Source: an uncultured Bdellovibrionales bacterium (GTDB taxonomy: Bacteria > Bdellovibrionota > Bdellovibrionia > Bdellovibrionales > JAEYZS01). From it: DNA of 64,000 bases. Both the position numbers and the translations under genes were made by a program. This document shows, piece after piece, positions 1 to 64,000 of the stretch (positions within the stretch are counted from its first letter, which is position 1; each line of letters starts with the position of its first letter). The notes below the pieces were generated by a model. That model saw only the letters and a program-made list of their open reading frames with translations, was not told the origin of the DNA and searched no databases. Location: positions 35,958 through 99,957 of the forward strand of contig CAYXYF010000004.1 in assembly GCA_964469265.1 (NCBI GenBank), in the 5' to 3' direction.

Positions 1-446
1 GCTTTGGCTTTGTCTTGAGTGTTTTTTGAAAGAGAAAACTTTTTATGGTCAAGTTCAGAAGAAAAAACCACTGCTTTTTTTATCCACTCCGCCGATTGTG
101 CGGAGTCTAGCTCGGAGAGCCGCAAGTAAGATAGATAAATCACTTCTCTCTGGGTGAGATTCCATTCATCAATGTCTGCCATTGCGACAACTTTCTCATA
201 ATACTGGCGGGCAAGACTAAAAGATTTTACAAAGAAATACTTTTGAGCGTTTTCAAACCCTTTTAGAAGTTGATCGACATTATTGCTTTTAGGATGTTTT
301 GACAGATAGTAGTTTGAAAAAAATGTGGCGTCGGAATTTTGTATATGCTGTATTTTTGCAAGCGGGGAGAGAAGCATAACAGTGTCTTGCGCAATAGATT
401 GAGTGGCGTAGAAAAATAAGATGAGCGTGGTTAAACATTTTTTCAT
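1..446 (-). CDS. Exported hypothetical protein, N-terminal part only (gene runs off the left edge); last visible gene of the Tad/Flp cluster
   Basis: Absent from the ORF track because it is truncated. Hand translation of the minus strand from the ATG at 446-444 gives MKKCLTTLILFFYATQSIAQDTVMLLSPLAKIQ... and stays open to base 1. The N-terminus looks like a signal peptide. Its ATG overlaps the TGA of the upstream cpaB-like gene (ATGA, 443-446). Confidence 0.6.
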   Translation of the reverse strand, partial: MKKCLTTLILFFYATQSIAQDTVMLLSPLAKIQHIQNSDATFFSNYYLSKHPKSNNVDQLLKGFENAQKYFFVKSFSLARQYYEKVVAMADIDEWNLTQREVIYLSYLRLSELDSAQSAEWIKKAVVFSSELDHKKFSLSKNTQDKAK

Positions 447-916
447 AAATTGGTCTCCATAATAATTTGACGGCGATTTGTCGGCTTAGGAACTGTCCCC
501 GAAGTTGTTTCGGGGTTGAGTACTGTCACAAAAAAAGCGCCTGGGTGCTGTGCTATTCGCGAAGCGCTTTCTTCAGAAACCAATACTGCGAAAACATCTG
601 GGTTTAATGGCGCTCGCATGAGCTTGACTGCTGAAGCCACCTTTCGAGGACGCGCGGATTCAAAGCTTGGAAGATAAAGATCGACGACCCCAAAATCACT
701 GATGATATTTTTAAGCGCTTCAATATTCTGAATGTCGATAGGAATTAAAGCCATACCTTGCGGTATAAGTGTGTCCACACTTGTGGGATCAATATCGTCA
801 TGGGTCCTATTGTCCTCTGAAAACAGAATCACGAAACCCAGAATGACGAAGATAATAACAAGATACTTGAAGTTCAGTTTGAGTATAAAGGTTTTTAAAT
901 TCTGTTTGAAGTCCAT
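443..916 (-). CDS. Flp pilus assembly protein CpaB/RcpC-like (short form)
   Basis: 157 aa. An N-terminal TM helix (YLVIIFVILGFVILF) is followed by IPQGMALIPIDI...VVDLYL...AVLVSEESASRIA, the pattern of the CpaB/RcpC C-terminal region. It lies downstream of flp and the pseudopilin genes. It is shorter than typical CpaB. Confidence 0.5.
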   Translation of the reverse strand: MDFKQNLKTFILKLNFKYLVIIFVILGFVILFSEDNRTHDDIDPTSVDTLIPQGMALIPIDIQNIEALKNIISDFGVVDLYLPSFESARPRKVASAVKLMRAPLNPDVFAVLVSEESASRIAQHPGAFFVTVLNPETTSGTVPKPTNRRQIIMETNL

Positions 917-917
917 C

Positions 918-1094
918 TCAACGTCCTTTGCTGTTTTTAAATTCTGTCAGATCAGAGAGTTGGTTCTTCGTATTATGGTCTCTTAGCCTTGTTGATCTGC
1001 TAAAATCAAGGATGGAGATAAAAAGAATAACCAACACAAATAGCGATAACGCACATTCAATTAAAATCTGGCCATGCGAAGCTTTGGATCCCAT
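918..1094 (-). CDS. Small TadE/pseudopilin-like protein
   Basis: Start moved to the internal Met of ORF 918..1127, giving MGSKASHG/QILIECALSLFVLVILF. It has a short leader, a Gly-Gln junction, Glu at +5 and a hydrophobic helix, the same prepilin-type N-terminus as flp in this cluster. Confidence 0.45.
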   Translation of the reverse strand: MGSKASHGQILIECALSLFVLVILFISILDFSRSTRLRDHNTKNQLSDLTEFKNSKGR

Positions 1095-1735
1095 GAATCT
1101 CCTTTCGCAACAAGAGTTGCAGCACATCTTCCTTTTATAGTTTTTGAACCGTTCAGATAGGAAAGAAGTGGGTTGGCAATGACGTGTTGAAGTTTTAAAG
1201 TCCAGCGCACACTAATGAGCTGTCGCTGTTCAAAGTGAGCCACAGGGTAAAAGCTCGGAGCAACAGCGTGTGGAGGTTTTTTTTGAACTTCGAATACAAT
1301 CGGAGTTGTTCTTACAGTTACCTTTGCACCCAACTGTCCGCGCAGTTTTTGAATTAAATTTCGAGCGCGAAATTTTGCTGTGCGAATGAGTAACTCTTGT
1401 CTTCCGCGCAGGACGGACTGTCTGAAATGATTTACTTTTATTAATTTAATAATTGGAACAGCCGCTGGAGTACCTGCCACGGGAACAAGGGCGGCTTTTA
1501 ATCTGCGTTCTTCGGCTCGAAGGGAGCTTGCGTTGTTATTCAGCCCAATGAGTTTTTGCAAACTTAAGCCTATGGTTTTTTGAGCCAAAAGGACTTGGCT
1601 CCGGCAAAGCTTTTGAGTTTTTGAGTAGTAATCGATGAGTTGATAGCTTGTAAATATAAGCATAGCGAACATGACGAGGGGGAGAAGAATCAGGACAAGG
1701 TTTAAAGATGTTATGCCACTTTGTGTATGTATCAT
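1061..1735 (-). CDS. Tad pilus assembly membrane protein (TadF/TadG-like), family uncertain
   Basis: 224 aa with one N-terminal hydrophobic helix (LNLVLILLPLVMFAMLIF). Its ATG overlaps the TGA of the upstream tadE-like gene (ATGA at 1732-1735). The call rests on context within the pilin gene run; I recognise no specific motif. Confidence 0.35.
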   Translation of the reverse strand: MIHTQSGITSLNLVLILLPLVMFAMLIFTSYQLIDYYSKTQKLCRSQVLLAQKTIGLSLQKLIGLNNNASSLRAEERRLKAALVPVAGTPAAVPIIKLIKVNHFRQSVLRGRQELLIRTAKFRARNLIQKLRGQLGAKVTVRTTPIVFEVQKKPPHAVAPSFYPVAHFEQRQLISVRWTLKLQHVIANPLLSYLNGSKTIKGRCAATLVAKGDSWDPKLRMARF

Positions 1736-2073
1736 TGGCGCAGTTCCTTACGGTAAGAAAACTTCTGCGGACCAATAAACGGCGGTGCGATGGCCATTTT
1801 TAAGGTGGCGGAGTTAATACGTCTTTTCGATTGCAATGAAACTTTAAATGCCGATTTTAAAAAAAGTGTGTACCGAATTTGTGCAGTCGCTTTTCTTTCA
1901 CATCGGGATAGACTTCCAGTCTCCTGATGGCAAATCAGAGCCTCATACAAAATGTGATCTATCCAAAACGTTGCATAGATAAGGTAAAGAGCTACGCAGA
2001 TCACACTGACCACCGTACAGACAGCCGTGATAGAAACAGCGGCTTCAATGGAAGATTGACCACGGCTATTCAT
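1732..2073 (-). CDS. TadE-like pseudopilin
   Basis: Start moved to Met42 of ORF 1732..2196 (cat at 2071-2073), giving MNSRG/QSSIEAAVSITAVCTVVSVICVALYLI. This is the G/Q-x-x-I-E prepilin-like N-terminus typical of TadE-family proteins. It overlaps the flp 3' end by 8 nt. Confidence 0.55.
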   Translation of the reverse strand: MNSRGQSSIEAAVSITAVCTVVSVICVALYLIYATFWIDHILYEALICHQETGSLSRCERKATAQIRYTLFLKSAFKVSLQSKRRINSATLKMAIAPPFIGPQKFSYRKELRQ

Positions 2074-2323
2074 CGGAGTTCTGATTTTTTCGGTTCGCAG
2101 ATCCGCGGAAAAAGTCTGACATATCTTTTTTGCGGTAATAAGACTTTCGAACCTCTTCCATTGGTGCTTTGGTCGCACTTTTACCCTGAATAGCATTGGC
2201 TACCGTAGCAAATTGGGCATGGATGTTTTGCCCAACAACTTTCATAACTGCTATGCCTGCGATTGCAACTAGCGCGACAATGATAAGGTACTCGATGAGC
2301 CCCTGGCCTCGTTCATTTCTCAT
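2066..2323 (-). CDS. flp: Flp-family type IVb pilin
   Basis: MRNERG/QGLIEYLIIVALVAIAGIAV carries the Flp motif G/XXXXEY followed by a hydrophobic helix. An RBS (AGGGAGA) precedes the ATG. The C-terminal tail is unusually long and charged. Confidence 0.8.
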   Translation of the reverse strand: MRNERGQGLIEYLIIVALVAIAGIAVMKVVGQNIHAQFATVANAIQGKSATKAPMEEVRKSYYRKKDMSDFFRGSANRKNQNSDE

Positions 2324-2388
2324 AACATTTCTCCCTATTGGGAGAATTTAGAATGCAAACTTGTCGTGCCAGCGAGCTCAAAGGAAAT

Positions 2389-2418
2389 AAAAAAAGAGCA
2401 TCGAAGAATTCGATGCTC
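2389..2418 (-). terminator. Rho-independent terminator downstream of the H1-like gene
   Basis: 10-bp stem gagcatcgaa (2396-2405) / ttcgatgctc (2409-2418) with a 3-nt loop. It is followed on the minus strand by a run of 7 T (A-run 2389-2395 on plus). It lies 35 nt after the stop at 2453. Confidence 0.8.
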
Positions 2419-2452
2419 GGATATCATTGCCGAATGTCGGACAACTTTGACG

Positions 2453-2911
2453 TTACTTTTTAGATTTTTTCGTTTTCTTAGCTTTTGTCGCTTTAGAAGT
2501 AACTTTTTTCGCTTTGGCTTTTTTAGTCGCCTTTGCAGCTACCTTCTTTTTAGCTTTAGCAGGTGCTTTTTTCGCAGGGGCCTTTGTTTTTGCTTTTCCT
2601 TTAGTAGCTGCAACTTTAACATCAGCCTTCTTTTTTGGGGCATCCACAATGGCAGAGCTTAACGCATCTCGAGCAGCGTCTCTTGCCTTTTTAAGGGCTT
2701 CAAGCGGCTTTCTCATTTTTACTGCTTTTCGCGCTAAGTAAATGCGGTCAATGACATGTAATGCTTCTCTTCTTAAATCGTTATCAAGGATAAACCGATA
2801 AAAACCTTCCAGCTCAGGACCTTGTCTAAATTTCTTCGGTGATACTGGAACCTTATCTGATTGAACAAAATCAATTGCCGAGCCGTCTTTTGAGATCTTA
2901 ACTTTTTCCAT
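2453..2911 (-). CDS. Histone H1-like DNA-binding protein (globular N-domain plus Lys/Ala-rich tail)
   Basis: 152 aa. By my count, the last 62 residues contain 28 Lys and 17 Ala (KAKTKAPAKKAPAKAKKKVAAKATKKAKAKK...), like H1 C-terminal tails and bacterial Hc1/AlgP/BpH1-type proteins. Confidence 0.6.
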   Translation of the reverse strand: MEKVKISKDGSAIDFVQSDKVPVSPKKFRQGPELEGFYRFILDNDLRREALHVIDRIYLARKAVKMRKPLEALKKARDAARDALSSAIVDAPKKKADVKVAATKGKAKTKAPAKKAPAKAKKKVAAKATKKAKAKKVTSKATKAKKTKKSKK

Positions 2912-3067
2912 TTATTCTCCTTGATCGCAGCCCTCGGGCGCACGACTGTTGGCCATTATAGGGAGCATGACCTGATGGGTCAATAGCTAAAGATTTCAAT
3001 ATGCTGTCTAATGTCTAAACACTCTATGCTCTTGTAATTCAGAGCGGTTTCTTTGACTATCGTCTCT

Positions 3068-3931
3068 ATGATTTTGTTAGAAGGAACTCCCATCGCAAAC
3101 ACTCTTAAAGCTGAGCTGAAGAGCAAAGTCAGCGCCCTAGTTCAGACCCATGGAGAACCGCCAAAGTTAGTAGTTATCCTTGTTGGAAAGGATCCCGCAA
3201 GTGAGGTCTACGTCGGTCATAAGATTAAAGCTTGCAAAGAAATCGGGATGGATTCTGAAATCCTACGTCTTTCTGAAGACGAAAGCCCACAAGCTCTGTT
3301 TGATCACATTGATAAACTCAATAAAGATAAAACTGTACATGGGATTCTTGTTCAATCTCCGCTTCCGACTGAAATGGACCCTGATAGAAATGTTTTTTAT
3401 CAAGCTATGTCTAAAATCAACCCGCTAAAAGATGTCGACTGCCTGGCCCCAGAAAATATTGGTTTATTATGGAGTAATAGAGCGCGAGTTTACCCGTGCA
3501 CTCCGCAAGGGATAATTGCGATCCTTGATCACTACCAAGTTCCTATGGAACGTAAGAATGTTGTAATAGTTGGACGAAGCGAAATTGTTGGGAAGCCCAT
3601 GGCGCAAATGCTGTTAGAGAGAAACGCCACGGTCACAATAGCACATTCAAAAACCAAAGCTTTAGAGGAGCTCACTCAAGCGGCTGACATTGTCGTTGTC
3701 GCCGTTGGGAAGAGAAACTTTTTCGATAAAAATTATTTTACAAATGATTCCATTGTGATTGATGTGGGCATTCACCGCCAAGATGACAATACTCTTTGTG
3801 GCGATGTGTATTTTGAGGACGTTAATAATAATATCAAAGCCATTACACCAGTACCAGGAGGCGTTGGGCCGATGACAATTGCGATGTTAATGGTCAATAC
3901 CATAAAGCTTTATGAGTTAAGTAAAAGATAA
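3068..3931 (+). CDS. folD: Bifunctional methylenetetrahydrofolate dehydrogenase / methenyl-THF cyclohydrolase
   Basis: Motifs ILVGKDPASEVYVGHKIKACKEIG, VVIVGRSEIVGKPMAQMLL, ATVTIAHSKT and TPVPGGVGPMTIAML. Start set at ATG 3068 (MILLEGTPIA...) rather than the upstream TTG at 3053. Confidence 0.9.
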   Translation: MILLEGTPIANTLKAELKSKVSALVQTHGEPPKLVVILVGKDPASEVYVGHKIKACKEIGMDSEILRLSEDESPQALFDHIDKLNKDKTVHGILVQSPLPTEMDPDRNVFYQAMSKINPLKDVDCLAPENIGLLWSNRARVYPCTPQGIIAILDHYQVPMERKNVVIVGRSEIVGKPMAQMLLERNATVTIAHSKTKALEELTQAADIVVVAVGKRNFFDKNYFTNDSIVIDVGIHRQDDNTLCGDVYFEDVNNNIKAITPVPGGVGPMTIAMLMVNTIKLYELSKR

Positions 3932-3946
3932 AAAGGAAGAGAAGAG

Positions 3947-5032
3947 ATGACAAAGCGTACGCCTTTATATGAAGAACACATGAAGTTAAATGCTCGCATG
4001 GTTGATTTTGCGGGTTGGGAAATGCCCGTCGAGTATGCTGGCTTAAAAAAGGAACATGCTTCAGTCCGAGAAGACGTTGGACTTTTTGATGTCTCACATA
4101 TGGGAGAAATTTTTGTCAGAGGTGAAAATGCAGTTAAAACACTTCAGTGGTTGACCACGAATGATGTTTCAAGACTGACTAAAGGAAAAGCGCAGTACAC
4201 TCTTCTTACAAATCCGCAAGGCGGCATTGTTGATGACATTATTATTTATTGTCTTGAAGAAAATAAGAACTACCTTGTGTGTGCAAATGCCTCGAACGTA
4301 GAAAAAGACTTTGCATGGATGACCGCTAATAATAAAGGCGCTGAGATTGTTGATGAAAGTTCTTCCTGGGGACAAATTGCAATCCAAGGGCCTAAGGCTT
4401 TAGATCTTCTAGATAAAGTATTTTCAATAAAGGTTTCCGAGATAAAACCTTTCCACTTTGAATGCGTTAATTATAACGGAGAACAAGTCATCATAGCTGC
4501 CACAGGCTATACGGGAGAAAAAGGTGCTGAAGTTTTCGTGCCCCATTCTCAACTTGTAGCTTTATGGACTGATCTTATGGCAAAAGGAAAACAATATAAT
4601 GTTGCTCCTATTGGACTGGGCGCGCGGGACTCGCTTCGCACCGAAATGAAGTTTTCTCTTTATGGCAATGAGATCTCTGATACGACAAATCCTATTGAGG
4701 CTGGCCTCGGGTGGGTTGTAAAGCTTGATAAAGGTGATTTTATAGGCAGAGACCGCATTCAAAAGGTCAAAGAGCAAGGGCCAGCCCGTAAGCTTATAGG
4801 CTTTAAAATGGTCGATCGAGGGATTCCTCGCCACGATTATAAACTTCTCTCCCTTGAGGGTGAAGAAGTTGGAGTTGTGACAAGCGGCACAATGTCACCA
4901 ACTCTTGATGAAGCCATCGGAATTGGGTATTTAAGAGAAGACTTAAGTAAAGTAGAAACAGAGTTCTTTGTAGAAATTCGTGGTCGAAAAACGAAAGCAA
5001 AGGTGGTCCCTACCCCTTTTTTAAAAAAATAG
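3947..5032 (+). CDS. gcvT: Glycine cleavage system aminomethyltransferase (T protein)
   Basis: RTPLYEEHMKLNARMVDFAGWEMPVEY, FDVSHMGE and ATGYTGEKGAEVF are typical GcvT motifs. Strong RBS AAGGAAGAG. Confidence 0.9.
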   Translation: MTKRTPLYEEHMKLNARMVDFAGWEMPVEYAGLKKEHASVREDVGLFDVSHMGEIFVRGENAVKTLQWLTTNDVSRLTKGKAQYTLLTNPQGGIVDDIIIYCLEENKNYLVCANASNVEKDFAWMTANNKGAEIVDESSSWGQIAIQGPKALDLLDKVFSIKVSEIKPFHFECVNYNGEQVIIAATGYTGEKGAEVFVPHSQLVALWTDLMAKGKQYNVAPIGLGARDSLRTEMKFSLYGNEISDTTNPIEAGLGWVVKLDKGDFIGRDRIQKVKEQGPARKLIGFKMVDRGIPRHDYKLLSLEGEEVGVVTSGTMSPTLDEAIGIGYLREDLSKVETEFFVEIRGRKTKAKVVPTPFLKK

Positions 5033-5057
5033 GATTGGCCAACCAAAAGGAGACAAA

Positions 5058-5447
5058 ATGAAATTCAGAGTTCCAGAAGAATACTACTACACCAAAGATC
5101 ACGAATGGGCACAAGTCGATGAAAACATCGTCACCGTCGGAATTACAGATTTTGCACAATCCACCCTAGGTGAAGTTGTCTACGTTGAGCTCCCAGAAGA
5201 AGGGCAAAAAGTCACTCAAAACGAACCCTTCGGTGTGGTCGAAAGCGTAAAAGCCGTCAGTGACCTCTTATCCCCAGTCACTGGTACCGTCATTGAAGTG
5301 AACAACGCCTTGGTTGAAGACCCTGGTCAACTCAACGACGATCCCATGGAAGAAGGTTGGCTCATTCGCATCGAAATGGACACCGAACGGGAACTTGCCA
5401 ACCTCCTTAAAGCTGGCGACTATAAAACTTTAATCGCAAAGAAATAA
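5058..5447 (+). CDS. gcvH: Glycine cleavage system H protein (lipoyl carrier)
   Basis: 129 aa with YTKDHEWA and the lipoyl-lysine motif VESVKAVSDL. RBS AAAGGAGA. Confidence 0.92.
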   Translation: MKFRVPEEYYYTKDHEWAQVDENIVTVGITDFAQSTLGEVVYVELPEEGQKVTQNEPFGVVESVKAVSDLLSPVTGTVIEVNNALVEDPGQLNDDPMEEGWLIRIEMDTERELANLLKAGDYKTLIAKK

Positions 5448-5496
5448 ATCCTTGATTCAACCGAAGCCTCTGTTTACAACTGAGGCTTCCTCATGC

Positions 5497-5580
5497 GCCC
5501 GGGTGGTGGAATGGCAGACACGCTAGACTTAGGATCTAGTGCCGAGAGGTGTGCAGGTTCAAGTCCTGTCCCGGGTACCA
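5497..5580 (+). tRNA. tRNA-Leu (anticodon UAG)
   Basis: Folded by hand. Acceptor stem GCCCGGG/CCCGGGT (G1-U72 wobble). Anticodon stem CTAGA/TCTAG with loop CTTAGGA (anticodon TAG). Long variable arm. T arm GCAGG-TTCAAGT-CCTGT. Discriminator A and an encoded CCA. Confidence 0.93.
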
Positions 5581-5720
5581 TTTTTAGGCAATCTTTTATC
5601 TGTGGACTTCGTCGCTTCGTCGCTCGGATAGATTGCTATGCCTCGCTCCTCTCTCCCTGACTCCTGCTTTGAAAATAATTAATGCCTTGCAATCGCATCT
5701 AAAGATAGTGAAAATTAAGT

Positions 5721-6974
5721 ATGCGGATGAAGTTAAATCTTACTCGAGTTTTTGCAACTTTGTTTTTTTTGTCTTTGATTGGTCTGTCGGGCTATATCTT
5801 TATTGATCAAGATTCAGAATTTGATATTCACCAGCGTAAAATTTCAAGACTTCAGATTGTTCGGGAGCATATTCGAGAGCAGTTACAGCCTTTTTTTGAG
5901 AGAAACGAACTTGCCCCCTATTTGTATTTTGAAAAGTTTGGAGCTTTTGAAAAAACGGACGTTAAATATACCTTTGATCCTAATCTTCAAAATAGAGCTA
6001 ATATTCTTCTAAAGCGCTATAAGCCTGATTATGCCTCCATTGTTGCAATTGATGCTACAACGGGAAGAGTGCTTGCCCTCGCGAATTATATTAAAGATGA
6101 AAACGATGGACCTCTAAATATTGCAACACGCGCGACGTTTCCTGCGGCTTCAATTTTTAAAATTATTCCTGCTTCCGTTGCGCTTGATAAATATAATTTT
6201 GAATCTTCTCTTTCAATTCCTTTTAATGGGTCATTGCACACTCTCTATAGAAAAAATGTTTTATCCGATGTCGTAAACCGTTGGACGCGCTTTATGTCTT
6301 TGAAGCAAGCCTTTGCTAAGTCTGTAAATACATTCTTTGGACGCTTAGCGCTTAAGAAAATGCAACCCGATGATATCAGAGAATATGCTGAGCGCTTCCA
6401 GTTTAATAAGCCCATTGTTACAGACTTTCCTGTGGACACGAGCACTGCAATTGTTCCTGATGAAAAAGGTTTTGAACTTGCAGAAGTTGCATCAGGTTTT
6501 AATCGGTTTAACACACTTTCTCCAGTCCAGGGTGCGATGATGGCGGCGGCCATTGCCCATGACGGTGTCGTAAGAATTCCATACGTGGTTGATACGCTTA
6601 TCAACGAAAAGGGCGAGATTGTTTACGAAGCAGAGCCCATTGAAATTGAAAAAGCTCTTACGCAAGAAGGTGCTGCCAAGATGCGAGAACTGATGCAAGC
6701 CACTGTTATTCAGGGGACAAGTCGCAAATCATTTAAACCCTTAGTGCGAAATCACCAGTTTATGGAACTTGAAATGGGCGGCAAAACAGGTTCTTTAACG
6801 GGCAATGAACCGCGCGGGAAAGTAGACTGGTTTGTGGGTTATGCCAATTTTGAAGATAGAAAAATTGCTATTGCCGCTATCACAATTAACAAGAAATACT
6901 GGACGGTGAAGTCTGCATTTCTTGCTCAAAGTATTTTTAAAAGCCACTTCAAAGAGGAAGTGGCGTCTCGATAA
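5721..6974 (+). CDS. Penicillin-binding protein, transpeptidase domain with a short N-terminal region
   Basis: N-terminal TM helix. Carries the SxxK (ASIFK), SxN (KSVNTF) and KTG (GGKTGS) motifs in the canonical order. Confidence 0.75.
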   Translation: MRMKLNLTRVFATLFFLSLIGLSGYIFIDQDSEFDIHQRKISRLQIVREHIREQLQPFFERNELAPYLYFEKFGAFEKTDVKYTFDPNLQNRANILLKRYKPDYASIVAIDATTGRVLALANYIKDENDGPLNIATRATFPAASIFKIIPASVALDKYNFESSLSIPFNGSLHTLYRKNVLSDVVNRWTRFMSLKQAFAKSVNTFFGRLALKKMQPDDIREYAERFQFNKPIVTDFPVDTSTAIVPDEKGFELAEVASGFNRFNTLSPVQGAMMAAAIAHDGVVRIPYVVDTLINEKGEIVYEAEPIEIEKALTQEGAAKMRELMQATVIQGTSRKSFKPLVRNHQFMELEMGGKTGSLTGNEPRGKVDWFVGYANFEDRKIAIAAITINKKYWTVKSAFLAQSIFKSHFKEEVASR

Positions 6975-6976
6975 TT

Positions 6977-8332
6977 TTACTGAAGGATCGGACGAATAAT
7001 AACATCGACGCGGCGGTTTTGCGCGCGGCCATCTCTTGTACGGTTGGAAGCAATGGGCTCTTGATCTCCATAGCCATTGGCTATGATATTCCACTCATCG
7101 ACGACAACATTTTCTACAAGATAATTGCGAACGGCATCCGCACGAGCCTCTGAGAGTCTTGAGTTAATCTCTGGTGAGCCAGTGGAGTCCGTGTGACCTT
7201 GTATTTCAATTTCTGCAGCTCCAATGGATTCAATAACAGACTGAAGCTTACTTAAAAGAGAATAGTTGTCAGCAGGAAGGTCTGCTTGTCCGCTTGGGAA
7301 GCGAAGACCTTTAAGACGTATAATCAAAATGTCGTCTTGTCTGTAGACATCGGCTTCTTGCTCGTTAAATTGAGTGCGGGCTTCTTGAAGCTTTTCATCA
7401 AGGGCTATCTGGTCTGTCATCTCAGAATTTTCCGCTGCAATAACCGAGAGCTCTTGATCTCGTGCACCTAGCTCTTCTTGAGTAGTCATAAGAGCAGATT
7501 GCAATTCTCGCTGCGCTAAGCCTTCCTGTTCTAGCTCCAGTGCAAGTTGTTCGGGAGTCTTGTTTTTATTTGCATTTGAATCCCGAGTGATTCGCAATGC
7601 GCGTTCTGCGGCTTCACGTGCTTTTGTTCCAACTTCTCCTATACGGATTTTGTCATCTCTGCTTGCTGTAATCAATGCATCAGCGTCTTTAAGACGTTTT
7701 TCTGCTAAGGCCAGAGTTTGTGGTGCGATATCTTCGGCGCCTTCATTTTTAGCTTGCTCAATTTGTTCGCGAGCAGGGCCAAGTTCTTTGGCTTTAATTG
7801 CCTCAAGCTCAACGGCCATATATTGATCTAAAAGCTCCTGCCGGTCTTCACCATCAACTTTGAAATTTCCATCTTCAAAATCTTTAGCAATATCAATTAG
7901 CTTCTCATCGGCCTCTTTCAGTAACTCGCCACTGTATTCTGGTGCCTCGGCTTCTAAGGTGCGTTTTCTTACGTCAACGATTTCAGGAATAGTATCGGCA
8001 CCCGTACGTGCCACACCGATGGCCTGGAGTAACCATGCATTACCAAGTGCAACTTCTTTTAAAATATCTTCGTTATCTTTGTTGTCGTCACGAGCTTCTT
8101 TGGCCTCTTCAAGTTGTTTTTCGGCTTTTTCGAACTTATCCGGTGATAGAACATTGACCTGATCTTGTCTTGCATTCTCTAAATTCCCTTGAAGGCTTTC
8201 GATTTCTTCAGTCGGATTTGCGTCCCTTGGAAATTCCTGAATTTCAGGAGTCGATGAGCAAGCTGCGAAGAAAAGTAAAGAGATTAAAAACCCAAACCAG
8301 CCTACTTGTTTTATTTGTTTAATCAGTTCCAT
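6977..8332 (-). CDS. OmpA-family lipoprotein with a long coiled-coil / DUF4398-like N-terminal region
   Basis: Lipobox FFAAC. Acidic helical repeats. The C-terminal OmpA domain reads GHTDSTGSPEINSRLSEARADAVRNYL...NRRVDVII. Confidence 0.8.
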   Translation of the reverse strand: MELIKQIKQVGWFGFLISLLFFAACSSTPEIQEFPRDANPTEEIESLQGNLENARQDQVNVLSPDKFEKAEKQLEEAKEARDDNKDNEDILKEVALGNAWLLQAIGVARTGADTIPEIVDVRKRTLEAEAPEYSGELLKEADEKLIDIAKDFEDGNFKVDGEDRQELLDQYMAVELEAIKAKELGPAREQIEQAKNEGAEDIAPQTLALAEKRLKDADALITASRDDKIRIGEVGTKAREAAERALRITRDSNANKNKTPEQLALELEQEGLAQRELQSALMTTQEELGARDQELSVIAAENSEMTDQIALDEKLQEARTQFNEQEADVYRQDDILIIRLKGLRFPSGQADLPADNYSLLSKLQSVIESIGAAEIEIQGHTDSTGSPEINSRLSEARADAVRNYLVENVVVDEWNIIANGYGDQEPIASNRTRDGRAQNRRVDVIIRPILQ

Positions 8333-8360
8333 GTGATCTCCTCAATAAGTGTTTAAAATT

Positions 8361-8543
8361 TTAATTTCGGTCGTAATTATTATGGTTTGTTTCAGCTGGA
8401 TCGAAGGGAGTCGCTGTTAGTGGTTCGGAGGTGCTATGACTGTTTATTGACATTTTATTTTCTCGAAATTCAATAACAGTGATAAGAGTCATTGTTATTG
8501 CTAGCACTGCTAATACGATACAAATTTTTAAGAATGTTTTCAT
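8361..8543 (-). CDS. Small membrane/exported protein
   Basis: 60 aa with the hydrophobic N-terminus KICIVLAVLAITMTLITVI. A strong RBS (AAGGAAGG) lies just upstream of the ATG on the minus strand. Confidence 0.5.
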   Translation of the reverse strand: MKTFLKICIVLAVLAITMTLITVIEFRENKMSINSHSTSEPLTATPFDPAETNHNNYDRN

Positions 8544-8691
8544 GGCCCCTTCCTTTTAAGAATTATTTTGTAAATTCAAGCGAATACTAGCATCAACGAC
8601 GGTATTTACGTGTTTAGTTTGTGACATAAATTTGCGGGAGACTTCAAATTTAAAGTGGATAGTTTGGGCGTTTTAAAATACTGTCTTACCT

Positions 8692-9594
8692 ATGTTGTTA
8701 CAAGAACGCCATGTTTATGTCTGCCATACCAACTATAAAGAAGAACTCTTGCGAGAACTTGGTACGGTTGAAGAAGATTTGGGGCAGTATGTAGTCAGTC
8801 CCGTCCGCCTTGAAGACTCCGTATGGGCACAAGATATTTTATACAGTGTAAAGAAAATTGAATTTGATTCCATTTCTCAGGCGGCCAAAGCGTTAAAAGA
8901 TATTCATTCCCATTGGACGGGAGATTCTTTATCACACCACCGACGGGCATCACTTATCCAAGAAAAACTAAACTATTTTAAGCATCCAGTGCTAGAGTTT
9001 TTAGGCGATATGCCAGCAAAAAAGTTTGGACTTTGGATAATGGTAAATGAAAACACTATCTATGCATCTGCTGATACCCGATCGCCAATTCCTTTTGGAA
9101 TAATTAATTTTAACGAAGATAAAAAAACTCCTCCTTCTAGAGCTTATTTGAAACTTTGGGAAACATTTACTGTCTTAAAAGCTTTACCTATAAAAACAGA
9201 TAGAGTTATTGATCTTGGAAGCTGTCCTGGGGGATGGTCATGGGTGCTTTCTCAAGTTGCAAATGAAGTGGTGAGTGTGGATAAAGCTCCTCTTGATGAG
9301 AAGATTGCACGTATAAAGAATATTCATTTTATTAAAAAAGATGCTTTTAAATTAAACCCGTCTGAAGTGGGACCAGTGGATTGGCTCTTCTCTGATATTA
9401 TTTGTGAGCCAAATCGTCTCTATGAACTTGTTCAGGTATGGAAAAACTTTGGGGTTGTAAACTTTGTTTGCACTATAAAATTTAAAGGAAAAACAGATTT
9501 TGATGCTCTAGAGCGGTTTAAAAGCATTTCTGGGTCTCAGTTGCGACATCTCTATAACAACAAGCACGAAATTACGTGGATTCTCACGCCATAA
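8692..9594 (+). CDS. rlmM: 23S rRNA 2'-O-ribose C2498 methyltransferase RlmM-like
   Basis: PPSRAYLKLWE...VIDLGSCPGGWSWVL...VDWLFSDIICEP...FVCTIKF matches the FtsJ-like core of RlmM (E. coli APSRSTLKLEE...DLGACPGGWTYQL...MVCDMVEKP...NLKLP). Confidence 0.7.
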   Translation: MLLQERHVYVCHTNYKEELLRELGTVEEDLGQYVVSPVRLEDSVWAQDILYSVKKIEFDSISQAAKALKDIHSHWTGDSLSHHRRASLIQEKLNYFKHPVLEFLGDMPAKKFGLWIMVNENTIYASADTRSPIPFGIINFNEDKKTPPSRAYLKLWETFTVLKALPIKTDRVIDLGSCPGGWSWVLSQVANEVVSVDKAPLDEKIARIKNIHFIKKDAFKLNPSEVGPVDWLFSDIICEPNRLYELVQVWKNFGVVNFVCTIKFKGKTDFDALERFKSISGSQLRHLYNNKHEITWILTP

Positions 9595-9613
9595 AATACT
9601 AGTATCGCTCGTT

Positions 9614-10156
9614 ATGGCAAAGCTCATTTTATCAATTGTTATTGCAGTTTCTTCTTCCATCAGCTTAGCGGATACTTGGAAGCCATGGGGATTTGAAAAC
9701 TACTCCAGAGACGAACGAAAAATCATTTACCGTTTAGATACTTTAACGAATATAAATAAGTCCCTTGTTCATATGCTATTTGAAGGTGCAAGATTTTCTA
9801 ATTGTGATGTCAAGGCTCATATGACTCCAAACGGAGTGGTGGTCTCGCTTGCTCACTTCGACTCCAAAAGAGCTTTTGGAATTTCTGTAGACACTAATAA
9901 CGCGCTTTTTAGCGATATCTTCTTTAGAAGTAAGAATCACGCGACCTATATTTTAGTTTCTGAACAAAAAGTAGTTACGCCAGATCCTAATGTAGAGTCC
10001 CTGACGTATCTCATGTACTTTGATGTGAACTTCGACGGTACAATTCGTGAGCTTAAAATATTTAGTCGAATCAATAAAATTAAAAAGCCGTTGCTTCCGA
10101 TGCTGGGTCGATCTGAGCGCTACTTTGACATTGGCCCTCATGCGGTATGTCGATAG
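9614..10156 (+). CDS. Exported hypothetical protein
   Basis: 180 aa with a signal-peptide-like N-terminus (LILSIVIAVSSSISLA/D). No family recognised. Confidence 0.5.
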   Translation: MAKLILSIVIAVSSSISLADTWKPWGFENYSRDERKIIYRLDTLTNINKSLVHMLFEGARFSNCDVKAHMTPNGVVVSLAHFDSKRAFGISVDTNNALFSDIFFRSKNHATYILVSEQKVVTPDPNVESLTYLMYFDVNFDGTIRELKIFSRINKIKKPLLPMLGRSERYFDIGPHAVCR

Positions 10157-10171
10157 GACATTTTGCCAAGT

Positions 10172-10194
10172 CTGTCCTAACTTAATCCTAACAG
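10172..10194 (+). promoter_or_regulatory. Candidate Pho box upstream of pstS
   Basis: CTGTCCTAACTTAATCCTAACAG contains the direct repeat TCCTAAC at 11-bp phasing. The first half, CTGTCCT, resembles the E. coli CTGTCAT half-site. A TATAAA box lies at 10202-10207, about 50 nt before the pstS ATG. Confidence 0.4.
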
Positions 10195-10251
10195 TTCGCC
10201 TTATAAAATTAGATTAGTATTTCTAGTAGAAGCTAAATATGGAGCGTCTAC

Positions 10252-11253
10252 ATGAAGCTGGGTTTGATTCTGTTTATTGTGTTTTCCACAAATTCCTTGT
10301 TTGCCGATCAACTCATCACTGGTGCGGGTGCGACGTTTCCTTATCCACTATATTCAAAATGGTTTAGCGAGTACTCAAAACAAAACAAAGACGTGCGAAT
10401 CAATTACCAATCCATCGGAAGTGGAGCGGGCATTAAGCAGCTGACATCAAAGACCGTTGACTTTGGGGCATCAGATGCGCCGATGTCAGATAAAGAGTTA
10501 GAAAATGCAAAAGGAAAAGTTGTGCACATTCCAACAGTTCTTGGTGCAGTAGTTATTAGTTACAACCTAGAGGGAGTATCAGAGTTAAATCTTTCTTCCG
10601 ACACGTTGGCAGGTATATTTATCGGCCAAATAAAAAAGTGGAATAATGAGCAGATCCAAAAAGACAATCCCAATCAAAAGCTTCCTAATCTTGATATTAC
10701 TCCAATCTATCGCGCCGACGGCAGCGGAACGACAGCTGTCTTTACAGACTATTTGGCTAAAGTTTCACCAGAATGGAAAAATCAGGTCGGAGCAGGGAAA
10801 GCTGTTCGGTGGAAAGCTGGCTTAGGTGGAAAGGGAAATGAGGGTGTATCTGCTCTTTTAAAACAAATTCCAGCAAGCATTGGTTATGTTGAACAGGCAT
10901 TTGCGATAACAAATAAAATTCCTATAGCGGCCATAAAAAACACTGCAGGCCAATTTGTAATGCCGACATTTGATTCCGTCACCGCTGCTGCGACGACATC
11001 TCTTGCAAATATACCTGAAGACTTTCGTGTCTCCATTACAAACCCGTCGGGGAAGGGAGCCTACCCAGTAGCCGCATTCACTTATATTCTTGTCTATCAA
11101 AAGCTCCCAGAAAAAAATGGCGCTGAGATAATAAAACTTCTTAACTGGATGATGGATAAAGGTCAGACCTATGCGAAGGACCTATCGTATTCGCCGCTTC
11201 CAGACGGTCTGAGATTAAAAGTAAAAGAAAAAATCGCAAAACTGGAGCCGTAG
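10252..11253 (+). CDS. pstS: Phosphate ABC transporter substrate-binding protein
   Basis: Signal peptide, then GAGATFPYPLYSKW...YQSIGSGAGI...DFGASDAP, typical of PstS. Confidence 0.92.
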   Translation: MKLGLILFIVFSTNSLFADQLITGAGATFPYPLYSKWFSEYSKQNKDVRINYQSIGSGAGIKQLTSKTVDFGASDAPMSDKELENAKGKVVHIPTVLGAVVISYNLEGVSELNLSSDTLAGIFIGQIKKWNNEQIQKDNPNQKLPNLDITPIYRADGSGTTAVFTDYLAKVSPEWKNQVGAGKAVRWKAGLGGKGNEGVSALLKQIPASIGYVEQAFAITNKIPIAAIKNTAGQFVMPTFDSVTAAATTSLANIPEDFRVSITNPSGKGAYPVAAFTYILVYQKLPEKNGAEIIKLLNWMMDKGQTYAKDLSYSPLPDGLRLKVKEKIAKLEP

Positions 11254-11256
11254 CGT

Positions 11257-12189
11257 TTGCAAAAAAGATCTGACTTACATTTAGGTGATCAAGTATTTTA
11301 TTGGACGTTAAAAGGCGTAGCTTTTTCGATTATCATTTTGTTAGCCGCGTTTTTTATTCTTCTGTTAAAGATGTCCTGGCCAGCCATTTCAAATAGTGGG
11401 ATTAGTTTTTTTTGGACCAACGATTGGAATCCCGTGACAGAAGTCTACGGAGCATTGCCTTTTATATTCGGAACTGTCGTTACATCTGTTGTAGCCCTGA
11501 TTTTATCCGTTCCTGTAAGTTTGGGGGCAGCACTTTTAATTACGGAAATCACACGCGGTCAGCTGAGAAAAGTTTTGGGCTTCTTAGTTGAAATGCTCGC
11601 TGCAATTCCCAGCGTGGTATATGGTCTTTGGGGACTATTTGTTATTGTTCCTTACTTAAGAACGACGGTGCAGCCTTTTTTAAAAAAATATTTTGGATTC
11701 CTGCCATTTTTTGAAGGAGCACCTATTGGTGTGGGCATTTTGGCTGCGGGCGTGGTTTTAGCCATTATGATCACACCGACTATTGCAACAATTTGCCGAG
11801 AAATTTTCTTAACGATTCCAAAGGTAAATAAAGAAGGTGCTCTTGCTTTGGGGGCTACAAAATGGGAGATGATTAATCTCACAGTCCTCAAAGGTTCCCT
11901 TTCAGGGGTTTTAGGCGCTATCATTCTAGGCATGGGAAGGGCATTGGGAGAGACAATGGCTGTTGCCATGGTCATTGGTAATCGCCCAGAGATTACAGCA
12001 TCGTTATTTAGCCCAGCTCAGAGCATGGCGAGTTTGCTAGCCAACGAATATGCTGAAGCATCGACAGATTTGCATATCGCATCACTGACTGCAATTGGTC
12101 TTGGTCTTATGTTGGTTTCACTTATTGTAAACTCCATAGCGCGTCTTATTGTCTGGAAAGTTGGAAGACGTTTTAAGGGGGCAAAGTGA
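11257..12189 (+). CDS. pstC: Phosphate ABC transporter permease PstC
   Basis: Polytopic membrane protein with the EAA-type loop GALALGATKWEM. Its position follows pstS. TTG start. Confidence 0.88.
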   Translation: MQKRSDLHLGDQVFYWTLKGVAFSIIILLAAFFILLLKMSWPAISNSGISFFWTNDWNPVTEVYGALPFIFGTVVTSVVALILSVPVSLGAALLITEITRGQLRKVLGFLVEMLAAIPSVVYGLWGLFVIVPYLRTTVQPFLKKYFGFLPFFEGAPIGVGILAAGVVLAIMITPTIATICREIFLTIPKVNKEGALALGATKWEMINLTVLKGSLSGVLGAIILGMGRALGETMAVAMVIGNRPEITASLFSPAQSMASLLANEYAEASTDLHIASLTAIGLGLMLVSLIVNSIARLIVWKVGRRFKGAK

Positions 12190-13061
12190 GAAGCAACCTT
12201 CGTCGTGTCTTAAGCATTAACGACTACAAAAGAAAACTTACAAACACGTTGATGATGGTTTTTATCGTCGTTGCCTCTGCTCTTGCGATATTTCCTCTTT
12301 TGAGTGTTTTTAGTTTTGTTTTCCAGAAAGGCTTTGCTGCATTATCTTGGGACTTTTTTACAAACCTACCTGCACCCGTCGGAGAATCGGGTGGTGGGAT
12401 TGCACAAAGTATTGCTGGAAGTGGGATGTTAATTCTGTTAGCAAGTTTAATTGGAGTTCCATGGGGAATGGCATCAGGAATTTATATTGCTGAATATGGT
12501 CACGGTAAAAGCGCATGGTTTTTACGTTTTTCAAATGATCTTTTAATGGGAGTTCCATCGATTGTTGTAGGGTTATTTGTATACTCCATCGTAGTTGCGC
12601 CCATGCAAGGGTTTTCGCTTTTAGCTGGTGGAATTGCACTGGGAATAATTATGATTCCAATTGTGTCTCGTTCAACAGAGGAGATTCTTAAAACAGTGCC
12701 TCATCATATCCGAGAAGCAGGCCTTGCACTGGGCATATCTCGTTACAAAGTGATTTTAAATATTATTTTAAGAGGAAGTTGGGGAGCAATTATAACAGGA
12801 GTGATACTGAGTATTGCCCGCATCAGTGGGGAAACTGCTCCACTATTGTTTACATCTTTTAATAATCAGTTTTGGTCGTTTTCGCCGACCGAGCCAGTTT
12901 CCTCTTTGCCAATTCAAATTTATACATACGCAATTAGCCCCTTTGAAGACTGGCAAACTCAGGCGTGGGGCGCAGCTTTAGTGTTAATTTTATTTATTTT
13001 GATTATCAATATATGTGTGCGTTTAATATTCTCACAATCCGATCGACGGAGAAGAAAATAA
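12186..13061 (+). CDS. pstA: Phosphate ABC transporter permease PstA
   Basis: Polytopic membrane protein with the loop [13 protein letters not shown]. Its GTG start overlaps the pstC stop by 4 nt. Confidence 0.88.
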
Positions 13062-13062
13062 A

Positions 13063-13830
13063 ATGAGCAAAAAGACAAACCTACTTGAAGTTAAAAATTT
13101 AAATGCCTGGTTTGATGATTTCCAAGCCCTGAGAGACATCAATTTATCAGCGCAAGAAAATGATATTCTTGCTCTAATCGGCCCCTCAGGTTGTGGTAAG
13201 TCGACCTTTATCAGATGTCTTAACCGCCTTCATGAAGAAGTGCCCAGTGCCCGAGTTAAAGGCGAAGTTTTTATTAACGGTGAAGACATCTATAAAAGAG
13301 GAACGGACCCCGTTAAAGTCAGGCGAAATGTGGGAATGGTCTTTCAAAAGCCCAATCCTTTTCCTGGCCTCACGATCTTTGAGAATGTAGCTATAGGATT
13401 AAAGCTATCTGGAGTGAAAAGAAAGTCTATCTTAAGCGGAATAGTTGAAAAGTCCTTAAAGCAAGCAGCCCTATGGGATGAAGTAAAAGATAAACTCAAC
13501 CAACCTGGTACAAGTTTATCTGGGGGACAGCAACAAAGGTTGTGCATTGCCCGGGCTTTGGCGGTCAGCCCCCCAATCCTACTTATGGACGAGCCCACAA
13601 GCGCGCTAGACCCGATTTCGACGGCCCGGATAGAAGACCTTTTACAAGATCTTCGAAAGCATGTAACAATAGTTATTGTGACTCATAATATGCAGCAGGC
13701 ATCAAGAGTATCATCGAAGACAGCATTCTTTTTGTCTGGAAAAATTATTGAATTTGGTGCGACAGCGCAAATATTCACAAAGCCTAAGAACTTAAAGACT
13801 GAAGAATACATTACTGGAAGATTCGGTTGA
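13063..13830 (+). CDS. pstB: Phosphate ABC transporter ATP-binding protein
   Basis: Walker [10 protein letters not shown], signature LSGGQQQRL, Walker [13 protein letters not shown], and the PstB-typical FIRCLNRL. Confidence 0.93.
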
Positions 13831-13841
13831 TAGGAAAGAGT

Positions 13842-14513
13842 ATGTCAGAGCAACAGAAAGAATTGGAACAATTAAAAAACGTCCTCTCACAAATGGGCGG
13901 GTACGTTGAAGAGGCTCTTAAACAAGCCACACAAGCCCTTCTTGATCGAAACCCTCATAATCACGAACGTGTTCAGAGCATAGAAGATAAAATTAATGAG
14001 TCTCACTTATTAGTGGACAAGATGTGTTTAAATCTTTTGGCTAAGCTATCTCCGTTTGCTTCAGATTTAAGGTTGATATTAGCATGCTATAGAATGAATA
14101 GCGATCTTGAGCGCATGGGAGACCATGCACGCAATATCTCACGCGGTACAAGCCAGTATCTTTCACGAAAAGAAATTCCACACGAAAAGGAATTTTTAAA
14201 ACTCATTAACGAAACGCGGTCTATGGTGGAGAGGTCTTTAAATAGTTTCGTAAATCACGATGTTGACCTTGCAAAAGATGTCTTAAAGCAAGATGACATC
14301 GTTGATGAGCTTAAAGATTCTTTGACCCTAAAAATGAAAGATCTCATGAAGTCAGACCCAGCTTATGTCGAGTCAGCTTTAGATTTTATCTTGTTTGCGC
14401 GGAACCTCGAACGGATTGGCGATCTTGCAACAAATATTGCAGAAGATGTTATCTTCATATCGCTCGGAGACGACATAAGACATGGAAATATTGAGAAATC
14501 GAAGGAAGAATAA
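13842..14513 (+). CDS. phoU: Phosphate signalling complex protein PhoU
   Basis: Two PhoU repeats ending in DLERMGDHARNI and NLERIGDLATNIAEDV. Start set at ATG 13842 (RBS AGGAAAGAG). Confidence 0.9.
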   Translation: MSEQQKELEQLKNVLSQMGGYVEEALKQATQALLDRNPHNHERVQSIEDKINESHLLVDKMCLNLLAKLSPFASDLRLILACYRMNSDLERMGDHARNISRGTSQYLSRKEIPHEKEFLKLINETRSMVERSLNSFVNHDVDLAKDVLKQDDIVDELKDSLTLKMKDLMKSDPAYVESALDFILFARNLERIGDLATNIAEDVIFISLGDDIRHGNIEKSKEE

Positions 14514-15196
14514 TGGTAGAAGTTTTGGTTGTCGAAGACGAGCGCGATATTAACGATCTTGTTTCTCTTCATTTTGAGCGAGCTGGTTATCGTGTCGACC
14601 AGGCCTTTGACGGAGTTGAAGGTTTAACCTTAGCTTTGAATAAAACATATTCTGTTATTGTCTTAGATTGGATGCTTCCAGGTAAAAGTGGTTTAGATCT
14701 TTTAAAAGAATTACGCATTCATAAAAACAGCAATAGTGTCGCCGTTATTATGGCCACAGCAAAAGGTCAGGCCGATGATATAATTTTAGCCCTTGAATCT
14801 GGCGCCGATGACTATATCGCAAAGCCCTACGACATTGACGTATTAAAGGCTAGAGTCAAAGCCTTGTTAAGACGGGGCCCTATGGTCTCCGAATCTCAAA
14901 AATCGGTAATCAAGGTTCAAGGATTAGAATTAAACAGTAAAGAACATAAAGTTCACTGCGACGGAAAAGAAGTTGATTTAACTATCTCAGAATTTAAATT
15001 GCTTGCAGCACTGATGATGAATTTAGGAGAGGTCTTATCCCGTAAAGAGCTAATTGCAGAAATTCAAGGAGAAGGCGTCAGCGTGGTCGATCGTTCCATC
15101 GACACGCATATGGTTGGATTACGAAAAAAGATCGGCCCCTGTGCAGATTTAATACAAACAGTGCGAGGAGTAGGTTACAAAATTGACAATGAATAA
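14513..15196 (+). CDS. phoB: Phosphate regulon response regulator (OmpR/PhoB family)
   Basis: Receiver domain (VVEDE...VLDWMLPGKSG...KP) plus a winged helix (LRKKIG...VRGVGYK). Its ATG overlaps the phoU stop by 1 nt. Confidence 0.85.
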   Translation: MVEVLVVEDERDINDLVSLHFERAGYRVDQAFDGVEGLTLALNKTYSVIVLDWMLPGKSGLDLLKELRIHKNSNSVAVIMATAKGQADDIILALESGADDYIAKPYDIDVLKARVKALLRRGPMVSESQKSVIKVQGLELNSKEHKVHCDGKEVDLTISEFKLLAALMMNLGEVLSRKELIAEIQGEGVSVVDRSIDTHMVGLRKKIGPCADLIQTVRGVGYKIDNE

Positions 15197-16646
15197 AAAC
15201 GTAAAAACCAACTATCTGAAGACACTCGAGTTTCAAGCTGTAAAAAAGTTTTTACTTATATTTTTAATAGTTTCAATTGCGCTTTTTAGTTTTTATACTT
15301 TGCTGAATAACGCATTTTCTGAGGTCTTAGTTGATCAGCCCGAACTTCAAAAATTATTTCTTCTTTATTATTCTTTATTCGCTATTTTTATTTTGGGAAC
15401 TTACTTTGTTGTCGGAGTTGGTTTTTACCGACAGATATTTCTTCCTTTGCCACAGGTTTTAAGGCGGCTTCAGGATATAAAAGTCCATAAGAAAGAAAAC
15501 GAACCTGAAGACTATTTCACAGAGCTTCCTGACTTTTGGAATGTTATTGAAGAAGAGGTTTTGGCCATCGCAAAGACCATTGGACGAAGACAGAAACATG
15601 CCGAACGCATAAGAAAAACCATAGAACGCATACTTGATGTCTTCCCCGAACCTACGCTCATTGTTGGAAACGATAGTGGGATTAACTATCTTAACTCTGC
15701 ATTTAAGGAAATCTTCGGCGCTCACATTGAAAAAAGCACGGAAGACTTATACCTACATGATATCTTTCGAGAGCCAGATATACTATCTATGGTGACCGAC
15801 ATAAAATCTGAAACGATTGAAAAAGAAGTACAAGTTGCATTAAGAGATTCAAATCAGACAAAATTTTTTATTGCGTATAAAACTCCTTTTGCCACCCGAC
15901 TAGAAGACGTCACTCAAGAATCGATGGTGATTTTTCATGATATTACTTCTTTGAAACGAACTGAGCTTATGAAAGTCGATTTTGTATCTAATGTTTCTCA
16001 TGAACTACGAACACCTATTACTTCTATTCAAGGTTACGTGAAGACGTTGCGTGAAGATATTGCGTCTAACCGCCTTGAAAATGTCGATAAGTTTTTTGGT
16101 ATCGTAGAATCTCAAGTTGATCGGCTCAGCTTATTGATTCGAGACTTGTTGGAGTTATCTTTTTTAGAATCCAGCACCACGTTAACTAAAACTCAAATTG
16201 GCGTTCGCTCGTTGACAGAAAAGATATTAAGTCAGTTTGAAATGGAATTTAAAAGCGGCGAATACTCTGTTGTGGGAACTTATGATGTGGATTCAGTTGA
16301 TGGGGAGCCTCGTTTAATTGAGCAGATCCTAACCAATCTGATTCAAAACGCACTACGGTACACACCACCAGGAACAAATATTCAGGTCACCTGGCGAAAA
16401 TCTCCGAGCGGTGTTGAGCTTGTATTTAAAGATAATGGACCTGGAATTTCAGAAGAACATGTTGATCGGCTTTTTGAGCGCTTTTACCGTGTAGACCCAC
16501 ACCGTTCAAGATCACGCGGTGGAACAGGCTTAGGACTGTCGATCGTAAAGCATATCATGCAGCGACATGATGGAAGTGTGCGACTTTCTTCAAAACTGGG
16601 TCATGGTATGGAGTTCATCTGCACTTTTCCTGATAAAAAATCTTGA
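15189..16646 (+). CDS. phoR: Phosphate regulon sensor histidine kinase
   Basis: Two N-terminal TM helices, H-box FVSNVSHELRTPITSI, N-box NLIQNALRYT, and G-boxes DNGPGI and GGTGLGLSIV. Overlaps the phoB 3' end. Confidence 0.85.
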   Translation: MNKNVKTNYLKTLEFQAVKKFLLIFLIVSIALFSFYTLLNNAFSEVLVDQPELQKLFLLYYSLFAIFILGTYFVVGVGFYRQIFLPLPQVLRRLQDIKVHKKENEPEDYFTELPDFWNVIEEEVLAIAKTIGRRQKHAERIRKTIERILDVFPEPTLIVGNDSGINYLNSAFKEIFGAHIEKSTEDLYLHDIFREPDILSMVTDIKSETIEKEVQVALRDSNQTKFFIAYKTPFATRLEDVTQESMVIFHDITSLKRTELMKVDFVSNVSHELRTPITSIQGYVKTLREDIASNRLENVDKFFGIVESQVDRLSLLIRDLLELSFLESSTTLTKTQIGVRSLTEKILSQFEMEFKSGEYSVVGTYDVDSVDGEPRLIEQILTNLIQNALRYTPPGTNIQVTWRKSPSGVELVFKDNGPGISEEHVDRLFERFYRVDPHRSRSRGGTGLGLSIVKHIMQRHDGSVRLSSKLGHGMEFICTFPDKKS

Positions 16647-16693
16647 TGGACAAAACCTAAGCGAGTAATTTGTGCCTCAAAGGTAGGACCGTT

Positions 16694-17173
16694 ATGAACT
16701 TAGCTCAATGGAAAATCCCTTCTTCAGTGGGAACACTATATATTGTGACTTCAGATAAAGGACTAACAGGAGTTCACTTTCAGAGACAAAAGGTAAAAAT
16801 ACCAAATTCTCTTGAAGGAACAGCTCCCGAGATTAAAAACTTGAAACAAGCCGTCCGCCAAATCTCTGAATATTTCTCAAAGAAGAGAACAAGCTTTGAT
16901 CTTTCCTTAGACCTCAAGGGCACAGCGTTTCAAAAGAAGGTTTGGACTCAGCTCTCTAAAATACCTTACGGAAAAACTGTGTCTTATAAAGATGTAGCCA
17001 CTCAAATAAAAAACCACAAAGCGGTCCGTGCCGTGGGGACCGCAAACGGTAAAAACCCAGTTTGTATTGTAATCCCTTGTCACCGTGTTATTGCGTCTGA
17101 TGGAAGTCTTGGCGGTTATACTGGTGGTTTAGATATTAAAACAAAGTTGCTTGCGCTTGAGACGCAAGCATAG
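16694..17173 (+). CDS. ogt: Methylated-DNA--protein-cysteine methyltransferase
   Basis: Active site IPCHRV, plus YGKTVSYKDVA and AVGTANGKNP. Start set at ATG 16694. Confidence 0.9.
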   Translation: MNLAQWKIPSSVGTLYIVTSDKGLTGVHFQRQKVKIPNSLEGTAPEIKNLKQAVRQISEYFSKKRTSFDLSLDLKGTAFQKKVWTQLSKIPYGKTVSYKDVATQIKNHKAVRAVGTANGKNPVCIVIPCHRVIASDGSLGGYTGGLDIKTKLLALETQA

Positions 17174-17180
17174 TGAAAAA

Positions 17181-17906
17181 TTATTCTCCGAGATAAGCTT
17201 TTCGAACTTGGTCTGAACTTAAAAGTTCCTTTGATGAGCCTTGAAGCGCAATATTTCCAGTCTCTAAAACAATACCCCTATGGGAGATTTCAAGGGCTTG
17301 TAGAGCATTTTGCTCCACCATTAGAACAGTCTTACCCTCTTTGTTGATTTTCACAATAATATCAAAAATTCTTTCAATAATTTGTGGAGCTAGGCCAAGA
17401 CTGGGTTCATCCAGTAGTAAGATTTTTGGATGAGCCATTAAAGCTCTTGCGATGGTTAGCATCTGTTGTTCTCCGCCAGACAAGGTGCCAGCGTTTTGTT
17501 TTCTACGCTCCTTTAATCGTGGAAAGAGTTCAAAAGCGTATTCTAAATCTTGTTTTAAAGCCGATTTATCTTTCTGAGTCCATGCACCGAGATCAAGATT
17601 TTCTTCCACGGAAAGGTTTAAGAAAATTCCACGACCCTCTGGGCACTGCGAGATACCTTTTTTAACAATGAGATCAGGAAACATTTGAGAGATGTTTTCT
17701 CCCTCAAATGTAATATTACCTCTAAATTTTGAAAGTCCCGAGATTGCTCTTAGAGTTGTTGATTTACCAGCACCATTTGCGCCAATAAGAGCAACAATCT
17801 CTCCCTGCTTTACAGAGAAGCTTACGTTTTTAATGGCCTGAATTACTCCATAATTCACACTGACGTTTTCTAGAACTAAAAGATCTTTTTTATCTGCACT
17901 TGTCAT
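17181..17906 (-). CDS. livF: Branched-chain amino acid ABC transporter ATP-binding protein LivF
   Basis: Walker [10 protein letters not shown], signature LSGGEQQML, Walker [14 protein letters not shown]. Confidence 0.88.
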
Positions 17907-18712
17907 TTTTGATCCTTAGGCTTTTTATCTTTTGCTTTACCTAGATAAGCTTCAATCACTCGTGGGTTCTTCTGAATTTCAGCAGGTAGACCTTCGGCAA
18001 TTTTCACACCGTAATCTAAAACCGCAATACGTTCACAGATTCCCATCACAAGTTTCATATCGTGCTCGATAAGAACAATAGTAATCCCAAACTTATCTCT
18101 AATGAGACGAATGGTTGCCATGAGTTCTGCTGTTTCTTGACCGTTCATTCCAGCAGCTGGCTCATCAAGGAGTAAAACTTTTGCTCCTGTTGCCATCGCA
18201 CGAGCAATTTCAAGACGGCGCTGATCTCCGTAAGGAAGATTTTTTGCCGCCGTATCTTTTTTGTCTTCAAGGTTAAAGATATTAAGAAGTTTTACGGCCT
18301 CTTTAAGTTTTTGGGCCTCGTTATCCAACACGGGATTGAGTTCAAATACAGTTTTAAAAAGCCCATAAGAAGGCCTTTGTTTATCCTGATCCATGGAAAT
18401 TAAAATATTTTGTAAAACCGAGAGGTCCTTGAATAAGCGAATGTTTTGAAATGTTCTTGCAAGACCGCTTCCAGTGATCTCGTTAGGCTTTTTACCAGCC
18501 AAACTGTTTCCGCAAGCAAAGACTTCTCCGATGGTCGGAGTGTAAACACCAGTTAACATATTAAAGATTGTTGTCTTACCAGCTCCGTTGGGACCGATAA
18601 GACCAAAGATCGTGCGCTCTGGAACTTTGAGTGAAAAATCAGAGACGGCTTTTAAGCCACCAAACTGCATCGTTAAGTTTTTAAGCTCTAATGCGAGTGG
18701 AGTACTGCTCAT
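17903..18712 (-). CDS. livG: Branched-chain amino acid ABC transporter ATP-binding protein LivG
   Basis: Walker [35 protein letters not shown]. Overlaps livF and livM by 4 nt each. Confidence 0.88.
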
Positions 18713-19734
18713 GACTCTTTACCTCCAGCTGGCCTGCGTGAAAACTTCCTCTTAATATCTGATAGAATTTCAGGCAACTCGCGTTGGCCAAATATTCCAT
18801 TCGGACGAGTTAACATAAATATAATAAGAAGAAACGCATAGATAATCATTCGAAGATCGGCGCCAGTTAACTCTTTCAAATCACGGAGCCCTTCCTTCAG
18901 AGCGGTTAAGAAGACTGCTGAGAAAATTGATCCTGTGATACTGCCCATACCGCCCAGAACAACCATAATAATGAGTTCAAAGCTTCTGTTAAAGTCAAAG
19001 GTTTGTGGGTTCAGGTAACGTAGGTAATGCCCAAAGAGAGCGCCAGCAATACCCGCAAAGAATGCACCGATGACAAAGGCTTGGACTTTGGTTTTTGTCG
19101 TGTCAACGCCCATGGATTCTGCGGCAATCTCGTCTTCACGGACGGACATAAAAGCTCTTCCAGGAGCGGAGTTAATGAGCTTCCATATTGTGAAGGTTGT
19201 AATGATAGCGACGGTATAGACCCATGCAAATGAACTCAGTTGCGGAATGTTCGCGAGACCTCGCGCTCCACCGATGACGTTAAGGTTTAAGATAACCACA
19301 CGAATAATTTCACCAAAACCTAGTGTAACGATGGCAAGATAGTCACCGCGAAGTCTGAGTGATGGCAAACCAACGATGTATCCGATGAGTGCAGCACCTA
19401 AACCTGCGCAAATCATAACTCCCACAAAAAGAAATTGCGAAATCACGGGGTGCGCAACAAGTTCTGGGGGAAGTAACATAAAAATATACGCAGAGAGATA
19501 GCCGCCGACAGACATAAAGCCTGCGTGGCCCATAGAGAACTGGCCAGTAAATCCATTAATAAGGTTTAAGCTCACAGCAAGGGTGATGTTGATTCCAGCG
19601 TACATGATGACGGTGAAAATATAAGGATCAACGATGTCTTTAATAAAATAGTTTAGAACCCAAACGGCGACAAGTGCGCCAACCCAGTACATGTGAGAAT
19701 GAGCACGTGATTTTTTAAGCTGACTTAAATCCAT
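18709..19734 (-). CDS. livM: Branched-chain amino acid ABC transporter permease LivM
   Basis: Polytopic membrane protein with [16 protein letters not shown], typical of LivM/BraE. Confidence 0.85.
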
Positions 19735-20646
19735 CTACACCTTCTCCGTGCGTTTAGATCCAAACAACCCAGTAGGTCTATATAGCAGAATCAAGATCAT
19801 AAGAATAAATGCCAGAGCATCTCTAAACGTCGGAGCCCAGTAGCCCACAACAAATGCTTCTGCCATACCTAAAACAAGCGCACCCACGACGGCGCCAACA
19901 ATGTTTCCGATACCACCAATAACTGCAGCAATAAACGCCTTCAGACCTGGCATCATACCCATAAGAGGTTCGATCTTAGGATATACTAGGCCCACGAGAA
20001 CCCCTGCAGCACCAGCTAACGCTGATCCAAGCATAAACGTGTAGGAGATCACTCTGTTTGTCGGAATACCCATAAGGCTTGCGTTTTCATGACTGAAACT
20101 TACGGCTCTCATGGCTCTTCCAAGTCTTGTTTTAAAGATAATGTATTGAAGCGCAAGCATAAGAACTAAAGAAATCCCAAGAACAATAACTTGAAGCGGA
20201 TTTATCTTAAGATTACCGAAGCTCCAGATTCCGCCTTCAGTTGTTGATTTGTAGAGTTCTGGAAAAAACTGTGGAGATGAACCAAATACCAATTGCCCTG
20301 AATACTGTAAGAATAAAGACACGCCGACTGCAGTGATCAAAATGTTAATACGAGGCGAACTCCGCAGTGGTTTATAGGCAAGTCTTTCAATCAGGAAACC
20401 TAGAATCGCACATCCGATCATTGCTAAGGATAGTGCAATAAAAAGTGAACTAAGAGACGGGTTTTCCGCGAGGTTTAAGTAACGAGCAGAGTACATTCCG
20501 ATAAACGCTCCCACCATGTAGACTTCACCGTGAGCAAAGTTGATGAGCTGAAGAATGCCAAAGACCATCGTGTAGCCGATGGCAATCAGTGCGTAAATGC
20601 TTCCTAAGGAGAGACCGTTAATCAGATGCTGAAAAAACTCGATCAT
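19735..20646 (-). CDS. livH: Branched-chain amino acid ABC transporter permease LivH
   Basis: N-terminus LINGLSLGSIYALIAIGYTMVFGILQLINFAHGE is typical of LivH/BraD. Confidence 0.88.
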   Translation of the reverse strand: MIEFFQHLINGLSLGSIYALIAIGYTMVFGILQLINFAHGEVYMVGAFIGMYSARYLNLAENPSLSSLFIALSLAMIGCAILGFLIERLAYKPLRSSPRINILITAVGVSLFLQYSGQLVFGSSPQFFPELYKSTTEGGIWSFGNLKINPLQVIVLGISLVLMLALQYIIFKTRLGRAMRAVSFSHENASLMGIPTNRVISYTFMLGSALAGAAGVLVGLVYPKIEPLMGMMPGLKAFIAAVIGGIGNIVGAVVGALVLGMAEAFVVGYWAPTFRDALAFILMILILLYRPTGLFGSKRTEKV

Positions 20647-20680
20647 ATGATTTCCTTTCGGTATTTAGTACTAAAATGGA

Positions 20681-21853
20681 TTAAGGATTAATCGTAGAGT
20701 GGTACTTAAACCCGTCTTCAGCGACGCGAAGTACTACTGCTGATTTAACAGCATCACGGTTCTCATTAATCGTAATTTTTCCTGTTACACCTTGGAAATC
20801 TACAGTTTTTGCAATCTGATCGCGGATTTCTGCGGTCGTAAGTTCTGGCGAACTTCTTTCCATCGCTTCAAAAAGAACTTTAGCAGCGTCGTATCCCATT
20901 GCCGCTAAGCCATCTGGAATAACTTTGTATTCCGTTCTGTATTTTTGAATGAACTCTTGAACATGCGGGGATTTATCTTCGTGGGAATAGTGATTAGAGA
21001 AGTATGATCCGACGATAGATTTACCACCAATTTCAGTTAACTTAGGAGAATCCCATCCGTCACCACCAAGAAGCGGAACTGTAAGCCCAAGCTCCTTTGC
21101 TTGACGAGCAATAAGGCCAACCTCGGTATAGTAACCTGGTACGAAAACGGCCTCAGGCTTTTGAGTGCGGATTGCAGTAAGTTGTGCTTTAAAGTCGACA
21201 TCACCTGCAGAATAACTTTGGTCAACGACGATTTCCCCACCACCTTTTTTGAAAGTTTCAGCAAAGAAGTTTGCAAGTCCAACGCTATAATCGTTTCTAA
21301 CGTCTCTTAAGATCGCAACTTTTTTAACTTTAAGGGAATCTAAAGCAAATCTTGCCATAACTTGACCTTGAAAGGGATCAATAAAGCAAACTCTGAAAAC
21401 ATGATCACCCAATTGAGTCACTTGAGGGTTTGTTGATGAAGGAGTCACCATTGGAATTTTGTATTGTTGTGCGATGGGCGCCATTGCGATACTTCTTGAT
21501 GAAGCGACTTCACCTAAAATGGCAACGACTTTACTCTGTGTGATAAGTTTTGTGACTGCGGTTGCCGCTTCTTCTGGCTTACCTTGATCGTCCATAGTGA
21601 TTAATTCGATCTTCTTGCCGTGAATTCCGCCCTTTTCGTTTTGTTCTCTAACAGCAAGCTCAATTCCGTTGTGAGTACTTGTTCCGAAAGTAGCCTCACT
21701 GCCTGTTAGGGAGCCAACTTCACCAATTTTGATTGTGCTGCCTTCAACCTTAGTTGCAGCCCCACTTGATGAAGATCCGTCGCCTTCTTTTTTACATCCA
21801 GAAATTACCATTGCTACCGCTGCTGCGGAGATTAATAAGTGTTTCAGAACCAT
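20681..21853 (-). CDS. Branched-chain amino acid ABC transporter substrate-binding lipoprotein (LivJ/K family)
   Basis: Lipobox VISGC. A type I periplasmic binding fold pattern (IKIGEVGSLTGSEATFG...). First gene of the liv operon. Confidence 0.8.
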   Translation of the reverse strand: MVLKHLLISAAAVAMVISGCKKEGDGSSSSGAATKVEGSTIKIGEVGSLTGSEATFGTSTHNGIELAVREQNEKGGIHGKKIELITMDDQGKPEEAATAVTKLITQSKVVAILGEVASSRSIAMAPIAQQYKIPMVTPSSTNPQVTQLGDHVFRVCFIDPFQGQVMARFALDSLKVKKVAILRDVRNDYSVGLANFFAETFKKGGGEIVVDQSYSAGDVDFKAQLTAIRTQKPEAVFVPGYYTEVGLIARQAKELGLTVPLLGGDGWDSPKLTEIGGKSIVGSYFSNHYSHEDKSPHVQEFIQKYRTEYKVIPDGLAAMGYDAAKVLFEAMERSSPELTTAEIRDQIAKTVDFQGVTGKITINENRDAVKSAVVLRVAEDGFKYHSTINP

Positions 21854-22003
21854 AGCCCACGCTCCCTCTTTTATATGGATAAAGATTTGATTTCATGAAT
21901 GAAAAATCAAAGGCGGATTATGGTTATAGCTATGGCTAAATGTCAATGTTAAGGCAGTTTTTAAAAGAGGATAATGGCAATATTGCGTAGCGCCAACAGT
22001 GGC

Positions 22004-22996
22004 TTATACCGAAGGTGGAACAAATTTTCTTACCTTCTGGAATATGGTCCCGAAAAGATTTTCATTCTTCTCATTAAGCATTTCAATTTTTACGGTATCG
22101 CCTTCGCGCATAAACGGAGTAACCGCTTTTCCAGTCTCAATGGTTTCGATCATACGCTTCTCGGCAAGGCAGCTGCTTCCCTTTGATGGGTCCTCATTTG
22201 CCACAGTGCCGCTTCCGACAATCGTGCCTGCGCCTAAATCGCGCGTTGCCGCGATATGTTCAATGATCTGGTAAAATGAGAAGTACATTTCCCTGGCGTT
22301 AGGATTGCCAAAAAACTGTCCATTGTATTCTGTGTTTAAAGGAAGATGGATGCGTCCGTCCTTCCATGCACTGCCGAGCTCATCGGGTGTAATGGCAAAG
22401 GGTGCAAAACTTGATGATGGCTTTGATTGGTAAAAGCCAAAGCCACGTTTGAGCTCATTTGGAATCAGTCCACGCAATGAAACATCATTTAAAATAACGA
22501 TAAGTTTAATGTGTTTATGGACATTTTCCTTTTTAGTTCCCATGGGTACAAAGTCTGTGATGACTCCAACTTCACTTTCAAAATCTAAACCGTAGGACTC
22601 TTCCACGAGTGGAATGTCTTCTCTTGGCGAGAGAAACGTATCACTGCCACCTTGGTAAACAAGGGGAACTTCGTAGACATCTTCTGGAAGAGGAGCGTTT
22701 CGGGCTTGTCGTACAAGTTTAATGTGATGGATGAATGCTGAGCCATCGACCCAATGGAAGGAGCGTGGAAGCGGTGAATGAAAGTCTTCTTCATTGACGT
22801 CAAAGGCGCCAGTCGCTTTGTCTGCATTAAGGTCATTATAAACTTTTTCAAGCTTCGGAGCTGAGATGTCCCAAGTTTCAATAGCCTCTCGAAGAGACGG
22901 AACAATGTTGTCCACTCTCACAGCTTTCTTATTATTTCGAGAAATAACTACGGGAATACCATCTAATTTTTTATCTTTTAATGATCCAAGCTTCAT
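22004..22996 (-). CDS. Fumarylacetoacetate hydrolase (FAH) family protein
   Basis: 330 aa. The C-terminal FAH-fold pattern is ...GTIVGSGTVAN...GDTVKIEM. Divergent from a maiA-containing operon. Confidence 0.7.
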   Translation of the reverse strand: MKLGSLKDKKLDGIPVVISRNNKKAVRVDNIVPSLREAIETWDISAPKLEKVYNDLNADKATGAFDVNEEDFHSPLPRSFHWVDGSAFIHHIKLVRQARNAPLPEDVYEVPLVYQGGSDTFLSPREDIPLVEESYGLDFESEVGVITDFVPMGTKKENVHKHIKLIVILNDVSLRGLIPNELKRGFGFYQSKPSSSFAPFAITPDELGSAWKDGRIHLPLNTEYNGQFFGNPNAREMYFSFYQIIEHIAATRDLGAGTIVGSGTVANEDPSKGSSCLAEKRMIETIETGKAVTPFMREGDTVKIEMLNEKNENLFGTIFQKVRKFVPPSV

Positions 22997-23010
22997 ATTT
23001 TGTTTCTAGC

Positions 23011-23820
23011 ATGGTATTTAAGCTTATGCAAACGGCACAATCTATTTTGCAAATTAATAGCGTCTTTGAAAAGCTCAAGTGGGTGGAAGAAAGTTGTCAT
23101 AGAGCTTTAACAAAGCGGATTGATCATGTTCCGAACCTTCCTGCTCGTGACATTGAAGTCCTTAATGTGAAGTTTCATCCTCCTAAAAAAGGCCTTTCTT
23201 ATAATGAAGGACAAGCGCGCCTATTGCACGACCTTGCAAATATAGAACTTCAAGCTATGGAGTTAGGGTTAAGAACCTTGATTGAGTTTCCAGATGCGCC
23301 CAAGCTTTTTAAAGAGCAGCTAGCAGAGATCACTATGGAAGAGGCTAGCCATTTGAAGCTTTGTTTGGACGGTATTGAGCGCCTTGGCTTTAAGTGGGGA
23401 GACTGGCCCGTTCATAATGCACTTTGGTGTGCGACCGCGGAAGACGACTCAATACTAGATCGAGTTCTCATCGTTCACAGATACCTCGAGGGCAGTGGCA
23501 TAGATGCAGGTGATTCGATTATGCGTAAGCTCTCTAGTGTTCATACGCCCATCGTTGACCCTATTATTTCTAGGATCTTTGAAGACGAGTTTGAGCACGT
23601 TCGGTTCGGTTCGTACTGGTATAAAGAAATCTGCAAAAACTTAGAGATTGATCCTGACTGGGATTTTAAAGAGCGCCTAAATAAAGTTGCTCATAAAATT
23701 CCTAACCGCTTAGAGAGAATTAGAGAAGAGCTTAGAAAAAAAGCTGGATTTGACGATGCCGAAGTGAAAGTATTAGTTGAGTTTCAAAATCGCCAAAAGG
23801 CCTTCATCAAAAAGCGGTGA
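23011..23820 (+). CDS. DUF455-like ferritin-fold di-iron protein
   Basis: Two ExxH motifs on predicted helices (MEEASHL and EDEFEHV) plus IELQAMELG and YLEGSGIDAG, the DUF455 pattern. The start is uncertain (23011 or 23026); the track start at 22981 would overlap the divergent FAH gene. Confidence 0.6.
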   Translation: MVFKLMQTAQSILQINSVFEKLKWVEESCHRALTKRIDHVPNLPARDIEVLNVKFHPPKKGLSYNEGQARLLHDLANIELQAMELGLRTLIEFPDAPKLFKEQLAEITMEEASHLKLCLDGIERLGFKWGDWPVHNALWCATAEDDSILDRVLIVHRYLEGSGIDAGDSIMRKLSSVHTPIVDPIISRIFEDEFEHVRFGSYWYKEICKNLEIDPDWDFKERLNKVAHKIPNRLERIREELRKKAGFDDAEVKVLVEFQNRQKAFIKKR

Positions 23821-23843
23821 ACGAAAAGATAGAGAGAGAAAAA

Positions 23844-24497
23844 ATGAAACCAATACTTTATTCTTATTTTAGAAGCTCAGCTTCTTATCGAGTTCGAATT
23901 GCGCTCCACTTTAAAGAGATCGATTTTGAATACCAAGCAGTACACCTTTTAAAAGATGGTGGTCAGCAAAATGCTCTCAACTATAAAGCTATAAACCCTA
24001 TGGGGCAGGTTCCAGCCCTTGTGGATGGAATGAATGTCATCTCACAGAGTATGGCTATAATTTCTTACCTTGATTCAAAATGGCCACAAATCTCTTTAAT
24101 ATCAAAAGACCTTGCTACAAAAACTCAGCAGATTGAATTCTGTGAAATAATTAACTCAGGAGTACAGCCCCTTGTGAACTTAAGTGTTCGTCAGAAATTG
24201 CAAAAAGATTTTAATGCAACAGACGAGCAGGTGAGAGAGTGGTGCCAAACATTTATGAAGAAAGGTTTAGAAGCTTGCGAAAAGAAGCTTGCAAAACATG
24301 CTGGAGATTATTGCTTTGGTAACAAAGTTAGCATTGCTGATGTGTTCTTAGTTCCAGCAGTATTTGGTGCTTTGGGACAAGGGCTTTCGCTTGATGGGTA
24401 TCCTGTCACTAAAAAAGTTTACGAAAATCTAAAAAATATAGAGGCGTTTAAGAAAGCACATCCGCAAAACCAGCCTGACTCTCCAATGGATAATTAA
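23844..24497 (+). CDS. maiA: Maleylacetoacetate isomerase (zeta-class GST)
   Basis: LYSYFRSSASYRVRIAL carries the zeta-GST SSxxxRVRIAL catalytic motif, plus INPMGQVPALV. Start set at ATG 23844. Confidence 0.85.
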   Translation: MKPILYSYFRSSASYRVRIALHFKEIDFEYQAVHLLKDGGQQNALNYKAINPMGQVPALVDGMNVISQSMAIISYLDSKWPQISLISKDLATKTQQIEFCEIINSGVQPLVNLSVRQKLQKDFNATDEQVREWCQTFMKKGLEACEKKLAKHAGDYCFGNKVSIADVFLVPAVFGALGQGLSLDGYPVTKKVYENLKNIEAFKKAHPQNQPDSPMDN

Positions 24498-24498
24498 A

Positions 24499-25530
24499 AT
24501 GGCAAAAAACTTTGCAAGCGATAACAATTCGGCTGCGCTTCCTGAAATGTTAAAATCTATTGAGCGTGTTAATGTGGACCACGTACATGCCTACGGGGGC
24601 GATGAGTATACAGCTTCTGCTGTAAAAAAGTTTAAAGAGTTTTTTGGAAACGATATCGATGTCCACTTTGTATTTAATGGAACAGCGGCAAACGTGTTAG
24701 CAATTAAAGCTTTTTTAAAACCTTATGAGGCAGTTTTATGTGCTGAGACATCGCATCTTCACATGGATGAGTGTGGCGCTCCTGAAGCCTTAACAGGTTG
24801 TAAGCTAAGATTGCTTCCTTCAAAAGATGGAAAAATAAAAATTGAAGATTTGGAAAAACAGTACGTGCGAATGGGAGATCAACATTACTCTCAGCCTAAA
24901 ATGATATCTATAACTCAGCCTACGGAATACGGAACCGTCTATTCAGTTGAGGAAATGAGAGCGATTAGTAGATGGGCCAAAGACCACGATATGTTTTTTC
25001 ATGTAGACGGATCAAGGTTTCCCAATGCGGCTGTGAGTTTGGGAAAATCGTTTAAAGAAATCAGCAAAGATGTCGGAGTTGATGTTTTGTCTTTTGGTGG
25101 AACAAAGAACGGCTTGTTGCTGGGTGAAGCAGTTATATTTTTTAATACCGAGTTTTCAAAAGATTTTAAATACTACCGCAAACAACTTCTGCAACTTGCT
25201 GGTAAAATGCGCTTTATCTCATGCCAATTTGAAGAGTATTTATCAAACGACCTATGGAAGAGAACCGCTGAACATTCTATTGCCATGGCAAAGATTTTAA
25301 GATCAAAACTTTCTGAAATTCCAAAAGTAGAAATCACGCAGAAAACCGAAAGCAATGTTGTTTTTGCAAAGTTCCCGAGAGATTGGGTAAAGCCACTCAA
25401 AGAAAAATATTTCTTCTATGTTTGGGATGAAAACACCTATGAAGTCCGCCTTATGACAACCTTTGATACCACAGAAGAGCAAATTAACGACTTCGTCGCG
25501 GTCGCTAGAGAACTTTCGAAAAAGTCATGA
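24499..25530 (+). CDS. ltaE: Low-specificity L-threonine aldolase
   Basis: FASDNNS...GTAANVLA...FGGTKNG (PLP-lysine motif), typical of the threonine aldolase / beta-eliminating lyase family. Confidence 0.75.
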   Translation: MAKNFASDNNSAALPEMLKSIERVNVDHVHAYGGDEYTASAVKKFKEFFGNDIDVHFVFNGTAANVLAIKAFLKPYEAVLCAETSHLHMDECGAPEALTGCKLRLLPSKDGKIKIEDLEKQYVRMGDQHYSQPKMISITQPTEYGTVYSVEEMRAISRWAKDHDMFFHVDGSRFPNAAVSLGKSFKEISKDVGVDVLSFGGTKNGLLLGEAVIFFNTEFSKDFKYYRKQLLQLAGKMRFISCQFEEYLSNDLWKRTAEHSIAMAKILRSKLSEIPKVEITQKTESNVVFAKFPRDWVKPLKEKYFFYVWDENTYEVRLMTTFDTTEEQINDFVAVARELSKKS

Positions 25531-25559
25531 ATTGCAACCGCCCCTATCTGGCTTGAGAA

Positions 25560-28442
25560 TTATGCTTGCGTTTGTTGGCCGAAGAAATCATCGCATGTGC
25601 AAATGAGGTTTCTATCGCCAGCGACGTTATCGACTCTCGAAACTGCTGGCCAAAACTTTGCTTTCTTTGTCCATGCTGTTGGGAAGGCGGCTTGATCTCT
25701 GGAGTAAGGTTTATCCCAGCTATCACTTGCAACTTCTACAGCAATGTGAGGTGCGTTCTTAAGCACATTGTTGTCCCGGTCAGTCTTTCCGTTTTTGACA
25801 TCTTGAATCTCATTATAGATTGAAATCATTGCTTCACAGAAGCGATCTAATTCAACTTTAGACTCAGACTCTGTCGGCTCAATCATAAGCGTCCCAGCGA
25901 CTGGAAATGACATCGTTGGCGCATGGTAACCGTAGTCCATCAAGCGTTTTGCTACGTCTTCCACAGAGATTCCTGTCTCGTCTTTGATCGGTCTTAAATC
26001 CACAATACATTCGTGGGCAACAAAATCGTTTTTGCCTTTGTAAAGAACTGGGAAATAAGGATTAAGTTTATCGGCAATGTAGTTCGCATTAAGGATCGCG
26101 ATTTGAGTTGCTTTGAGCAATCCTTGTGGTCCCATCATCTGAATGTACATCCAAGAGATAGGAAGGATGCTAGGGCTTCCCCAAGGGGCTGCCGAGACTG
26201 CAGAGATTCCTCTTTCGCCACCCATTTTAACAAGTGAGTGTGAAGGAAGATACGGTGCTAAATGTTTTTTCACTCCAATTGGTCCCATGCCTGGTCCACC
26301 GCCGCCGTGTGGGATACAGAATGTTTTGTGTAAGTTTAAATGACAAACATCAGCCCCAACTCTTCCTGGCGAAGTCAGTCCCACCATAGCGTTCATGTTG
26401 GCGCCGTCCAAATAGACTTGGCCGCCGTGTCCATGGACGACTTCACAGATTTCTAAAATGGTTTCTTCAAAAACTCCGTGAGTGGAAGGATAAGTGACCA
26501 TAATAGCGCCAAGATTTTCTCGATGCTGCTCGGCCTTAGCTTTTAAATCTGCAACGTCGATATTTCCATTTTCATCACAAGCTACACCCACAACCTTAAA
26601 ACCAGCCAGCACCGCGCTTGCAGGGTTTGTCCCGTGGGCAGAGACAGGGATTAAGCAGATATTTCTGTGAGCTTGGTTGTTGTCTTCAAAATACTTTTTA
26701 ATAACAAGTAAGCCTGCGTACTCGCCTTGTGATCCAGCGTTTGGCTGAAGTGAGGTGGCATCAAAACCTGAGATCACAGAAAGAGCGTTTTCTAATTGGG
26801 TAAACATCTCTTGGTAGCCCAACGTTTGATCAAGCGGTGCATAGGGATGAAGGCTTGCAACTTCTGGCCATGTCAATGGTGCCATCTCTGAGGTCGCATT
26901 GAGCTTCATTGTGCATGAGCCGAGGGGAATCATGGAGACCGTTAATGAAAGGTCTTTATCTTGTAGTCGCTTCATGTAACGTAACATTTCTGTTTCTGAG
27001 TGAAACTGAGAGAAAATGTCTTGTTTCATAAAGTCAGACTGTCTTGCAAAGCTCCCAATCTTAAACTTAAGATTTGAAAACTCTTTTGCAAAGTCAAACG
27101 AGCCTCCAGCGAACACGCTGTAAAGTGCGTCTAAGTCTTCGAGTTGAGTTGTTTCATCAAAAGAAATTCCCACAGACTTCTCATTAACGATGCGGAGATT
27201 GATTTTTTGGCTCAAAGCTTTTTGATGAACCGTCTTTGAATCTGTTCCAGTGAGTTCAATGGTGAGAGTATCAAAAAAGTTTGCACTTAAGACTTTATGA
27301 CCTGCCTTCTCCATAGCTTGCGCAAAAAGACATGCAAAAGTGTGAATACGTTTTGCAATTTTCTTAAGGCCTTCTGGTCCGTGATAGGTTCCATAAAACG
27401 CCGCAAGAATTCCTGGCAACGCTTGCGCTGTACAAATATTGCTCGTTGCTTTGTCTCTTCGGATATGTTGCTCGCGAGTCTGAAGAGCTAATCTGATGGC
27501 AGGGTTGTTCAGTCTATCCACAGATACGCCCACAATTCTACCTGGAATTCGTCTTTTATATTCTTCTTTTGTTGCAAAGAATGCGGCATGAGGGCCGCCG
27601 TATCCCATAGGTACGCCGAATCTCTGAGTGCTACCGACTGCAACATCTGCACCCCATTCTGATGGTGGGGTAATTAATGTGAGCGCCATGAGATCTGAGG
27701 CTGCACAGACCAAAGCTTTGTGCTCCTTAGCTTTCATCGCAAAGGCTTTGTAATCACTGATTTCTCCAAGCGTGGTTGGATATTGTAAAAGTGCGCCGAA
27801 TACTTGAGGGGAGAACTCAAAACTTTTAAAATCACCAATGATAACGTTAATACCTAGTGGTCTTGCGCGAGTTTGAACGACCTCGATATTTTGTGGATGG
27901 CAGTTTTGATCAACAAAGAATGTGTCACGATCTTTTCCTGGCGCCAAGCTTTGGGCAAAGGTCATTGCCTCAGCGCAAGCCGTTGCTTCATCAAGGAGTG
28001 AAGCGTTGGCAACTGGAAGCCCTGTTAGCTCTGCAGTGATAGTTTGGAAGTTTAAGAGAGCTTCAAGCCTCCCTTGAGAAATTTCTGCTTGGTATGGAGT
28101 GTACTGCGTATACCATGATGGATTTTCAAGTACGTTTCTTAAAATCACATTTGGAGTGATGGTGTCGTAATAACCCATACCAATGTAGTTTTTAAATACT
28201 TTGTTTTTCGACATCATAGTCTTTAACTTTTTTAGAGCGTCGAGTTCTGATAATGATGCTGAAATATCTAGAGGTTTAGTATCTAGGATATTCTTGGGAA
28301 CAGATTTTTCTACAAGCTCATTGAGCGATGAAAGTTTCAATGCTTTAAGCATTTCGCTCGTTTCTTGTTCCGATGGTCCGATATGACGGGCGATAAACTC
28401 TTGAGACGTACTGAGTTCTTTAATGTCCCTTGTGCTATTCAT
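25560..28442 (-). CDS. gcvP: Glycine dehydrogenase (decarboxylating), glycine cleavage P protein, single-chain form
   Basis: About 960 aa with [22 protein letters not shown] and the PLP-lysine region [18 protein letters not shown]. Start set at Met15 of the track ORF (RBS GGGGAA). Confidence 0.93.
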
Positions 28443-28541
28443 TGTATTCCCCAGATTAGAGTGTTTGTTATGTTGAATTTCCATGCGGGCAGCCTAGCAC
28501 GCACGCCATCAATAAAGCGAGTGGCTACACGCAGCGCCAAA

Positions 28542-28595
28542 GGTACAAACTTCCCTTTTGTTTCGCACGTGCGAAACAAAAGGGAAGTTAGTACC
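28542..28595 (-). terminator. 54-nt near-perfect palindrome (27-nt arms, one A:A mismatch) between the radical SAM gene and gcvP; probable terminator or processing hairpin
   Basis: GGTACAAACTTCCCTTTTGTTTCGCAC|GTGCGAAACAAAAGGGAAGTTAGTACC. I paired it base by base and found 26 of 27 pairs. It begins on the stop codon (28595-28597) of the upstream gene. Only TTT follows on the minus strand. Confidence 0.5.
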
Positions 28596-29635
28596 TATCC
28601 TGGGGGTAGGGTGGCGAGGATGGCATCAAAAGGGGCTGAATCTAAGATTTTCGCCTTAAAATAGGTGGGCAAGGTTCTCAAATCTGAAAAGGTCGAGGTC
28701 TCTGGTATATACTCTTTTCCTTGATAGATCCCTCGGGCATTCATGTCATCAATGATGGACTGAAAAACCGTCATTTTGTACATGGTCCACTCTGGCGCAA
28801 TGAGTTCGTCCCTTCTTGAAGACAGGGCACTTAAGCGCTGAACCGCAATGCTTTGCGGAAGATGCGCAATAAATTCGGCAACCTTTTGTGAATATTCGTT
28901 AAGCTCGATGGGTCTAAATGCGCCCTTTTCATAAAACTTCTCAAGTTTGGTTTGTTTTAAAACATGAAGGTTATGAAATTTGACGTTTTGAATCGGAAGC
29001 CTTGCCGTAAACTTAGCCTGCTCCACAATGTGATTAAGTGTTTCTTTGGGATGTCCAAAAATAAAGTGTAAGCCAATATCTATATTAGGAACATCTGCGA
29101 TCTTAAAAATAGTATCCAATGTGTTCTGAGCCGTATGCCCTCGTTTTTCAAACTCTAAAAAATCTTCGTAAAAAGTCTGAGCGCCCAGTTCTACTGAAAC
29201 ATAAGTTTTCTCTGAGAGCTTTTTCCATAGATTGATTAAAGCAGGTGAGATGCAGTCGGGTCTCGTTCCGATAACAATTCCAACAACTCCTTCGTGTGTT
29301 AAGGCTTCCTCGTACATGGCTTCTAGAGTTTTAATTCCAGCAAAAGAGTTGGTGTAGGACTGAAAATAGACCAAAAATTTATTATAAGCAGTCATCCCCG
29401 TAATTTTTTCTTTTACGTTTTTAATCTGCTGTTCAAGACTAAACTCACGTTGTTCGGCGTAAGCAGCCGATCCCCACACATCACAGAAGGTACACGTTTG
29501 CATTCCCTTAAGCCCCAAGCGGTTAGGGCAAGTGTCGGCAACGTTGACTGATATTTTTGAAACGCGCTCTCCGAATTTCTCTCTGTAATAATCGCCGATC
29601 GAGTAATAAGGCCGATTCATCCATTGGGTTTGCAT
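28595..29635 (-). CDS. Radical SAM protein, TIGR01212 (YhcC-like) family
   Basis: N-terminus YYREKFGERVSKISVNVADTCPNR...CTFC, and the overall length, match the TIGR01212 pattern. Confidence 0.7.
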   Translation of the reverse strand: MQTQWMNRPYYSIGDYYREKFGERVSKISVNVADTCPNRLGLKGMQTCTFCDVWGSAAYAEQREFSLEQQIKNVKEKITGMTAYNKFLVYFQSYTNSFAGIKTLEAMYEEALTHEGVVGIVIGTRPDCISPALINLWKKLSEKTYVSVELGAQTFYEDFLEFEKRGHTAQNTLDTIFKIADVPNIDIGLHFIFGHPKETLNHIVEQAKFTARLPIQNVKFHNLHVLKQTKLEKFYEKGAFRPIELNEYSQKVAEFIAHLPQSIAVQRLSALSSRRDELIAPEWTMYKMTVFQSIIDDMNARGIYQGKEYIPETSTFSDLRTLPTYFKAKILDSAPFDAILATLPPG

Positions 29636-29697
29636 TGGGGTAATCTAGCGGATTTTTATTGGCAAAGCCAGAGATAGCTGTATAAGAATACAGATCT

Positions 29698-30411
29698 ATG
29701 AAAAATATAAGGTTTTTCACGACGGAGGACGGGAGTCCGACGGCTTATTTTGAAAATTTCGAACAAGAGAAGATGCACCACTCTGGGGGCGCCTTCGGTG
29801 AAACTGTTTATATTTACGGACCCGCAATGCAATGGGGCTTTGCCATCATTGAAAAACCTTCCATCCTCTCTCTTGGAACTGGGCTTGCCTATAATGAAAT
29901 CCTTTCGGCAGCCTTCGCTGTGCTCTTTGATGCTGAGTTGGAAATGACGAGCTATGAATCTAACACTGATCTTAACAGCGCACTCATCGCATGGGTGACA
30001 GGTGGTGATGAGGGGATTGTTCCCTTCGAGGTTTACGATACAATTTTAGACCAAACTGCAGAAACGTTTGGAATTCAATCCAAGGACATCAAGTCCCATT
30101 TGGCAAATAGTTTCAAAACGGGCTGCTGGAAAGTTCGCGGTGCATGGGACTCTCAGGACGACTCAAAATATAATGTGATTTTATACGACTTCTTTAGCTC
30201 CAAGGCCATGGAGCAATTTTGGGAAGAAAACTTTTTAAAAAATTTCCTTGAAGAGAATGCAGATGGCTCCTGTGCCTTTGCAACTTATGCTTGCACGGGT
30301 AAGTTAAAACGCGCCTTAAAAGACAACGACTTTCAGTTTTACGAACGCAAAGGCTATAAGTGGAAGCGAAGTAGCACCTTCGCCTGTCGAAAGAAAACCT
30401 CACGGAGCTAA
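29698..30411 (+). CDS. MnmC/MnmD-like SAM-dependent methyltransferase (DUF752)
   Basis: TEDGSPTAYF...MHHSGGAFGETVYIY...ILSLGTGLAYN...ILYDFFS...FATYACTGKLKRAL...ERKGYKWKR parallels the N-terminal methyltransferase domain of MnmC. Confidence 0.55.
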   Translation: MKNIRFFTTEDGSPTAYFENFEQEKMHHSGGAFGETVYIYGPAMQWGFAIIEKPSILSLGTGLAYNEILSAAFAVLFDAELEMTSYESNTDLNSALIAWVTGGDEGIVPFEVYDTILDQTAETFGIQSKDIKSHLANSFKTGCWKVRGAWDSQDDSKYNVILYDFFSSKAMEQFWEENFLKNFLEENADGSCAFATYACTGKLKRALKDNDFQFYERKGYKWKRSSTFACRKKTSRS

Positions 30412-30684
30412 AAGGCTCGCATCAATAGCATCGACATAAAAGAGGATGTCTTTACTCTTAGACATGTGGCCATGAATAAGCGCAGCCTGATGTCTTTTTA
30501 AGGAGAGCTTCTTACATAAGAACTCTATAATTTCCTCATTGGCTTTCCCATCAACGGGGGGAGCCTTTATTTTTAATTTTAATCTGTCGCCATGCTCTCC
30601 TACGATGAATGTTTTAGAAGAGTTAGGAACGATGTGAACTTTTAAAATAATTCCTTTAGAAGTCTTTTGAATCCATGCTGGCAT
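30400..30684 (-). CDS. yggU: DUF167 (YggU) family protein
   Basis: 94 aa. LKVHIVPNSSKT...LKLKIKAPPVDGKANEEIIEFL is the DUF167 signature. Its 3' end overlaps the convergent gene by 12 nt. Confidence 0.7.
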   Translation of the reverse strand: MPAWIQKTSKGIILKVHIVPNSSKTFIVGEHGDRLKLKIKAPPVDGKANEEIIEFLCKKLSLKRHQAALIHGHMSKSKDILFYVDAIDASLLAP

Positions 30685-32120
30685 TACTCTGCCCTTACGC
30701 TGAACGGTCTTGTTTTTGCGATATCTTTGAGATCGGTTATTGCCATAAAAAGTCTATCAAGCCCTAAGGCAATTCCCGAAGTCGGAGGGAAGCCTGCTTT
30801 TAATGCACGCATAAACTCTTCATCAATAGGAACCCCTTCTCCTGATCGATTTTTTCTCATAGCAATTTCTTCTTGGAATCTTCGCAGTTGTTCTTCAGGG
30901 TCGTTAAGCTCATGAAACGCATTCGCAATCTCAAGTCCCTTCCAATAAAATTCAAAACGATCTGCCCATCCATCTGGAGTTAGGCGTGCAAGAGCTGCCT
31001 GAGTAGGAGGGTAGTGTTTCACAATCGTCGGAACATCGAAGCCCAAAGTTGATTCAATTTTTTCAAGAAATATACGAAAGAAAATATCATTCCATGTATC
31101 GTCTGGCTCTACGGAAATCTCAAATTTTTGTGCAAGATTTTGAAGCTCTTGTTTTGTTGTCTTTGGGGTGAGGGTAAAGTCGCAATGCGCTTTGAAAAGA
31201 TCTGACACCGTTGTAACTTTAATTTGTCCATAGCCTACGATAGGTCGTGGCCAATGAAGATTCAGATAGTTCAGTATTCCCTGAATGTCTTTAATTAATT
31301 CATCAAAAGTAGAATATGATCGATACCATTCAAGCATCCAAAACTCAGGCTGATGAGTTTCAGAAACCTCGTTATTTCTAAAGCATTTTTTAATTTCATA
31401 AATGCGTGACCACCCAGCAGAAATCATTTTTTTAAGATGAAGCTCAGGGCTGGTGGGTAAGTAGTAAGTTTCTTTTGATCGGTTGACTTTAAGTTCGGTT
31501 TTAAAGAAATCCAAGAAGGGCTCCGTACCAGGCGCTTTGAGCAATGTCGGTGTATGCACTTCAGTAAAGTCTAACACATCAAAAGTTTTTCGGATTAGCT
31601 TTAAGAAGTACTGCCATTGTTGCGACCGCTTGAGTGTGAAGTTTTCTAAGTAGTAAGGTTCAGCGGATGGCGCTAAGAGTTGGCAAGAGTGTGCATGGAC
31701 TGTTTTTACCCGAACTTCATGACCTTCCACTTGGACTTCATTCCAGTACCCCTTAACGAGTATGTGGTCGCCAGTGGCAAGAATATCATCAATAGAATAT
31801 TGAGAAGATAAAGAGCAAGAGTTCCTAAATTCTAAGGATAAACTTTCGCCGTTGCTTTCAATGGAATAGTAATTTTTGTCACTTCCATCTCCTTTAAATA
31901 CTCGCCCTGCTAACCAAAACTCCTCAGATTTAAGTTTTTTTTCACCAGAGTTTAATTTGGCGAACATTTTAAGAAAGTCCCGCACAGTAAAGACTTTGGT
32001 CTCTAAAAAAGGGTACTTTTTCCATTCTTCTTTCAGGTATTGTTCTCTAGCAGTTATCATATATAAGGCATAGATACACGATATAGCAGCTGAGGCCAAA
32101 ATGTTTTTACGACTAATCAT
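30684..32120 (-). CDS. EpmA (GenX/PoxA)-like class II lysyl-tRNA-synthetase paralogue with an extra N-terminal OB-like domain
   Basis: Motif 2 CFRNNEVSETHQPEFWMLEWY. Motif 3 SGIALGLDRLFMAI (EpmA has SGVALGVDRL). FTEVHTPTL...LPTSPELHLKKM resembles EpmA. About 165 aa precede the core. An alternative start is Met21 (32060). Confidence 0.65.
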   Translation of the reverse strand: MISRKNILASAAISCIYALYMITAREQYLKEEWKKYPFLETKVFTVRDFLKMFAKLNSGEKKLKSEEFWLAGRVFKGDGSDKNYYSIESNGESLSLEFRNSCSLSSQYSIDDILATGDHILVKGYWNEVQVEGHEVRVKTVHAHSCQLLAPSAEPYYLENFTLKRSQQWQYFLKLIRKTFDVLDFTEVHTPTLLKAPGTEPFLDFFKTELKVNRSKETYYLPTSPELHLKKMISAGWSRIYEIKKCFRNNEVSETHQPEFWMLEWYRSYSTFDELIKDIQGILNYLNLHWPRPIVGYGQIKVTTVSDLFKAHCDFTLTPKTTKQELQNLAQKFEISVEPDDTWNDIFFRIFLEKIESTLGFDVPTIVKHYPPTQAALARLTPDGWADRFEFYWKGLEIANAFHELNDPEEQLRRFQEEIAMRKNRSGEGVPIDEEFMRALKAGFPPTSGIALGLDRLFMAITDLKDIAKTRPFSVRAE

Positions 32121-32706
32121 TTCTATTATAGTTTTTTTAGGAGTTAATGACTTTGTTTACGCCTATAGAACCCAAGGTGTACAAAGAATAAATCCTAATT
32201 TGGCTATCAGCAGGGCTGAAAAGTTTGGTTTAAAAATTCCAGCACATGAACGAAAGATTAAAAACGAACTCGTTCGTTTAAAGTCTTCGAATAAAAAAGA
32301 ATTTCAAAGAAGGCTTTCGCAAAACATTGAAAATCCAACCTTACTGCAGGGCTACTTACAGGAAGTCAATGACGGCTTAAAAACCGTAGAAAAAGCAAAG
32401 ACGATCGCAAAATATCAGATTTACATTAAGGTTGAAGAGGATTGGGATATCATAAGAACTACAGCACTCAACACAAGGGTCGATAGAAGTTTTCAGCAGT
32501 TTCGGAGTAAGTTACTTGATGATCTTGAAGGCCTTTACTACTTAAGAACAACTCCGCAAGGATATCTGTTTCAGGTGGGACAGTGGGCGTATGTCACGGT
32601 TTCAAAGAATCTTCGGTCCATTATTTGGCGAATCGAGTACAACTCAAAGTACGATAATAACCGCCTTGAGGAAGGCGCTGAAGATATTCAAATACAAGAC
32701 GATTAG
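32101..32706 (+). CDS. Exported hypothetical protein
   Basis: 201 aa with the signal-like N-terminus LIISIIVFLGVNDFVYA. No family recognised. Its stop overlaps the ihfB stop. Confidence 0.45.
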   Translation: MFLRLIISIIVFLGVNDFVYAYRTQGVQRINPNLAISRAEKFGLKIPAHERKIKNELVRLKSSNKKEFQRRLSQNIENPTLLQGYLQEVNDGLKTVEKAKTIAKYQIYIKVEEDWDIIRTTALNTRVDRSFQQFRSKLLDDLEGLYYLRTTPQGYLFQVGQWAYVTVSKNLRSIIWRIEYNSKYDNNRLEEGAEDIQIQDD

Positions 32707-33011
32707 TCGTTGTCCTCTGGGAGCGGCTTCCCAGCATTAACGTTGATTTCTTCCTTAAGTTCTTTTCCAACTTTAAAGAATGGAAGCTTTTTTTGAGCGA
32801 CTTCAATAACCTCGCCAGTTCTCGGGTTTCTACCCTTGTAAGCATCATATTGACGATTTACGAATGAGCCAAATCCTCTAATTTCAATGCGGTCGCCTTT
32901 TTGAAGAGCTTCCACCATGGAGTCAAAAATTGTATTCACAACGGTTTCCGCTTTGACCCGTGTGATTTTTGCCTTTTCAGAAATGAGATTGATAAGATCT
33001 GCCTTGGTCAT
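32703..33011 (-). CDS. ihfB: Integration host factor beta subunit (HU/IHF family)
   Basis: MTKADLI...GDRIEIRGFGSF...GRNPRTGEVIEV...PFFKVGKELK matches IHF-beta closely. Confidence 0.8.
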   Translation of the reverse strand: MTKADLINLISEKAKITRVKAETVVNTIFDSMVEALQKGDRIEIRGFGSFVNRQYDAYKGRNPRTGEVIEVAQKKLPFFKVGKELKEEINVNAGKPLPEDND

Positions 33012-33148
33012 TGAGAATCCTTAAATGTTTAATTGTTTCCTCTAGTTAAGTCTGTCTCAGCGAATTTTGCATTTCAATGCTAAACTGCCACCTCGACCTA
33101 TATTTTTAGTTAAATAACGCTATCTGCCAAATTTTATATCAAAATCGC

Positions 33149-34393
33149 TTAATAATGAGATCTATTAAGGATTTTGTTATATGCGTCGATGGTTGTTTTT
33201 ACCATTTTGTCGGTATCAAACAAGTCCCGCACTTTCATTGAAGCGCGCGTGCCGATCTCTTCAGTATTGAGCTGACCACGAAATATATCTAATATCAACT
33301 GCGACAGTGTCGCCGTATCGGCTGGACGAACAAGAAACCCTTCAATGCCATCTTCAACAATAGATGAAAGTGCGCTGATCTCAGATCCCACAATTGTTTT
33401 TCCTTGTGACATTGCAACTAGAAGGCTTGGTTCAAAACCCGTTGAAGCTAAACTCAAGTTCACAAAAACTTGTGCTAAAGAAATATAATTGAAAATTTCA
33501 TCGTCGGTCACAGCGCCCGTCAAAATGACTTTGTCACCAAGGGCTAAACTTAAAACTTCATATTCAAGATCAAACATCATTGGACCGTCACCAAGGATGA
33601 TAAGCCTAGCATCAGGTTTTTTGATGGCAACTTTTTGAAATGCTTTTAAGATAACTTTTAAATCTTCGATATCCGTCATGTCAGATACTGTAACCACGCA
33701 CTGATTATCAACGGTGAGCTCGTGCTTTGCTTGAAGCGTTTCAATGGACTCTTTATCAACGTTGGGATTAAACTGAACTCCGTAAGGTACAGTGTACATA
33801 CGGGCATCGGGATAAAAATAGTATCGTTCCAAAGCAAGGCGCTCCGCTGGGGACGAAACAAAGACGGCGTCTGCGGATTTTAAAATTTTTCGGTCCGAAC
33901 CCCAGTATGTTCTAAGGTATTTGTAAACCATAACAAAGTCGGTTTTTATCATGCTGGGTAGATTTTCAGTTTTCATTCCAGCAATTGAAAAAAGTTGAAA
34001 CAGCTGAGTTCCGCCCACATCAAAAGCTGTGGCAATTCGGTAAAGCTTTCTTCTTTGCGCGATGGGAATACCTGATGAGTCCAGACTATGGACAATATGA
34101 AAGGGTTTGGTTTTGTGAAGCTCATTAAATTTACGACGGACCTCACTTGAAAAGCTCGTACGACGTTGAAGTTTTGGATCAATATAGTGAATGTTTACTC
34201 CGTCACGGACTTCTTCCAAACCAGATGTATTCTTTTGCGCAGAGATCACTGTGACTTTATGACCAGCTTCGACTAAGCCTTTGGCAATCGGGAATAAATA
34301 GCCGTACTCAGATGTGCGTCCAGAAATTGGAAACTTATGTGTTGTCATGCAAATGTTGAGTTGTTTCGGGACTTCGTACTTTCTAAAAAACAT
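33149..34393 (-). CDS. Glycosyltransferase family 4 (GT-B, RfaG-like)
   Basis: The N-terminal Rossmann beta1 strand (LNICMTTHKFP) and the C-terminal GFEPSLLVAMSQGKTIVGSE...EDGIEGFLV carry the EX7E-type motif. Confidence 0.75.
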   Translation of the reverse strand: MFFRKYEVPKQLNICMTTHKFPISGRTSEYGYLFPIAKGLVEAGHKVTVISAQKNTSGLEEVRDGVNIHYIDPKLQRRTSFSSEVRRKFNELHKTKPFHIVHSLDSSGIPIAQRRKLYRIATAFDVGGTQLFQLFSIAGMKTENLPSMIKTDFVMVYKYLRTYWGSDRKILKSADAVFVSSPAERLALERYYFYPDARMYTVPYGVQFNPNVDKESIETLQAKHELTVDNQCVVTVSDMTDIEDLKVILKAFQKVAIKKPDARLIILGDGPMMFDLEYEVLSLALGDKVILTGAVTDDEIFNYISLAQVFVNLSLASTGFEPSLLVAMSQGKTIVGSEISALSSIVEDGIEGFLVRPADTATLSQLILDIFRGQLNTEEIGTRASMKVRDLFDTDKMVKTTIDAYNKILNRSHY

Positions 34394-34444
34394 GATTCTA
34401 TAAAATCATATCTTGCTAATTTAAGTCTACTATAACTTGGTTTA

Positions 34445-35332
34445 TTAATTAAATAGACCAGAGCAAGCTGGTTTAATCACTAGGACTTTGTCATTTAGCG
34501 AACGTATTTCATGAGCGATGCTTTGCATTCGTAAGGGGATCCGCAATACATCATCGAATAAAACTCCGTGGACGTTTTCAAAGTTAAGAAGATGTTTTGT
34601 TGTGAGAAAAACGGCCTCACTAGAATCGGATGAAGGCTGAAGAACTTTGATGGAGAAGATTCTTCGTTTTATGTCTTGTGCGCCAAGAAATACAACATTT
34701 GCTTCGGTTCTTAAAGCGGGTAGCTCCCTCACTGAGAGCTCAAGGAGTGTGTCTTTGTATTCAATGGTCGCGGGCTTGCCTGGCTCCATCGCAATCTTAT
34801 ATTTAAGGCTATCTCTAAGAATCGTTTCATGATGAAGGTCAAACATAGAGCTCTTGGTTGTATCTATTATTCCGCGCGCTCGATCTTTCTCATTGAGAGC
34901 GTCCAAAATTTTACGGGCGAGGTCCTTTTTGATATTATGAAAATAGCGAGCGGAAACTTCGTTGTTTTGAGACAAAAAGTACTGGTTTGCAGCCTTCAGA
35001 ATGCGATTAACCTCGTTTATAACCTCTTCTGCGTAGGAGTCCGTTTTGATGGAGTCGAGGTAAAAAATATAACTATTTACTGCATTTCTTAAGATTTGAA
35101 ATGTTCTCTGTGATCGCTCCTCGGGAATGATAGAAAGATTTTGTACAAAGTCGTAAAAGTGAGAATTAATCAATAGCTCGTACGTGCGCTTCTGATTTTG
35201 CGTTAATCGCTCTAAATATTCGTAATCGAATTCCTCATTGAGATTGATTCTAGGACCGTCAGGTGGATTGGCCCATGTCCTCGCGCCAGGAAGACTTATT
35301 AGCAAAATGAATAAAAATAACTTCAAATACAA
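34445..35332 (-). CDS. Exported hypothetical protein
   Basis: 295 aa with the signal peptide LFLFILLISLPGARTWA. No family recognised. Confidence 0.5.
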   Translation of the reverse strand: MYLKLFLFILLISLPGARTWANPPDGPRINLNEEFDYEYLERLTQNQKRTYELLINSHFYDFVQNLSIIPEERSQRTFQILRNAVNSYIFYLDSIKTDSYAEEVINEVNRILKAANQYFLSQNNEVSARYFHNIKKDLARKILDALNEKDRARGIIDTTKSSMFDLHHETILRDSLKYKIAMEPGKPATIEYKDTLLELSVRELPALRTEANVVFLGAQDIKRRIFSIKVLQPSSDSSEAVFLTTKHLLNFENVHGVLFDDVLRIPLRMQSIAHEIRSLNDKVLVIKPACSGLFN

Positions 35333-35447
35333 AATGGTGCCCTTTTTTGTAAGAACTATGAAAATTAGTTATAAGTTGGTCTCTAAGAAAGATTTTAGAG
35401 CCTTTTATACTTGCGAAACCTTAATAATGCAAACGAGGTGCCTGAGT

Positions 35448-35858
35448 TTAGACGAGAAGCTCTAATAGCTTTGGAAGAATTTTACGGTTTGCCTCCGGGA
35501 TTTCTAACTGAGCAAGCTCTTCTGGGCGAATCCATTTCAATTCTTTATGGTGCTGGCTTTTTGGTTCGCCCTTCCAGAGCTTCACATCAAAGAAGAGCAT
35601 CAAAATTCCACGGTCCCCGTAAGCATGGGTGTGAGAGTGTCTGAGCGAACCGATTTCAGCTTCAATCCCGAGTTCTTCTTGAAGCTCACGCTTTAATGCC
35701 TGTTCGGGATTTTCTCCTAATTCGATTTTTCCACCAGGGAACTCCCATTGTCCAGCTAAGCTATGGCCCTCAGGTCGTTGTCCGACTAAAACAAGACCGT
35801 TTTTCCGTATAAAACCTGTTACAACTGGAATCCATGAGGGACGCTTTTTGAAACTCAT
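35448..35858 (-). CDS. mutT: Nudix hydrolase, MutT-like 8-oxo-dGTP diphosphatase
   Basis: Nudix box GQWEFPGGKIELGENPEQALKRELQEELGI. Confidence 0.8.
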   Translation of the reverse strand: MSFKKRPSWIPVVTGFIRKNGLVLVGQRPEGHSLAGQWEFPGGKIELGENPEQALKRELQEELGIEAEIGSLRHSHTHAYGDRGILMLFFDVKLWKGEPKSQHHKELKWIRPEELAQLEIPEANRKILPKLLELLV

Positions 35859-36880
35859 TTCATGATCTTATTAAAATCATTTGAATCTTTAAAGACTTTT
35901 TTAAAGAAAAATGGACCTTCAAAAATTAGTGTCGAGTACACCTGAACAAGATCTGCACCCATTTGCAGTCTTTCAAAAACTTCCTCAGAGGTCATCACAC
36001 CGCCAACACTCACAATCAACTTGTCTTTTCTGTTAGCCCCGAGGTGTTCAATTGCTGCTTTAAGAAACAACTTTGATTTTTCTTGAAGGGGAAGTCCTGA
36101 AACTCCGCCCGTTTTTGGATAGGGCATGGAAGGCTCTCTTTTTGTTGTTGTATTTGTAAGGATCCATCCATCAATTCCAGCTTCTAAGCTAATATCAAGC
36201 ACACTTTTTAATTCTTGAATTGTCAGATCAGGAGAAATTTTAAGCAAAAGCGGGGTGAGTGTACCGATGCTTGCATCCTTGTTCTCTTCAACAACAACAG
36301 AGAGAAACTCTTGCAGATTTTCTGGTTGGAGGAGTGACCGAAGTTGAGGAGTATTTGGGCTGCTGATATTTATAACAAAAGCATCTGCCACTTCAGATAG
36401 AGTTCTGATGAGTTTAATGTAGTCATCCACTGCGCTCTCAACTGGAGTATCCCTGTTTTTTCCTAAGTTGACAAAAACGGGAGTGAAGTGGGGATGGCGT
36501 AACTTTCTGAGGTTTTTTCGGACGGCATTTGCTCCCCGGCTTGGAAAGCCAAGTTGGTTCCAAAGAGATCGCGTTTCAAGATGTCTATCAATTGTTTTCC
36601 CCGGGTTTGCAATCTGTGCATTTGGCGTGACTGTGCCGACCTCAACAAACCCTACTCCGAGAGTCCAAAGTTCATGAACGAGTTCTGCGTTTTTATCAAA
36701 CCCACCAGCAATACCAAGCGGGTTGGTGAAATCCAACCCACGCCACGAAAATGGTTTCCATGTTAAAGTCTTTGGTCGATTGAAACGCCCGTATACCTTT
36801 AAGAACCAAGGGCTAACATTGTGTCCGATTTGTGGTGAAAGAAGAAGCCAGGGTTTAAAGTCCTTAAGCTTTCCAATCAT
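35855..36880 (-). CDS. pyrD: Dihydroorotate dehydrogenase (quinone), class 2
   Basis: NPLGIAGGFDKN, GFVEVGTVTP, INISSPNT and GGVSG motifs. Has 4-nt overlaps with gdh and mutT. Confidence 0.88.
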   Translation of the reverse strand: MIGKLKDFKPWLLLSPQIGHNVSPWFLKVYGRFNRPKTLTWKPFSWRGLDFTNPLGIAGGFDKNAELVHELWTLGVGFVEVGTVTPNAQIANPGKTIDRHLETRSLWNQLGFPSRGANAVRKNLRKLRHPHFTPVFVNLGKNRDTPVESAVDDYIKLIRTLSEVADAFVINISSPNTPQLRSLLQPENLQEFLSVVVEENKDASIGTLTPLLLKISPDLTIQELKSVLDISLEAGIDGWILTNTTTKREPSMPYPKTGGVSGLPLQEKSKLFLKAAIEHLGANRKDKLIVSVGGVMTSEEVFERLQMGADLVQVYSTLIFEGPFFFKKVFKDSNDFNKIMK

Positions 36881-38139
36881 CTTGGATACAAGCCTCGGAG
36901 TAACATTGCTTTCTCAAGCCGTTTCACAGCTACGCACATTGCTGATGTTCTCATATCAACGTTTCTCTCTTTAGAGAACTCCCATACTCTGTGGAATGCA
37001 TTTGTGATTTGATGATGGAGCTTCTCATTCACTTCTGCTTCTCCCCAGAAGAATGAGGCAAGCGACTGAACCCATTCAAAATAAGAAACAATCACACCAC
37101 CACCATTGGCCAAGATATCAGGAATAATAGTGATACCTTTATCGTTAAGAAATCTGTCAGCCTCTCCTGTAACAGGTCCGTTTGCACCTTCCACAACAAG
37201 TTTAGCGCGAATGTCGTTGGCGTTATTTTTGTTGATTGAGCCGTCAAGAGCACAAGGTAGTAGGGCATCACAATCCATCGCAAGCAATTGATCATTAGTG
37301 ATTTTTTCATGAGGAACAGAAACACCGTCAAAGGTTTTGTTAGCTTTGTAATGTTCCCAAACTTTCTTAATATCAAGCCCAGACGAGCTAGTGATACCGC
37401 CATGAACGTCAGAAATTGCAACCACCTTTGCGCCTCTCTCAAAAGCATAAAGGGCAGCGTGCGCACCAACGTTACCAAAACCTTGAATTGCAACGCGAGT
37501 TGAATCCATCTTCATACCTAATACCTTCAATGCTTCTTGAAGACAGAACACAACACCGAGGCCTGTTGCTCCCATTCTTCCAAGTGAACCACCGATTTCA
37601 ACTGGCTTACCAGTTACTACACCGTGAACGGCATAGCCTTGCTGTTGAGAGTAAGTGTCTAGTAACCATGCCATGGTTTGTCCGTCTGTTCCGACGTCAG
37701 GTGCTGGGATATCTTTTGTTGGTCCAATGAAAGGAGCAATTTCAGATGTGAATCTTCGAGTGAGAGCTTGTAATTCGTTTCTTGAAAGTTTTGTCGGATC
37801 AACTGCAACACCGCCTTTTGCTCCGCCTAACGGAAGTTGGAGGAGTGAAGCTTTAAATGTCATAAGCATTGCAAGGCCAGCAACTTCAGAGAGGTTTACG
37901 TCTTGATGATAACGAATACCACCTTTGAATGGTCCGAGAGTTTGAGAGTGTTGTACTCGATAACCGTTGAAGACCTTCACTGTTTGGTCCTCGAGACGAA
38001 CAGGCACACTTACGATAATTGCGCGCTTGGGTTTGATAAGGCGCTCGGCAACATTGGGATCAAGGTTTACCGTCTCCGCTGCATTTCGAAAAATTGATAT
38101 TGTGTTCTGATAGAGGTGACCTGATATTAACGAGTCCAT
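36877..38139 (-). CDS. gdh: Glutamate dehydrogenase (Glu/Leu/Phe/Val dehydrogenase family)
   Basis: Catalytic region LPLGGAKGGV and the dinucleotide fold AIQGFGNVG. 420 aa, like RocG/GudB-type enzymes. Confidence 0.88.
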   Translation of the reverse strand: MDSLISGHLYQNTISIFRNAAETVNLDPNVAERLIKPKRAIIVSVPVRLEDQTVKVFNGYRVQHSQTLGPFKGGIRYHQDVNLSEVAGLAMLMTFKASLLQLPLGGAKGGVAVDPTKLSRNELQALTRRFTSEIAPFIGPTKDIPAPDVGTDGQTMAWLLDTYSQQQGYAVHGVVTGKPVEIGGSLGRMGATGLGVVFCLQEALKVLGMKMDSTRVAIQGFGNVGAHAALYAFERGAKVVAISDVHGGITSSSGLDIKKVWEHYKANKTFDGVSVPHEKITNDQLLAMDCDALLPCALDGSINKNNANDIRAKLVVEGANGPVTGEADRFLNDKGITIIPDILANGGGVIVSYFEWVQSLASFFWGEAEVNEKLHHQITNAFHRVWEFSKERNVDMRTSAMCVAVKRLEKAMLLRGLYPR

Positions 38140-38308
38140 GATTTTCCTTCTTGGTCGATTGTTAAATGGCCGCTTGTTCTTGGTTGGCCGATCGACCGAT
38201 CTGTGTGAGAAGCAAGTCTCTCACAAAAAATAAATATGTCTACCTTTGTCATGAGACGTCTAAAGCGGTACTTGCCTTAAAGTGTCAACCGCAATAGTCT
38301 GATGTTGA

Positions 38309-39280
38309 ATGACGACTGTTCTCATCCGCATGGATAAAATCGGAGATCTTATCTTAACACTGCCAGTGGATCAGGTCTTCCTGCCAACCCAACAGGTGGT
38401 GTGGTTTATTAGTCGCGGTTTAGAATACTTTCCCACAAGTGCGTCTCCTAAACGACAGTTTCATAGTTTTTCAAAAAAGTTTAGCTGGAAAGACTTCAAG
38501 CAAATGGTGTCGACCTTAAGAAGCCTGCGGCCGAGCCAAGCCATTATTTTTCATGCTCCCTGGTGGGTGGGACTTGCGCTTTGTATAGCGGGGGTGCCAA
38601 AAAGGATTGGAGTTCGAAGCAAGCCCCACTCTTATATATTCTTTAATAGGTCTTTAAGGCAGAAGCGGAGCCGGGCGCAGAAGCATGAAGCTGAATATGG
38701 GCTAGAGCTTGTTCGCTTAGCGCTCGGGCAAGGTTTTGATTTTCATGGTTTAGAGCCGTTGAAGCTAAAAAGCTCCCTTGATAAAAACGAACTCAAGGGC
38801 TTCGGTGTTTCAGACCACTATATAGTCGTCCATCCTGGGATGGCAGGCTCAGCGCTAAACTGGCCAGCACAAAAATACATTCAATTTATCAGATACTTTT
38901 CAAAGACTTATGACGTTGTAATAACATGTGGACCCAATGATCATAGTATCGTTAATCCCATTGCCGAGGCCCTTAAGGAAAATTCGAAAGTAAAGGTACT
39001 AACGGGGTTGAGCTTCGATCAACTCACCTTGGTCCTTGAAAACGCTAGGGGAGTTCTTGCTCCAAGTACTGGGGTGGTCCATATGGCGGCATCCGTAGGA
39101 GTGCCCACCCTTGGAATTTATAGCCCAGTGGGAGTTGAGCGGGCCATCCGCTGGGGACCACGAGGGTCAAAGGTTCATACTTTGACACCAGAAACGAAAA
39201 ATAATACCTTCGACCCTCAAACTGTCATGGACAGCTTAGGGGCTGATCAGGTCATAAATAAGTTTAAGGAAATGCTATGA
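38309..39280 (+). CDS. Glycosyltransferase family 9 (LPS heptosyltransferase-like)
   Basis: VLIRMDKIGDLILTLP at the N-terminus and APSTGVVHMAASVGVPTLGIYSP near the C-terminus are GT9 hallmarks. Confidence 0.7.
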   Translation: MTTVLIRMDKIGDLILTLPVDQVFLPTQQVVWFISRGLEYFPTSASPKRQFHSFSKKFSWKDFKQMVSTLRSLRPSQAIIFHAPWWVGLALCIAGVPKRIGVRSKPHSYIFFNRSLRQKRSRAQKHEAEYGLELVRLALGQGFDFHGLEPLKLKSSLDKNELKGFGVSDHYIVVHPGMAGSALNWPAQKYIQFIRYFSKTYDVVITCGPNDHSIVNPIAEALKENSKVKVLTGLSFDQLTLVLENARGVLAPSTGVVHMAASVGVPTLGIYSPVGVERAIRWGPRGSKVHTLTPETKNNTFDPQTVMDSLGADQVINKFKEML

Positions 39281-40278
39281 GCATCGATGCAAAAAAATTA
39301 GAACAATACATCCAGCAATTTGCGAAAAAGAAAATCATGATCGTTGGTGATATTGGACTCGATGAATACGTCAACGGTGCCGTAAAAAGAATCTCTCCAG
39401 AGGCCCCAGTTCCTGTCGTTGAGGTCCATGCTGAGGAGCAACGGCTGGGTCTTGCAACCAACGTTGCACAAAACATCGTAAGCCTTGGTGGAACCCCTGT
39501 TTTGGTTTCTGTTATCGGAAATGATTATGCTGGAGACCAGCTCAAAAAGCTCCTACGAGAAGCCAATGTTTCTGATGAGTATCTTATTTCAGATAAAAGC
39601 AGGCCAACCACAAAAAAACTTCGAGTCATGTCTGAGCATCATCACGTTGTTCGGGTTGATTTTGAACAAAAGCGATTTTTAGATGCAGAAATTGAGGCAA
39701 AAGTACTTTCTCAAGTCGAGGCTCATATTTCAGAGTGCGAAGGTATCATCATTCAAGACTACGCGAAGGGAATCTTCTCTGAAAAGTTAATTCAAGATGT
39801 TGTTCGAGTTGTGAAAGCTCATAAAAAGAAAGTGATTGTAGATCCGCACCGCAATACACCGATTGAGTATTACAGAGGCGTTGATCTTATGACTCCGAAT
39901 GCGGAAGAGGCGATTTTGCTCAGCCGTCTTCCAGTCGATGATTTACGAGGGGTATCCGAGTCTTTTGCTGAAGTGGGTGACGCTTTGATGAAAGCGATCG
40001 GTTCTCCACAGATGGTCGTAACTCGAGGAAAAGAAGGCATGACCTTCTTTGAGAATGGAAAATCTGAAACCGTTCCTACCGTTGCTCGTGAAGTTTTTGA
40101 TGTCACTGGGGCTGGAGATACCGTTGTTGCGGCGATGACGCTTGCTTGGTGCTCAGATATTTCTCTTAAAGAAAGCTGTCTCATTGCAAATCATGCGGCA
40201 GGAGTGGTTGTAGCCAAAATTGGTTGTGCAACTTGTGATATACAAGAACTCACTCACTCTTTTGCAAATAATTCTTAG
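39277..40278 (+). CDS. hldA: D-glycero-beta-D-manno-heptose-7-phosphate kinase (RfaE domain I / HldA type, kinase only)
   Basis: KIMIVGDIGLDEYVNG...ISPEAPVPV at the N-terminus and DVTGAGDTVVAAM (ribokinase-family motif). 333 aa with no adenylyltransferase domain. Confidence 0.8.
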   Translation: MSIDAKKLEQYIQQFAKKKIMIVGDIGLDEYVNGAVKRISPEAPVPVVEVHAEEQRLGLATNVAQNIVSLGGTPVLVSVIGNDYAGDQLKKLLREANVSDEYLISDKSRPTTKKLRVMSEHHHVVRVDFEQKRFLDAEIEAKVLSQVEAHISECEGIIIQDYAKGIFSEKLIQDVVRVVKAHKKKVIVDPHRNTPIEYYRGVDLMTPNAEEAILLSRLPVDDLRGVSESFAEVGDALMKAIGSPQMVVTRGKEGMTFFENGKSETVPTVAREVFDVTGAGDTVVAAMTLAWCSDISLKESCLIANHAAGVVVAKIGCATCDIQELTHSFANNS

Positions 40279-40357
40279 CCCCTATGAACGGGATTGCTTT
40301 AGTAGGTTGTCATAGACGATAATAGGCATTGCTGCTTTTATAGATAAGGAGTGCGCG

Positions 40358-40516
40358 ATGTTTGAAGTTATTATGATTGTTGGGCTTATTGCGCTTTATT
40401 TCTTCTTTATGGTTTTTTACCCAGAGTGGGTTGGAATTATGGGGAAGGTCGGTAAAAAGAACGAAAAAGCACGTCAAAAAGGGTCAAAGGCCGAAGACCC
40501 CGATTTTTTAAAGTAA
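40358..40516 (+). CDS. Small membrane protein (52 aa), not in the ORF track
   Basis: Hand-translated as MFEVIMIVGLIALYFFFMVFYPEWVGIMGKVGKKNEKARQKGSKAEDPDFLK. One TM helix plus a basic tail. RBS TAAGGAG lies 7 nt upstream. Confidence 0.5.
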   Translation: MFEVIMIVGLIALYFFFMVFYPEWVGIMGKVGKKNEKARQKGSKAEDPDFLK

Positions 40517-40642
40517 ACCCCGTAGAACAAATACAATTCCCCTTGTTATTTTACCTTCGTTTAAGGTAAAAAAGTTCCTTTATAACCAGCTGTAACAAGC
40601 TAAGCGTCAAATAAAAACTTTTGAATGCTTGAAAGGATAAAA

Positions 40643-41803
40643 ATGTCTACTCAAACGACTGAGTTCTCAACTCAATATAAACCATTTCTTCCAGAGCCAG
40701 AAGCAGAGCAAATCCAGTACGAAAAAAGAAACTTCTTTGATTTAACTCTTGAGCAGCTGAAAGAAATTCTGCAAGTTTACGGAAAAGAAAAATTTCGTGC
40801 TCAACAGATTTTTTCGTGGGTTTATCAAAAGGGCATCACCGACTTTGAGCAAATGACAAACCTATCAAAAGAACTCAGAGCGGAACTACCTAAAATTTTA
40901 GAATTTAGAACATTGGAAATGGTATCTCACTTAAAGAGTATCGACGGCACCCAAAAGTTCTTGTTCCGTCTTCCCGCTTCAGAGAAGGGTGGAGCTCTGA
41001 CGTTTGAAACTGTGATAATTCCGTCACGCGATAGACTGACTCTTTGTGTTTCTAGTGAGGTCGGTTGCAATATGGCGTGTAAGTTTTGTTTTACAGGAAA
41101 ACAGAAACTCAAACGCAGATTGCCTGCTGGTGATATTGTTATGCAATTTCTACTGGCATCACAGAAACTTGAAGGCGATCAGCGCTTAACCAATATTGTT
41201 TTTATGGGAATGGGAGAGCCACTGGATAATCCAGATGCGGTCTTTAATAGCATTAAAATTTTAAATTCGCCATGGGGAATGAATTTTTCAAGAAAGAGGG
41301 TGACTGTCTCCACTTCAGGAATTGTTCCCAATATAAAATTAATTGCAGAAAGTGGAGCACGCTTGGCAGTCAGTCTTAATGCAACGACTGATGAGATGAG
41401 AGATTTCATCATGCCAATTAATAAACGCTATCCGCTCTCAGAACTTATGCAAAGCTGTCGCGAGTATTATGAAACAACGGGAGACGAAATTACTTTTGAG
41501 TACGTTCTTCTGAAAGATGTAAATGACACTATTGAGGACGCAAAGCGTATAAAAAAATTAACTAAAGGGATTCCTTGCAAAATCAATCTAATTCCGTTTA
41601 ATGAACATCCTGGATCAGAATTTAAACGTCCTGAAAGAGTTAAAGTTTTAGATTTTCAAAAGGCTTTAATGAATATGGGAATGCACGTTCTTATCCGAAG
41701 AACAATGGGGCGAGATATCTACGCAGCTTGCGGTCAGTTGCAGTCAGCGTACGACGGTAAGCCGAAGAAACTTACCCCTGATGTAATGACAACGTCGGTT
41801 TAA
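40643..41803 (+). CDS. rlmN: 23S rRNA/tRNA m2A methyltransferase RlmN (radical SAM)
   Basis: FRAQQIFSWVY, CVSSEVGCNMACKFCFTG, NIVFMGMGEPL and AACGQL. Start set at ATG 40643 (RBS AAAGGA). Confidence 0.9.
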   Translation: MSTQTTEFSTQYKPFLPEPEAEQIQYEKRNFFDLTLEQLKEILQVYGKEKFRAQQIFSWVYQKGITDFEQMTNLSKELRAELPKILEFRTLEMVSHLKSIDGTQKFLFRLPASEKGGALTFETVIIPSRDRLTLCVSSEVGCNMACKFCFTGKQKLKRRLPAGDIVMQFLLASQKLEGDQRLTNIVFMGMGEPLDNPDAVFNSIKILNSPWGMNFSRKRVTVSTSGIVPNIKLIAESGARLAVSLNATTDEMRDFIMPINKRYPLSELMQSCREYYETTGDEITFEYVLLKDVNDTIEDAKRIKKLTKGIPCKINLIPFNEHPGSEFKRPERVKVLDFQKALMNMGMHVLIRRTMGRDIYAACGQLQSAYDGKPKKLTPDVMTTSV

Positions 41804-41821
41804 TGCACGACTGGGGGAAGT

Positions 41822-42727
41822 ATGCCTGAAATTTTAGTAGTTGGTAGTTTGGCTTATGATTCAATTTCAACTCCAGCAGGGAAAAAAGAAAGATGCGTTG
41901 GGGGCTCTGCCAATTATTTTTCAGTCGTAGCCTCAAGATATACTAAAGTAAATATTGTCGGCGTTGTTGGGCGAGACTACGAAGAATCCAACATCGAGAT
42001 GCTTAGATCACGCGGTGTAGATGTTTCTGGAATCGAGAGAAAAGAAGGGCATACATTCCACTGGGAAGGTAAATATCAAGACGATATGAACGAGGCACAA
42101 ACTCTAGCGACTCATCTTAACGTTTTTGAATCCTTTGACCCCGTCGTTCCAACTAAATTTAAGAGTTCACCTGTAGTGTTTCTTGCTAACATTGATCCTG
42201 AGCTGCAGCTAAAAGTTTTAGAGCAGGCCGAGAGTCCGAAGATTGTTGCAGTTGACACCATGAATTTTTGGATTCAAACAAAGCCTGATGACCTTAAAAA
42301 AGTCCTCAACAAAGCAAACATACTTTTCGTGAATAACACTGAAGCACTTATGTTGACTCGCAAACCAAATGCTATGGCGGCGGCAAAAGCCCTCTGTGAA
42401 ATGGGTCCTGAAGTTGTGGTCATTAAGCGAGGTGAGTACGGTTGTATCATGTATTCACAAGGTGAGTTCTTTATCTTGCCAGCCTTCCCCCTCTTAGAGA
42501 TCACAGACCCGACAGGCGCTGGTGACACATTTGCTGGCGGCTTTATGGGGTATTTATCAAAGAACAACCTCGACCTTAGCTGTGCGACTCTTCGCCGAGC
42601 GTGTGTCGAAGGTTCTTTAACAGCATCTTATACTGTTGAAGACTTTGGACTAGTTCGAGTGTTGAATTTAAGCGAAAACGACATTAAATCGCGCTTAGAG
42701 AGCTTTATTAAGGTAGTTAAGATCTAA
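41822..42727 (+). CDS. PfkB-family carbohydrate/nucleoside kinase
   Basis: PfkB signature DPTGAGDTFAGGF and N-terminal VVGSLAYDSI. The substrate cannot be determined from the sequence. Confidence 0.75.
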   Translation: MPEILVVGSLAYDSISTPAGKKERCVGGSANYFSVVASRYTKVNIVGVVGRDYEESNIEMLRSRGVDVSGIERKEGHTFHWEGKYQDDMNEAQTLATHLNVFESFDPVVPTKFKSSPVVFLANIDPELQLKVLEQAESPKIVAVDTMNFWIQTKPDDLKKVLNKANILFVNNTEALMLTRKPNAMAAAKALCEMGPEVVVIKRGEYGCIMYSQGEFFILPAFPLLEITDPTGAGDTFAGGFMGYLSKNNLDLSCATLRRACVEGSLTASYTVEDFGLVRVLNLSENDIKSRLESFIKVVKI

Positions 42728-42824
42728 GTTTTCAATTTCGACGTTACGAACCTAGGTCCAAAACTCCGCATTCTCATCACGCCTGCTTCAGTGAAACCCT
42801 TTTGTTTCCGATTATTTAACTAGG

Positions 42825-43628
42825 ATGAGCGGAAAATCTAAAAAGAAAACAAAAGACGATTTAGCTGATTTTTTTCTGGGCAACGACCAAACAAAATCAG
42901 TTAAAACAAATGACAAGACATCGGTGTTGGCTCCAGTTGAGGACAACACAAAGTCGCTCTCTGTCAAAAAAGCCACGACAAGCGAAATTAGTAAAAAAGA
43001 TATTTCAAGCGACCCATCACTGTTCTCTTTAGAGGCAGCACTGAAACAATCTGAATATTTGAAGGTTGCGCAGAGTAAGGTGAATTCCTTAGAAAAACAG
43101 ATCGATACGTTAAAGTCTGAAAACGAAGTGCTTTCTGCTTCTGCAATTGTTTTAAAGAAGAAGTATGAAGAGATGACTGCGAAATTTGAATCTCTGCTCG
43201 AGGAACAGCGAGCGAAGATAACTATTTTAACTGAAGACCTTGAACATAAGTCTCATGTTATTGGGGAGCTTGAAAAGAAAAATCATAAAATCCAGAGTAG
43301 CAACGAAGAATTTAAGCTTCTCGTCGACGATAAGTTGCAGCAGGTTCGGGTGAAAGAACGTGAACTTCAAAATCGTCTTGAAATTTTACAACATGAGGGC
43401 GATGTGGTCATCACGAGCAAGGATGAGACTATTCTTGACCTCAAAAAACAAATGGATCAAATGAATTTTGAACTAGATAGTTATAAGGCTCAGAGTAAGG
43501 ATTTAAATCAACAGATTCAAAACCTCAAAGATCAAATTCGCCGTGGAGCGAAGGCTTTAAGAGCAGCTTTGGGTGCGCTTGAACAAGAGAACATCAAGAT
43601 CGAAGAACTTAAGAAAACAGGGACGTGA
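42825..43628 (+). CDS. Coiled-coil protein (first gene of the GGDEF operon)
   Basis: 267 aa. A basic, disordered N-terminus is followed by about 190 aa of heptad-like Leu/Glu/Lys-rich sequence (LEKQIDTLKSENEVL...LQNRLEILQHE...IQNLKDQI). No TM segment or signal peptide. Confidence 0.6.
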   Translation: MSGKSKKKTKDDLADFFLGNDQTKSVKTNDKTSVLAPVEDNTKSLSVKKATTSEISKKDISSDPSLFSLEAALKQSEYLKVAQSKVNSLEKQIDTLKSENEVLSASAIVLKKKYEEMTAKFESLLEEQRAKITILTEDLEHKSHVIGELEKKNHKIQSSNEEFKLLVDDKLQQVRVKERELQNRLEILQHEGDVVITSKDETILDLKKQMDQMNFELDSYKAQSKDLNQQIQNLKDQIRRGAKALRAALGALEQENIKIEELKKTGT

Positions 43629-43636
43629 AGTGAACA

Positions 43637-44596
43637 ATGAGAAATGTTAAAGCGGTTAAAACATTCATCGATAATTTAGGGCGCTTAGAAAAAAGTATTC
43701 TGAAAAGTAAAAGCCCTAAACACTATAAGGAAGTTTTGGAGTTCTTCAGAGATGAGCTTTTAGTTGATCAGGCGTTCATCTGGCGAGAACAAGTTGCAAT
43801 TCCGCAACCTGGAAGAGATGGCGAACCACTGCGACAGAAGTTTTTAGCCATTCACAAGACCTCGTTAGAGGAATTTTCAGTATACTGTAAAAAATTTGAG
43901 CGCGTGAATTTTTCAACCGCCATGCACTTTGATGAAAATCTATTATATATGAAGCTTACGGCAGATAACGGAGAGCATTTTTGCTTTGCAATCAAGGGCT
44001 ACCCTGTCTTTTTAAAAAAGGATGAGGTCTGTGCACATATGTTTGTAAAGCGGATGGCTGGGTTGATGAATATGATCGATACCTTAGATGAAATTCAAAC
44101 CATGAACTTTGAAGATGACGTCACGGGGCTATACAATCAGCGATATTTGAATATTCTGTTAGATCAAGAAATCGAACGGTATAAGAGATCCAATGTTTCT
44201 TTTAGCGTTTTATTTATTGATGTCGACCATTTTAAAATGGTTAATGATAAAAACGGTCATATGGTAGGATCGCAGGTACTCAAAGAAATTGGCCAAATTA
44301 TAAAAAAGAGCGTACGCACCGTTGATTTTTGCTTTCGATATGGCGGTGATGAGTTTTTAACTGTCTTAACTTCAACTACGACCGAGCAAGCAACAGCAGT
44401 TGCAAACAGAATATGTAGAAGTGTGAGAGAAACACCGTTTATTGTCGATGGAAAGAGAGTACAAGTGACTTTAAGTATCGGTGTGGCATGTTTTCCCGAA
44501 CACGCACAGACGAAAGAAAAAATACTACAAGTTGCCGACGAAGCAATGTATTGTGGGAAGAATTTAAGTCGCAATGTTGTCTATTTGGCTAGTTAA
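43637..44596 (+). CDS. GGDEF-domain nucleotide cyclase with Ser at the Hypr selectivity position; N-terminal domain of unknown type
   Basis: FIDVDHFKMVNDKNGHMVGSQVLKEIG...VRTVDFCFRYGGDEF. The GGDEF active site and the RxxD I-site are intact. The residue after GHxxG is Ser rather than the canonical Asp. Confidence 0.85.
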   Translation: MRNVKAVKTFIDNLGRLEKSILKSKSPKHYKEVLEFFRDELLVDQAFIWREQVAIPQPGRDGEPLRQKFLAIHKTSLEEFSVYCKKFERVNFSTAMHFDENLLYMKLTADNGEHFCFAIKGYPVFLKKDEVCAHMFVKRMAGLMNMIDTLDEIQTMNFEDDVTGLYNQRYLNILLDQEIERYKRSNVSFSVLFIDVDHFKMVNDKNGHMVGSQVLKEIGQIIKKSVRTVDFCFRYGGDEFLTVLTSTTTEQATAVANRICRSVRETPFIVDGKRVQVTLSIGVACFPEHAQTKEKILQVADEAMYCGKNLSRNVVYLAS

Positions 44597-45685
44597 GTGA
44601 AAATCATGAGAAGAATAAAACTTGTTGTTAGTGATCTACATGTCGGTGCTGGCAAAGTTCTAGAGGATGGAAACATCAACTCTTTAGAAGAGTTTTATTA
44701 TGATGAGCGTTTTGCCGAGTTTCTTAATTACTACACGACAGGTGAATATGCGGATGCAGAAGTAGAACTCATTCTCAATGGGGATATCTTAAACTTATTG
44801 CAAGTCGATTATCGTGGACACTTTCTTTCAGTTATTACGGAGTCGATAACTGTAGATATCGTAAAAAAAATTGTAGACGGACATCCAATTTTTTTTAATG
44901 CCCTTAAAAACTTTGCAAAAAATACTAAAAACAGCATCACGTACGTTGTTGGTAACCATGATCAAGGTATGCTCTGGCCGCAAGCTCGGGAATACTTAAA
45001 TCTAGTGGTAGGAACAACAATACGGTACCGAAATATTGTTTATTACTTTGATGGCGTGCACATTGAGCACGGACACATGCATGAGCCCGCTAACAGAATT
45101 GACCCGAAGAAATTTTTCATTAAGAAAGAATATCCTACTCCGATATTAAATCTGCCTTTTGGATCCTTCTTTTTCGTAGAATTTGTACTTCGTATTAAGA
45201 AGGTGAATCCCCATGTAGACAAGGTTCGTCCTTTTAAAGCAATGATGAGGTGGTCACTTTTGCAGGAACCCAAGTTCCTGATTATCACTACAGTTAAGCT
45301 TTATAAGTTCATGTTTGACTCGATTTTTTCTTCCGATCCAAGAAAGCGTTACCCATGGAAGCAGATTATAAAGATTTTCTTGGAGCGATCCATCTTTCCA
45401 GATCTGGATGTGGCAGCAAAAAAAATCTTAAAGGATGACAGAGTCCATACAGTAATCTTTGGGCACAACCACGTTTATCGTTACCGCCAGTGGTTGAAAG
45501 GAAAACAATACTTTAATACTGGCACATGGACAGAGTTAACATCTCTTGATGTGGGATCCTTCGGAAAGCTCACTAAATTGACCTATGTTGTTTTGGATTA
45601 CCCTGAAGGTGCGAACCAACCCATGGCTCGTCTTAAGGAATGGAAGGGTTACCACAGAATCCAAGAAGACGTTGACGTCACTTAG
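44597..45685 (+). CDS. Calcineurin-like metallophosphoesterase
   Basis: The ordered motifs SDLHVG, NGDILN, GNHDQG, EHGH and FGHNHV make up the MPE signature. Its GTG start directly abuts the GGDEF stop (alternative ATG at 44606). Confidence 0.75.
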   Translation: MKIMRRIKLVVSDLHVGAGKVLEDGNINSLEEFYYDERFAEFLNYYTTGEYADAEVELILNGDILNLLQVDYRGHFLSVITESITVDIVKKIVDGHPIFFNALKNFAKNTKNSITYVVGNHDQGMLWPQAREYLNLVVGTTIRYRNIVYYFDGVHIEHGHMHEPANRIDPKKFFIKKEYPTPILNLPFGSFFFVEFVLRIKKVNPHVDKVRPFKAMMRWSLLQEPKFLIITTVKLYKFMFDSIFSSDPRKRYPWKQIIKIFLERSIFPDLDVAAKKILKDDRVHTVIFGHNHVYRYRQWLKGKQYFNTGTWTELTSLDVGSFGKLTKLTYVVLDYPEGANQPMARLKEWKGYHRIQEDVDVT

Positions 45686-46608
45686 CGTTCGTTTAACCCA
45701 GTGAGGCGCTCAGCCCTCAAATCATCAATCGTGACATAGTTGTCCGTATATTTTCCGTCCTTCATTTTGAGGTTATGGATATGAAGACCACTGAGAATAT
45801 TTAAAAAATAGGTATGGTAAATATCTTCTTGAAGATAATAGATGACTTCTTTTTCAGTGATCTTTCCTTGAGACTCGAGTTTTAGAAGATCTTTCGCATA
45901 AGGCGAATCAAAAACCTTTGTCTCCTTACTGTAGTTATTTAAATAAGCATCAATGGCAAAGTATTTAAGATACATCCTATGGGTTTCATCGAAGAGAAAC
46001 TTAGCTTGCTCTTCTGTAAGAGGCTTTTGATGTTCTTTGGCCACATGGGTGCCTTCAAAAGCAAAGACGCCTTTTTCAAGAAATATTGTGAGATGTTTAA
46101 AGAGAGGTGTTGGGAGATGAGTTGCGATGTTCTCCTCAAGGGTAAGACGAAGGGGGCTTTGATCTCTAATAGATATATAGTAGTTCGCATAATCCTTTTG
46201 AATTTCGTAGGCGAGGATTCGTTTCTGCACATCAATATTGCCTAAACGCTCATCTAGTTTTTTTGCATCGTTATCTAAAGTTAGTTTCTTGATATTGCGG
46301 TATCGAAAATCGTGTTGAATCAGATCGTCATAGTAGGTCTTATTGGAATTCGTATGCTCAATGCTTTTGGCGGCAATGGTGGCTCGGGCCGCGGGGAAAA
46401 AAATACGCTGATCGACTTCTTTCCATATCATCATACTCAGTGCTGCTGTGAGTGGAATTTGGTAAGAAAGCTTAATAATTTGAGCCTTATGCCGGCTAAA
46501 GAAGGAAGCCTTTTTAGCAAACAAGGAGCCGCAACGGTTGGGTGTCACTTCAGCATGGGCAAAGCATGTCGAAGTGACGAGTAAAAAAATGACAAGCAGT
46601 TTTTTCAT
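45682..46608 (-). CDS. Exported hypothetical protein
   Basis: 308 aa with the signal peptide LLVIFLLVTSTCFAHA. No family recognised. Confidence 0.5.
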   Translation of the reverse strand: MKKLLVIFLLVTSTCFAHAEVTPNRCGSLFAKKASFFSRHKAQIIKLSYQIPLTAALSMMIWKEVDQRIFFPAARATIAAKSIEHTNSNKTYYDDLIQHDFRYRNIKKLTLDNDAKKLDERLGNIDVQKRILAYEIQKDYANYYISIRDQSPLRLTLEENIATHLPTPLFKHLTIFLEKGVFAFEGTHVAKEHQKPLTEEQAKFLFDETHRMYLKYFAIDAYLNNYSKETKVFDSPYAKDLLKLESQGKITEKEVIYYLQEDIYHTYFLNILSGLHIHNLKMKDGKYTDNYVTIDDLRAERLTGLNER

Positions 46609-46616
46609 CTGGATTG

Positions 46617-47210
46617 TTAAGGGTTTCGGAGCTCTCGTCTTATATTATTAAAGGCTTCACTACTGTAGATGAGAACAGCTTCGCCGACGTTAACATCTGG
46701 GCATCTCACTTCCGTACAAAATATTGTGGCAAATGGAACGTAGCCTGGATCTCTTTCATCTAGAGCATTTAGAACATAAATTCTTGATCCAATATCTAGA
46801 ACGAGTAGGAGTTGTCCGCTCCGAACAAGAAACTTCGCAGTTCCGCGCCCCATTCGTTTTGCAATGCCACCTTCAATTTTACTCAGCTCGCGTTTTAATG
46901 CATTAATTCTTGATTGACGAACCTGAGGTGGTAGATCCGAAGAATTCTTTAGTATATCAATCTGAGCGTGAATTGTGGCGATCGCTTTTTCATCGACTTT
47001 TGTGATAAGGCCATTGAGTTGGTAAGCTGCAACTGCCTCAACTGAGCCGTAGATAACTTGTTGAGTAACGGTTTCGCTATCGGCTCGATCGAAACGCTGG
47101 TTTAGCCGTCGCTGGAAGTCATCAATAATTTGGGCTTGTGCATAAGAGAGAGCTAACAGAGTTATTAGAAAAACAATGGGGCCAAGACTTTTGCTTACAC
47201 GAAGACTCAT
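46617..47210 (-). CDS. Exported hypothetical protein
   Basis: 197 aa with the signal peptide IVFLITLLALSYAQA. No family recognised. Confidence 0.5.
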   Translation of the reverse strand: MSLRVSKSLGPIVFLITLLALSYAQAQIIDDFQRRLNQRFDRADSETVTQQVIYGSVEAVAAYQLNGLITKVDEKAIATIHAQIDILKNSSDLPPQVRQSRINALKRELSKIEGGIAKRMGRGTAKFLVRSGQLLLVLDIGSRIYVLNALDERDPGYVPFATIFCTEVRCPDVNVGEAVLIYSSEAFNNIRRELRNP

Positions 47211-47338
47211 AAATAATTACTCCTAAACTATTTTTTTGTGGATTCACGCCGCATGGAAACCACTTTCATATTAAGATAAGGTGATTATTTACGGGACAAT
47301 TTGACATAACGGGGAAAAATTTGATCAGATAACTGGAT

Positions 47339-48547
47339 ATGTTTGAATTTTCACAAATCACGAGAAAAAATTCCACAGTTCCCAACGTTAACGGGGCTTA
47401 TGAATCTGTACTGCAAGAGATGCCTGGCTTTGTAAGGGTTCTAGAAGACGAAACCCTTTTAAAAAACTGTATACAAAGAGCCAATGAAGTACGCAAAGAT
47501 TTTGACCAGTTAGTTGTCTTAGGAATTGGCGGGAGTTCTCTTGGTGCAAAGGCCATAGTCGATGCATTTGATTGCTCAGAGAAGGTACTATTCTTTGAAA
47601 ACTTGGATTCATTTGCTTTTGATAGAAGGTTAAGTCGATTAAAAAAGCTTCAGCGAATTCACTGGGTCGCGATTTCAAAAAGCGGCACTACGATTGAAAC
47701 TTTAACCCAGCTTCAGTTTATTGATCAGCACTATAAAGATAATAACTTAAATCTCGCTGCTCAAATGACAGTCGTTACCGAGATGAAGCCAAGTCCTTTA
47801 TTTGATTTCGCTAAAGAAAATAACATTTCTATCTTGGAAATTCCGTTGGATGTGGGTGGACGTTTTTCAGTATTAACGGCAGTGGGACTTTTTCCAGCTG
47901 TATTTGCGGGATTAAATGCAGATGATTTTATTGAAGGTGCAAAAGAAGCTCTTTTACATAAAGAACAGCTAGAAGAGTTTTGTGCTCAGATGTTGATGAG
48001 CTTTGATAATAAAGAATGGATCACTGTTTTTTGGTCGTACTCAGAATCTTTAAAGACTTTTGCGCATTGGTTTCAGCAACTTTGGGCGGAGAGCTTAGCA
48101 AAAAAGGTTACCCTTGATTCTAAACCCGCGCCAAGAGTCAGTAGCCCCATGGTCATGTTAGGTTCAAATGATCAGCACTCGATGCTTCAGCAGGTCATGG
48201 ATGGGGCGCGTGATAAGTTTATAATTTTCTTAAGCTCGGAGCGCGAAGAGACCTCAGGTTCAAAGTTAAAAAATGTTTTATTCCCGAATTATACGTTCCT
48301 TCAAAACAAAAGCATGGGACTTGTTTATGAGGCTCAATGTATTGGAACTCAAAAGGCATTAAAAGAGCAAGGCGTGCATTCTGCCACACTGCGCTTAACA
48401 AAATTTGATGAAAAGGAATTAGGGGCAATGTTCTTTTTCTTTGAAGTGGCTGTCGCAATGCTTGGTAAAATCCATAATATTGATACCTACAATCAACCTG
48501 GCGTAGAACTGTCTAAGAAACTCACTTTAGCCCAACTTAAAGTCTAG
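47339..48547 (+). CDS. pgi: Glucose-6-phosphate isomerase (short bacterial type)
   Basis: VVLGIGGSSLG, AISKSGTTIET and GGRFSVLTAVGL motifs. Confidence 0.85.
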   Translation: MFEFSQITRKNSTVPNVNGAYESVLQEMPGFVRVLEDETLLKNCIQRANEVRKDFDQLVVLGIGGSSLGAKAIVDAFDCSEKVLFFENLDSFAFDRRLSRLKKLQRIHWVAISKSGTTIETLTQLQFIDQHYKDNNLNLAAQMTVVTEMKPSPLFDFAKENNISILEIPLDVGGRFSVLTAVGLFPAVFAGLNADDFIEGAKEALLHKEQLEEFCAQMLMSFDNKEWITVFWSYSESLKTFAHWFQQLWAESLAKKVTLDSKPAPRVSSPMVMLGSNDQHSMLQQVMDGARDKFIIFLSSEREETSGSKLKNVLFPNYTFLQNKSMGLVYEAQCIGTQKALKEQGVHSATLRLTKFDEKELGAMFFFFEVAVAMLGKIHNIDTYNQPGVELSKKLTLAQLKV

Positions 48548-48604
48548 ACTGGGCGATTGCTTTTTGCATAGACCCTGTTCAAGAAACTCGGTAAGATAAA
48601 CTTT

Positions 48605-49525
48605 ATGTCAGCAGATGAAGAAAGCGGCGAAAAGACGAGCGTCGTATCCAGTGAAACTTTTAAAATTAGAATGTCGGAAGCAAGAAATGCTCCGCCCGCT
48701 CTGGTTTTGTTGATGGGGCCTCCTGCGCTTATCGGAAAACAATGGTCCATTGAAAAATCCGAGTATACGATTGGTCGAAGTCCTGATAGCCAAATTTTTG
48801 TAGAAGACCGAAGTGTTTCGAAGCGACATGCAAAGGTGAAATTAGAGGGTGGCGATGTTTATATTGTGGATATCGGCTCTACAAACGGAACGGAAGTTTC
48901 TAACGAGAGAATCCCGCCAGATTCTCTACGAAAGCTTGCAAACAACGAACAGATTAAAGTTGGAAGCGTTATCTTTAAATTCCTTGAACAAGGAAATATT
49001 GAAACCGTTTCCGCACGTTCGACGTTTGATAAAACACAAATTGATCCCTTAACTCAAATTTTTAACAAGGGTGCTTTGCTTTCACAAGGTGAAGAAGTTT
49101 TTAAAAAGGCAAAGATCGCACAGATGTCTTTGTCAGTTATTGTTTTTGATTTAGATAACTTTAAGAAACTAAACGATACCTATGGCCACCAAGCTGGTGA
49201 TTATGTCTTAAAAGAAATGGCCGAGGCTGTTTCGTCTAAACTCATCCGTAAAGGTGACTTCTTTGCACGGTTTGGCGGCGAAGAGTTTTGCCTCATATTG
49301 CTTGGAAGTAATTTGCAAAAAGGCATTGAGGTCGCAGAGCGTATCCGTGCGACAATTGAAAGCCATCCGTTCGTCTACAAAGATCAAAAATTGACCGTTA
49401 CAGTCTCAGCAGGTGTTGCATGTTTAGAGGGGGCAATGCAATCTTGGAATGAGCTTTTTGAAAAAGCAGATCAGGCCTCTTACGAATCGAAGAAAAATGG
49501 TAAAAACCGAGTCTCGACAATTTGA
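48605..49525 (+). CDS. FHA-domain diguanylate cyclase (Bdellovibrio DgcB-type architecture)
   Basis: The FHA region reads YTIGRSPDSQIFVEDRSVSKRHAKV...VDIGSTNGTEV. The GGDEF domain has DLDNFKKLNDTYGHQAGDYVL, the I-site RKGD and the active site GGEEF. Confidence 0.85.
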   Translation: MSADEESGEKTSVVSSETFKIRMSEARNAPPALVLLMGPPALIGKQWSIEKSEYTIGRSPDSQIFVEDRSVSKRHAKVKLEGGDVYIVDIGSTNGTEVSNERIPPDSLRKLANNEQIKVGSVIFKFLEQGNIETVSARSTFDKTQIDPLTQIFNKGALLSQGEEVFKKAKIAQMSLSVIVFDLDNFKKLNDTYGHQAGDYVLKEMAEAVSSKLIRKGDFFARFGGEEFCLILLGSNLQKGIEVAERIRATIESHPFVYKDQKLTVTVSAGVACLEGAMQSWNELFEKADQASYESKKNGKNRVSTI

Positions 49526-50495
49526 ATTTCCACATTTCCTAGAGATCAAGATAGAGCAATTTTTAAAGGCGCTTGGACTATCGTTGCTCGATGACAGGAA
49601 AATTGCAGCAGCAGTACAGCAAATGTCTGACTTCTACATCGAAAACCCAGATGGTTCCACCCCTTGGAATGAAAAGTGGGCTCAGGTTGCTCAGGCTGCT
49701 TATTACTTCCCATTAAATTATTTGCGTGCCCAAGCGGTGATCGACGAAGCGGTACGCGTGAAGTTCTTTACAGATATTAATTCTTTTTGTGAAGTAGGAA
49801 GTGGCTTGGGTGCACTCACGGCTCACCTTAGTGAGAATGTTTCTAAAGGTTACAGTATTGAGGTCGCCGCAACTGCTATTGAGATTTATAAAAGACTATT
49901 TCCAGAATCTCATCTCAACTTTCTTACCAAGAGCTTAGACAAACCTGTGGATCTTTTTGCGTTTTCATATGTGCTAACGGAGCTTCCTGGAATTCCCAGA
50001 GCGGCTTACGAATCAGAAGCGATTTTAGTCATCGAGCCTTCGACCCAGTCTGATGGCAGAAGGCTTATGGAATTAAGACAAGACCTTATTGCGCGCGGTT
50101 ACCAAATGTGGGCGCCTTGCACACATCAACTGGGCTGTCCGCTTCTTCTTCATTCGAAGAGAGACTGGTGCCATGATCGTATTCATTTAAAAATGCCAGA
50201 CTGGTTTTTAAACATTGAAAAGCATTTGAAATTTAAAAACAGGACCGTGACCTTCTCATACCTACTTGCGAGAAAAACCAGCCCAGAGACTTCGCTCAAC
50301 AAGGGGCGGATCGTTGGAGATATGTTAAAAGAAAAAGGAAAAACGCGAATTATGATTTGTCGACAAGACGAACGCGAATTCCTTAGTTGGTTAAAAAAGG
50401 ATAAGTTCGATATTGAACTTCATCGGGGAGACCTTTTAGACCTTGACTTGCCTTTTGACAAAAAGTCCTCAGAGCTGAGGCTTCGGAAGAAGTAG
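49497..50495 (+). CDS. Rsm22-like SAM-dependent methyltransferase
   Basis: SAM motif I-like EVGSGLGALT and the C-terminal Cys/His cluster CTHQLGCPLL...WCHD, as in Rsm22-family proteins. Start chosen at ATG 49497, which overlaps the upstream gene by 29 nt. Confidence 0.5.
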   Translation: MVKTESRQFEFPHFLEIKIEQFLKALGLSLLDDRKIAAAVQQMSDFYIENPDGSTPWNEKWAQVAQAAYYFPLNYLRAQAVIDEAVRVKFFTDINSFCEVGSGLGALTAHLSENVSKGYSIEVAATAIEIYKRLFPESHLNFLTKSLDKPVDLFAFSYVLTELPGIPRAAYESEAILVIEPSTQSDGRRLMELRQDLIARGYQMWAPCTHQLGCPLLLHSKRDWCHDRIHLKMPDWFLNIEKHLKFKNRTVTFSYLLARKTSPETSLNKGRIVGDMLKEKGKTRIMICRQDEREFLSWLKKDKFDIELHRGDLLDLDLPFDKKSSELRLRKK

Positions 50496-50612
50496 GGCCC
50501 TCATTTTTTGTCGCTGTTTAAACCTTCGACATCTCTAAGGTCAAAATTTTGTTTTACCGCCGTTGGCATGTTTGCATAGTAGGTAAGGGCATACGTGTGC
50601 GAGGTTGATAAA

Positions 50613-51485
50613 ATGACCATAGAATATCTTATTGGAATTGCTATTCTGCTACAGGCTTCATCGGGCTTTGCGGCTTCTTTAACGGGTACGGTGACTACAA
50701 GTGATGGATTGCTGTTTAACCTTAAACTAACGGCGCCAGAGCTCCAAGCCGAATACGCCATTAAAGGCGATTACTTTAATACCGTAAAATTCTTTGAGCA
50801 AATCCAAGATTATGGATCCATCAGAGTTACTCGCACCATAAACAAAGAAACTCATGAGCTAAAAAATAGTTTGCGAATATATGATCCAAAATATAGAGAA
50901 TTTAAATTGCTTAACGCCTACAACGGCGGTGCGATGACAAATAAGTCCGTTGCAGGAAAGTTGGCGGACTTAAATTTTTCAGGCGCTTATCAAGTATTTA
51001 AAGATCAGGCTTATAATGCAACTTTACTACTTGGTCTTTGGGTAGATGGCGTGCGATCCAGCGGGACATTAACGAAGATAACTGACGGCTATGTGCTGAT
51101 ATCAGAAAGAGGTCGTTTCGGTGATTTTAAAATCACTCCTACGACTAAACAAAAAACCATTGTCCAAGAAACAGGTGGCAGCTCCCAACTTGTTCGTAAA
51201 AACATAGCTAAAGCGGTAACTCGTGTAGAGCAAAAAAATATTTTGAGTTTTAACTTCGATCAGCTTCTTGTTGAAGGAAAGATGATCTGCAAATCGTTGC
51301 AGACCGAGAACTCTTTATTTAAAAGAGCTACCCCAATAAGAGTGAGCGAACTGGAAAACTGTGCACTTGATCTTGAAATCAGCCCAAAGGATTCGTCTTC
51401 AAGAATCACAGACAAAGAAATCCGAGGCCTTCTGGCTTATCTTCAGTTCTTTATTCCGTCCCTTATTCCTGATTACCAACAATAA
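50613..51485 (+). CDS. Exported hypothetical protein
   Basis: Start set at MTIEYLIGIAILLQASSGFA (RBS GAGG). Signal peptide present. No family recognised. Confidence 0.5.
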   Translation: MTIEYLIGIAILLQASSGFAASLTGTVTTSDGLLFNLKLTAPELQAEYAIKGDYFNTVKFFEQIQDYGSIRVTRTINKETHELKNSLRIYDPKYREFKLLNAYNGGAMTNKSVAGKLADLNFSGAYQVFKDQAYNATLLLGLWVDGVRSSGTLTKITDGYVLISERGRFGDFKITPTTKQKTIVQETGGSSQLVRKNIAKAVTRVEQKNILSFNFDQLLVEGKMICKSLQTENSLFKRATPIRVSELENCALDLEISPKDSSSRITDKEIRGLLAYLQFFIPSLIPDYQQ

Positions 51486-51712
51486 ATATCGCCGCGGGGG
51501 ACGGAGCGGCTTGATGAAATGATTTTATAAGTCTCATAAGAGGTTATTAAAGCATTGATATTACGTGCTTTTTGCCTAATCTGTAAAAAATCGTCAGGAC
51601 TATTAAAAAAATATTTTTTTTATTAACCTAAGTCTGGGTCAAAGGCGTCCTATCACCGGCAGGCACATTGCCTTAGGAGCCTTAACTGGAACGTTAAAAG
51701 AGGGGGGAATCA

Positions 51713-52327
51713 ATGGATATATCAGATGGGGTGCTAGTTGAAAGTGCCAAATCTGGGGATAGTAAAGCGTTTTCCAGCTTAGTTATAAAACATCAAAAGA
51801 GTCTTCTTAGATTATGTATGCGGTTTACTTGTTCTCAAGATTTAGCAGAAGATATCGTGCAAGATACTTTTGTAAAGGCATTTAGAAGGCTATCGACTTT
51901 TGAGGGGCGGTCCTCTTTTAAGAGTTGGTTATTTACGATAGCAATAAATACGGCAAAAAATAAACTACGGTCAGCAAAGGAGACCACAAGCATCGATAAC
52001 ATTCAGATATCGGTGGGAAGCATGTCACTTGACCGATTAGAAGGGCAACACGTCAGAGACTTAATAAAAGATTTTGTCGATGCCCTTCCTGAAAAACAAA
52101 AGTTAGCGCTCACACTGCGTGTGTACGATGACTTAAGTTTTAAGGAAATTGCAGAGATCATGGAGTGCCCATATGACACTGCAAAGGCAAACTACAGACA
52201 TGGGCTAATGAGTATTAAGAAAAACATTGAGAAAAGAAATCTCACTGAACAAATTAAAGAAGAAACTAACAGCGCTGAGTTCGAGGCTGTGTACGGCATG
52301 GCTCAGTTAAGAGGAGTAGAAATATGA
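51713..52327 (+). CDS. ECF-type RNA polymerase sigma factor
   Basis: Region 2 DIVQDTFVKAFR...SFKSWLFTIAIN and region 4 LTLRVYDDLSFKEIAEIMECPYDTAKANYRHGL. Confidence 0.85.
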   Translation: MDISDGVLVESAKSGDSKAFSSLVIKHQKSLLRLCMRFTCSQDLAEDIVQDTFVKAFRRLSTFEGRSSFKSWLFTIAINTAKNKLRSAKETTSIDNIQISVGSMSLDRLEGQHVRDLIKDFVDALPEKQKLALTLRVYDDLSFKEIAEIMECPYDTAKANYRHGLMSIKKNIEKRNLTEQIKEETNSAEFEAVYGMAQLRGVEI

Positions 52328-52572
52328 ATACTAAATTAGAAGAATACTTACTAGATTTTGTTGAAAACGAACTTTCCGCCAATGAGGCAGAAGGTGTAGC
52401 CAGAGAAGTCGCCGCCTCGGCGACGCTCAGGGCAGAGGTGGCCGCCTTAGAAGCCGTAAGAGCTGAAATAAAGAACACTCAAGACCACCGAATAATCGAA
52501 AACACAGACTTAAGTCGATTACATGATCGAATTATGCTCCAGATTGAGAATGCGACACGCGATATACCGTAA
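52324..52572 (+). CDS. Putative anti-sigma factor (short, soluble, Cys-less)
   Basis: 82 aa with a 4-nt overlap onto the sigma gene. The N-terminus LEEYLLDFVENELSANEAEGVAREV follows the anti-sigma domain pattern. The His/Cys zinc ligands and a TM segment are absent. Confidence 0.5.
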   Translation: MNTKLEEYLLDFVENELSANEAEGVAREVAASATLRAEVAALEAVRAEIKNTQDHRIIENTDLSRLHDRIMLQIENATRDIP

Positions 52573-52632
52573 GAAGTCCGCCAAAAATTAAATTTCATAC
52601 TCAATTAAACAACCAATATCCCGATAACTAAG

Positions 52633-52665
52633 ACGAAGGTTCAGCAAGACCTTCGTTTTGTTTTT
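52633..52665 (+). terminator. Rho-independent terminator after the sigma / anti-sigma operon
   Basis: Stem ACGAAGGT (52633-52640) / ACCTTCGT (52649-52656), followed by TTTGTTTTT. Confidence 0.7.
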
Positions 52666-52736
52666 CTGGCATTTGATCTCGTTAATAACCGAAGGGTGAA
52701 CTGATGAAGTCAAAGTTTAGAGAGAGGGAGGATTAC

Positions 52737-52967
52737 ATGTTTAAGTTTTTCGCAGCGTTAATCGTTATGGGAGCGGTGTCAGTGGCTTGCGCATCGGAGT
52801 CAAAACTGTCCATTGAGATTCCAAAAAATCCAGAAGAGGATAAAAGAGGAGTAGCTCAAGTCCAAGAGGTAGAGCGCCCAGAATCTTTAAAATACGAAAG
52901 TGAGGCTGCCAAGGATCACCGAGAGTATCAAAACTTCATCAACAGACACTATAATCGATTCCGTTAA
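52737..52967 (+). CDS. Small lipoprotein/exported protein
   Basis: Start set at ATG 52737 (RBS GGGAGG). MFKFFAALIVMGAVSVAC has a lipobox-like VAC. Acidic mature part. Confidence 0.5.
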   Translation: MFKFFAALIVMGAVSVACASESKLSIEIPKNPEEDKRGVAQVQEVERPESLKYESEAAKDHREYQNFINRHYNRFR

Positions 52968-53986
52968 TCTTTAGTGAGCATCAAAAGATCTTTGTTTGGA
53001 TCTTTTGAGCTCTCAAGCGTTTTCATTTCTTGCACGAAAGACTTTAAACTTTCATGCCTCGCATAGACCTTCTCAAATTTTGAAAGATCATTAACGTAGG
53101 TTTTAAACCCTAACAGAATTGCATTGTTAAGATCCATCTTTCCAAAGAATTCATAACTCTTCGTTTTGAATTTCAGCTTTTGAAATCGCTCTTGAATTGC
53201 TAAGAGCCTCTCTTCTTTTTCTTTTGCGCCTACTTTCCCTTTGCGTTCCTTATACCATTGTTCCAAAGATTTAACTTCGGCGGAAATAAACTCAGAGAAA
53301 ATGTCTTCATCGTCGTTCTTCATTTTGATTCGTTTTAACTTTTCAGAGTTTACGCCCTCGGTTTTTGTATAGAAAAGCTCGGTTCCCTTATTTCCTATGA
53401 ATGTCGCAAGCTGCTCATTAAAGTCAGCAGAACTTTTGATATAAAGCGTGGTGTGAACGGTCTCGTGAATAATTAAATTAACAAGATCGTCTTTTTCATA
53501 GCTCAACATAGAGGAGAGAACGGGATCTCGGAACCAACCTAGGGTGCTGTACGCTCGAACTCCTCTTGTAAATGTGTCAAAGCCTTCGCTTGAAAATTTT
53601 AGTGCCTCCTTTTTTGCATCCTCAGGAGAGAAGAATCCTTTATATGGAACTTTTCCCACGATAGGGAAACTCCAATAGCGGTACTTTAGCTCATAGGGGT
53701 ACGCCACATGGACGATATAGGAAACAAACGGACGATCGAGTTTGACAAACGTCGTATAGTTAGAAGACTTCTCTAAGCCTAATTCACCTTCTGCAAAGGC
53801 CTTTGCTTTTTGTACGAGTTTTAATTTTTCTTTTTCTTCTGGGTTTAATTCTTCTGATTCTTGAATGAACTTCTCAATGGGTTGCTGGCGCTTAATAAGT
53901 AAAGCTTGGTGATAACCTGACTTCAGTAAGTAGTTAATCTGACATCCAGATAATAATACGAGCAGGATGGAGTAGAGAAGGTTCAT
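52964..53986 (-). CDS. Predicted zinc aminopeptidase lipoprotein (PF10023-like)
   Basis: Lipobox LLSGC and the HExxH motif IIHETVHTTLY. Its size and layout match the putative aminopeptidase family. Confidence 0.6.
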   Translation of the reverse strand: MNLLYSILLVLLSGCQINYLLKSGYHQALLIKRQQPIEKFIQESEELNPEEKEKLKLVQKAKAFAEGELGLEKSSNYTTFVKLDRPFVSYIVHVAYPYELKYRYWSFPIVGKVPYKGFFSPEDAKKEALKFSSEGFDTFTRGVRAYSTLGWFRDPVLSSMLSYEKDDLVNLIIHETVHTTLYIKSSADFNEQLATFIGNKGTELFYTKTEGVNSEKLKRIKMKNDDEDIFSEFISAEVKSLEQWYKERKGKVGAKEKEERLLAIQERFQKLKFKTKSYEFFGKMDLNNAILLGFKTYVNDLSKFEKVYARHESLKSFVQEMKTLESSKDPNKDLLMLTKD

Positions 53987-54105
53987 GTTGTTTATATTAG
54001 CTTTGAATTTAGTAAAATGCAGTTGGCATCTTTTTCCTCAGCGTTTCGTCTAGGTCATTGGGCTTTCTAGCTTCGAGATTCGGAAGGATTTGATATGATT
54101 GAACT

Positions 54106-54651
54106 ATGAAAAGCGCGCTACTGTTTCTTACATTCTTTGCTATGTCACTGCCATCTTTTGCGGGATACTTTGAGATCGGTGCGTCTGGGAGTTATCGTAA
54201 AACTTCCTACGATCAAAATAACTATTCCGTTTATCGCAGCGGGACAGGCTCTATTGCTTATTACTTTTGGGAAATGTCGGCTCTTGAATTAAATTACACA
54301 AAAGCTCGATCTGATGAAATCAAAGCTGAATATCAAGCACGGTCCTATGTAACATTTTATGGTGCGGATTTGATTTTTAGCATGGCTTCAAGAAAATCGC
54401 TTTTTCAACCGTACATCAAGGTGGGTGCTGCATATCAAGACAAAAAGTCTTCTTATAAGCAAGCTGGTAGTAGTGTCGTTCACTTTCCGCAAGTGAAGGG
54501 GTGGGCTCCATCTGGAGGAGTGGGTTTTAAATTTATAATTGGTAAACACATTGCAATTAAAGCTGGAGTAGACGCTTGGTCTTCTCCTTTAAGTCAAGAC
54601 AAGGTCACATACGACTACGCTGGACGACTTGGCCTATCACTGCTGTTCTGA
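54106..54651 (+). CDS. Outer-membrane beta-barrel protein (small OMP)
   Basis: Signal peptide, alternating amphipathic strands, and a C-terminal ...RLGLSLLF ending in Phe. Confidence 0.65.
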   Translation: MKSALLFLTFFAMSLPSFAGYFEIGASGSYRKTSYDQNNYSVYRSGTGSIAYYFWEMSALELNYTKARSDEIKAEYQARSYVTFYGADLIFSMASRKSLFQPYIKVGAAYQDKKSSYKQAGSSVVHFPQVKGWAPSGGVGFKFIIGKHIAIKAGVDAWSSPLSQDKVTYDYAGRLGLSLLF

Positions 54652-54733
54652 TATACTTCTTTTGTTTCAAAGCTTAAATCATACTGTTTCTAATCTTTTT
54701 TCAGATTAGAGATATTAGAAATCAGGAGGTAAT

Positions 54734-55390
54734 ATGAGTAAAAAGGTCGCAGTGATTTTATCAGGATGCGGACACATGGATGGAACAGAGATCACCGAAG
54801 CTGTTTCATGTTTAATCAGCTTAGCTCAGTACAACTTACAATACGAATGTTTTGCTCCGTCTGTTGAGTTCAGTGAAGTTGATCACCTTACTAAAGAAGA
54901 AACGGGTAAAAAACGAAACGTGCTCAGCGAGTCTGGGCGTATCGCAAGAGGAAAAATTAAACCTTTGTCAGACCTCAATGTGCAAGACTTTGATGGTTTA
55001 GTTATGCCAGGGGGTTACGGTGCTGCAAAAAATCTTTCCACGTTTGCTACACAAGGCTCTGAAGGCTCCGTTCAAGAGAACGTCGCATCTGCGATTGCAA
55101 AATTTCATGAGTCTTCAAAGCCTATAATGGCAGTGTGTATCGCTCCTGCCGTTATAGCTCTTGCTTTAGGTAAAAAGGGCGTCAATGTAACAATTGGAAA
55201 TGACGAAGGCACCTCACAAGAAATTAAAAAAACAGGTGCCGAGCACACTAACTGTGAAGCTGTAGATTTTATCGTGGACAGAGAAAACAAAGTCATCTCA
55301 ACTCCAGCGTACATGTATGACAGCGCAACTCCATATCATGTCTTCACAGGAATCCAAAAGGCAGTCCAAAAACTCAGCGAATTGGTTTAA
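54734..55390 (+). CDS. elbB: ElbB-type DJ-1/PfpI family protein (glyoxalase III-like)
   Basis: KKVAVILSGCGHMDGTEITEAV...DGLVMPGGYGAAKNL...AVCIAP is the ElbB pattern. Confidence 0.7.
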   Translation: MSKKVAVILSGCGHMDGTEITEAVSCLISLAQYNLQYECFAPSVEFSEVDHLTKEETGKKRNVLSESGRIARGKIKPLSDLNVQDFDGLVMPGGYGAAKNLSTFATQGSEGSVQENVASAIAKFHESSKPIMAVCIAPAVIALALGKKGVNVTIGNDEGTSQEIKKTGAEHTNCEAVDFIVDRENKVISTPAYMYDSATPYHVFTGIQKAVQKLSELV

Positions 55391-55398
55391 AAAATTAA

Positions 55399-55422
55399 GT
55401 GGCTATTTTTAAGAATAGCCGC
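55399..55422. terminator. Hairpin between convergent elbB and the tonB-like gene (possible bidirectional terminator)
   Basis: Stem GTGGCTATT / AATAGCCGC (one G:U pair) with a 6-nt loop. The flanking A/T runs are weak. Confidence 0.35.
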
Positions 55423-55437
55423 AATCGTCTGAAGCCG

Positions 55438-56229
55438 TTAGTTGGCGAGGCGGGGACGTCGGGTGTGAACTGTGAATTCGCCCTGGATTCTGACCGTTTT
55501 ATCTTTTCCGATCATTCCTGTTGGTGGGTTGAGATAAGGTGCTGCATTTTCAAGTGCGGCTTGAACGGCGTTGTCTAATTCAAATGAACCTGATGAGTTT
55601 ACGATAATTATATCTCTAAAGTGTCCTTCGGAATCGAGGATCAGCTCGACTCTAGTTTTCCATGCAAGCTTTTGTCTGAGCTTTTCACGCATGTGCGGAA
55701 ATAATGCAATGTCATCGACGTTGTTTCCCCAGTTCCAGACAATCTTAGGAGTAATGCGATTATAAAATGAAGCGTACGTTGAAAAATCAGAATTTAAAAA
55801 AGTCATCTCGCCGCGAGCAAGGTTTGGAACCTGAAAGTTCACAGACGATTGTCGTTCTTCTCGGGAAACTGCAGTGTTGGTTGTAGGAAAAAAGTTTGGT
55901 CCTGCGCCGTCGTTTGAGACTTCGGGGGCGGGCTGCTGTGCAACCTGTGCTCTTCTGTTTTGAAAAGTTCCTAGGTTTTCTGCAATAGTTTCTTTTTCAA
56001 ACCGTTGTTGTTGCTCTGAGAAAAACCTTGAGGTGTTGTCAGGTTCAGAAGGCTCTTTTTTTGAGGCTTCCGATGGAACAAACGTTTTAGGGTTATCTTC
56101 AAAAACGACCTCAATGATATCTGCGCGCTCAAAGAGGTCCTCGGTTGCAAATAATGTGAGGGCGCCAGACACGGCCAAGTGAATGAAAACGCTTAAACCT
56201 AAAATGCGTATATCAAATTTGTAATCCAT
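55438..56229 (-). CDS. TonB-like energy transducer family protein
   Basis: N-terminal TM anchor, a central Pro/Gln-rich linker, and a C-terminal pattern (VELILDSEGHFRDIIIVNSSGSFELDNAVQAAL) resembling the TonB C-terminal domain. Confidence 0.55.
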   Translation of the reverse strand: MDYKFDIRILGLSVFIHLAVSGALTLFATEDLFERADIIEVVFEDNPKTFVPSEASKKEPSEPDNTSRFFSEQQQRFEKETIAENLGTFQNRRAQVAQQPAPEVSNDGAGPNFFPTTNTAVSREERQSSVNFQVPNLARGEMTFLNSDFSTYASFYNRITPKIVWNWGNNVDDIALFPHMREKLRQKLAWKTRVELILDSEGHFRDIIIVNSSGSFELDNAVQAALENAAPYLNPPTGMIGKDKTVRIQGEFTVHTRRPRLAN

Positions 56230-56359
56230 CCTATTAACTCTTAGGTCTCCCTTTGAAACATATCTGGACTGAAGTTTAGCTCAAGTTGAGACGGTTCTGG
56301 TCCGATAAGAGAGATATATCAGATTTCATCGGGGGATGAAAAGACTTTTGGGGGGATGA

Positions 56360-56908
56360 ATGTCTAAATCAAATGTTATTGATTTAAAGTCATATTTAAA
56401 GGGATCAGGTCGAAAAACAGGTAAATTATTAAAGATTTCTACGAATGCAGAGCCTGCTTCCGTGATTGATTTAGCTCAAAAGAAAGAAGAAATTCTATCT
56501 TTAGAAAGACGGGAAAAAAAGAGGACTATCCTTACAGAGTTTGTAGGTGCCTTTATTGTTATACCGAACTCAGGTTTAAGCCTTGGCGGCTTACATAAAG
56601 TCAGTCTTTATGACATTTCATCAAACGGTGTATCCTTTGATAGCGAAACAAAAATAGGCTCGTTACGCACGGGTGATGAAATCGCGATGCGAATCTATTT
56701 GTCACAAAAAAGTTACTTTCCATTTGTGGTTAAGATTGCTAATAGCAGATATATCCGCGACGAAGAAACATTCCGCTATGGTTGCGAGTTTGTAAAAACG
56801 ACGGTGAATAAAGAGGCGCTTAGCCACTTCGTGAAGTTTATTGAGTCAGTTGCCATTGATATGAAGATTGATACGGGCGACCTTCTGACGCATTCCTCGA
56901 AAAAATAA
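56360..56908 (+). CDS. PilZ-domain c-di-GMP receptor
   Basis: RxxxR motif (RREKKR) and D-x-S-x-x-G motif (DISSNG) at the canonical spacing. Confidence 0.75.
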   Translation: MSKSNVIDLKSYLKGSGRKTGKLLKISTNAEPASVIDLAQKKEEILSLERREKKRTILTEFVGAFIVIPNSGLSLGGLHKVSLYDISSNGVSFDSETKIGSLRTGDEIAMRIYLSQKSYFPFVVKIANSRYIRDEETFRYGCEFVKTTVNKEALSHFVKFIESVAIDMKIDTGDLLTHSSKK

Positions 56909-56985
56909 AGCGAATAAATGTTGAACTTTTCAGGGTTTCCATATCTCATAGAGTTGTAAATTGACTCTATGATGGAGGCACCTTT

Positions 56986-58320
56986 TTGGCGAATAATCAG
57001 AAACTCCGAAGAATTGTTCTTGATACTAACGTTATTCTATTCGATGCACAGGCCATATTTAAATTTAAAGGAGCGATCCTTCATATCCCGATGACCGTCA
57101 TTGAAGAAATCGATACCTTTAAACGAGAGCTCGGGGAGAATGGAAGAAACGCCCGCCAGTTTAGCAGATTTATCGATGTCTTAAGAAATGAAGGCCCCCT
57201 TGCAAAAGGCGTAAAGCTTGAAAAAAGTGATGCCACCTTAATTGTTACAACAGATAATTACGTTGGCAACTTACCAAAAGATCTCAACCCCGAAAAAGCA
57301 GATTCAAGAATTTTAGGAACAGCTATCTACCTTAAGGAGCAATATCCTGGTGACGACATTGAGCTTGTTTCCAAAGATATTAACCTTAGAATTAAAGCCG
57401 ATGTTTATGGCGTAATTGCTAAAGACTACGAACCTGATTCTGTCTCTGTGGATGAGCTTTATGCAGGTTACACCGAAATCGAAGTTGAACCACACTTGAT
57501 TGACGAGTTTTATTCGAACAAACTTTTACCCGAGGTGCCAGGCCACACATTCCTAGCAAATCAATATGTCATCATGAAGGATAAATCCAATCCCAATCAT
57601 AGTGCCATCGCACGGTATAGCATGCAACAGCAAGGGTTGGTTCCGCTTATTCATTTAAATGAAAGCGTGTGGGGGATCTTCCCAAGAAACGTTGAACAAA
57701 GTTTTGCGTTAGATTGTCTTCTTAACGATGAGATTTTAATTGTGACCCTTGTCGGTAAGGCGGGAACTGGAAAAACGCTCATTGCCTTAGCCGCAGGTCT
57801 TGCAAAAACTCTTGATGAAGGCAAATACCGAAAACTTTTGGTGAGCCGTCCAATCTTCCCGATGGGAAGAGATATTGGTTATTTGCCAGGGGACGTAGAG
57901 CAAAAGTTAAATCCTTGGATGCAGCCAATTTTTGATAACGTGGAATTTTTAATGGGTGCGGATAGCTCTCATAAAAAAGCTGCGGGACGCGCGCAAGAGT
58001 TAATCAACCAAGGCATGTTGAATATTGAGCCCCTAACGTACATTCGTGGTAGATCCATTCCAAACCAATACTTGATTGTGGATGAGTCTCAAAACTTAAC
58101 TCCTCATGAGATTAAGACCATCGTTACTCGCGCAGGTCAGGGAACAAAGATCATCCTAACAGGGGATTGCTTCCAGATTGATAACCCGTACGTAGACTCT
58201 GGCAATAGTGGTCTGACCCATGCGGTAGAACGCTTTAAAGGTCAGCCTATTGCTGCACACGTTACACTCAATAAAGGTGAGCGTTCAGAGTTAGCAGAGC
58301 TTGCAAGTAATCTTTTATAG
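56986..58320 (+). CDS. PIN-domain / PhoH-like ATPase (YlaK type)
   Basis: PIN N-terminus VLDTNVILFD. PhoH Walker A GKAGTGKTL and Walker B LIVDESQNLT. TTG start. Confidence 0.8.
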   Translation: MANNQKLRRIVLDTNVILFDAQAIFKFKGAILHIPMTVIEEIDTFKRELGENGRNARQFSRFIDVLRNEGPLAKGVKLEKSDATLIVTTDNYVGNLPKDLNPEKADSRILGTAIYLKEQYPGDDIELVSKDINLRIKADVYGVIAKDYEPDSVSVDELYAGYTEIEVEPHLIDEFYSNKLLPEVPGHTFLANQYVIMKDKSNPNHSAIARYSMQQQGLVPLIHLNESVWGIFPRNVEQSFALDCLLNDEILIVTLVGKAGTGKTLIALAAGLAKTLDEGKYRKLLVSRPIFPMGRDIGYLPGDVEQKLNPWMQPIFDNVEFLMGADSSHKKAAGRAQELINQGMLNIEPLTYIRGRSIPNQYLIVDESQNLTPHEIKTIVTRAGQGTKIILTGDCFQIDNPYVDSGNSGLTHAVERFKGQPIAAHVTLNKGERSELAELASNLL

Positions 58321-58321
58321 C

Positions 58322-58774
58322 TTATATAAAGACCTCAGCTGATACGTTGAACTTTTTCGCCAAAGCTTTTATTTGGCGTAAGTTCAGTTCGCGTTCTCCT
58401 TTTAAAACCTTTGATACGACCGATTGGCCCCCAAATATCTGAGCTAGGTCAGATTGCTTTAACCCTTGAAGCTCCATAAGATAAGAAAGCATGTCTGTGC
58501 CACTTACAGGCGCATCTTTAAAACGCCGCCTTTCATAGTCACTAACTAAATCTGCTAAAGTTTTTAAGTAAAGGGATGCCCCTTCGTCTCTGATTGTCTC
58601 ATTGTAAGTTATTATTTTCTCAATTATCATAAGAGCTAACTCATGCTCTTCTTTGGAAGCAATGGGCTTAAGAGGAAAAAATTCGACAAGCTTAATATAG
58701 GTTGGGCCCACCTTAACTTTTTTTACCCTAGACTCTTCTTTTAAACTATCTATAAGCTTTTTTGCAATACCCAT
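58322..58774 (-). CDS. higA: HigA-type antitoxin (HTH-XRE with N-terminal extension)
   Basis: C-terminal HTH LKQSDLAQIFGGQSVVSKVLKGERELNLRQIKALAKKF. Start set at MGIAKK (RBS GGAAGGA), 2 nt after the higB stop. Confidence 0.75.
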   Translation of the reverse strand: MGIAKKLIDSLKEESRVKKVKVGPTYIKLVEFFPLKPIASKEEHELALMIIEKIITYNETIRDEGASLYLKTLADLVSDYERRRFKDAPVSGTDMLSYLMELQGLKQSDLAQIFGGQSVVSKVLKGERELNLRQIKALAKKFNVSAEVFI

Positions 58775-58776
58775 AG

Positions 58777-59067
58777 CTATTCCTTCCATTTGTTTTTATC
58801 GTACTCTTTATGAGTTAAAACGTGAGTAACGAGAATGATTTGTATGCCATATGATATCTTTGTTATGGTCCGAATCTTATTTCCACCAATATCAAAGACG
58901 ACTTGGTGGCCGACAAAGTCAACGTTGGCTCCAAATACCTTTTTCAAGTCCTGGGGCCTATTAAAACTCGTTCCCTCCATAAGCTTGACCCATCTATCCA
59001 GAGCCTTTCGACCTAAAGAGTGTCTTTTTTTAAATTCATCAATGATGTTTTTACCTAAAAGCTGCAC
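58777..59067 (-). CDS. higB: HigB-type toxin (mRNA interferase, HigB_toxin family)
   Basis: 96 aa. ...FKKRHSLGRKALDRWVKLM...FDIGGNKIRTITKISY...ILVTHVLTHKEYDK matches the HigB (COG4680) pattern. Toxin-first order. GTG start. Confidence 0.75.
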   Translation of the reverse strand: MQLLGKNIIDEFKKRHSLGRKALDRWVKLMEGTSFNRPQDLKKVFGANVDFVGHQVVFDIGGNKIRTITKISYGIQIILVTHVLTHKEYDKNKWKE

Positions 59068-59075
59068 TCATTAAG

Positions 59076-59126
59076 TATAGCAAAATGCTATAATGACCGC
59101 AACAAGAATTATAGCATTTTGCTATA
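59076..59126. promoter_or_regulatory. Perfect 19-bp inverted repeat carrying outward-facing extended -10 boxes; probable higBA operator/promoter
   Basis: TATAGCAAAATGCTATAAT (59076-59094), a 13-nt spacer, then ATTATAGCATTTTGCTATA (59108-59126). Each arm is itself a TATAGCA-n3-TGCTATA palindrome and reads TGCTATAAT on one strand. It lies immediately upstream of higB. Confidence 0.6.
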
Positions 59127-59134
59127 AACGAATA

Positions 59135-59362
59135 TTAAGGTTGTTTGAGTCTGTTTTTGTTTTTGTAGAAACGCTCGTTGAGAGCGTCGGAGACTTGATC
59201 GAGCCATTCATGGGTGCTTTCGCAATAAGGGTCGTTTTCAAACTTTTCGAAGGTTGCAATAAACTCACTAAAGAGTTGGTCATAACCCAAGCTATAAAGC
59301 CACGTTTGGTCTTTCTTCTGCGCTTTTAATCTGTAAGTTTGAAGGTCTATTACGTTCATCAC
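59135..59362 (-). CDS. Small hypothetical protein
   Basis: 75 aa, hydrophilic, with balanced composition. Preferred over the overlapping plus-strand ORF 59093..59329, whose product is implausibly hydrophobic and Phe/Val-rich. No family recognised. Confidence 0.4.
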   Translation of the reverse strand: MMNVIDLQTYRLKAQKKDQTWLYSLGYDQLFSEFIATFEKFENDPYCESTHEWLDQVSDALNERFYKNKNRLKQP

Positions 59363-59632
59363 TCATAAACAAAGCAAGTCTTGTGCCTAAAGCTTCATAG
59401 TTTCTTCGGGTCAAAAACTAGGTTGGCATACTTTTTAAGGATGTTTTTCAGAGGCTCATTTTTCATGCCAGATTTCGCGCCAAGCCCCCTCAGTAATTAA
59501 TTCAATAGCGTCTAAAATAATCACATCACTGCTGCCAAAAGGAAGGCCGTACTTTGGTCTGGTTTCTAGAAGGGGGCGTCAAGAAGTGGAAGCTCTTTGC
59601 CGATCTAACTATGAGATAAAAGGAGACTTCAA

Positions 59633-59911
59633 ATGTTCTTACAAGGAAATCTGCAAGCGGTTTTTGATGCTCTTTATACGTTAGGTGTAATTGATCCAGT
59701 TTTGGAGAAAGACTGGAAGCAATCCTTTGAGGAGTTTCCTGCCCATGAAACGCAAGTTCAACAGGCGGTGGCTAAGGTCAATATGTGCCAAGGAGATATC
59801 ACAAGAATTGTTAGCTCATTGAAGGCCTTTGATATGAAAACTTTGGAATTTGTTGCGATGGAAGTTGCAAGAGAGTTTGCAGACTTTTACGCAAGAAAGG
59901 TGACTCATTAA
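59633..59911 (+). CDS. Small cytosolic hypothetical protein (first gene of the CpaF-like operon)
   Basis: 92 aa with a strong RBS AAAGGAGA. No signal peptide. No family recognised. Confidence 0.55.
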   Translation: MFLQGNLQAVFDALYTLGVIDPVLEKDWKQSFEEFPAHETQVQQAVAKVNMCQGDITRIVSSLKAFDMKTLEFVAMEVAREFADFYARKVTH

Positions 59912-59912
59912 T

Positions 59913-60386
59913 ATGGTAAAAATATTTGCAGTCATCGCAATGACAATTTTTTTGGCAAAGAGCGTTTTTGCATTCGAGATTGATTTTTCCCGAAGAACGC
60001 AACACCTTAAAGAACCGACAGTTGTTCTTCCACAAAAAAGTACGCCAGATTTAGTTTCTTTATCTCATGTCACAGAAAACTTTGCAGCATCACAAGATAT
60101 CGTGATCTTAAATACTTCAAATGGGTTTATCCCAAAGTCTTTGAGTTTAAAAGAGGGTACTAAATATAAAATTCACGTTGTGAATGTTAATGAGAAAGAA
60201 AAAAACGTTAGCTTTATTATGAGTGCGTTTGCTCAGCATCATGGAACATACTACGGCCAAATTAAAACATTTGAAATTACTCCGACAAAAGAGGGTGTCT
60301 ACACATACCAGTGTCCCGAGACAGCTTTAGAGGGGCGAGTTGTGGTGCTTCCGCATAACGATCGCGCTCTGGCTAGTGAAAAATAA
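59913..60386 (+). CDS. Exported cupredoxin-like protein (Cupredoxin_1/EfeO-N type), copper ligands incomplete
   Basis: Signal peptide IFAVIAMTIFLAKSVFA. C-terminal EGTKYKIHVVNVN...KTFEITPTKEGVYTYQCPETALEGRVVVL follows the cupredoxin pattern. The Cys is kept, but the His and Met expected after it are absent. Confidence 0.5.
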   Translation: MVKIFAVIAMTIFLAKSVFAFEIDFSRRTQHLKEPTVVLPQKSTPDLVSLSHVTENFAASQDIVILNTSNGFIPKSLSLKEGTKYKIHVVNVNEKEKNVSFIMSAFAQHHGTYYGQIKTFEITPTKEGVYTYQCPETALEGRVVVLPHNDRALASEK

Positions 60387-60409
60387 TTTTTACTCATAGG
60401 AAAAACGGG

Positions 60410-61513
60410 ATGGATTCTAAGGTTGATGTTTTCAAAAATGCTATACGCAATTTCTTAGGTCCCATTGACCATTTTCTCGATGACCCAACTATTACTGAAA
60501 TTCTAATTAATGGCCCCAGTGAAATTTTTATTGAGCAGAATGGTAAGCTCTCAAAAACAGATGCTTCTTTTCCAGATGAAGAAGCGCTTCAGGCCGCAGT
60601 GAACAGTATCGCTCAAAGTGTTGGCCGCAGAATTTCTAAAAAAGAACCAACCCTTGATGCAAGACTTCCCGATGGATCAAGAATTCATGCCGTTCTGCCT
60701 CCTGTCGCAAGAAGTGGAACAACGGTAAGTATTCGTAAATTCACGCAAGCAAAAATCACTTTAAAAGAATGTGTTGAAAACGGAACAATGACCGCCGATG
60801 CAGCTCAGTTTCTTGATCTGTGTATGTTCCTCGGAAAAAACATTCTGGTCAGTGGCGGAACAGGTTCTGGTAAAACCACACTGTTGAGTGTGTTGGCCTC
60901 ACGAATCCCTAAGGGGCAACGAGTGATCGTCATTGAGGACTCATCTGAGCTTCAAATTGAGTATGAACATCTAGTGTTTTTTGAGACACAGTTGTCAGAC
61001 ACCCAAGGTGAGGGTGAAGTGAGTATGAAGGATCTTGTTAAAAGTAGCCTTCGTTTAAGACCTGATCGAATTATCGTAGGTGAAGTTCGAAGTGAAGAAG
61101 CTTTAGATTTAGTCAACGCAATGAATACTGGTCACAAGGGTTGCCTTGGAACAATTCACGCCAATACCCCAGAAGATGCCATGGTTCGTTTAGAGGGTCT
61201 TGCAATGGGGGGAGACACTAAAATTTCAGAACGGGCACTTCAGCATTTGATTGGAGCTGCGGTGGATATTATCGTCCAGATTTCACGGTTCTCCGACGGG
61301 AGCAGGCGCGTTAACAATATCTCTGAAGTCGGGGGCCACGATGGTTCAAAGTATCTTGTGGAGCCCATATTTGAATTGGGGCAGCTTAAAAAATCAGCAG
61401 ATGGACGCCTTGTGGGTCGCTTAGAGGCTGTAGGCCGCGTTCCATCTTTTATGGATGAAATTGAAGCCAATCGTATCCCTTTTTCCAGAGCTAAATTTAA
61501 CAAAGCCGCGTGA
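60410..61513 (+). CDS. cpaF: CpaF/VirB11-family type II/IV secretion ATPase, minimal form
   Basis: Walker A GGTGSGKTT, Asp box VIVIEDSSEL, Walker B PDRIIVGEVR, His box GHKGCLGTIHAN. Only about 25 aa precede the ITEILINGP N-domain. Confidence 0.85.
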   Translation: MDSKVDVFKNAIRNFLGPIDHFLDDPTITEILINGPSEIFIEQNGKLSKTDASFPDEEALQAAVNSIAQSVGRRISKKEPTLDARLPDGSRIHAVLPPVARSGTTVSIRKFTQAKITLKECVENGTMTADAAQFLDLCMFLGKNILVSGGTGSGKTTLLSVLASRIPKGQRVIVIEDSSELQIEYEHLVFFETQLSDTQGEGEVSMKDLVKSSLRLRPDRIIVGEVRSEEALDLVNAMNTGHKGCLGTIHANTPEDAMVRLEGLAMGGDTKISERALQHLIGAAVDIIVQISRFSDGSRRVNNISEVGGHDGSKYLVEPIFELGQLKKSADGRLVGRLEAVGRVPSFMDEIEANRIPFSRAKFNKAA

Positions 61514-61555
61514 TTTACTTGCATCGCATAAGCCCTGACTGATAGAAACAGCAGC

Positions 61556-63049
61556 GTGCTTTTTAGTAGTAAAATCTCCAACTCAGTTCTGACTTTTTTA
61601 GAGAACCAACGGGTCACGTTGGAGGGCCTCTACTCGTCCTTTGATATTCCAGAAGAGCTTTTGCGCGACCCTTCCTCTTGGATGGAAGCACGAGAAATGG
61701 AAAACTTTTTAAGTGCGGCCTCAAATCATTTTTCGGCAGAACGGCAAAATCAAAAAAGCTCAGGCGAGAGTCTTGCTGAACTTGTTGGCCATGACTGTTT
61801 AAACCTTCACTCGTGGGGAGTTCTGGATAGCGTTTTACGGATGATGGACAAACCTCAAGATATTTATCTTCATCCTGAGCGCTTTTTATCATACTTTATT
61901 TCTCCAACACCTCCATTACTTAAATTAGACTCTCAGGCTGAATCCAGCTTGGAAAAATGCTCCTTTGAAATTTCGATTTCAAGTTTTGATTATCCGTTAA
62001 CAACAAAATATTTGCAGACAGCCCTTGAAGCTCTTCCGACATTTTTTGGACGCGAAAATGCTCAGGTACACTGGATCGGGAAAATTGTAGATATTAACTG
62101 GGAAACAAAGCAAGACTCGCTTTTTGAAACAAACGAGCTTGAAAGAAACATTAAGCCTGATCTTGTTGATACCTTAATGACTTCTCTGGAGAAAAAACAA
62201 CGAGAACTTGAAATAAAAAACCGTGAGTTAATTGAAAAAAACAAACTCCTAGAAGAAGCTCAGCGCAAACTTGAAAGCCAATACCGCGAAAGAGTTTTTT
62301 CAGAAAAGTTATCAACGCTTTCGGAGCTTGCCTCAAGTATTGCCCATGAAATCAATAATCCGTTAGCGTATGTGATGAGCAACATGATGCGAATTAATGA
62401 TTATTTTATTCGTGCACAACAACTTATCACAATACTGATTGGGCAAGATCGTCTTAATCCTGCGGTTCAAGAAGCCATGAGAAGGATGGATTGGAATATC
62501 GTACAAAAAGATTTTCCAGAAGTCGTCCAAGAGGTTCATGACGGACTTCAGAAGGTGCGAGGAATAGTGAAAGATCTTTCCTTTATCACAGGTAAAAACT
62601 CTGATGATGAAAGAGTTCGAGCGGATTTAAATGAAGTCGTGGGATCAGCAGTAAAAATGGTGAAGCATCAAGTGCCGCAAGACGTGAGCATTGATAGTCA
62701 TTTATTGTTAAACCAAGCAATACCGATTTATCCGCTGCGCTTAGAGCAAGCTTTAGTTAATATTTTAAATAACGCTGTTCAAGCGATTGACGGTAAGGGA
62801 ACTGTTCGTGTTGTCACTCGACCAAAGGGCGAACGCGCAGAGATAGAAATTTCAGATACAGGACGGGGAATGGACGAAGAAAAACTTAAGTCCATCTTTA
62901 AACCCTTTTACACGACAAAGCAGCCTGGGAAAGGTACGGGCCTCGGATTAAGTATTGCCCATTCTATAGTTGAAATGCATTCTGGGGGTATTAAAGTAAC
63001 GAGCGAGCCTGGAAGAGGTTCTACATTTTCAATTGACCTACCACTTTAG
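61556..63049 (+). CDS. Soluble sensor histidine kinase with an uncharacterised N-terminal sensor region
   Basis: H-box SIAHEINNPLAYV, N-box NILNNAVQA, and G-boxes DTGRGM and GTGLGLSIA. No TM helices seen. A coiled-coil linker is present. GTG start. Confidence 0.8.
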   Translation: MLFSSKISNSVLTFLENQRVTLEGLYSSFDIPEELLRDPSSWMEAREMENFLSAASNHFSAERQNQKSSGESLAELVGHDCLNLHSWGVLDSVLRMMDKPQDIYLHPERFLSYFISPTPPLLKLDSQAESSLEKCSFEISISSFDYPLTTKYLQTALEALPTFFGRENAQVHWIGKIVDINWETKQDSLFETNELERNIKPDLVDTLMTSLEKKQRELEIKNRELIEKNKLLEEAQRKLESQYRERVFSEKLSTLSELASSIAHEINNPLAYVMSNMMRINDYFIRAQQLITILIGQDRLNPAVQEAMRRMDWNIVQKDFPEVVQEVHDGLQKVRGIVKDLSFITGKNSDDERVRADLNEVVGSAVKMVKHQVPQDVSIDSHLLLNQAIPIYPLRLEQALVNILNNAVQAIDGKGTVRVVTRPKGERAEIEISDTGRGMDEEKLKSIFKPFYTTKQPGKGTGLGLSIAHSIVEMHSGGIKVTSEPGRGSTFSIDLPL

Positions 63050-63066
63050 ATTTGTAAGGAGACAAC

Positions 63067-64000
63067 ATGTCAGAAATTATCGATGTCAGAGCACGAGAAG
63101 TTTTAGATAGCAGAGGAAACCCTACAGTTGAAGTTGAAGTTATTGGAGCAACTGGTTTTTCTGCCTACGCAGCAGTACCATCAGGTGCATCAACTGGTGC
63201 GCATGAGGCTTGTGAGCTCAGAGACAACGATAAAAAAAGATATCATGGTAAAGGTGTGCTCCAAGCAGTAGAAAATGTTGAAGGAGCCATCGCAGAAAAG
63301 ATTATTGGCCTAGATTGCTTGAAGCAAAGAGAGATAGATCAAATTCTTTTACATGCTGATGGATCAGAGAACAAATCAAATCTTGGTGCTAACGCACTAC
63401 TTGGTGTATCACTTGCCTGCACAAAACTTTCTGCCCTAGAGCTTGGTATTCCTGTTTACGAATATGTCGGCGGAGCACTTGCAAATACATTACCAGTCCC
63501 ATTGATGAACATCTTAAACGGAGGCGCACACGCGAATAACGGACTTGATGTGCAAGAGTTTATGATCGCACCAGTGCTCGGCGGTAAATTTTCGGAATCT
63601 TTAAGATGTGGTTCTGAAATCTTTCATACACTTAAAAAAATTCTTAATGACAAGGGCCTCAGTACTGCGGTGGGTGACGAGGGTGGCTTTGCTCCAGCGT
63701 TGAAGAATAACCGAGAAGCCTTGGAGCTTATTGCAGATGCTGTTGAAAAATCAGGATACCGTCTTGGTGAAGACTTATACTTTGCACTCGATGTTGCAGC
63801 CACAGAGCTTTACAAAGATGGAAAGTACATTTGGGAAGGAAAGGCCATCACTTCTGATGAGCTGATCTCTATTTATGAAGAGTGGAGTAAAACATTCCCG
63901 ATTAAATCTATAGAAGATGGCTTAGGAGAAGATGATTGGAAGTCTTGGGCTTCTATCACTGATCGACTGGGCGATAAAATTCAACTCGTAGGTGATGATC
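63067..64000 (+). CDS. eno: Enolase, N-terminal about 311 codons (continues beyond the right edge)
   Basis: [25 protein letters not shown]... and [10 protein letters not shown] are canonical enolase motifs. RBS AAGGAGA. Confidence 0.93.

Follow-up and report, generated by a model that had tools for sequence, protein, structure and literature searches.

Three genes in the window (the whole 64-kb stretch of DNA analysed here), encoding a coiled-coil protein, a GGDEF cyclase and a metallophosphoesterase (MPE), are one version of a gene cluster that is conserved across the Bdellovibrionales. Its order is rlmN, pfkB, the coiled-coil gene, an optional GGDEF gene, the MPE gene, an optional pgi and a gene for an FHA-GGDEF protein. 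With a probability of roughly 45%, we read the trio as the local form of an invasive-pole signalling cluster conserved in Bdellovibrionota and composed of an adaptor, a Hypr cyclase and a signal-hydrolysing MPE.

All three open reading frames lie on the plus strand (Table 1), in an arrangement that is far beyond chance. The original observation of a same-strand trio with one gap of 8 nt and one of zero was borne out: 8 nt (43629–43636) separate the coiled-coil gene from the GGDEF gene, whose TAA stop codon (44594–44596) is directly followed by the GTG of the MPE reading frame at 44597. Alignment with orthologues places the conserved initiator methionine of the MPE at the ATG at 44606, so that the second gap measures 0 or 9 nt and the product 362 aa (from the GTG) or, more likely, 359 aa (from the ATG). 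Start and stop codons abut or overlap in most related loci as well, with a median distance of 0 nt from the coiled-coil stop to the GGDEF start (66 loci) and a GGDEF stop located a median of 36 nt upstream of the catalytic SDxH of the MPE (78 loci). A promoter and terminator scan carried little information, returning fewer promoter-like sites than in shuffled sequences and no plus-strand terminator inside the trio. Searched against Rfam, the window yielded a tRNA-Leu as its sole match, and no c-di-GMP or cGAMP riboswitch.

Table 1. Features of the gene cluster in the window, with positions counted from the first letter of the window
Feature	Position	Strand	Basis or remark
Coiled-coil protein, 267 aa, Bd0739 orthologue	42825..43628	+	BLASTP, gene position
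GGDEF cyclase, very probably Hypr-type, 319 aa	43637..44596	+	PF00990, E 2e-44
Cross-dimer residue Gln168 (GacA Y304)	44138..44140	+	From 6d9m alignment
Selectivity residue Ser212 (GHMVG-S212)	44270..44272	+	Equivalent to PleD D344, GacA S348, Bd0367 S214
RxxD I-site RTVD, five-residue spacer and GGDEF	44315..44356	+	Motif scan
Metallophosphoesterase, Bd0740 orthologue	44597..45685	+	PF00149, orthologue alignment
MPE motif SDLHVG	44630..44647	+	
MPE motif NGDILN	44777..44794	+	
MPE motif GNHDQ	44951..44965	+	
MPE motif EHGH	45065..45076	+	
MPE motif GHNH	45461..45472	+	
Two ORFs, 308 and 197 aa	45682..47210	-	Signal-peptide-like N-termini, no family match
Phosphoglucose isomerase, Bd0741 orthologue	47339..48547	+	Reciprocal BLAST to the PGI genes of related loci
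FHA-GGDEF cyclase, DgcB (Bd0742) orthologue	48605..49525	+	PF00498 and PF00990

Inspection of relatives revealed strong conservation of the three-gene order. Across 168 classified loci, the coiled-coil–MPE pair constitutes the constant core, and a GGDEF gene lies between the two in 78. Where the MPE is at least 55% identical to that of the window, 61 loci show the order GGDEF–MPE (54 with the coiled-coil gene upstream) and 50 the order coiled-coil–MPE; at 43–55% identity, these numbers are 17 (12 with the coiled-coil gene) and 11, respectively. MPEs of the nearest species representatives are 83–87% identical to the window's. The coiled-coil gene precedes the MPE gene at the equivalent position in 139 related loci, and the pair is kept at ~60% identity in 61 loci without an adjacent GGDEF gene, including all Bdellovibrio sensu stricto, which indicates that the MPE is independent of that cyclase, although another B. 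bacteriovorus locus encodes a Hypr enzyme, Bd0367.

As plainly unrelated housekeeping genes (rlmN, pfkB and pgi) reside within the same conserved block, gene order in this cluster is not always functional, and the GGDEF gene is dispensable in many lineages. The order could thus be inherited collinearity of three functionally uncoupled products. However, in the 43–55% tier the rlmN, pfkB and pgi neighbours are absent and dgcB occurs in only 3 of 34 loci, yet the order of coiled-coil gene, optional GGDEF gene and MPE gene survives with all surrounding genes changed, so that the linkage of the trio there is not just inherited collinearity. Likewise arguing against uncoupled products are the abutting or overlapping codons and the GGDEF gene itself, which, when present, lies between its two partners and never encodes Asp at the selectivity position. 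We therefore consider mere collinearity very improbable.

The trio had also been described as possibly self-contained, a view that we abandon because the larger cluster continues to the FHA-GGDEF protein DgcB at its end. DgcB is encoded at most two genes downstream of the MPE gene in 90 of 116 close loci, and in a distant locus (L091) an FHA-GGDEF gene directly abuts the MPE gene, with a PilZ gene coming next. The window's DgcB orthologue carries the canonical Asp at the selectivity position, as do 62 of 65 DgcB orthologues, together with a GGEEF motif. In the window genome, the transcription unit of the trio is terminated by the two opposite-strand ORFs located between the MPE gene and pgi. 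These are lineage-specific and missing from most related loci, where pgi or dgcB directly follows the MPE gene; in locus L005, the equivalent place is occupied by a counterpart of the 308-aa ORF with 32% identity. Among the related loci, a Pfam PGI match was obtained in L001 and L003.

The B. bacteriovorus counterpart consists of bd0739 (coiled coil), bd0740 (MPE), bd0741 (pgi) and bd0742 (dgcB), an order confirmed by locus tags RS17630 to RS17645. DgcB controls prey invasion. The coiled-coil protein of the window matches the 435-aa B. bacteriovorus product encoded directly upstream of the MPE gene (35% identity, 112 bits in BLASTP), and both its homologous C-terminal coiled coil and its position directly before a Bd0740-type MPE gene assign it to the Bd0739 family. 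Its N-terminus is of low complexity, conservation is limited to the ~190-aa C-terminal coiled coil, and Pfam and NCBIfam returned only weak coiled-coil-type matches. The presumed role of this protein as a scaffold or localisation factor fits its orthologue: Bd0739 is the top proximity match of RomR, is recruited by RomR in a heterologous assay and co-localises with it at the invasive pole (PMC11025332). Also in the RomR proxisome is Bd2325, a cGAMP phosphodiesterase, and DgcB lies close to the threshold (PMC11025332). Predation is lost when a transposon disrupts Bd0739 or Bd0742 (PMC6561027), and the Bd0739::tn phenotype may arise from polar effects on dgcB. Bd0740 itself is mentioned in one paper, only as a "putative phosphatase" (PMC6733907). 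As this report already noted bd0740 in the dgcB operon, the earlier statement of knowing no described GGDEF–phosphoesterase pairing of this type needs correction.

The cyclase encoded by the middle gene comprises an N-terminal domain (aa 1–155) and a GGDEF domain (aa 160–313). Its best solved match is 6d9m, the Hypr GGDEF domain of GacA (E 3e-45, compared with 2.5e-31 for the best canonical diguanylate cyclase); PDB entries 6zxb, 6zxc and 6zxm we take to be Leptospira DgcR. In agreement with its initial description as a Ser-variant GGDEF protein, Ser212 aligns to PleD D344, and a canonical GGDEF motif (aa 236–240) and an RxxD I-site (RTVD, aa 227–230) are present. This pattern extends to the locus family, whose further members include GGDEF matches of 316–340 aa. 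Where the selectivity position was readable, locus GGDEFs carried Ser in 68 cases, Thr in six, Gly in one and Asp in none; RxxD was present in 73 of 78 scanned proteins, and the GGDEF motif read GGDE[F/Y] in all except one AGDEF. According to the 'Goldilocks' rule, Ser/Thr enzymes carry only GGDE[F/Y] and never GGEEF (PMC6456294). At the cross-dimer position, which is Arg in canonical diguanylate cyclases, 51 close orthologues possess Gln and distant ones Thr, Ala or Pro, with Arg found in none; Hypr enzymes described in the literature that carry Tyr, Ser, Ala or Gln here produce mostly cGAMP. The receiver domain, a typical though not strictly defining trait of GacA and Bd0367, was detected by Pfam in distant locus orthologues (PF00072 in L088, L123 and L145), while the N-terminal ~155–159 aa of the window cyclase gave no Pfam match. 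The latter combines a Ser selectivity residue, a GGDEF motif and a non-Arg cross-dimer residue, in line with all published sequence rules for Hypr GGDEFs. Judged by its non-Asp selectivity residue, GGDE[F/Y] motif, non-Arg cross-dimer position and GacA as best solved match, this protein is very probably a Hypr GGDEF enzyme, capable of producing 3′,3′-cGAMP.

The full set of metallophosphoesterase motifs ascribed to the third product was located (Table 1). Together with a match to PF00149 above the gathering cut-off (27.4 versus 21.5 bits) and a confirmed fold, the five motifs place it in the calcineurin-like superfamily. Metallophos and Metallophos_2 were its only Pfam matches, and no EAL, HD-GYP, DHH-DHHA1 or HD domain was found by Pfam in this gene. 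Window-wide, a regex search of open frames of at least 100 aa detected no EALxR, DDFGTG, HHExxDGxGYP or GxGYP, a weak test that is nonetheless consistent with the initial impression that EAL and HD-GYP genes are absent from the 64 kb. A GGDEY string at 24595, inside a beta-eliminating lyase, is a chance match. MPE orthologues are 58–87% identical, and the metal ligands D13, H15, D63, N120, H158, H290 and H292 are fully or almost fully conserved among 85 family members. A search of PDB sequences with the single sequence and with a profile returned nothing real, and the family has no solved structure. An AF2 model built from 85 diverse sequences (pLDDT 95, pTM 0.93) comprises the core fold and a ~90-aa insertion of five helices (aa 188–278) between motifs IV and V. 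Its top Foldseek match is LpxH (E 4.5e-8), with GpdQ ranking fourth (E 3e-7). This model supersedes a first one from 22 close orthologues (pLDDT 66), which gave SbcD/Mre11-like matches and was discarded. An SbcCD-like reading, that is, a coiled coil combined with an MPE nuclease, was rejected because no ATPase head is present in the coiled-coil protein and LpxH ranks first among the matches of the improved model.

PPP-type Ser/Thr phosphatases are recognized by the signatures GDxHG, GDxVDRG and GNHE, none of which occurs in the MPE, where the corresponding motifs read SDLHVG, NGDILN and GNHDQ. This bears on a published proposal for bd0740 (Meek et al. 2019; PMC6733907), in which the enzyme would dephosphorylate proteins and so reset the phospho-threonine signal that the FHA domain of DgcB recognizes. 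The Hypr GGDEF protein would then be a second, independently regulated cyclase. While the linkage of MPE and FHA-GGDEF genes in close loci and their adjacency in L091 support this idea, PP1, calcineurin and lambda-type phosphatases are absent from the top 50 fold matches. Moreover, 31 of the 34 loci of the 43–55% tier, most of them with coiled-coil–MPE or coiled-coil–GGDEF–MPE order, lack any FHA-GGDEF gene, an indication that the MPE is independent of DgcB. A phosphatase acting on the DgcB pathway hence seems improbable.

The resemblance to LpxH raises the alternative that the substrate of the MPE is a phosphodiester or pyrophosphate of the envelope or one linked to a lipid, with the coiled-coil protein bringing the enzyme poleward and the cyclases either regulating it as an effector or being merely co-expressed. 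In addition to the Foldseek ranking, the insertion between motifs IV and V is placed like the lipid-binding lid of LpxH, and its helices are hydrophobic (aa 188–244). The MPE is highly conserved even where the GGDEF gene is missing, and family members below 43% identity have no cyclase but envelope and lipid gene neighbours: CDP-alcohol phosphatidyltransferases (two loci), FadL-like porins (two), KdsB-like cytidylyltransferases (two), flavin amine oxidases (three), an ArnT-like glycosyltransferase and a UDP-glucose dehydrogenase. Family members are annotated as LpxH by JGI. An identification of the MPE as the LpxH of the cell was nevertheless rejected: motif III reads GNHDQ, compared with GNRDF in E. 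coli LpxH, the hhalign probability is 7.6%, no NCBIfam model, LpxH included, matched at E ≤ 0.01, and B. bacteriovorus encodes a separate lpxH in an ftsA-ftsZ-lpxH operon (PMC12448681). TM-scores to LpxH are modest (0.45–0.52 on target), purple acid phosphatase and GpdQ score nearly equal to it, and, as to the effector form, a cyclic-dinucleotide-binding motif was not identified in the MPE. An envelope or lipid substrate is thus unlikely, albeit a serious contender.

In the signalling-cluster reading that we prefer, the coiled-coil protein would act as an adaptor docked on RomR, the hub of the prey-invading pole, as shown for Bd0739. The GGDEF protein is predicted to be a Hypr cyclase making mainly 3′,3′-cGAMP and some c-di-GMP, given its Ser selectivity residue, the Asp of GGDEF, Gln where a guanine-stacking Arg would otherwise stand, and its intact I-site. 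Its signal input would have changed in the window lineage, with the ancestral receiver lost and the ~155-aa N-terminal domain remaining. The MPE has an apparently intact two-metal centre and a predicted helical lid; it is presumably translated jointly with the cyclase, and its gene invariably accompanies the coiled-coil gene. It would locally hydrolyse the nucleotide signal, either the cyclic dinucleotide itself or the linear pNpN derived from it, and thereby confine synthesis and removal of the signal to the pole.

Gene linkage suggests hydrolysis of the nucleotide signal as the most likely role of the MPE, and this is the weakest part of the model. The original suggestion that the enzyme may act on the cyclase product drew on gene order and is not upheld as such, with the coiled-coil–MPE pair persisting in GGDEF-less loci and the most divergent relatives lying beside envelope and lipid genes. 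B. bacteriovorus already has an HD-GYP cGAMP phosphodiesterase, Bd2325, an observation that speaks against the proposed role. From synteny, it is reasonable to suppose that a make-and-break module may operate at the invasive pole. Conservation of the metal ligands in 85 members, along with the precedent of MPE-fold CpdB, CdnP and SntA, argues for a catalytically competent enzyme. Those proteins hydrolyse cyclic dinucleotides outside the cytoplasm (PMC4905662, PMC8981391), and the assumption that bacterial cyclic-dinucleotide phosphodiesterases are EAL, HD-GYP, DHH-DHHA1 or HD proteins was accordingly too narrow. The stronger proposal that Bd0740-type MPEs represent a new class of intracellular cyclic-dinucleotide enzymes (cGAMP/c-di-GMP phosphodiesterases or dinucleotide-controlled effectors), forming with the Hypr cyclase and the RomR-binding adaptor a self-contained polar cGAMP unit that dates back to the ancestor of Bdellovibrionota and was rearranged in B. 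bacteriovorus, is unlikely in our estimate.

Sequence signatures point to a second, abundant family of Hypr-type cyclases across Bdellovibrio-like bacteria, whose genes lie between the gene of a protein that localises to the pole and that of a conserved phosphoesterase, near the invasion cyclase DgcB. To our knowledge, very few systems of GGDEF-made 3′,3′-cGAMP signalling exist (Geobacter GacA, Myxococcus and B. bacteriovorus Bd0367), and we know of few cGAMP receptors or turnover enzymes beyond riboswitches and some HD-GYP proteins. The trio thus offers three concrete candidates for keeping cGAMP and c-di-GMP signals separate and local during prey invasion, and our analysis supplies a testable function for Bd0740 and an explanation for the position of bd0739. 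If the MPE does act on dinucleotides, a cytoplasmic MPE class would join the cyclic-dinucleotide phosphodiesterases.

Compared with known phosphoesterases, the MPE is closest in fold to LpxH; in both, helices are inserted into the MPE core after motif IV and before motif V, and in the window MPE these are hydrophobic and occupy the place of the LpxH lipid-binding lid. It is 120 aa longer, however, and its five-helix insertion is much larger. With CpdB, CdnP and SntA it shares the calcineurin-like dinuclear metal domain, which in these enzymes hydrolyses c-di-AMP, c-di-GMP or 3′,3′-cGAMP. They are secreted or cell-wall-anchored, combine MPE and 5′-nucleotidase C domains and act extracytoplasmically, whereas the window MPE is single-domain, apparently cytoplasmic and equipped with a putative helical lid, with no sequence relationship detectable beyond the superfamily. 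HD-GYP cGAMP phosphodiesterases (V-cGAP1-3, Bd2325 and PmxA) perform the turnover of 3′,3′-cGAMP proposed for the MPE with an unrelated fold, and none was recognized within the window. CpdA, Rv0805 and GpdQ, acting on cyclic mononucleotides or glycerophosphodiesters, have the same DxH, GD, GNHD, H and GHxH motif set, but lack the helical insertion and any sequence-level match to the MPE.

The locus cyclases resemble GacA and Bd0367 in their Ser or Thr selectivity residue, exclusive use of GGDE[F/Y], non-Arg cross-dimer residue and RxxD I-site, and those of the 43–55% MPE-identity tier additionally share the Rec-linker-GGDEF architecture of GacA. The window cyclase differs from both in its ~155-aa N-terminal domain instead of a receiver, and from GacA in having Gln rather than Tyr at the cross-dimer position; a coiled-coil–cyclase–MPE gene setting is undescribed for GacA (GSU1658) or Bd0367 (DgcA). 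The window and B. bacteriovorus clusters are collinear in their orthologous genes, which encode the coiled-coil protein, the MPE (63% identical), phosphoglucose isomerase and the FHA-GGDEF cyclase. In B. bacteriovorus, however, no GGDEF gene separates bd0739 from bd0740, while the window has two additional opposite-strand genes in the MPE–pgi interval and a coiled-coil protein with 168 fewer residues at its N-terminal end.

ORF calling placed the three same-strand genes exactly where the original prediction had them, encoding a coiled-coil protein (cc), a GGDEF cyclase and a metallophosphoesterase (MPE), with 8 nt separating the first two. The GGDEF gene stops with TAA at 44594–44596, directly followed by the mechanically assigned MPE start (GTG at 44597); as orthologue alignment locates the conserved initiator methionine of the MPE at ATG 44606, the GGDEF–MPE gap is either 0 or 9 nt. 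An AAGTGAA string 4–5 nt upstream of both ATG 44606 and the ATG of the GGDEF gene (43637) possibly constitutes a shared ribosome-binding signal. At its 3′ end, the trio meets a convergent gene (308 aa), with a 4-nt overlap at the MPE stop codon. The cc product yielded weak coiled-coil-type matches only, and the MPE product passed the Pfam Metallophos threshold (27.4 bits vs. 21.5) and contained all five motifs of the full set recognized earlier. The absence of EAL and HD-GYP genes, likewise part of that prediction, agrees with a regex motif scan, a weak test, which returned neither signature in any open frame ≥100 aa long across the 64 kb. Rfam detected no cyclic-dinucleotide riboswitch in the window, the sole RNA gene found was a tRNA-Leu, and scanning for consensus promoters and terminators gave no informative result.

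Coordinates of the trio and of other features of the window
Feature	Position	Strand	Length	Remarks
tRNA-Leu	5497–5580
Family-9 heptosyltransferase and pfkB-type kinase	38309–40278	+		Kinase RfaE-like by position
cc gene	42825–43628	+	267 aa
GGDEF cyclase gene	43637–44596	+	319 aa
MPE gene	44597–45685	+	362 aa	From GTG
Opposite-strand ORF	45682–46608	-	308 aa	Signal-peptide-like N-terminus; no Pfam/NCBIfam match
Opposite-strand ORF	46617–47210	-	197 aa	Signal-peptide-like N-terminus; no Pfam/NCBIfam match
FHA-GGDEF gene, probable orthologue of the prey-invasion cyclase DgcB (Bd0742)	48605–49525	+		Asp at selectivity position, GGEEF
Rsm22-like methyltransferase ORF	49449–50495	+		PF09243

The two opposite-strand ORFs sit between the MPE gene and pgi and are absent from most related loci; one relative (L005) has a counterpart of the 308-aa ORF, 32% identical, in the same place. 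Taken from its longest-ORF start, the Rsm22-like gene shares 77 nt with the 3′ end of the DgcB gene; its true start probably lies further downstream. The heptosyltransferase and kinase genes, overlapping by 4 nt, are located just upstream of rlmN; these LPS core genes fall within the conserved block. The window as a whole (1–64000) shows a nearly monotonic rise in cumulative GC skew and has most of its genes on the + strand, as would fit a single replichore.

Conservation of gene order in relatives, one of the checks attached to the original prediction, was assessed at 80 loci from a set of one genome per species and at 80 from metagenome contigs, the latter retrieved with a profile headed by a distant member, with ORFs called and then classified by BLASTP against the window proteins. 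MPE homologues at 58–87% identity all came from Bdellovibrionales or Pseudobdellovibrionaceae genomes, and the block in close relatives reads rlmN, pfkB, cc, [GGDEF], MPE, [pgi], FHA-GGDEF. Grouped by MPE identity, and with both sets pooled without de-duplication, the 168 loci classified in all comprised, at ≥55%, 61 with GGDEF–MPE (cc seen in 54), 50 with cc–MPE and none in another context; at 43–55%, a tier without taxon labels, 17 (cc seen in 12), 11 and 2; and at <43%, 0, 2 and 14, the remaining 11 having too little upstream sequence for a class. The GGDEF gene is an insert in about half of the loci, always between cc and MPE. The junctions are tight everywhere, with a median of 0 nt from cc stop to GGDEF start and of 36 nt from GGDEF stop to the MPE SDxH motif, itself ~11 codons into the protein. 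Since the surrounding genes differ in the 43–55% tier, where DgcB occurs in 3 of 34 loci, the cc–MPE pair is the constant core. Pure collinearity as the source of the trio order is hard to reconcile with this same tier, and we regard it as very unlikely.

The B. bacteriovorus locus has cc (435 aa) followed by MPE (379 aa, 63% identity), then pgi and FHA-GGDEF, without a GGDEF gene between cc and MPE. According to the literature, these four consecutive genes (RS17630 to RS17645) begin with Bd0739 (PMC6561027) and continue with the calcineurin-like Bd0740, placed in the dgcB operon (PMC6733907), Bd0741 (PGI) and Bd0742 (DgcB); the corresponding window genes are very probably their orthologues. 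Bd0739 was the top match in proximity labelling with RomR, the hub of the invasive pole, was recruited by RomR in a heterologous POLAR assay, and, in newborn attack-phase cells, formed invasive-pole foci that colocalized with RomR (PMC11025332). Also in the RomR proxisome were proteins that bind c-di-GMP and Bd2325, a phosphodiesterase for cGAMP and c-di-GMP; DgcB fell just above the FDR cut-off (PMC11025332). Attachment, killing and rounding were lost when a transposon disrupted Bd0739 or Bd0742; the tables do not include Bd0740, and the Bd0739 insertion may have had a polar effect on dgcB (PMC6561027). Our literature search returned no assay of Bd0740 and no paper on a GGDEF gene between bd0739-type and bd0740-type genes.

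The second product carries a strong GGDEF domain (PF00990, E 2e-44), preceded by 155 N-terminal residues without a Pfam match. Its closest solved structure is the Hypr GGDEF domain of Geobacter metallireducens GacA (6d9m, E 3e-45); the top canonical diguanylate cyclase match scored 2.5e-31. Hypr enzymes, the GGDEF class able to make 3′,3′-cGAMP, have Ser or Thr at the base-selectivity position (PMC9140294; PMC6456294), exclusively use GGDE[F/Y], because Ser combined with GGEEF is inactive (PMC6456294), and replace the guanine-stacking cross-dimer Arg by another residue. When the latter site carries Tyr, Ser, Ala or Gln, natural enzymes mainly produce cGAMP; with Arg, they produce more c-di-GMP. 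The window cyclase conforms to all three published rules: Ser212 (GHMVG-S) occupies the position of Asp344 in PleD, aa 236–240 form a canonical GGDEF motif, and Gln168 (LYN-Q-RYL) aligns with GacA Y304. An RxxD I-site (RTVD, aa 227–230) lies five residues upstream of GGDEF. Judged by sequence, we assign the cyclase to the Hypr class with considerable confidence. As the DgcB orthologue 3 kb downstream bears Asp and GGEEF, two cyclases differing in predicted product specificity lie within 6 kb.

The same signature recurs across relatives, making the locus GGDEFs uniformly Hypr-like by sequence. Where readable, the selectivity residue was Ser in 68, Thr in 6, Gly in 1 and Asp in 0; the motif was GGDEF or GGDEY, one AGDEF excepted; RxxD was found in 73 of the 78 scanned; and 51 close orthologues had Gln at the cross-dimer position, distant ones Thr, Ala or Pro, and none Arg. 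Neighbouring FHA-GGDEF orthologues, one or two genes off, are a useful internal control, with Asp in 62/65 and the motif GGEEF. In the 43–55% tier, the locus gene encodes a 450–515-aa Rec-linker-GGDEF protein (PF00072 above threshold in L088, L123 and L145), the architecture of GacA; closer relatives have a degenerate receiver (L003) or none at all (285–350-aa forms, including that of the window). Two loci (L134, 5299–5907; L143, 891–1442) harbour atypical short GGDEF-only proteins (183–202 aa) between cc and MPE, one with Gly at the selectivity position, the other with AGDEF and GHLAAS.

A search of 1.8 billion cluster representatives returned 1716 MPE relatives at E ≤ 1e-3, many full length at 28–45% identity. 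The metal ligands D13, H15, D63, N120, H158, H290 and H292 show little or no variation across the family, and the same holds for H121 and D122; MPE is therefore predicted to be an enzyme, with an intact catalytic centre, and not a pseudo-enzyme scaffold. Single-sequence and profile searches found no related solved structure, and no NCBIfam model matched. An AlphaFold model (85 relatives in the alignment; pLDDT 95, pTM 0.93) predicts an MPE sandwich into which five helices (aa 188–278) are inserted, separating motif IV (H158) from motif V (GH290NH292). Its first Foldseek match in the PDB was P. aeruginosa LpxH (E 4.5e-8, target TM 0.45–0.52), closely followed by purple acid phosphatase, the PolD small subunit and GpdQ. 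We rejected the assignment as LpxH itself, as motif III reads GNHD where LpxH has GNRD, hhalign gave a probability of 7.6%, and a separate lpxH lies beside ftsZ in B. bacteriovorus (PMC12448681).

The one mention of Bd0740 in the literature is by Meek et al. (2019), who describe a putative phosphatase that could hold DgcB in check (PMC6733907). Their Discussion cites the 'PFAM PF10049 calcineurin-like family'; the family matching here is PF00149, and the cited accession looks like a typo. A protein phosphatase would fit the linkage with DgcB, but the motifs and fold neighbours speak against it (no PPP protein phosphatase among the top 50 Foldseek matches), as does the absence of FHA-GGDEF from 31 of the 34 loci of the 43–55% tier, rendering this idea improbable.

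Contexts of distant relatives point away from nucleotide signalling: CDP-alcohol phosphatidyltransferase (loci L087, L163), FadL-like porins (L089, L152), flavin amine oxidases (L142, L152, L155), an ArnT-like glycosyltransferase (L132), UDP-glucose dehydrogenase (L156) and membrane transporters (L090, L146). In L139 and L169, cc precedes MPE and a KdsB-like cytidylyltransferase (PF02348) comes next, which hints at an envelope link of the cc–MPE pair outside Bdellovibrionales. The exception is L091 (sponge metagenome contig, 1186–7366; MPE 42% identical), encoding cc, MPE, FHA-GGDEF, PilZ (a c-di-GMP receptor domain), PhoH and a PilT/T2SSE-like ATPase, with the FHA cyclase directly abutting MPE. 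Together with the LpxH-like fold and the hydrophobic lid of MPE, these contexts favour the main alternative, an envelope or lipid phosphodiesterase, possibly dinucleotide-regulated, which we consider unlikely overall. Action on a dinucleotide substrate is itself doubtful, if slightly less so.

Our preferred reading, to which we give a probability of roughly 0.45, is that the cc protein would tether cyclase and MPE to the RomR hub, where the cyclase may synthesize cGAMP and some c-di-GMP, and MPE may locally remove the signal or its linear product. As a genomic association, the trio is well supported. Bd0367, the Hypr enzyme of B. bacteriovorus, was reported as its sole cGAMP synthase and controls gliding exit from prey (PMC9140294). 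The kinds of component are already known, namely Hypr GGDEFs, MPEs and the Bd0739–Bd0742 neighbourhood; seemingly undescribed are a large family of GGDEFs with the Hypr signature in a fixed position between genes of the Bd0739 and Bd0740 types, the cc–MPE pair as an ancient core, and the loss of the GGDEF gene in the model species.

Follow-up and report, generated by a model that had tools for sequence, protein, structure and literature searches.

Within the window, by which we mean the whole 64,000-nucleotide stretch of DNA that was analysed, a plus-strand gene at 43637..44596 encodes a protein of 319 amino acids, in which a ‘sensor-like’ N-terminal domain precedes a GGDEF catalytic domain. 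It lies between a gene for a coiled-coil protein and one for an LpxH-like metallophosphoesterase, and the arrangement can be summarised as follows:

42825..43628, plus strand: upstream coiled-coil protein, 267 aa, ending 8 bp before the GGDEF gene (weak matches of coiled-coil type)
43637..44596, plus strand: the whole gene, taken from the ORF list, for a 319-aa protein with a GAF-like domain and a Hypr-type GGDEF domain, both as predicted
43637..44107, plus strand: N-terminal sensor-like domain, residues 1-157, an alpha/beta sandwich in the AlphaFold2 model
44108..44593, plus strand: GGDEF catalytic domain, residues 158-319 (Pfam PF00990, with PDB and fold matches)
44606..45685, plus strand: downstream LpxH-like metallophosphoesterase (Pfam Metallophos, E 5.5e-6)

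The strings by which the sequence-only reading had described the catalytic domain, FIDVDHFKMVNDKNGHMVGSQVLKEIG...VRTVDFCFRYGGDEF, are present in this ORF. NCBI holds a protein identical to its product (P0001), and 27 full-length orthologues share 50-67% identity with it. The Pfam GGDEF profile (PF00990) covers residues 160-313 (E 2e-44, 151 bits) and, in an NCBIfam search, TIGR00254 matches with an E-value of 1e-51. The closest sequence relative of the catalytic domain in the PDB is 6D9M, the Hypr domain of Geobacter metallireducens GacA (E ~3e-45 to 8.5e-46), with the top canonical cyclase in the PDB phmmer search trailing by 14 orders of magnitude (E 2.5e-31). The same entry also ranks first by fold when the full-length model (pLDDT 87) is used as the query (E 9e-20, 43% identity), and the isolated domain folds like solved GGDEF domains (TM to target 0.9). 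Entries 6ZXB, 6ZXC and 6ZXM, at one point considered as structures of Bd0367, were set aside, as the fold-search descriptions give them as Leptospira DgcR. A separate observation is that a Rec-like Hypr protein from Bdellovibrionia (L020) likewise has 6D9M as its top match in the PDB; we also note that homologues are now annotated as ‘diguanylate cyclase’ or ‘GGDEF domain-containing protein’.

Turning to the neighbours, the upstream coiled-coil gene occupies the same position at three further loci (L001, L003 and L086) and in B. bacteriovorus (L084). The downstream gene, labelled LpxH by JGI, is 61-87% identical across Bdellovibrionota; it starts at ATG 44606, as do its orthologues, rather than at GTG 44597, and its product has no PDB or NCBIfam match. 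No terminator-like site was found on the plus strand between 41822 and 45685, and the LpxH-like gene, a conserved neighbour of ‘housekeeping’ type, is probably co-transcribed with the GGDEF gene. The gene block as a whole is conserved across Bdellovibrionota, with B. bacteriovorus lacking a GGDEF gene at the syntenic position. We also considered the LpxH-like gene as a dedicated cGAMP/cAMP phosphodiesterase, making up a ‘writer-eraser’ operon with the cyclase, and found this unsupported: at the same loci it shows 74-87% identity against 57-66% for the cyclase, it occurs throughout Bdellovibrionota at 61% identity or more, it is still in place in B. bacteriovorus although no cyclase gene accompanies it there, and its JGI label is LpxH. 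An Rfam scan of the 64,000-nucleotide window returned no c-di-GMP or cGAMP riboswitch, and no other recognisable cGAMP effector was seen within it.

Residues for nucleotide choice and catalysis

The residues that bear on nucleotide choice, catalysis and feedback all fall within the GGDEF domain and, with the alignments or residue checks used to place them, are listed here:

44138..44140, plus strand: codon of Gln168, the cross-dimer position (GacA Tyr304; Arg in canonical cyclases), by alignment
44219..44248, plus strand: D195-V-D197 metal-binding motif and N203-D204 nucleotide-contact residues, positions checked
44270..44272, plus strand: codon TCG of Ser212, the Hypr selectivity residue (PleD D344, GacA S348, Bd0367 S214), by gapless alignments and codon reading
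44315..44326, plus strand: primary I-site R227-T-V-D230 (RxxD), positions checked
44342..44356, plus strand: G236-G-D-E-F240 active-site motif (GGDEF, not GGEEF), by residue check
44408..44410, plus strand: codon of Arg258, the secondary I-site arginine (GacA R393, Bd0367 R260), from the 6D9M alignment

The phmmer alignments against solved structures run without gaps from TGLYNQRY through RYGGDEF, and within them the segment ghmvgSqvl pairs with ghdigDevl of PleD, ghntgDeil of DosC and ghlagDevi of 3IGN, and with ghlvgSqvl of GacA (6D9M). It follows from these gapless alignments that Ser212 occupies the column of PleD D344 and GacA S348, just as the sequence-only reading had proposed. A single-base error does not account for the serine, since TCG is unlike GAY at all three bases; the residue is, moreover, invariant across 34 aligned family members, and among the 120 closest homologues in the database 118 carry GHxxGS. 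The frequency of Ser or Thr at this position is put at 0.17% of GGDEF domains, in a figure from Hallberg 2016 as cited in PMC9140294. The second GGDEF gene in the window (48605-49525), which the same reading had taken as a canonical internal control, does read GHQAGDYVL as described, and carries GGEEF.

A second position lies at the cross-dimer site, where tglynQry pairs with tglhnRry of PleD and tglfnYry of GacA; Gln168 is invariant in the 34 family members, and of the 120 top-ranking homologues 111 likewise have Gln. According to a review sentence in PMC6456294, cGAMP predominates among the products of Hypr enzymes in which this site is occupied by Tyr, Ser, Ala or Gln, and a statement in the same paper links Arg there with more c-di-GMP. 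The third element is the active-site motif itself, for which a ‘Goldilocks’ rule has been described: Ser348 is functional only with GGDEF, and inactive with GGEEF (PMC6456294). All of the complete sequences among the best 120 homologues have GGDE[F/Y], and GGEEF was found in none of the 120. With GGDEF, a non-Arg residue at Gln168 and closest similarity to the GacA Hypr domain, the earlier proposal of a candidate Hypr (cGAMP-making) enzyme gains in strength. GGDEF in place of GGEEF and a non-Arg cross-dimer residue are two published determinants that add to the serine, the one on which that proposal had relied.

The remainder of the catalytic apparatus had been described as intact (the GGDEF motif, the DVD metal ligand, the Asn of VND and the RTVD I-site), and this was confirmed residue by residue for D195/D197, N203, R227-D230 and G236-F240. 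In the 6D9M alignment, from which GacA numbering was taken as query + 136, N203 is placed at Asn339 and Arg258 at R393. The RxxD I-site (R227-D230) sits five residues ahead of G236-G-D-E-F240. D195, D197, N203, D238, E239, R227, D230 and R258 are each present, and invariant in the 34 family members. The arginine of the secondary I-site is of some consequence in GacA, where the R393A variant raises cGAMP 30-fold (PMC6456294).

The N-terminal domain and its probable descent

The sequence-only reading saw no receiver in the first ~150 residues and described them as ‘GAF-like or novel’. Residues 1-150 have no Pfam match, and hence no Pfam receiver or GAF, and for the N-terminal domain there was similarly no NCBIfam or PDB sequence match, including no NCBIfam GAF. 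Modelled alone with AlphaFold2 (pLDDT 88, pTM 0.80), the domain has a predicted topology of H-H-E-E-H-E-E-E-H-H, which is not that of a (beta/alpha)5 receiver, and its end helix, predicted to span 27 residues (130-156), runs directly into the GGDEF domain. As the upstream gene ends only 8 bp before the start codon, there is no room for a receiver domain to have been overlooked, and this part of the earlier claim holds.

In a Foldseek search with the domain, the best matches were to LuxR-type ligand-binding and GAF domains (E ~4e-3, TM 0.45-0.60), with nothing below an E-value of 1e-3; for the full-length model, alignments spanning both domains were obtained with the GAF-GGDEF cyclase Dcsbis (4ZMU, 349 columns) and with a phytochrome-GGDEF protein (5LLW). 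In sequence the domain is isolated: an exhaustive HMMER search of 1.84 billion proteins with its profile returned 6 cluster representatives, and hhalign against the GAF domains of acidobacterial GAF-Hypr proteins gave a probability of <1%. Trp49 is the only N-domain residue that is invariant in the family alignment. We would describe the domain as a sequence orphan with a confidently predicted fold that is weakly GAF/LuxR-like. To this extent ‘GAF-like or novel’ was apt; as set out below, however, the domain appears to share its ancestry with the one found in the middle of GacA-type proteins and would not be foreign to the family.

That relationship emerges through a set of longer homologues. 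GacA orthologues of the Geobacter type from Desulfuromonadales (L058 and L062) carry a true receiver (PF00072), followed by a region, here termed ‘X’, that leads into the GGDEF domain. In the Bdellovibrionota long forms, the first 300 residues can be aligned along their full extent with the Rec and X portions of these orthologues (hhalign probability 98.4%, E 1e-14, 274 columns). The N-terminal domain of the 319-residue protein aligns in turn with the X region of the long forms over 152-153 columns, with an E-value of 3e-16 when the 445-aa intermediates P0029-31 are part of the target set and 2e-4 when they are not. When the profiles of the N-domain and the GacA middle domain are compared directly, no match results (probability <1%), so the case for homology rests on a transitive chain via the long forms, one link of which has an E-value of 2e-4. 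In a neighbour-joining tree, built without support values, the clade of short forms is sister to a 445-aa pseudo-receiver clade and falls inside the long forms; short and long forms also share a syntenic slot, in the order coiled-coil, GGDEF, LpxH-like, PGI and FHA-GGDEF. Taken through these intermediates, the N-domain appears to be homologous to the middle domain that lies between receiver and GGDEF in GacA.

From the profile comparisons and synteny we infer that the protein derives from a Rec-X-GGDEF architecture of the GacA kind. The receiver would have lost its acceptor Asp in Bdellovibrionota, as seen in the 455-470-aa long forms, and would then have been deleted completely in the source lineage to leave X-GGDEF. 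A receiver mutant of GacA itself, D52A, is fully active (PMC6456294).

We know of no role that has ever been assigned to the region between receiver and GGDEF in GacA. Putting these strands together, one could speculate that the orphan GAF-like domain is where signals really enter the enzymes throughout the GacA lineage, and that it is present in diverged form in Geobacter GacA, with the receiver being dispensable there; the activity of GacA D52A, the long forms without an acceptor Asp and the receiver-less 319-residue protein all speak for that dispensability. The domain might bind a small ligand, perhaps at a pocket by the invariant Trp49, in which case the search for the long-sought activator of GacA-type enzymes would be easiest in the minimal X-GGDEF protein, which would also stand for a second cGAMP pathway in predatory Bdellovibrionota, independent of Bd0367 and lost by B. 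bacteriovorus. We put this forward as a tentative idea and, taken as a whole, a rather unlikely one.

Proposed mechanism, probable product and alternatives

Synthesising these observations, we think it likely that the 319-residue protein is a receiver-less Hypr GGDEF nucleotidyl cyclase of the GacA family, predicted to make mainly 3',3'-cGAMP, to be inhibited through its I-site and to receive its input via the N-terminal domain. Judging from the sequence and from what has been published about GacA, each of the two subunits would bring one GGDEF domain with one bound purine NTP; Asp238 of the GGDEF motif would hold Mg2+ at the distance that the serine requires, Glu239 would act as general base across the dimer, and Gln168 would stand in place of the guanine-favouring cross-dimer Arg. 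With such a layout, 3',3'-cGAMP would be the chief product from ATP and GTP, accompanied by c-di-GMP and some c-di-AMP. Feedback inhibition would act via R227xxD230 and R258, and the most likely inhibitor would be c-di-GMP, as it is for GacA and GacB. The 157-residue GAF-like alpha/beta domain, with no receiver, would provide the input, and helix 130-156, being continuous with the GGDEF domain, probably forms a dimeric ‘stalk’ by which the two half-sites are positioned relative to each other.

The product ratio of Hypr enzymes varies with the ATP:GTP ratio and with activation state (PMC6456294; PMC9140294), a promiscuity through which the in vivo product could shift towards c-di-GMP. The protein might then be a diguanylate cyclase in functional terms, making mostly c-di-GMP in the cell beside the neighbouring DgcB orthologue, with cGAMP as a minor by-product. 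Hypr enzymes do yield all three dinucleotides in vitro, in ratios that shift with substrate and activation; the D74E phosphomimic of Bd0367 leans to c-di-GMP (PMC9140294), two Ser-bearing Hypr enzymes nonetheless gave more c-di-GMP (PMC6456294), the DgcB orthologue, encoded 4 kb downstream as part of a conserved block, is a canonical cyclase, and the window contains no cGAMP-specific effector that we could see. Both of the enzymes that lean to c-di-GMP have Arg at the cross-dimer site, however, whereas the protein described here has Gln, as do 111 of its 120 nearest relatives, and the invariance of both Ser212 and Gln168 is hard to explain under selection for guanine specificity. To our knowledge, Asp together with Arg is the near-universal solution to that problem among GGDEF enzymes, and we regard a predominantly c-di-GMP-making role as a minority prospect.

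Much the same promiscuity could point to a purine-NTP cyclase that, under physiological conditions, mostly makes something other than cGAMP or c-di-GMP, such as c-di-AMP or a dinucleotide built from another purine NTP, given that Hypr GGDEF domains also make c-di-AMP and take other purine NTPs (PMC6456294) and that Gln at the cross-dimer site sets this clade apart from GacA (Tyr) and Bd0367 (Met). We consider this highly improbable, as c-di-AMP is undetectable or minor for characterised Hypr enzymes at equimolar ATP/GTP (bioRxiv 10.1101/600031), and nothing in the sequence excludes guanine. Degenerate GGDEF domains that serve as receptors exist, and an intact I-site (RxxD and R258) would equip the protein to sense a dinucleotide in that manner while being catalytically dead; yet the GGDEF motif, the DxD metal ligands, N203 and E239 are all present and invariant, and the match of the whole domain to the Pfam GGDEF profile reaches 151 bits, such that a dead receptor seems to us exceedingly unlikely.

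Of the readings considered, then, we retain the predominantly cGAMP-producing Hypr cyclase, which, if true, would mean that GGDEF-based cGAMP signalling in the predatory Bdellovibrionota is not confined to the receiver type typified by Bd0367. A second, GacA-related lineage would occur widely across the phylum, represented by thousands of homologues in metagenomes, while not being found at the syntenic position in the model species B. bacteriovorus. The protein would amount to a natural receiver-less GacA, consistent with the published dispensability of the GacA phospho-acceptor, and the middle domain of GacA would be the place to seek the activating signal. A practical rule for relabelling probable GMP-AMP cyclases could ask for three things at once: serine in the selectivity column, any residue but Arg at the cross-dimer site, and a GGDEF motif in place of GGEEF. 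Hypr enzymes as a class, the switch that governs their selectivity and versions with no receiver have all been published already; the protein is a well-supported additional member, and the conceptual gain is incremental.

Comparison with characterised GGDEF enzymes

The suggestion that characterised Hypr enzymes are receiver-GGDEF proteins, and that the present one would consequently be a differently regulated class, has to be withdrawn: GacB of Myxococcus xanthus (MXAN_2643) is a characterised Hypr enzyme of the GAF-GGDEF type, which cAMP activates and c-di-GMP inhibits (bioRxiv 10.1101/600031), and GAF-Hypr proteins are also common in Acidobacteriota, with GAF-Hypr GGDEF genes making up 65 of the best 80 genomic matches listed, mostly from that phylum. 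GacB, which we compare by its description, resembles the 319-residue protein in having a sensor-type domain joined to a Hypr GGDEF domain, no receiver and an I-site; its GAF domain binds cAMP, whereas the N-terminal domain described here matches no GAF profile.

With GacA (GSU1658/Gmet_1914, PDB 6D9M) the protein shares Ser348, GGDEF, Asn339, Glu375, the RxxD motif and an arginine of the R393 type. The two differ in that GacA has a receiver and a cross-dimer Tyr, in place of no receiver and Gln, and in setting, GacA having a Geobacter host and the present protein one in Bdellovibrionota, with no GEMM-Ib riboswitch near its gene.

Bd0367 (DgcA), which controls gliding exit of Bdellovibrio bacteriovorus from its prey (PMC9140294), belongs to the same phylum and is similar in length (~318 aa), in its serine (S214 against S212 here) and in its I-site arginine (R260 against R258), its features being taken from PMC9140294. 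Unlike the present protein, with its GAF-like domain and Gln, it carries a receiver with acceptor D74 and a cross-dimer Met (PMC9140294) and, as the syntenic position in B. bacteriovorus is without a GGDEF gene, it is not the positional orthologue. Finally, the canonical cyclases PleD, WspR, Dcsbis and phytochrome-GGDEF have in common with the protein the GGDEF fold and a layout in which a stalk helix leads into the GGDEF domain, but pair Asp with Arg where the 319-residue protein pairs Ser with Gln.

Selectivity residue and other Hypr determinants

The window encodes a 319-aa GGDEF protein that is probably a 3',3'-cGAMP-producing Hypr (hybrid promiscuous) enzyme, a reading strongly supported by its sequence. 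Translation bore out the open reading frame and the motifs quoted for it in an earlier, sequence-only reading, and a 100-kb contig in NCBI encodes an identical protein. The gene lies among the following features:

42825-43628, plus strand: coiled-coil protein gene, ending 8 bp before the Hypr gene
43637-44596, plus strand: Hypr-type GGDEF gene, ORF of 319 aa
44597-45685, plus strand: LpxH-like calcineurin-type metallophosphoesterase gene; likely start ATG 44606, 9 bp after the Hypr gene
45682-46608 and 46617-47210, minus strand: two ORFs of 308 and 197 aa, after the metallophosphoesterase gene and before PGI
48605-49525, plus strand: FHA-GGDEF gene, orthologue of Bdellovibrio bacteriovorus DgcB (Bd0742; 6HBZ, E 5e-88 over 275 residues)
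49449-50495, plus strand: Rsm22-like methyltransferase gene (longest ORF), sharing 77 bp with the end of the DgcB orthologue

Residues 160-313 match the Pfam GGDEF domain (E 2e-44), and NCBIfam returns the generic GGDEF domain model alone. In a HMMER search of all solved structures the best match, by a wide margin, is 6D9M, the structure of the GacA Hypr GGDEF domain from Geobacter metallireducens (E 3e-45), followed by DosC (E 2.5e-31) and PleD (1.8e-28); the alignment to solved GGDEF domains runs without gaps from TGLYNQRY through RYGGDEF, pairing ghmvgSqvl of the window protein with ghlvgSqvl in GacA, ghdigDevl in PleD, ghntgDeil in DosC and ghlagDevi in 3IGN. Ser212 (codon TCG, three changes from an Asp codon) therefore occupies the PleD D344/GacA S348 column, and the alignment that the sequence-only reading had named as a possible refutation of its assignment instead confirmed it. 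The second GGDEF gene (48605-49525), its internal control, does carry the canonical Asp (GHQAGD), together with GGEEF.

Two further determinants, which the sequence-only reading did not draw on, come from the 2019 GacA structure paper (PMC6456294). There, Ser348 is functional with GGDEF only, Ser combined with GGEEF being inactive (the 'Goldilocks' model), and the active-site motif here is GGDEF, as that model demands. The same paper describes a cross-dimer residue that stacks on the base of the partner subunit; 94% of diguanylate cyclases have Arg there and GacA has Tyr304, and the GacA Y304R variant shifts the product towards c-di-GMP. Among natural Hypr enzymes, it gives predominant cGAMP output where this residue is Tyr, Ser, Ala or Gln, and more c-di-GMP where it is Arg. 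The window protein has Gln168 there (+136 offset to GacA numbering), over PleD Arg (tglhnRry) and GacA Tyr (tglfnYry) in the HMMER alignment. With the +136 offset from window to GacA taken from the 6D9M alignment, N203 corresponds to GacA N339, and D238 and E239 to D374 and E375, all of them present, as are both I-sites, the primary (R227xxD230) and the secondary (R258); the GGDEF site, Asn and RxxD I-site are intact, as had been claimed. R258 is the counterpart of GacA R393, whose mutation to Ala raises cGAMP 30-fold (PMC6456294). Every Hypr feature that can be checked in sequence is present in the window protein.

Metagenomes and Bdellovibrionota MAGs yielded around 27 full-length orthologues of 310-328 aa, with identities of 50-67%. 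S212, N167-Q168-R169, the DxD residues (previously read as a DVD metal ligand, a reading that stands), R227, D230, GGDEF and R258 are invariant in a 34-sequence alignment; among the best 120 homologues, 118 have GHxxGS, the cross-dimer residue is Gln in 111, and every complete sequence has GGDE[F/Y], with no GGEEF in any of these. Given this conservation, the Hypr signature is a selected trait of the whole clade rather than a sporadic substitution; PMC9140294 puts Ser/Thr at the selectivity site in 0.17% of GGDEF domains. Variants of the selectivity residue occur at other loci: three from Bacteriovoracaceae, Oligoflexia and Bdellovibrionales MAGs (L016, L030, L043) have Thr (GHLxGT) with cross-dimer Thr (LYNTR), a receiver-bearing deltaproteobacterial locus (L029) has Asn (GHPPGN), and L065 has Val (GHVLGV).

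With Ser212, GGDEF, Gln168, the catalytic residues and GacA as closest solved relative, the proposed candidacy as a 3',3'-cGAMP synthase is upheld by sequence, and we consider it rather likely that cGAMP would be a major product.

The N-terminal domain and its descent

AlphaFold2 models built with the family alignment reached pLDDT 87 at full length, and pLDDT 88 with pTM 0.80 for residues 1-157 alone. The modelled N-domain comprises two helices, a strand, a basic and poorly ordered loop (51-68), a strand, a helix, three strands, a short helix and a 27-residue helix (130-156) that runs straight into the GGDEF domain. This predicted topology is not a receiver fold and no Pfam family matched residues 1-150, in agreement with the earlier claim that a receiver is absent.

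Foldseek gave only weak matches to PDB folds (E 4e-3 or worse, TM 0.45-0.60), namely LuxR-type autoinducer-binding domains (RhlR, LasR, SdiA) and GAF domains (KdpD, PtsP, PDE6C, phytochrome), and the alignments of the full-length model with the GAF-GGDEF cyclase Dcsbis and with a phytochrome-GGDEF extend over both domains. By sequence the N-domain has no match in the PDB, and exhaustive HMMER searching of 1.84 billion representatives found it in six clusters only; Trp49 is the sole invariant residue of its alignment. Profile-profile comparison with acidobacterial GAF-Hypr proteins detected no similarity to their canonical GAF domains. A GAF-like fold, novel in sequence, is a fair description, and the weak GAF/LuxR-like fold and orphan sequence make the earlier 'GAF-like or novel' a fair guess.

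Many homologues, from Bdellovibrionales and Oligoflexia, are 455-470-aa long forms in which Pfam recognises the GGDEF domain alone, and whose first ~120 residues are receiver-like with the acceptor Asp lost (e.g. ...ELIVHSAH...); they resemble GacA with a pseudo-receiver. Such forms make up most of the Bdellovibrionota relatives (P0033-P0120, e.g. P0063 and P0070; L086 5607-7001). Desulfuromonadales GacA orthologues (L058, L062; 459-465 aa) combine a Pfam receiver (Rec), an unassigned middle region (X) of ~170 residues and a Hypr GGDEF domain, and the N-terminal ~300 residues of the long forms align end to end with their Rec plus middle (hhalign, probability 98.4%, E 1e-14, 274 columns). The window N-domain in turn aligns full-length with the long-form middle region, at E 3e-16 with the 445-aa intermediates P0029-31 among the targets and at E 2e-4 (probability 48%) without them, and the BLASTP match to L062 reaches upstream of GGDEF into the last strands of the middle region. 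In a neighbour-joining tree of GGDEF domains (outgroup PleD and DgcB, no support values), the short forms are sister to the 445-aa pseudo-receiver clade within the Bdellovibrionota long forms, with the GacA orthologues and the GAF-type proteins of Acidobacteriota placed outside. The simplest reading is that the window protein arose from a GacA-type Rec-X-GGDEF enzyme by way of pseudoRec-X-GGDEF, leaving X-GGDEF; loss of the receiver in this lineage would fit the full function, in vivo and in vitro, of the GacA acceptor mutant D52A (PMC6456294).

Genomic neighbourhood

The order RlmN, PfkB, coiled-coil, Hypr GGDEF, metallophosphoesterase, PGI, FHA-GGDEF, Rsm22 is kept with the short form at two related loci (L001, L003), and RlmN-to-Rsm22 also at L086, with a 464-aa long form in the GGDEF slot. 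The B. bacteriovorus block (L084) has coiled-coil (435 aa), metallophosphoesterase, PGI and FHA-GGDEF, with no GGDEF gene between the first two; the window protein belongs to a large Bdellovibrionota clade, and the model predator B. bacteriovorus no longer has its gene at this locus. The coiled-coil gene is always directly upstream of the Hypr slot in the compared loci and stays in B. bacteriovorus (L084 5692-6999), where its product has a long acidic, Ser/Asp-rich N-terminal extension. The DgcB orthologue follows PGI in all related loci, B. bacteriovorus included.

The plus strand of the block showed no terminator-like site, and the 64-kb window no riboswitch. For the metallophosphoesterase, orthologues point to ATG 44606 rather than GTG 44597 as the start; neither NCBIfam nor the PDB gave a sequence match for it (JGI label LpxH), and ~120 residues between its HGH and GHNH metal motifs may form a lid. 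A role as dedicated phosphodiesterase was set aside, since it is more conserved than the cyclase, phylum-wide (61-87% identity across Bdellovibrionota), and we treat it as a housekeeping neighbour. The minus-strand pair, both with hydrophobic, signal-peptide-like N-termini, looks like a lineage-specific insertion because it is missing at that position in L001, L003, L084 and L086. The true start of the Rsm22-like gene is probably farther downstream.

Comparison with known Hypr systems

The Hypr GGDEF (GMP-AMP cyclase) class, its Asp-to-Ser switch and its occurrence in Bdellovibrio (Bd0367) are already published (PMC6456294; PMC9140294). The sequence-only reading held that all characterised Hypr enzymes are receiver-GGDEF proteins, which is wrong: the Hypr enzyme GacB of Myxococcus xanthus (MXAN_2643) has a GAF-GGDEF architecture; cAMP activates it by way of the GAF domain, and c-di-GMP inhibits it (bioRxiv 10.1101/600031). 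Of the 80 best loci listed in our genome scan, 65 encode proteins of ~320-360 aa with the Hypr Ser and cross-dimer Ala, mostly from Acidobacteriota, and their N-termini, where read, start like canonical GAF as judged by eye. Proteins of this kind are very common in Acidobacteriota genomes, which suggests that cGAMP signalling through GGDEF enzymes extends widely across the phylum. Such GAF-GGDEF-like loci lie within L009-L083, an example being L069 of Silvibacterium bohemicum (NZ_LBHJ01000002.1), with GHLxGS and LYNARH.

The 'new regulatory class' proposed earlier is unsupported as framed, with GacB already a non-receiver Hypr enzyme. The window protein cannot be filed as GacB-type, because it is only loosely GAF-like, and it lacks the receiver that characterises the GacA and Bd0367 subtypes: GacA has a receiver and cross-dimer Tyr, and Bd0367 a receiver with D74 and cross-dimer Met (PMC9140294), whereas the window protein has Gln168. 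The novelty is modest: a putative GacA-lineage enzyme that lacks the receiver and has a GAF-like input domain of orphan sequence.

Follow-up and report, generated by a model that had tools for sequence, protein, structure and literature searches.

Comparative analysis of the window (the whole stretch of 64,000 nt examined, from an uncultured Bdellovibrio relative in the Bdellovibrionota) identified three adjacent genes which, by their upstream promoter motif, are predicted to form a FliA-driven attack-phase operon: a 92-aa protein (p92), an exported cupredoxin-like protein, and a minimal CpaF/TadA-family ATPase. Assigned by gene order and annotation rather than by HD100 sequence, the trio is orthologous to Bdellovibrio bacteriovorus Bd0791, Bd0792, and Bd0793 (TadA3), the 'tadA3 locus'. 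The interpretation preferred here, at a probability of roughly 45%, is that the operon encodes a Tad-family motor of accessory function together with its dedicated partners. The initial annotation had described an orphan minimal CpaF-type ATPase with a small cytosolic protein and a ligand-poor exported cupredoxin, followed by a histidine kinase. That description is supported, the four genes and their features are real, the ORF coordinates are exact (Table 1), and the strong ribosome binding site claimed for the 92-aa gene is present as AGGAG 8 nt upstream of its start.

Table 1. Features of the ATPase locus and its surroundings (positions are those of the window).
Feature	Position	Strand	Basis or remark
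Second FliA-type motif, upstream of the PilZ gene	56281-56306	+	pattern match
PilZ-domain protein gene	56360-56908	+	Pfam PilZ E=7.5e-8; RxxxR and DxSxxG present
FliA (sigma-28)-type attack-phase promoter motif	59579-59605	+	TCAAG-N16-CCGATC, ends 27 nt before first start codon
p92 gene	59633-59911	+	ORF, 92 aa
Cupredoxin-like exported protein gene	59913-60386	+	ORF, 157 aa; 1-nt gap after p92 gene
Signal peptide of cupredoxin-like protein	about 59913-59972	+	signal-peptide-like N-terminus
Minimal CpaF/TadA-family ATPase gene	60410-61513	+	ORF, 367 aa
Soluble histidine kinase gene (fourth gene)	61556-63049	+	ORF, 497 aa, GTG start
Predicted H-NOX-like domain, aa 1-190	61556-62125	+	AF2 and Foldseek
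DHp with His264, preceded by coiled coil	62345-62365	+	motif HEINNPL
HATPase_c	62732-63046	+	kinase catalytic domain
Enolase gene, 5' part, leaves window end	63067-64000	+	translation; start 17 nt past kinase stop

The trio was conserved as a unit across related genomes. The p92 gene was found in 80 of 80 related loci (median length 92 aa) and the cupredoxin-like gene in 78, with all three genes together in the same number; the genes abut or overlap, and identities of the trio range from 36 to 89%, in contrast to a variable upstream flank. In the window the block is neighbored by PilZ, PIN-PhoH, HigBA, and enolase genes. As initially reported, no platform, secretin, peptidase, or pilin gene lies beside the ATPase (none within ~5 kb); TadB/TadC, the RcpA secretin, Flp pilin, and TadZ were all missing from its neighborhood in the window, and no Tad component was found among the called genes within 8-10 kb on four related contigs inspected. 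The pilin genes said to lie 58 kb away were weakly supported: an ORF (1732-2196, minus strand) with a TadE-like RGQSSIEAAV N-terminus does exist there, without a Pfam match. PADLOC anti-phage defense models gave no match beyond weak P-loop and HATPase ones.

The ATPase was assigned to Pfam T2SSE (E=2.4e-54), and a phmmer search of PDB sequences matched it to Caulobacter crescentus CpaF (E=5e-83, 42% identity over 306 residues). Walker A (residues 149-157), Asp box (172-180), Walker B (219-227), and His box (239-252) are all intact, and Walker A was invariant in 83 orthologue sequences; across the Bdellovibrionota the ATPase is 62-89% identical to its orthologues. Since residues 16-350 align with CpaF 148-483 only, the ATPase is without the CpaF domains NTD0 and NTD1; it begins ~15 residues ahead of the NTD2 equivalent, with the NTD1 three-helix motif and hinge missing. 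The earlier observation that all four motifs are present with almost nothing before the N-domain is confirmed, and on alignment the protein is classified as a minimal CpaF/TadA family member consisting of NTD2 and CTD only. Its score against the TadA-type conjugal ATPase model TIGR03819 (308.5) is under the NCBIfam cut-off of 373. In CpaF, NTD0 (residues 1-79) promotes retraction, NTD1 is a three-helix motif, and the flexible NTD1-NTD2 link is needed for function. The NTD2 and CTD core, Walker A and B, Asp box, and His box are common to the ATPase, CpaF, and the Aggregatibacter TadA (bifunctional Tad pilus motors); unlike these, the window ATPase is not encoded beside TadB/C, RcpA, TadZ, or Flp. 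Furthermore, the Loop-8 Asp of CpaF (D208), which is reported to be highly conserved and required for CpaF function, varies in the ATPase family (D in 26, N in 22, S in 19, and T in 15 sequences; Ser76 in the window), and of the CpaF central-loop E-G-S-G the family keeps G-x-G but not the Glu. Variability at these two positions could mean that the partner of the ATPase differs.

The 157-aa protein belongs to Pfam Cupredoxin_1 (E=1.5e-7; 31.8 bits, above the 27-bit gathering cut-off) and by annotation and position is the orthologue of Bd0792. The family has a conserved cleavage-type junction between AxA and W/F-E-V/I-D-x-S-R-R. A type-1 (blue) copper cupredoxin was considered and rejected: the fold family fits, but the His...Cys-x(n)-His-x(n)-Met ligand set is incomplete, with only His110 and Cys134 conserved (in at least 90% of 33 orthologues). 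As the initial annotation had it, the C-terminus keeps the Cys while neither the His nor the Met that such a site requires follows it, the conserved motif being C-P-E-T. Profile searches matched CupA, nitrosocyanin, and amicyanin, and the best solved relative was the Streptococcus pneumoniae copper chaperone CupA (E=2.5e-4). In this match Cys134 pairs with the Cys of the CupA C-G-M-N-M stretch, while the upstream Cys and two Met of CupA are replaced by N98, Glu136, and Ala138 in the window protein; the CupA residues concerned (C74, C111, M113, and M115) are its Cu(I) ligands. CupA is membrane-anchored, whereas the window protein has a cleavable-type signal peptide instead, so it is probably periplasmic.

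p92, the predicted cytosolic orthologue of Bd0791, had no match in Pfam or NCBIfam, and sequence and fold searches likewise returned nothing. Its AF2 model is all-helical, with six helices (pLDDT 78), and 24 residues are invariant in the family. An exhaustive HMM search recovered 56 clusters only, nearly all of 43-133 aa and none long enough for a fusion with the ATPase. In the reduced loci L054 and L057 p92 is the sole partner retained, its stop overlapping the ATPase start; p92 and the ATPase alone survive in this arrangement in a 1.6-Mb genome. The protein is mis-named 'cytochrome' or 'cytochrome P450' in databases.

A FliA-type pattern (T[CT]AAG-N15-17-CCGA[TA]) was found within 120 nt upstream of the p92 gene in 71 of 80 distinct loci, compared with a background of 0.0066 per 120 nt. 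The window motif agrees with the consensus for attack-phase promoters of B. bacteriovorus, TTAAG-N16-CCGATA (PMC3627812); the TAD operon and most attack-phase genes of that organism are driven by FliA. The PilZ gene, itself preceded by a FliA-type motif in the window, immediately precedes p92 in L054 and L057, and seven other loci have it within 3-6 kb. Its product is a possible c-di-GMP input to the ATPase module, of which its membership is uncertain.

The initial annotation held that the gene combination matched no nameable system; a published counterpart exists in the tadA3 locus, HD100 Bd0791-Bd0792-Bd0793 or 109J EP01_RS17850/55/60 (Tesseur et al., bioRxiv 2026; Duncan et al., mBio 2019; Capeness et al., PLoS One 2013), with Tn-seq predation phenotypes. 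The order is the same: a 92-aa 'cytochrome' comes first, then a hypothetical protein for which a cupredoxin is predicted, then a CpaF/TadA ATPase, and after these a hypothetical protein of ~340 aa and, as in the window, enolase. In the B. bacteriovorus loci (L069 and L076-L079) the ATPase shows ~63-65% identity, and the two regions differ in the PilZ, PIN-PhoH, and HigBA stretch upstream, which is found in the window, and in the fourth gene, a truncated pseudo-kinase in B. bacteriovorus and a full 497-aa histidine kinase in the window lineage. In B. bacteriovorus 109J preying on Vibrio cholerae, Tn-seq fitness was 0.08 for Bd0791, 0.06 for Bd0792, and 0.0017 for Bd0793. Mutants in Bd0792 and Bd0793 both fail to kill (prey survival 79% and 188%, attachment scores 0.58 and 0.49, respectively). 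In the single-mutant assay the Bd0791 transposon mutant retained prey killing (0.04% survival), suggesting that p92 may not be strictly required. In host-independent strains Bd0793 is down-regulated along with other pilus genes. The canonical, essential Tad motor of B. bacteriovorus is TadZA/Bd0111, with tadA3 recorded apart from it as an isolated paralogue, so the TadA3 ATPase is not the sole Tad ATPase in that organism, where Bd3307 is a further (second) TadA paralogue. The refuting case that the initial annotation had allowed for, a sole CpaF among unconserved neighbors, is contradicted by synteny: across ~80 related genomes the neighbors stay with the ATPase.

The fourth gene product carries genuine kinase boxes in the window, namely HEINNPL, NILNNAVQA, DTGRGM, and GTGLGL, and the initial description of a soluble kinase whose N-terminal ~190 aa belong to no family was corroborated, as residues 1-190 returned no family match. 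On the AF2 model (pLDDT 89), each of the top 33 Foldseek matches was an H-NOX protein or a guanylate-cyclase H-NOX domain (best E=5.6e-5, probability 1.0, TM 0.5-0.64). Searches of Pfam (HNOB), PDB sequences, and hhalign gave no match for the domain, and no His is invariant among 63 sequences of the family. In comparison with the Thermoanaerobacter tengcongensis H-NOX, Gln101 occupies what is presumably the proximal-His position, and there is no Y-x-S-x-R motif. The modeled N-terminus is thus described as an H-NOX-like sensor that is probably heme-free. The predicted fold and solubility are common to the H-NOX/HnoK nitric-oxide sensing kinases, to which the window kinase has no sequence-level similarity. 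Most fourth-gene orthologues have lost the H-box and catalytic domain, giving short pseudo-kinase forms of ~340 aa, and the H-box is degenerate in L038; by these motifs the product is predicted to be a real kinase in the window lineage and a pseudo-kinase in Bdellovibrio proper.

Under the preferred interpretation, the ATPase would assemble as an active hexamer and act, as accessory motor or regulator, on type IV filament machinery whose genes lie elsewhere, since it has no platform, secretin, or pilin of its own. The most likely target would be the Tad/Kil-like system, which is in the same FliA regulon; we infer that the ATPase docks onto the Tad platform and that p92 acts as its dedicated cytosolic adaptor, which may replace the missing CpaF N-terminal domains. 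The cupredoxin-like protein would be a periplasmic accessory of the same process and not an electron carrier. The role envisaged is analogous to that of PilT and PilU, the retraction ATPases of type IVa pili, which are minimal two-domain hexameric ATPases encoded away from the structural genes and act on a platform that a larger assembly ATPase also uses. The likeness is by analogy only: PilT and PilU form a different superfamily clade, match the ATPase at E ~1e-11 in the P-loop region only, and the retraction role belongs to them. The accessory motor is favored by the invariant catalytic motifs, conservation of the trio, the FliA motif, the Tn-seq data, co-regulation of Bd0793, the existence of other Tad ATPases in B. 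bacteriovorus, and the separability of the kinase; it is weakened by the variable D208 and Glu positions, by killing of prey by the Bd0791 mutant, and by the Tad components of the B. bacteriovorus Tad preprint, which include no cupredoxin-like protein.

In an alternative, a repurposed hexamer together with p92 and the periplasmic cupredoxin would form or energize its own Tad-independent predation device, e.g. an ATP-driven regulatory switch or, at the invasive pole, a different envelope or secretion complex. The CpaF platform-contact residues are not conserved, NTD1 with the flexible link that CpaF needs is missing, the two private partners are outside any described Tad component, and the Tad system has its own essential motor in TadZA. 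Such autonomy is nevertheless unlikely. The operon encodes no membrane protein, so that a cytosolic hexamer cannot reach a periplasmic partner without components encoded elsewhere; furthermore, FliA control and attack-phase expression are common to the tad genes, and the mutant phenotypes are like those of pilus mutants. A wider proposal is about as doubtful, i.e. that a CpaF-type ATPase detached from any pilus in the Bdellovibrionota makes up, with the lineage-restricted p92 and the degenerate periplasmic cupredoxin, an undescribed machine or switch under FliA control and needed in its own right for killing prey, maybe gated by the adjacent essential H-NOX-like pseudo-kinase and/or by c-di-GMP via PilZ.

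A four-gene sensory module, in which the H-NOX-like kinase senses a signal and controls the ATPase through coiled-coil/DHp dimer binding or a phosphorelay, appears improbable. In 67 of 80 loci the fourth gene lies beside the ATPase gene in the same orientation (median gap 114 nt), with a gap of 42 nt and no predicted terminator in the window, making co-transcription or a functional link conceivable, and retention of the H-NOX-like domain, coiled coil, and DHp helix-2 motif even where the kinase chemistry is gone suggests protein binding. Against this, the fourth gene is apart from the ATPase in 13 of 80 loci, and upon rearrangement it stays with enolase, which follows it in 69 of 69 loci. None of 76 fourth genes has an upstream FliA motif, the gene is missing from the reduced PilZ-p92-ATPase loci, and no response regulator gene lies close by. 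In B. bacteriovorus the likely orthologue of the fourth gene is listed as putatively essential for axenic growth, while the ATPase trio is predation-specific. The enolase tie, missing FliA motif, loss of the H-box and catalytic domain, and putative essentiality argue that the fourth gene is probably not the ATPase's own kinase, as had been proposed, but a conserved downstream neighbor forming a separate unit with enolase.

A redundant or decaying Tad paralogue whose gene order is kept by inertia is very improbable; the rcpA2-tadA2 module, the second paralogue module, is indeed dispensable in B. bacteriovorus, but here the high ATPase identity across the phylum, invariant catalytic motifs, conserved promoter motif, strong Tn-seq defects, and conservation of the trio beside an unconserved upstream flank all speak against decay. 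A VirB11/TrbB-type ATPase left from a conjugative or type IV secretion system is hardly credible, as the similar size and the NCBIfam scores for VirB11 (TIGR02788, 241.3) and TrbB (TIGR02782, 243) are offset by curated cut-offs of 249.95 and 304.55, respectively, a far better match to CpaF than to VirB11 (1e-35), no T4SS genes nearby, vertical conservation as a chromosomal gene across the Bdellovibrionota, and an unremarkable GC content.

Type IV filament systems have a central part in prey attachment, opening, and entry by Bdellovibrio. A third TadA paralogue, recognized but little studied, is here tied phylum-wide to two dedicated partners and, by its promoter motif, to the FliA attack-phase regulon, and the trio is joined to existing Tn-seq data as genes needed for prey killing. 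Furthermore, a conserved and apparently essential 'hypothetical' protein is given a predicted H-NOX-like fold, with a transition from kinase to pseudo-kinase within its family. These findings raise the question of the role of the periplasmic cupredoxin-like protein, as well as the hypotheses that p92 may be an adaptor substituting for the absent CpaF N-terminal domains and that tadA3 may supply the Tad platform with a second motor, much as a PilT would.

All four open reading frames (ORFs) of the initial annotation were recovered at exactly the positions proposed there, and the first three are orthologous to Bdellovibrio bacteriovorus genes with published phenotypes. The 92-aa protein (p92), the 157-aa cupredoxin-like protein, and the 367-aa ATPase (TadA3) correspond to Bd0791 ('cytochrome P450-like' in strain HD100), Bd0792 (hypothetical, a cupredoxin by PHYRE), and Bd0793 (TadA/CpaF), respectively. 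The strain 109J tags of these genes are consecutive (EP01_RS17850, 55, and 60), and the mapping agrees with the RefSeq name 'cytochrome' for p92 orthologues and with consecutive accessions. The combination had been thought to match no nameable system; given this published counterpart, it is a gene set already known to the field. With planktonic V. cholerae as prey, Bd0791, Bd0792, and Bd0793 had fitness values of 0.08, 0.06, and 0.0017, respectively; prey left alive amounted to 79% with a single Bd0792 mutant and 188% with a Bd0793 mutant, both of which had intermediate attachment scores, and prey were still killed by the Bd0791 mutant (Duncan et al. 2019, PMC6561027). Furthermore, Capeness et al. 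(2013) listed bd0793 with the type IVb genes whose expression falls in host-independent strains. The canonical motor of HD100 is Bd0111 (KilF orthologue, now TadZA), and this strain also carries a dispensable rcpA2-tadA2 module. Apart from both, tadA3 is listed as an isolated paralogue (Tesseur et al.).

The best-supported reading, to which we give a probability of roughly 0.45, is that the ATPase is an accessory Tad-family motor under FliA control. In this arrangement p92 would be the cytosolic adaptor of the motor and the cupredoxin-like protein a periplasmic accessory, the motor would act on filament machinery encoded elsewhere, and prey killing would depend on it.

Coordinates of the operon, its surroundings, and a distant candidate pilin cluster (window positions)
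Feature	Position	Strand	Remark
TadE-like ORF	1732-2196	-	N-terminus RGQSSIEAAVSITAV
TadE-like ORF and neighbours	443-2196	-	neighbours with N-terminal hydrophobic segments
PilZ-domain gene	56281-56908		own FliA-type motif at 56281-56306, coding region 56360-56908
HigB toxin and HTH antitoxin pair	58322-59067	-	between PIN-PhoH gene and operon
75-aa ORF	59135-59362	-	upstream of operon, pointing away from it
FliA-type motif TCAAG-N16-CCGATC	59579-59605		upstream of p92; pattern match
p92	59633-59911	+	first gene of operon
Cupredoxin-like protein	59913-60386	+	
ATPase (TadA3)	60410-61513	+	
Histidine kinase, 497 aa	61556-63049	+	fourth gene
Enolase	from 63067		starts 17 nt past kinase stop

Comparison of 80 related loci revealed p92 in every one, nearly always at exactly 92 aa, and the cupredoxin-like gene in 78, with the ATPase directly after. 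Orthologues of p92 were 37-85% identical and those of the cupredoxin-like protein 36-71%. Relatives of the ATPase number in the thousands; the nearest (62-89% identical, 366-380 aa) belong to Bdellovibrionales, Pseudobdellovibrionaceae, and Bdellovibrio genomes. One contig with a complete Bdellovibrio-type module (JBLMWG010000083.1) is labelled as a 'Bacillota bacterium' MAG, which probably reflects an error in binning or taxonomy. The genes 5' of p92 vary from lineage to lineage, so conservation of the trio reflects more than frozen gene order. Synteny across relatives thus bears out the three-gene part of the block, and with a separate Tad motor in HD100 the ATPase is not a sole CpaF with unconserved neighbours. 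In the window the p92 gene has an AGGAG ribosome-binding site, and its stop codon lies 1 nt ahead of the second gene's start. Two reduced loci (L054 and L057, the latter on a 1.6-Mb chromosome, OZ241914.1) keep just PilZ, p92, and the ATPase, with the p92 stop overlapping the ATPase start, which marks p92 as the closest partner of the ATPase.

The pattern T[CT]AAG-N15-17-CCGA[TA] was present within 120 nt 5' of p92 in 71 of the 80 distinct loci, against a background of 0.0066 per 120 nt. As a pattern, the motif matches the FliA (sigma-28) consensus TTAAG-N16-CCGATA, a sequence carried by two-thirds of the attack-phase promoters in B. bacteriovorus (PMC3627812); the TAD operon is also FliA-driven (PMC5430801). 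Sigma-70 promoter and terminator predictions showed no excess over chance, and a search for regulatory RNAs in the 270-nt leader and the rest of 55-64 kb gave nothing in Rfam up to E=0.1. The PilZ protein of the window has intact c-di-GMP motifs (RxxxR and DxSxxG); together with its own FliA-type motif and the position of the PilZ gene directly 5' of p92 and the ATPase in L054 and L057, this suggests a possible c-di-GMP input to the ATPase.

Within about 5 kb of the operon lie genes for the PilZ protein, a PIN-PhoH ATPase, a HigB/HigA pair, and enolase; as had been noted, the neighbourhood in the window contains no platform, secretin, prepilin peptidase, or pilin gene. The HigB/HTH pair looks like a lineage-specific insertion, since the closest relative (L001) has other small genes there. 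PADLOC lent no support to a defence system. The 75-aa ORF, to which no family was assigned, is 47-67% conserved in the closest relatives (L001 and L007-L009). At the left end of the window, the TadE-like ORF and its neighbours had no Pfam match; judged from their N-termini, they may form the end of a Tad-type cluster of minor pilins that extends past the window there.

Pfam places the 367-aa protein among the T2SSE ATPases (E=2.4e-54), and it aligns with C. crescentus CpaF residues 148-483 (E=5e-83, 42% identity), indicating that it consists of NTD2 and CTD only. In contrast to CpaF, it is without NTD0, which promotes retraction (PMC11300603), and without the NTD1 three-helix motif. Catalytic motifs are invariant across orthologues. 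Both the intact motifs and the near-absent N-terminal extension agree with the first description. The position of the CpaF Loop-8 Asp (D208) is D, N, S, or T in TadA3 orthologues, and the central loop retains G-x-G but not the Glu. Since both are proposed contacts to the CpaG/CpaH platform, this variability is weak evidence that the ATPase may have an altered partner. Such a change of partner would also suit the main rival explanation, repurposing of the ATPase for a pilus-independent device, which we consider less likely than the accessory motor.

The AF2 model of p92, a structure prediction proposed at the outset, has six helices (pLDDT 78), and 24 of its 92 residues are invariant. No match was found in Pfam, PDB sequences, or Foldseek. 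When 1.84 billion representatives were searched exhaustively with an HMM, 56 clusters emerged, nearly all of 43-133 aa and none as long as an ATPase fusion. A split-off CpaF N-terminal domain therefore has no support from PDB sequence, fold, or fusion length, although Foldseek performs poorly when the query is short and helical. RefSeq and UniRef label p92 orthologues 'cytochrome', probably a propagated mis-annotation, since neither CxxCH or another heme motif nor a cytochrome family match was detected. The p92 profile also weakly matches repeated segments of three giant or repeat-containing proteins of 3150, 5008, and 404 aa (P0450, P0452, and P0454), the last comprising six helicase-associated (HA) domains (E=2.6e-4). 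This was judged a repeat-driven match, HA being absent from the 25 families listed, those with the most p92 members matching, of 63 matched Pfam families in all; such matches are probably spurious, yet they are the sole outside lead on the p92 fold.

The 157-aa protein matches Pfam Cupredoxin_1 (E=1.5e-7, above gathering score). Its orthologues share a signal-peptide-like N-terminus ending in A-x-A, followed by W/F-E-V/I-D-x-S-R-R, and conserve His110, Cys134-Pro-Glu-Thr, and a C-terminal R-x-P-A-S. Among solved structures its best relative is CupA, a Cu(I) chaperone (E=2.5e-4), but only the Cys of the CupA C-G-M-N-M stretch is retained, the upstream Cys and both Met being replaced. Since its short hydrophobic stretch includes polar residues, and since the AxA junction, which is conserved, fits a cleaved signal peptide, a CupA-like cytoplasmic tether was rejected. 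The protein is best read, from these residues, as a periplasmic, ligand-poor cupredoxin fold, consistent with the exported protein with an incomplete copper site first proposed.

The fourth gene encodes a protein with a weak HisKA and a strong HATPase_c match, whose H, N, G1, and G2 boxes are all intact. Residues 1-190 had no family match, as first reported. The AF2 model of residues 2-215 is confident (pLDDT 89), and its top 33 Foldseek matches comprise only H-NOX proteins and H-NOX domains of guanylate cyclases (best E=5.6e-5, TM 0.5-0.64). At the sequence and profile level no similarity to H-NOX was seen, and no His is invariant among orthologues, so heme binding via a proximal His is unlikely. 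One clade, that of the window with L010, L036, and L037, has the full kinase, and the L038 orthologue has the catalytic domain with a degenerate H-box. In the large Bdellovibrio/Pseudobdellovibrio clade, an orthologue of about 340 aa keeps the H-NOX-like domain, coiled coil, and conserved DHp helix-2 motif, but its H-box and entire catalytic domain have been lost. Across the loci compared (including L003, L012, and L069), a single orthologous family has thus passed from kinase to pseudo-kinase.

In 67 of 80 loci the fourth gene adjoins that of the ATPase, an association that a four-gene sensory module would explain. In the other 13, however, 1-4.5 kb of heterogeneous, unrelated genes intervene, a FliA motif was found 5' of the fourth gene in none of 76 loci, and enolase follows it in 69 of 69. 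The next 109J gene after Bd0793, EP01_RS17865, is the likely fourth-gene orthologue by synteny; with zero transposon insertions, it belongs to a list of 201 genes putatively essential for axenic growth, unlike the ATPase trio, which is dispensable axenically. That list contains neither the locus-tag successor of EP01_RS17865 nor the word 'enolase'. These results suggest a conserved neighbour coupled to enolase, and the kinase is treated as such rather than as the ATPase's own, contrary to the initial proposal, though it may still have some link to the ATPase; the sensory module is accordingly improbable, more so than a pilus-independent device. Least credible are a VirB11 remnant (ATPase scores against the conjugal TadA, VirB11, and TrbB models all lie under the NCBIfam cut-offs) and a decaying paralogue, set beside invariant catalytic motifs; both are unlikely.

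Overall, the observation in the initial annotation was confirmed, while its interpretation stands only in part: the trio is conserved beside a separate Tad motor, but the gene set was already known and the kinase is likely a neighbour. The putative essential 'hypothetical protein' EP01_RS17865, with a predicted H-NOX-like fold, would merit study for its own sake. The analysis turns an overlooked locus needed for predation into testable hypotheses.
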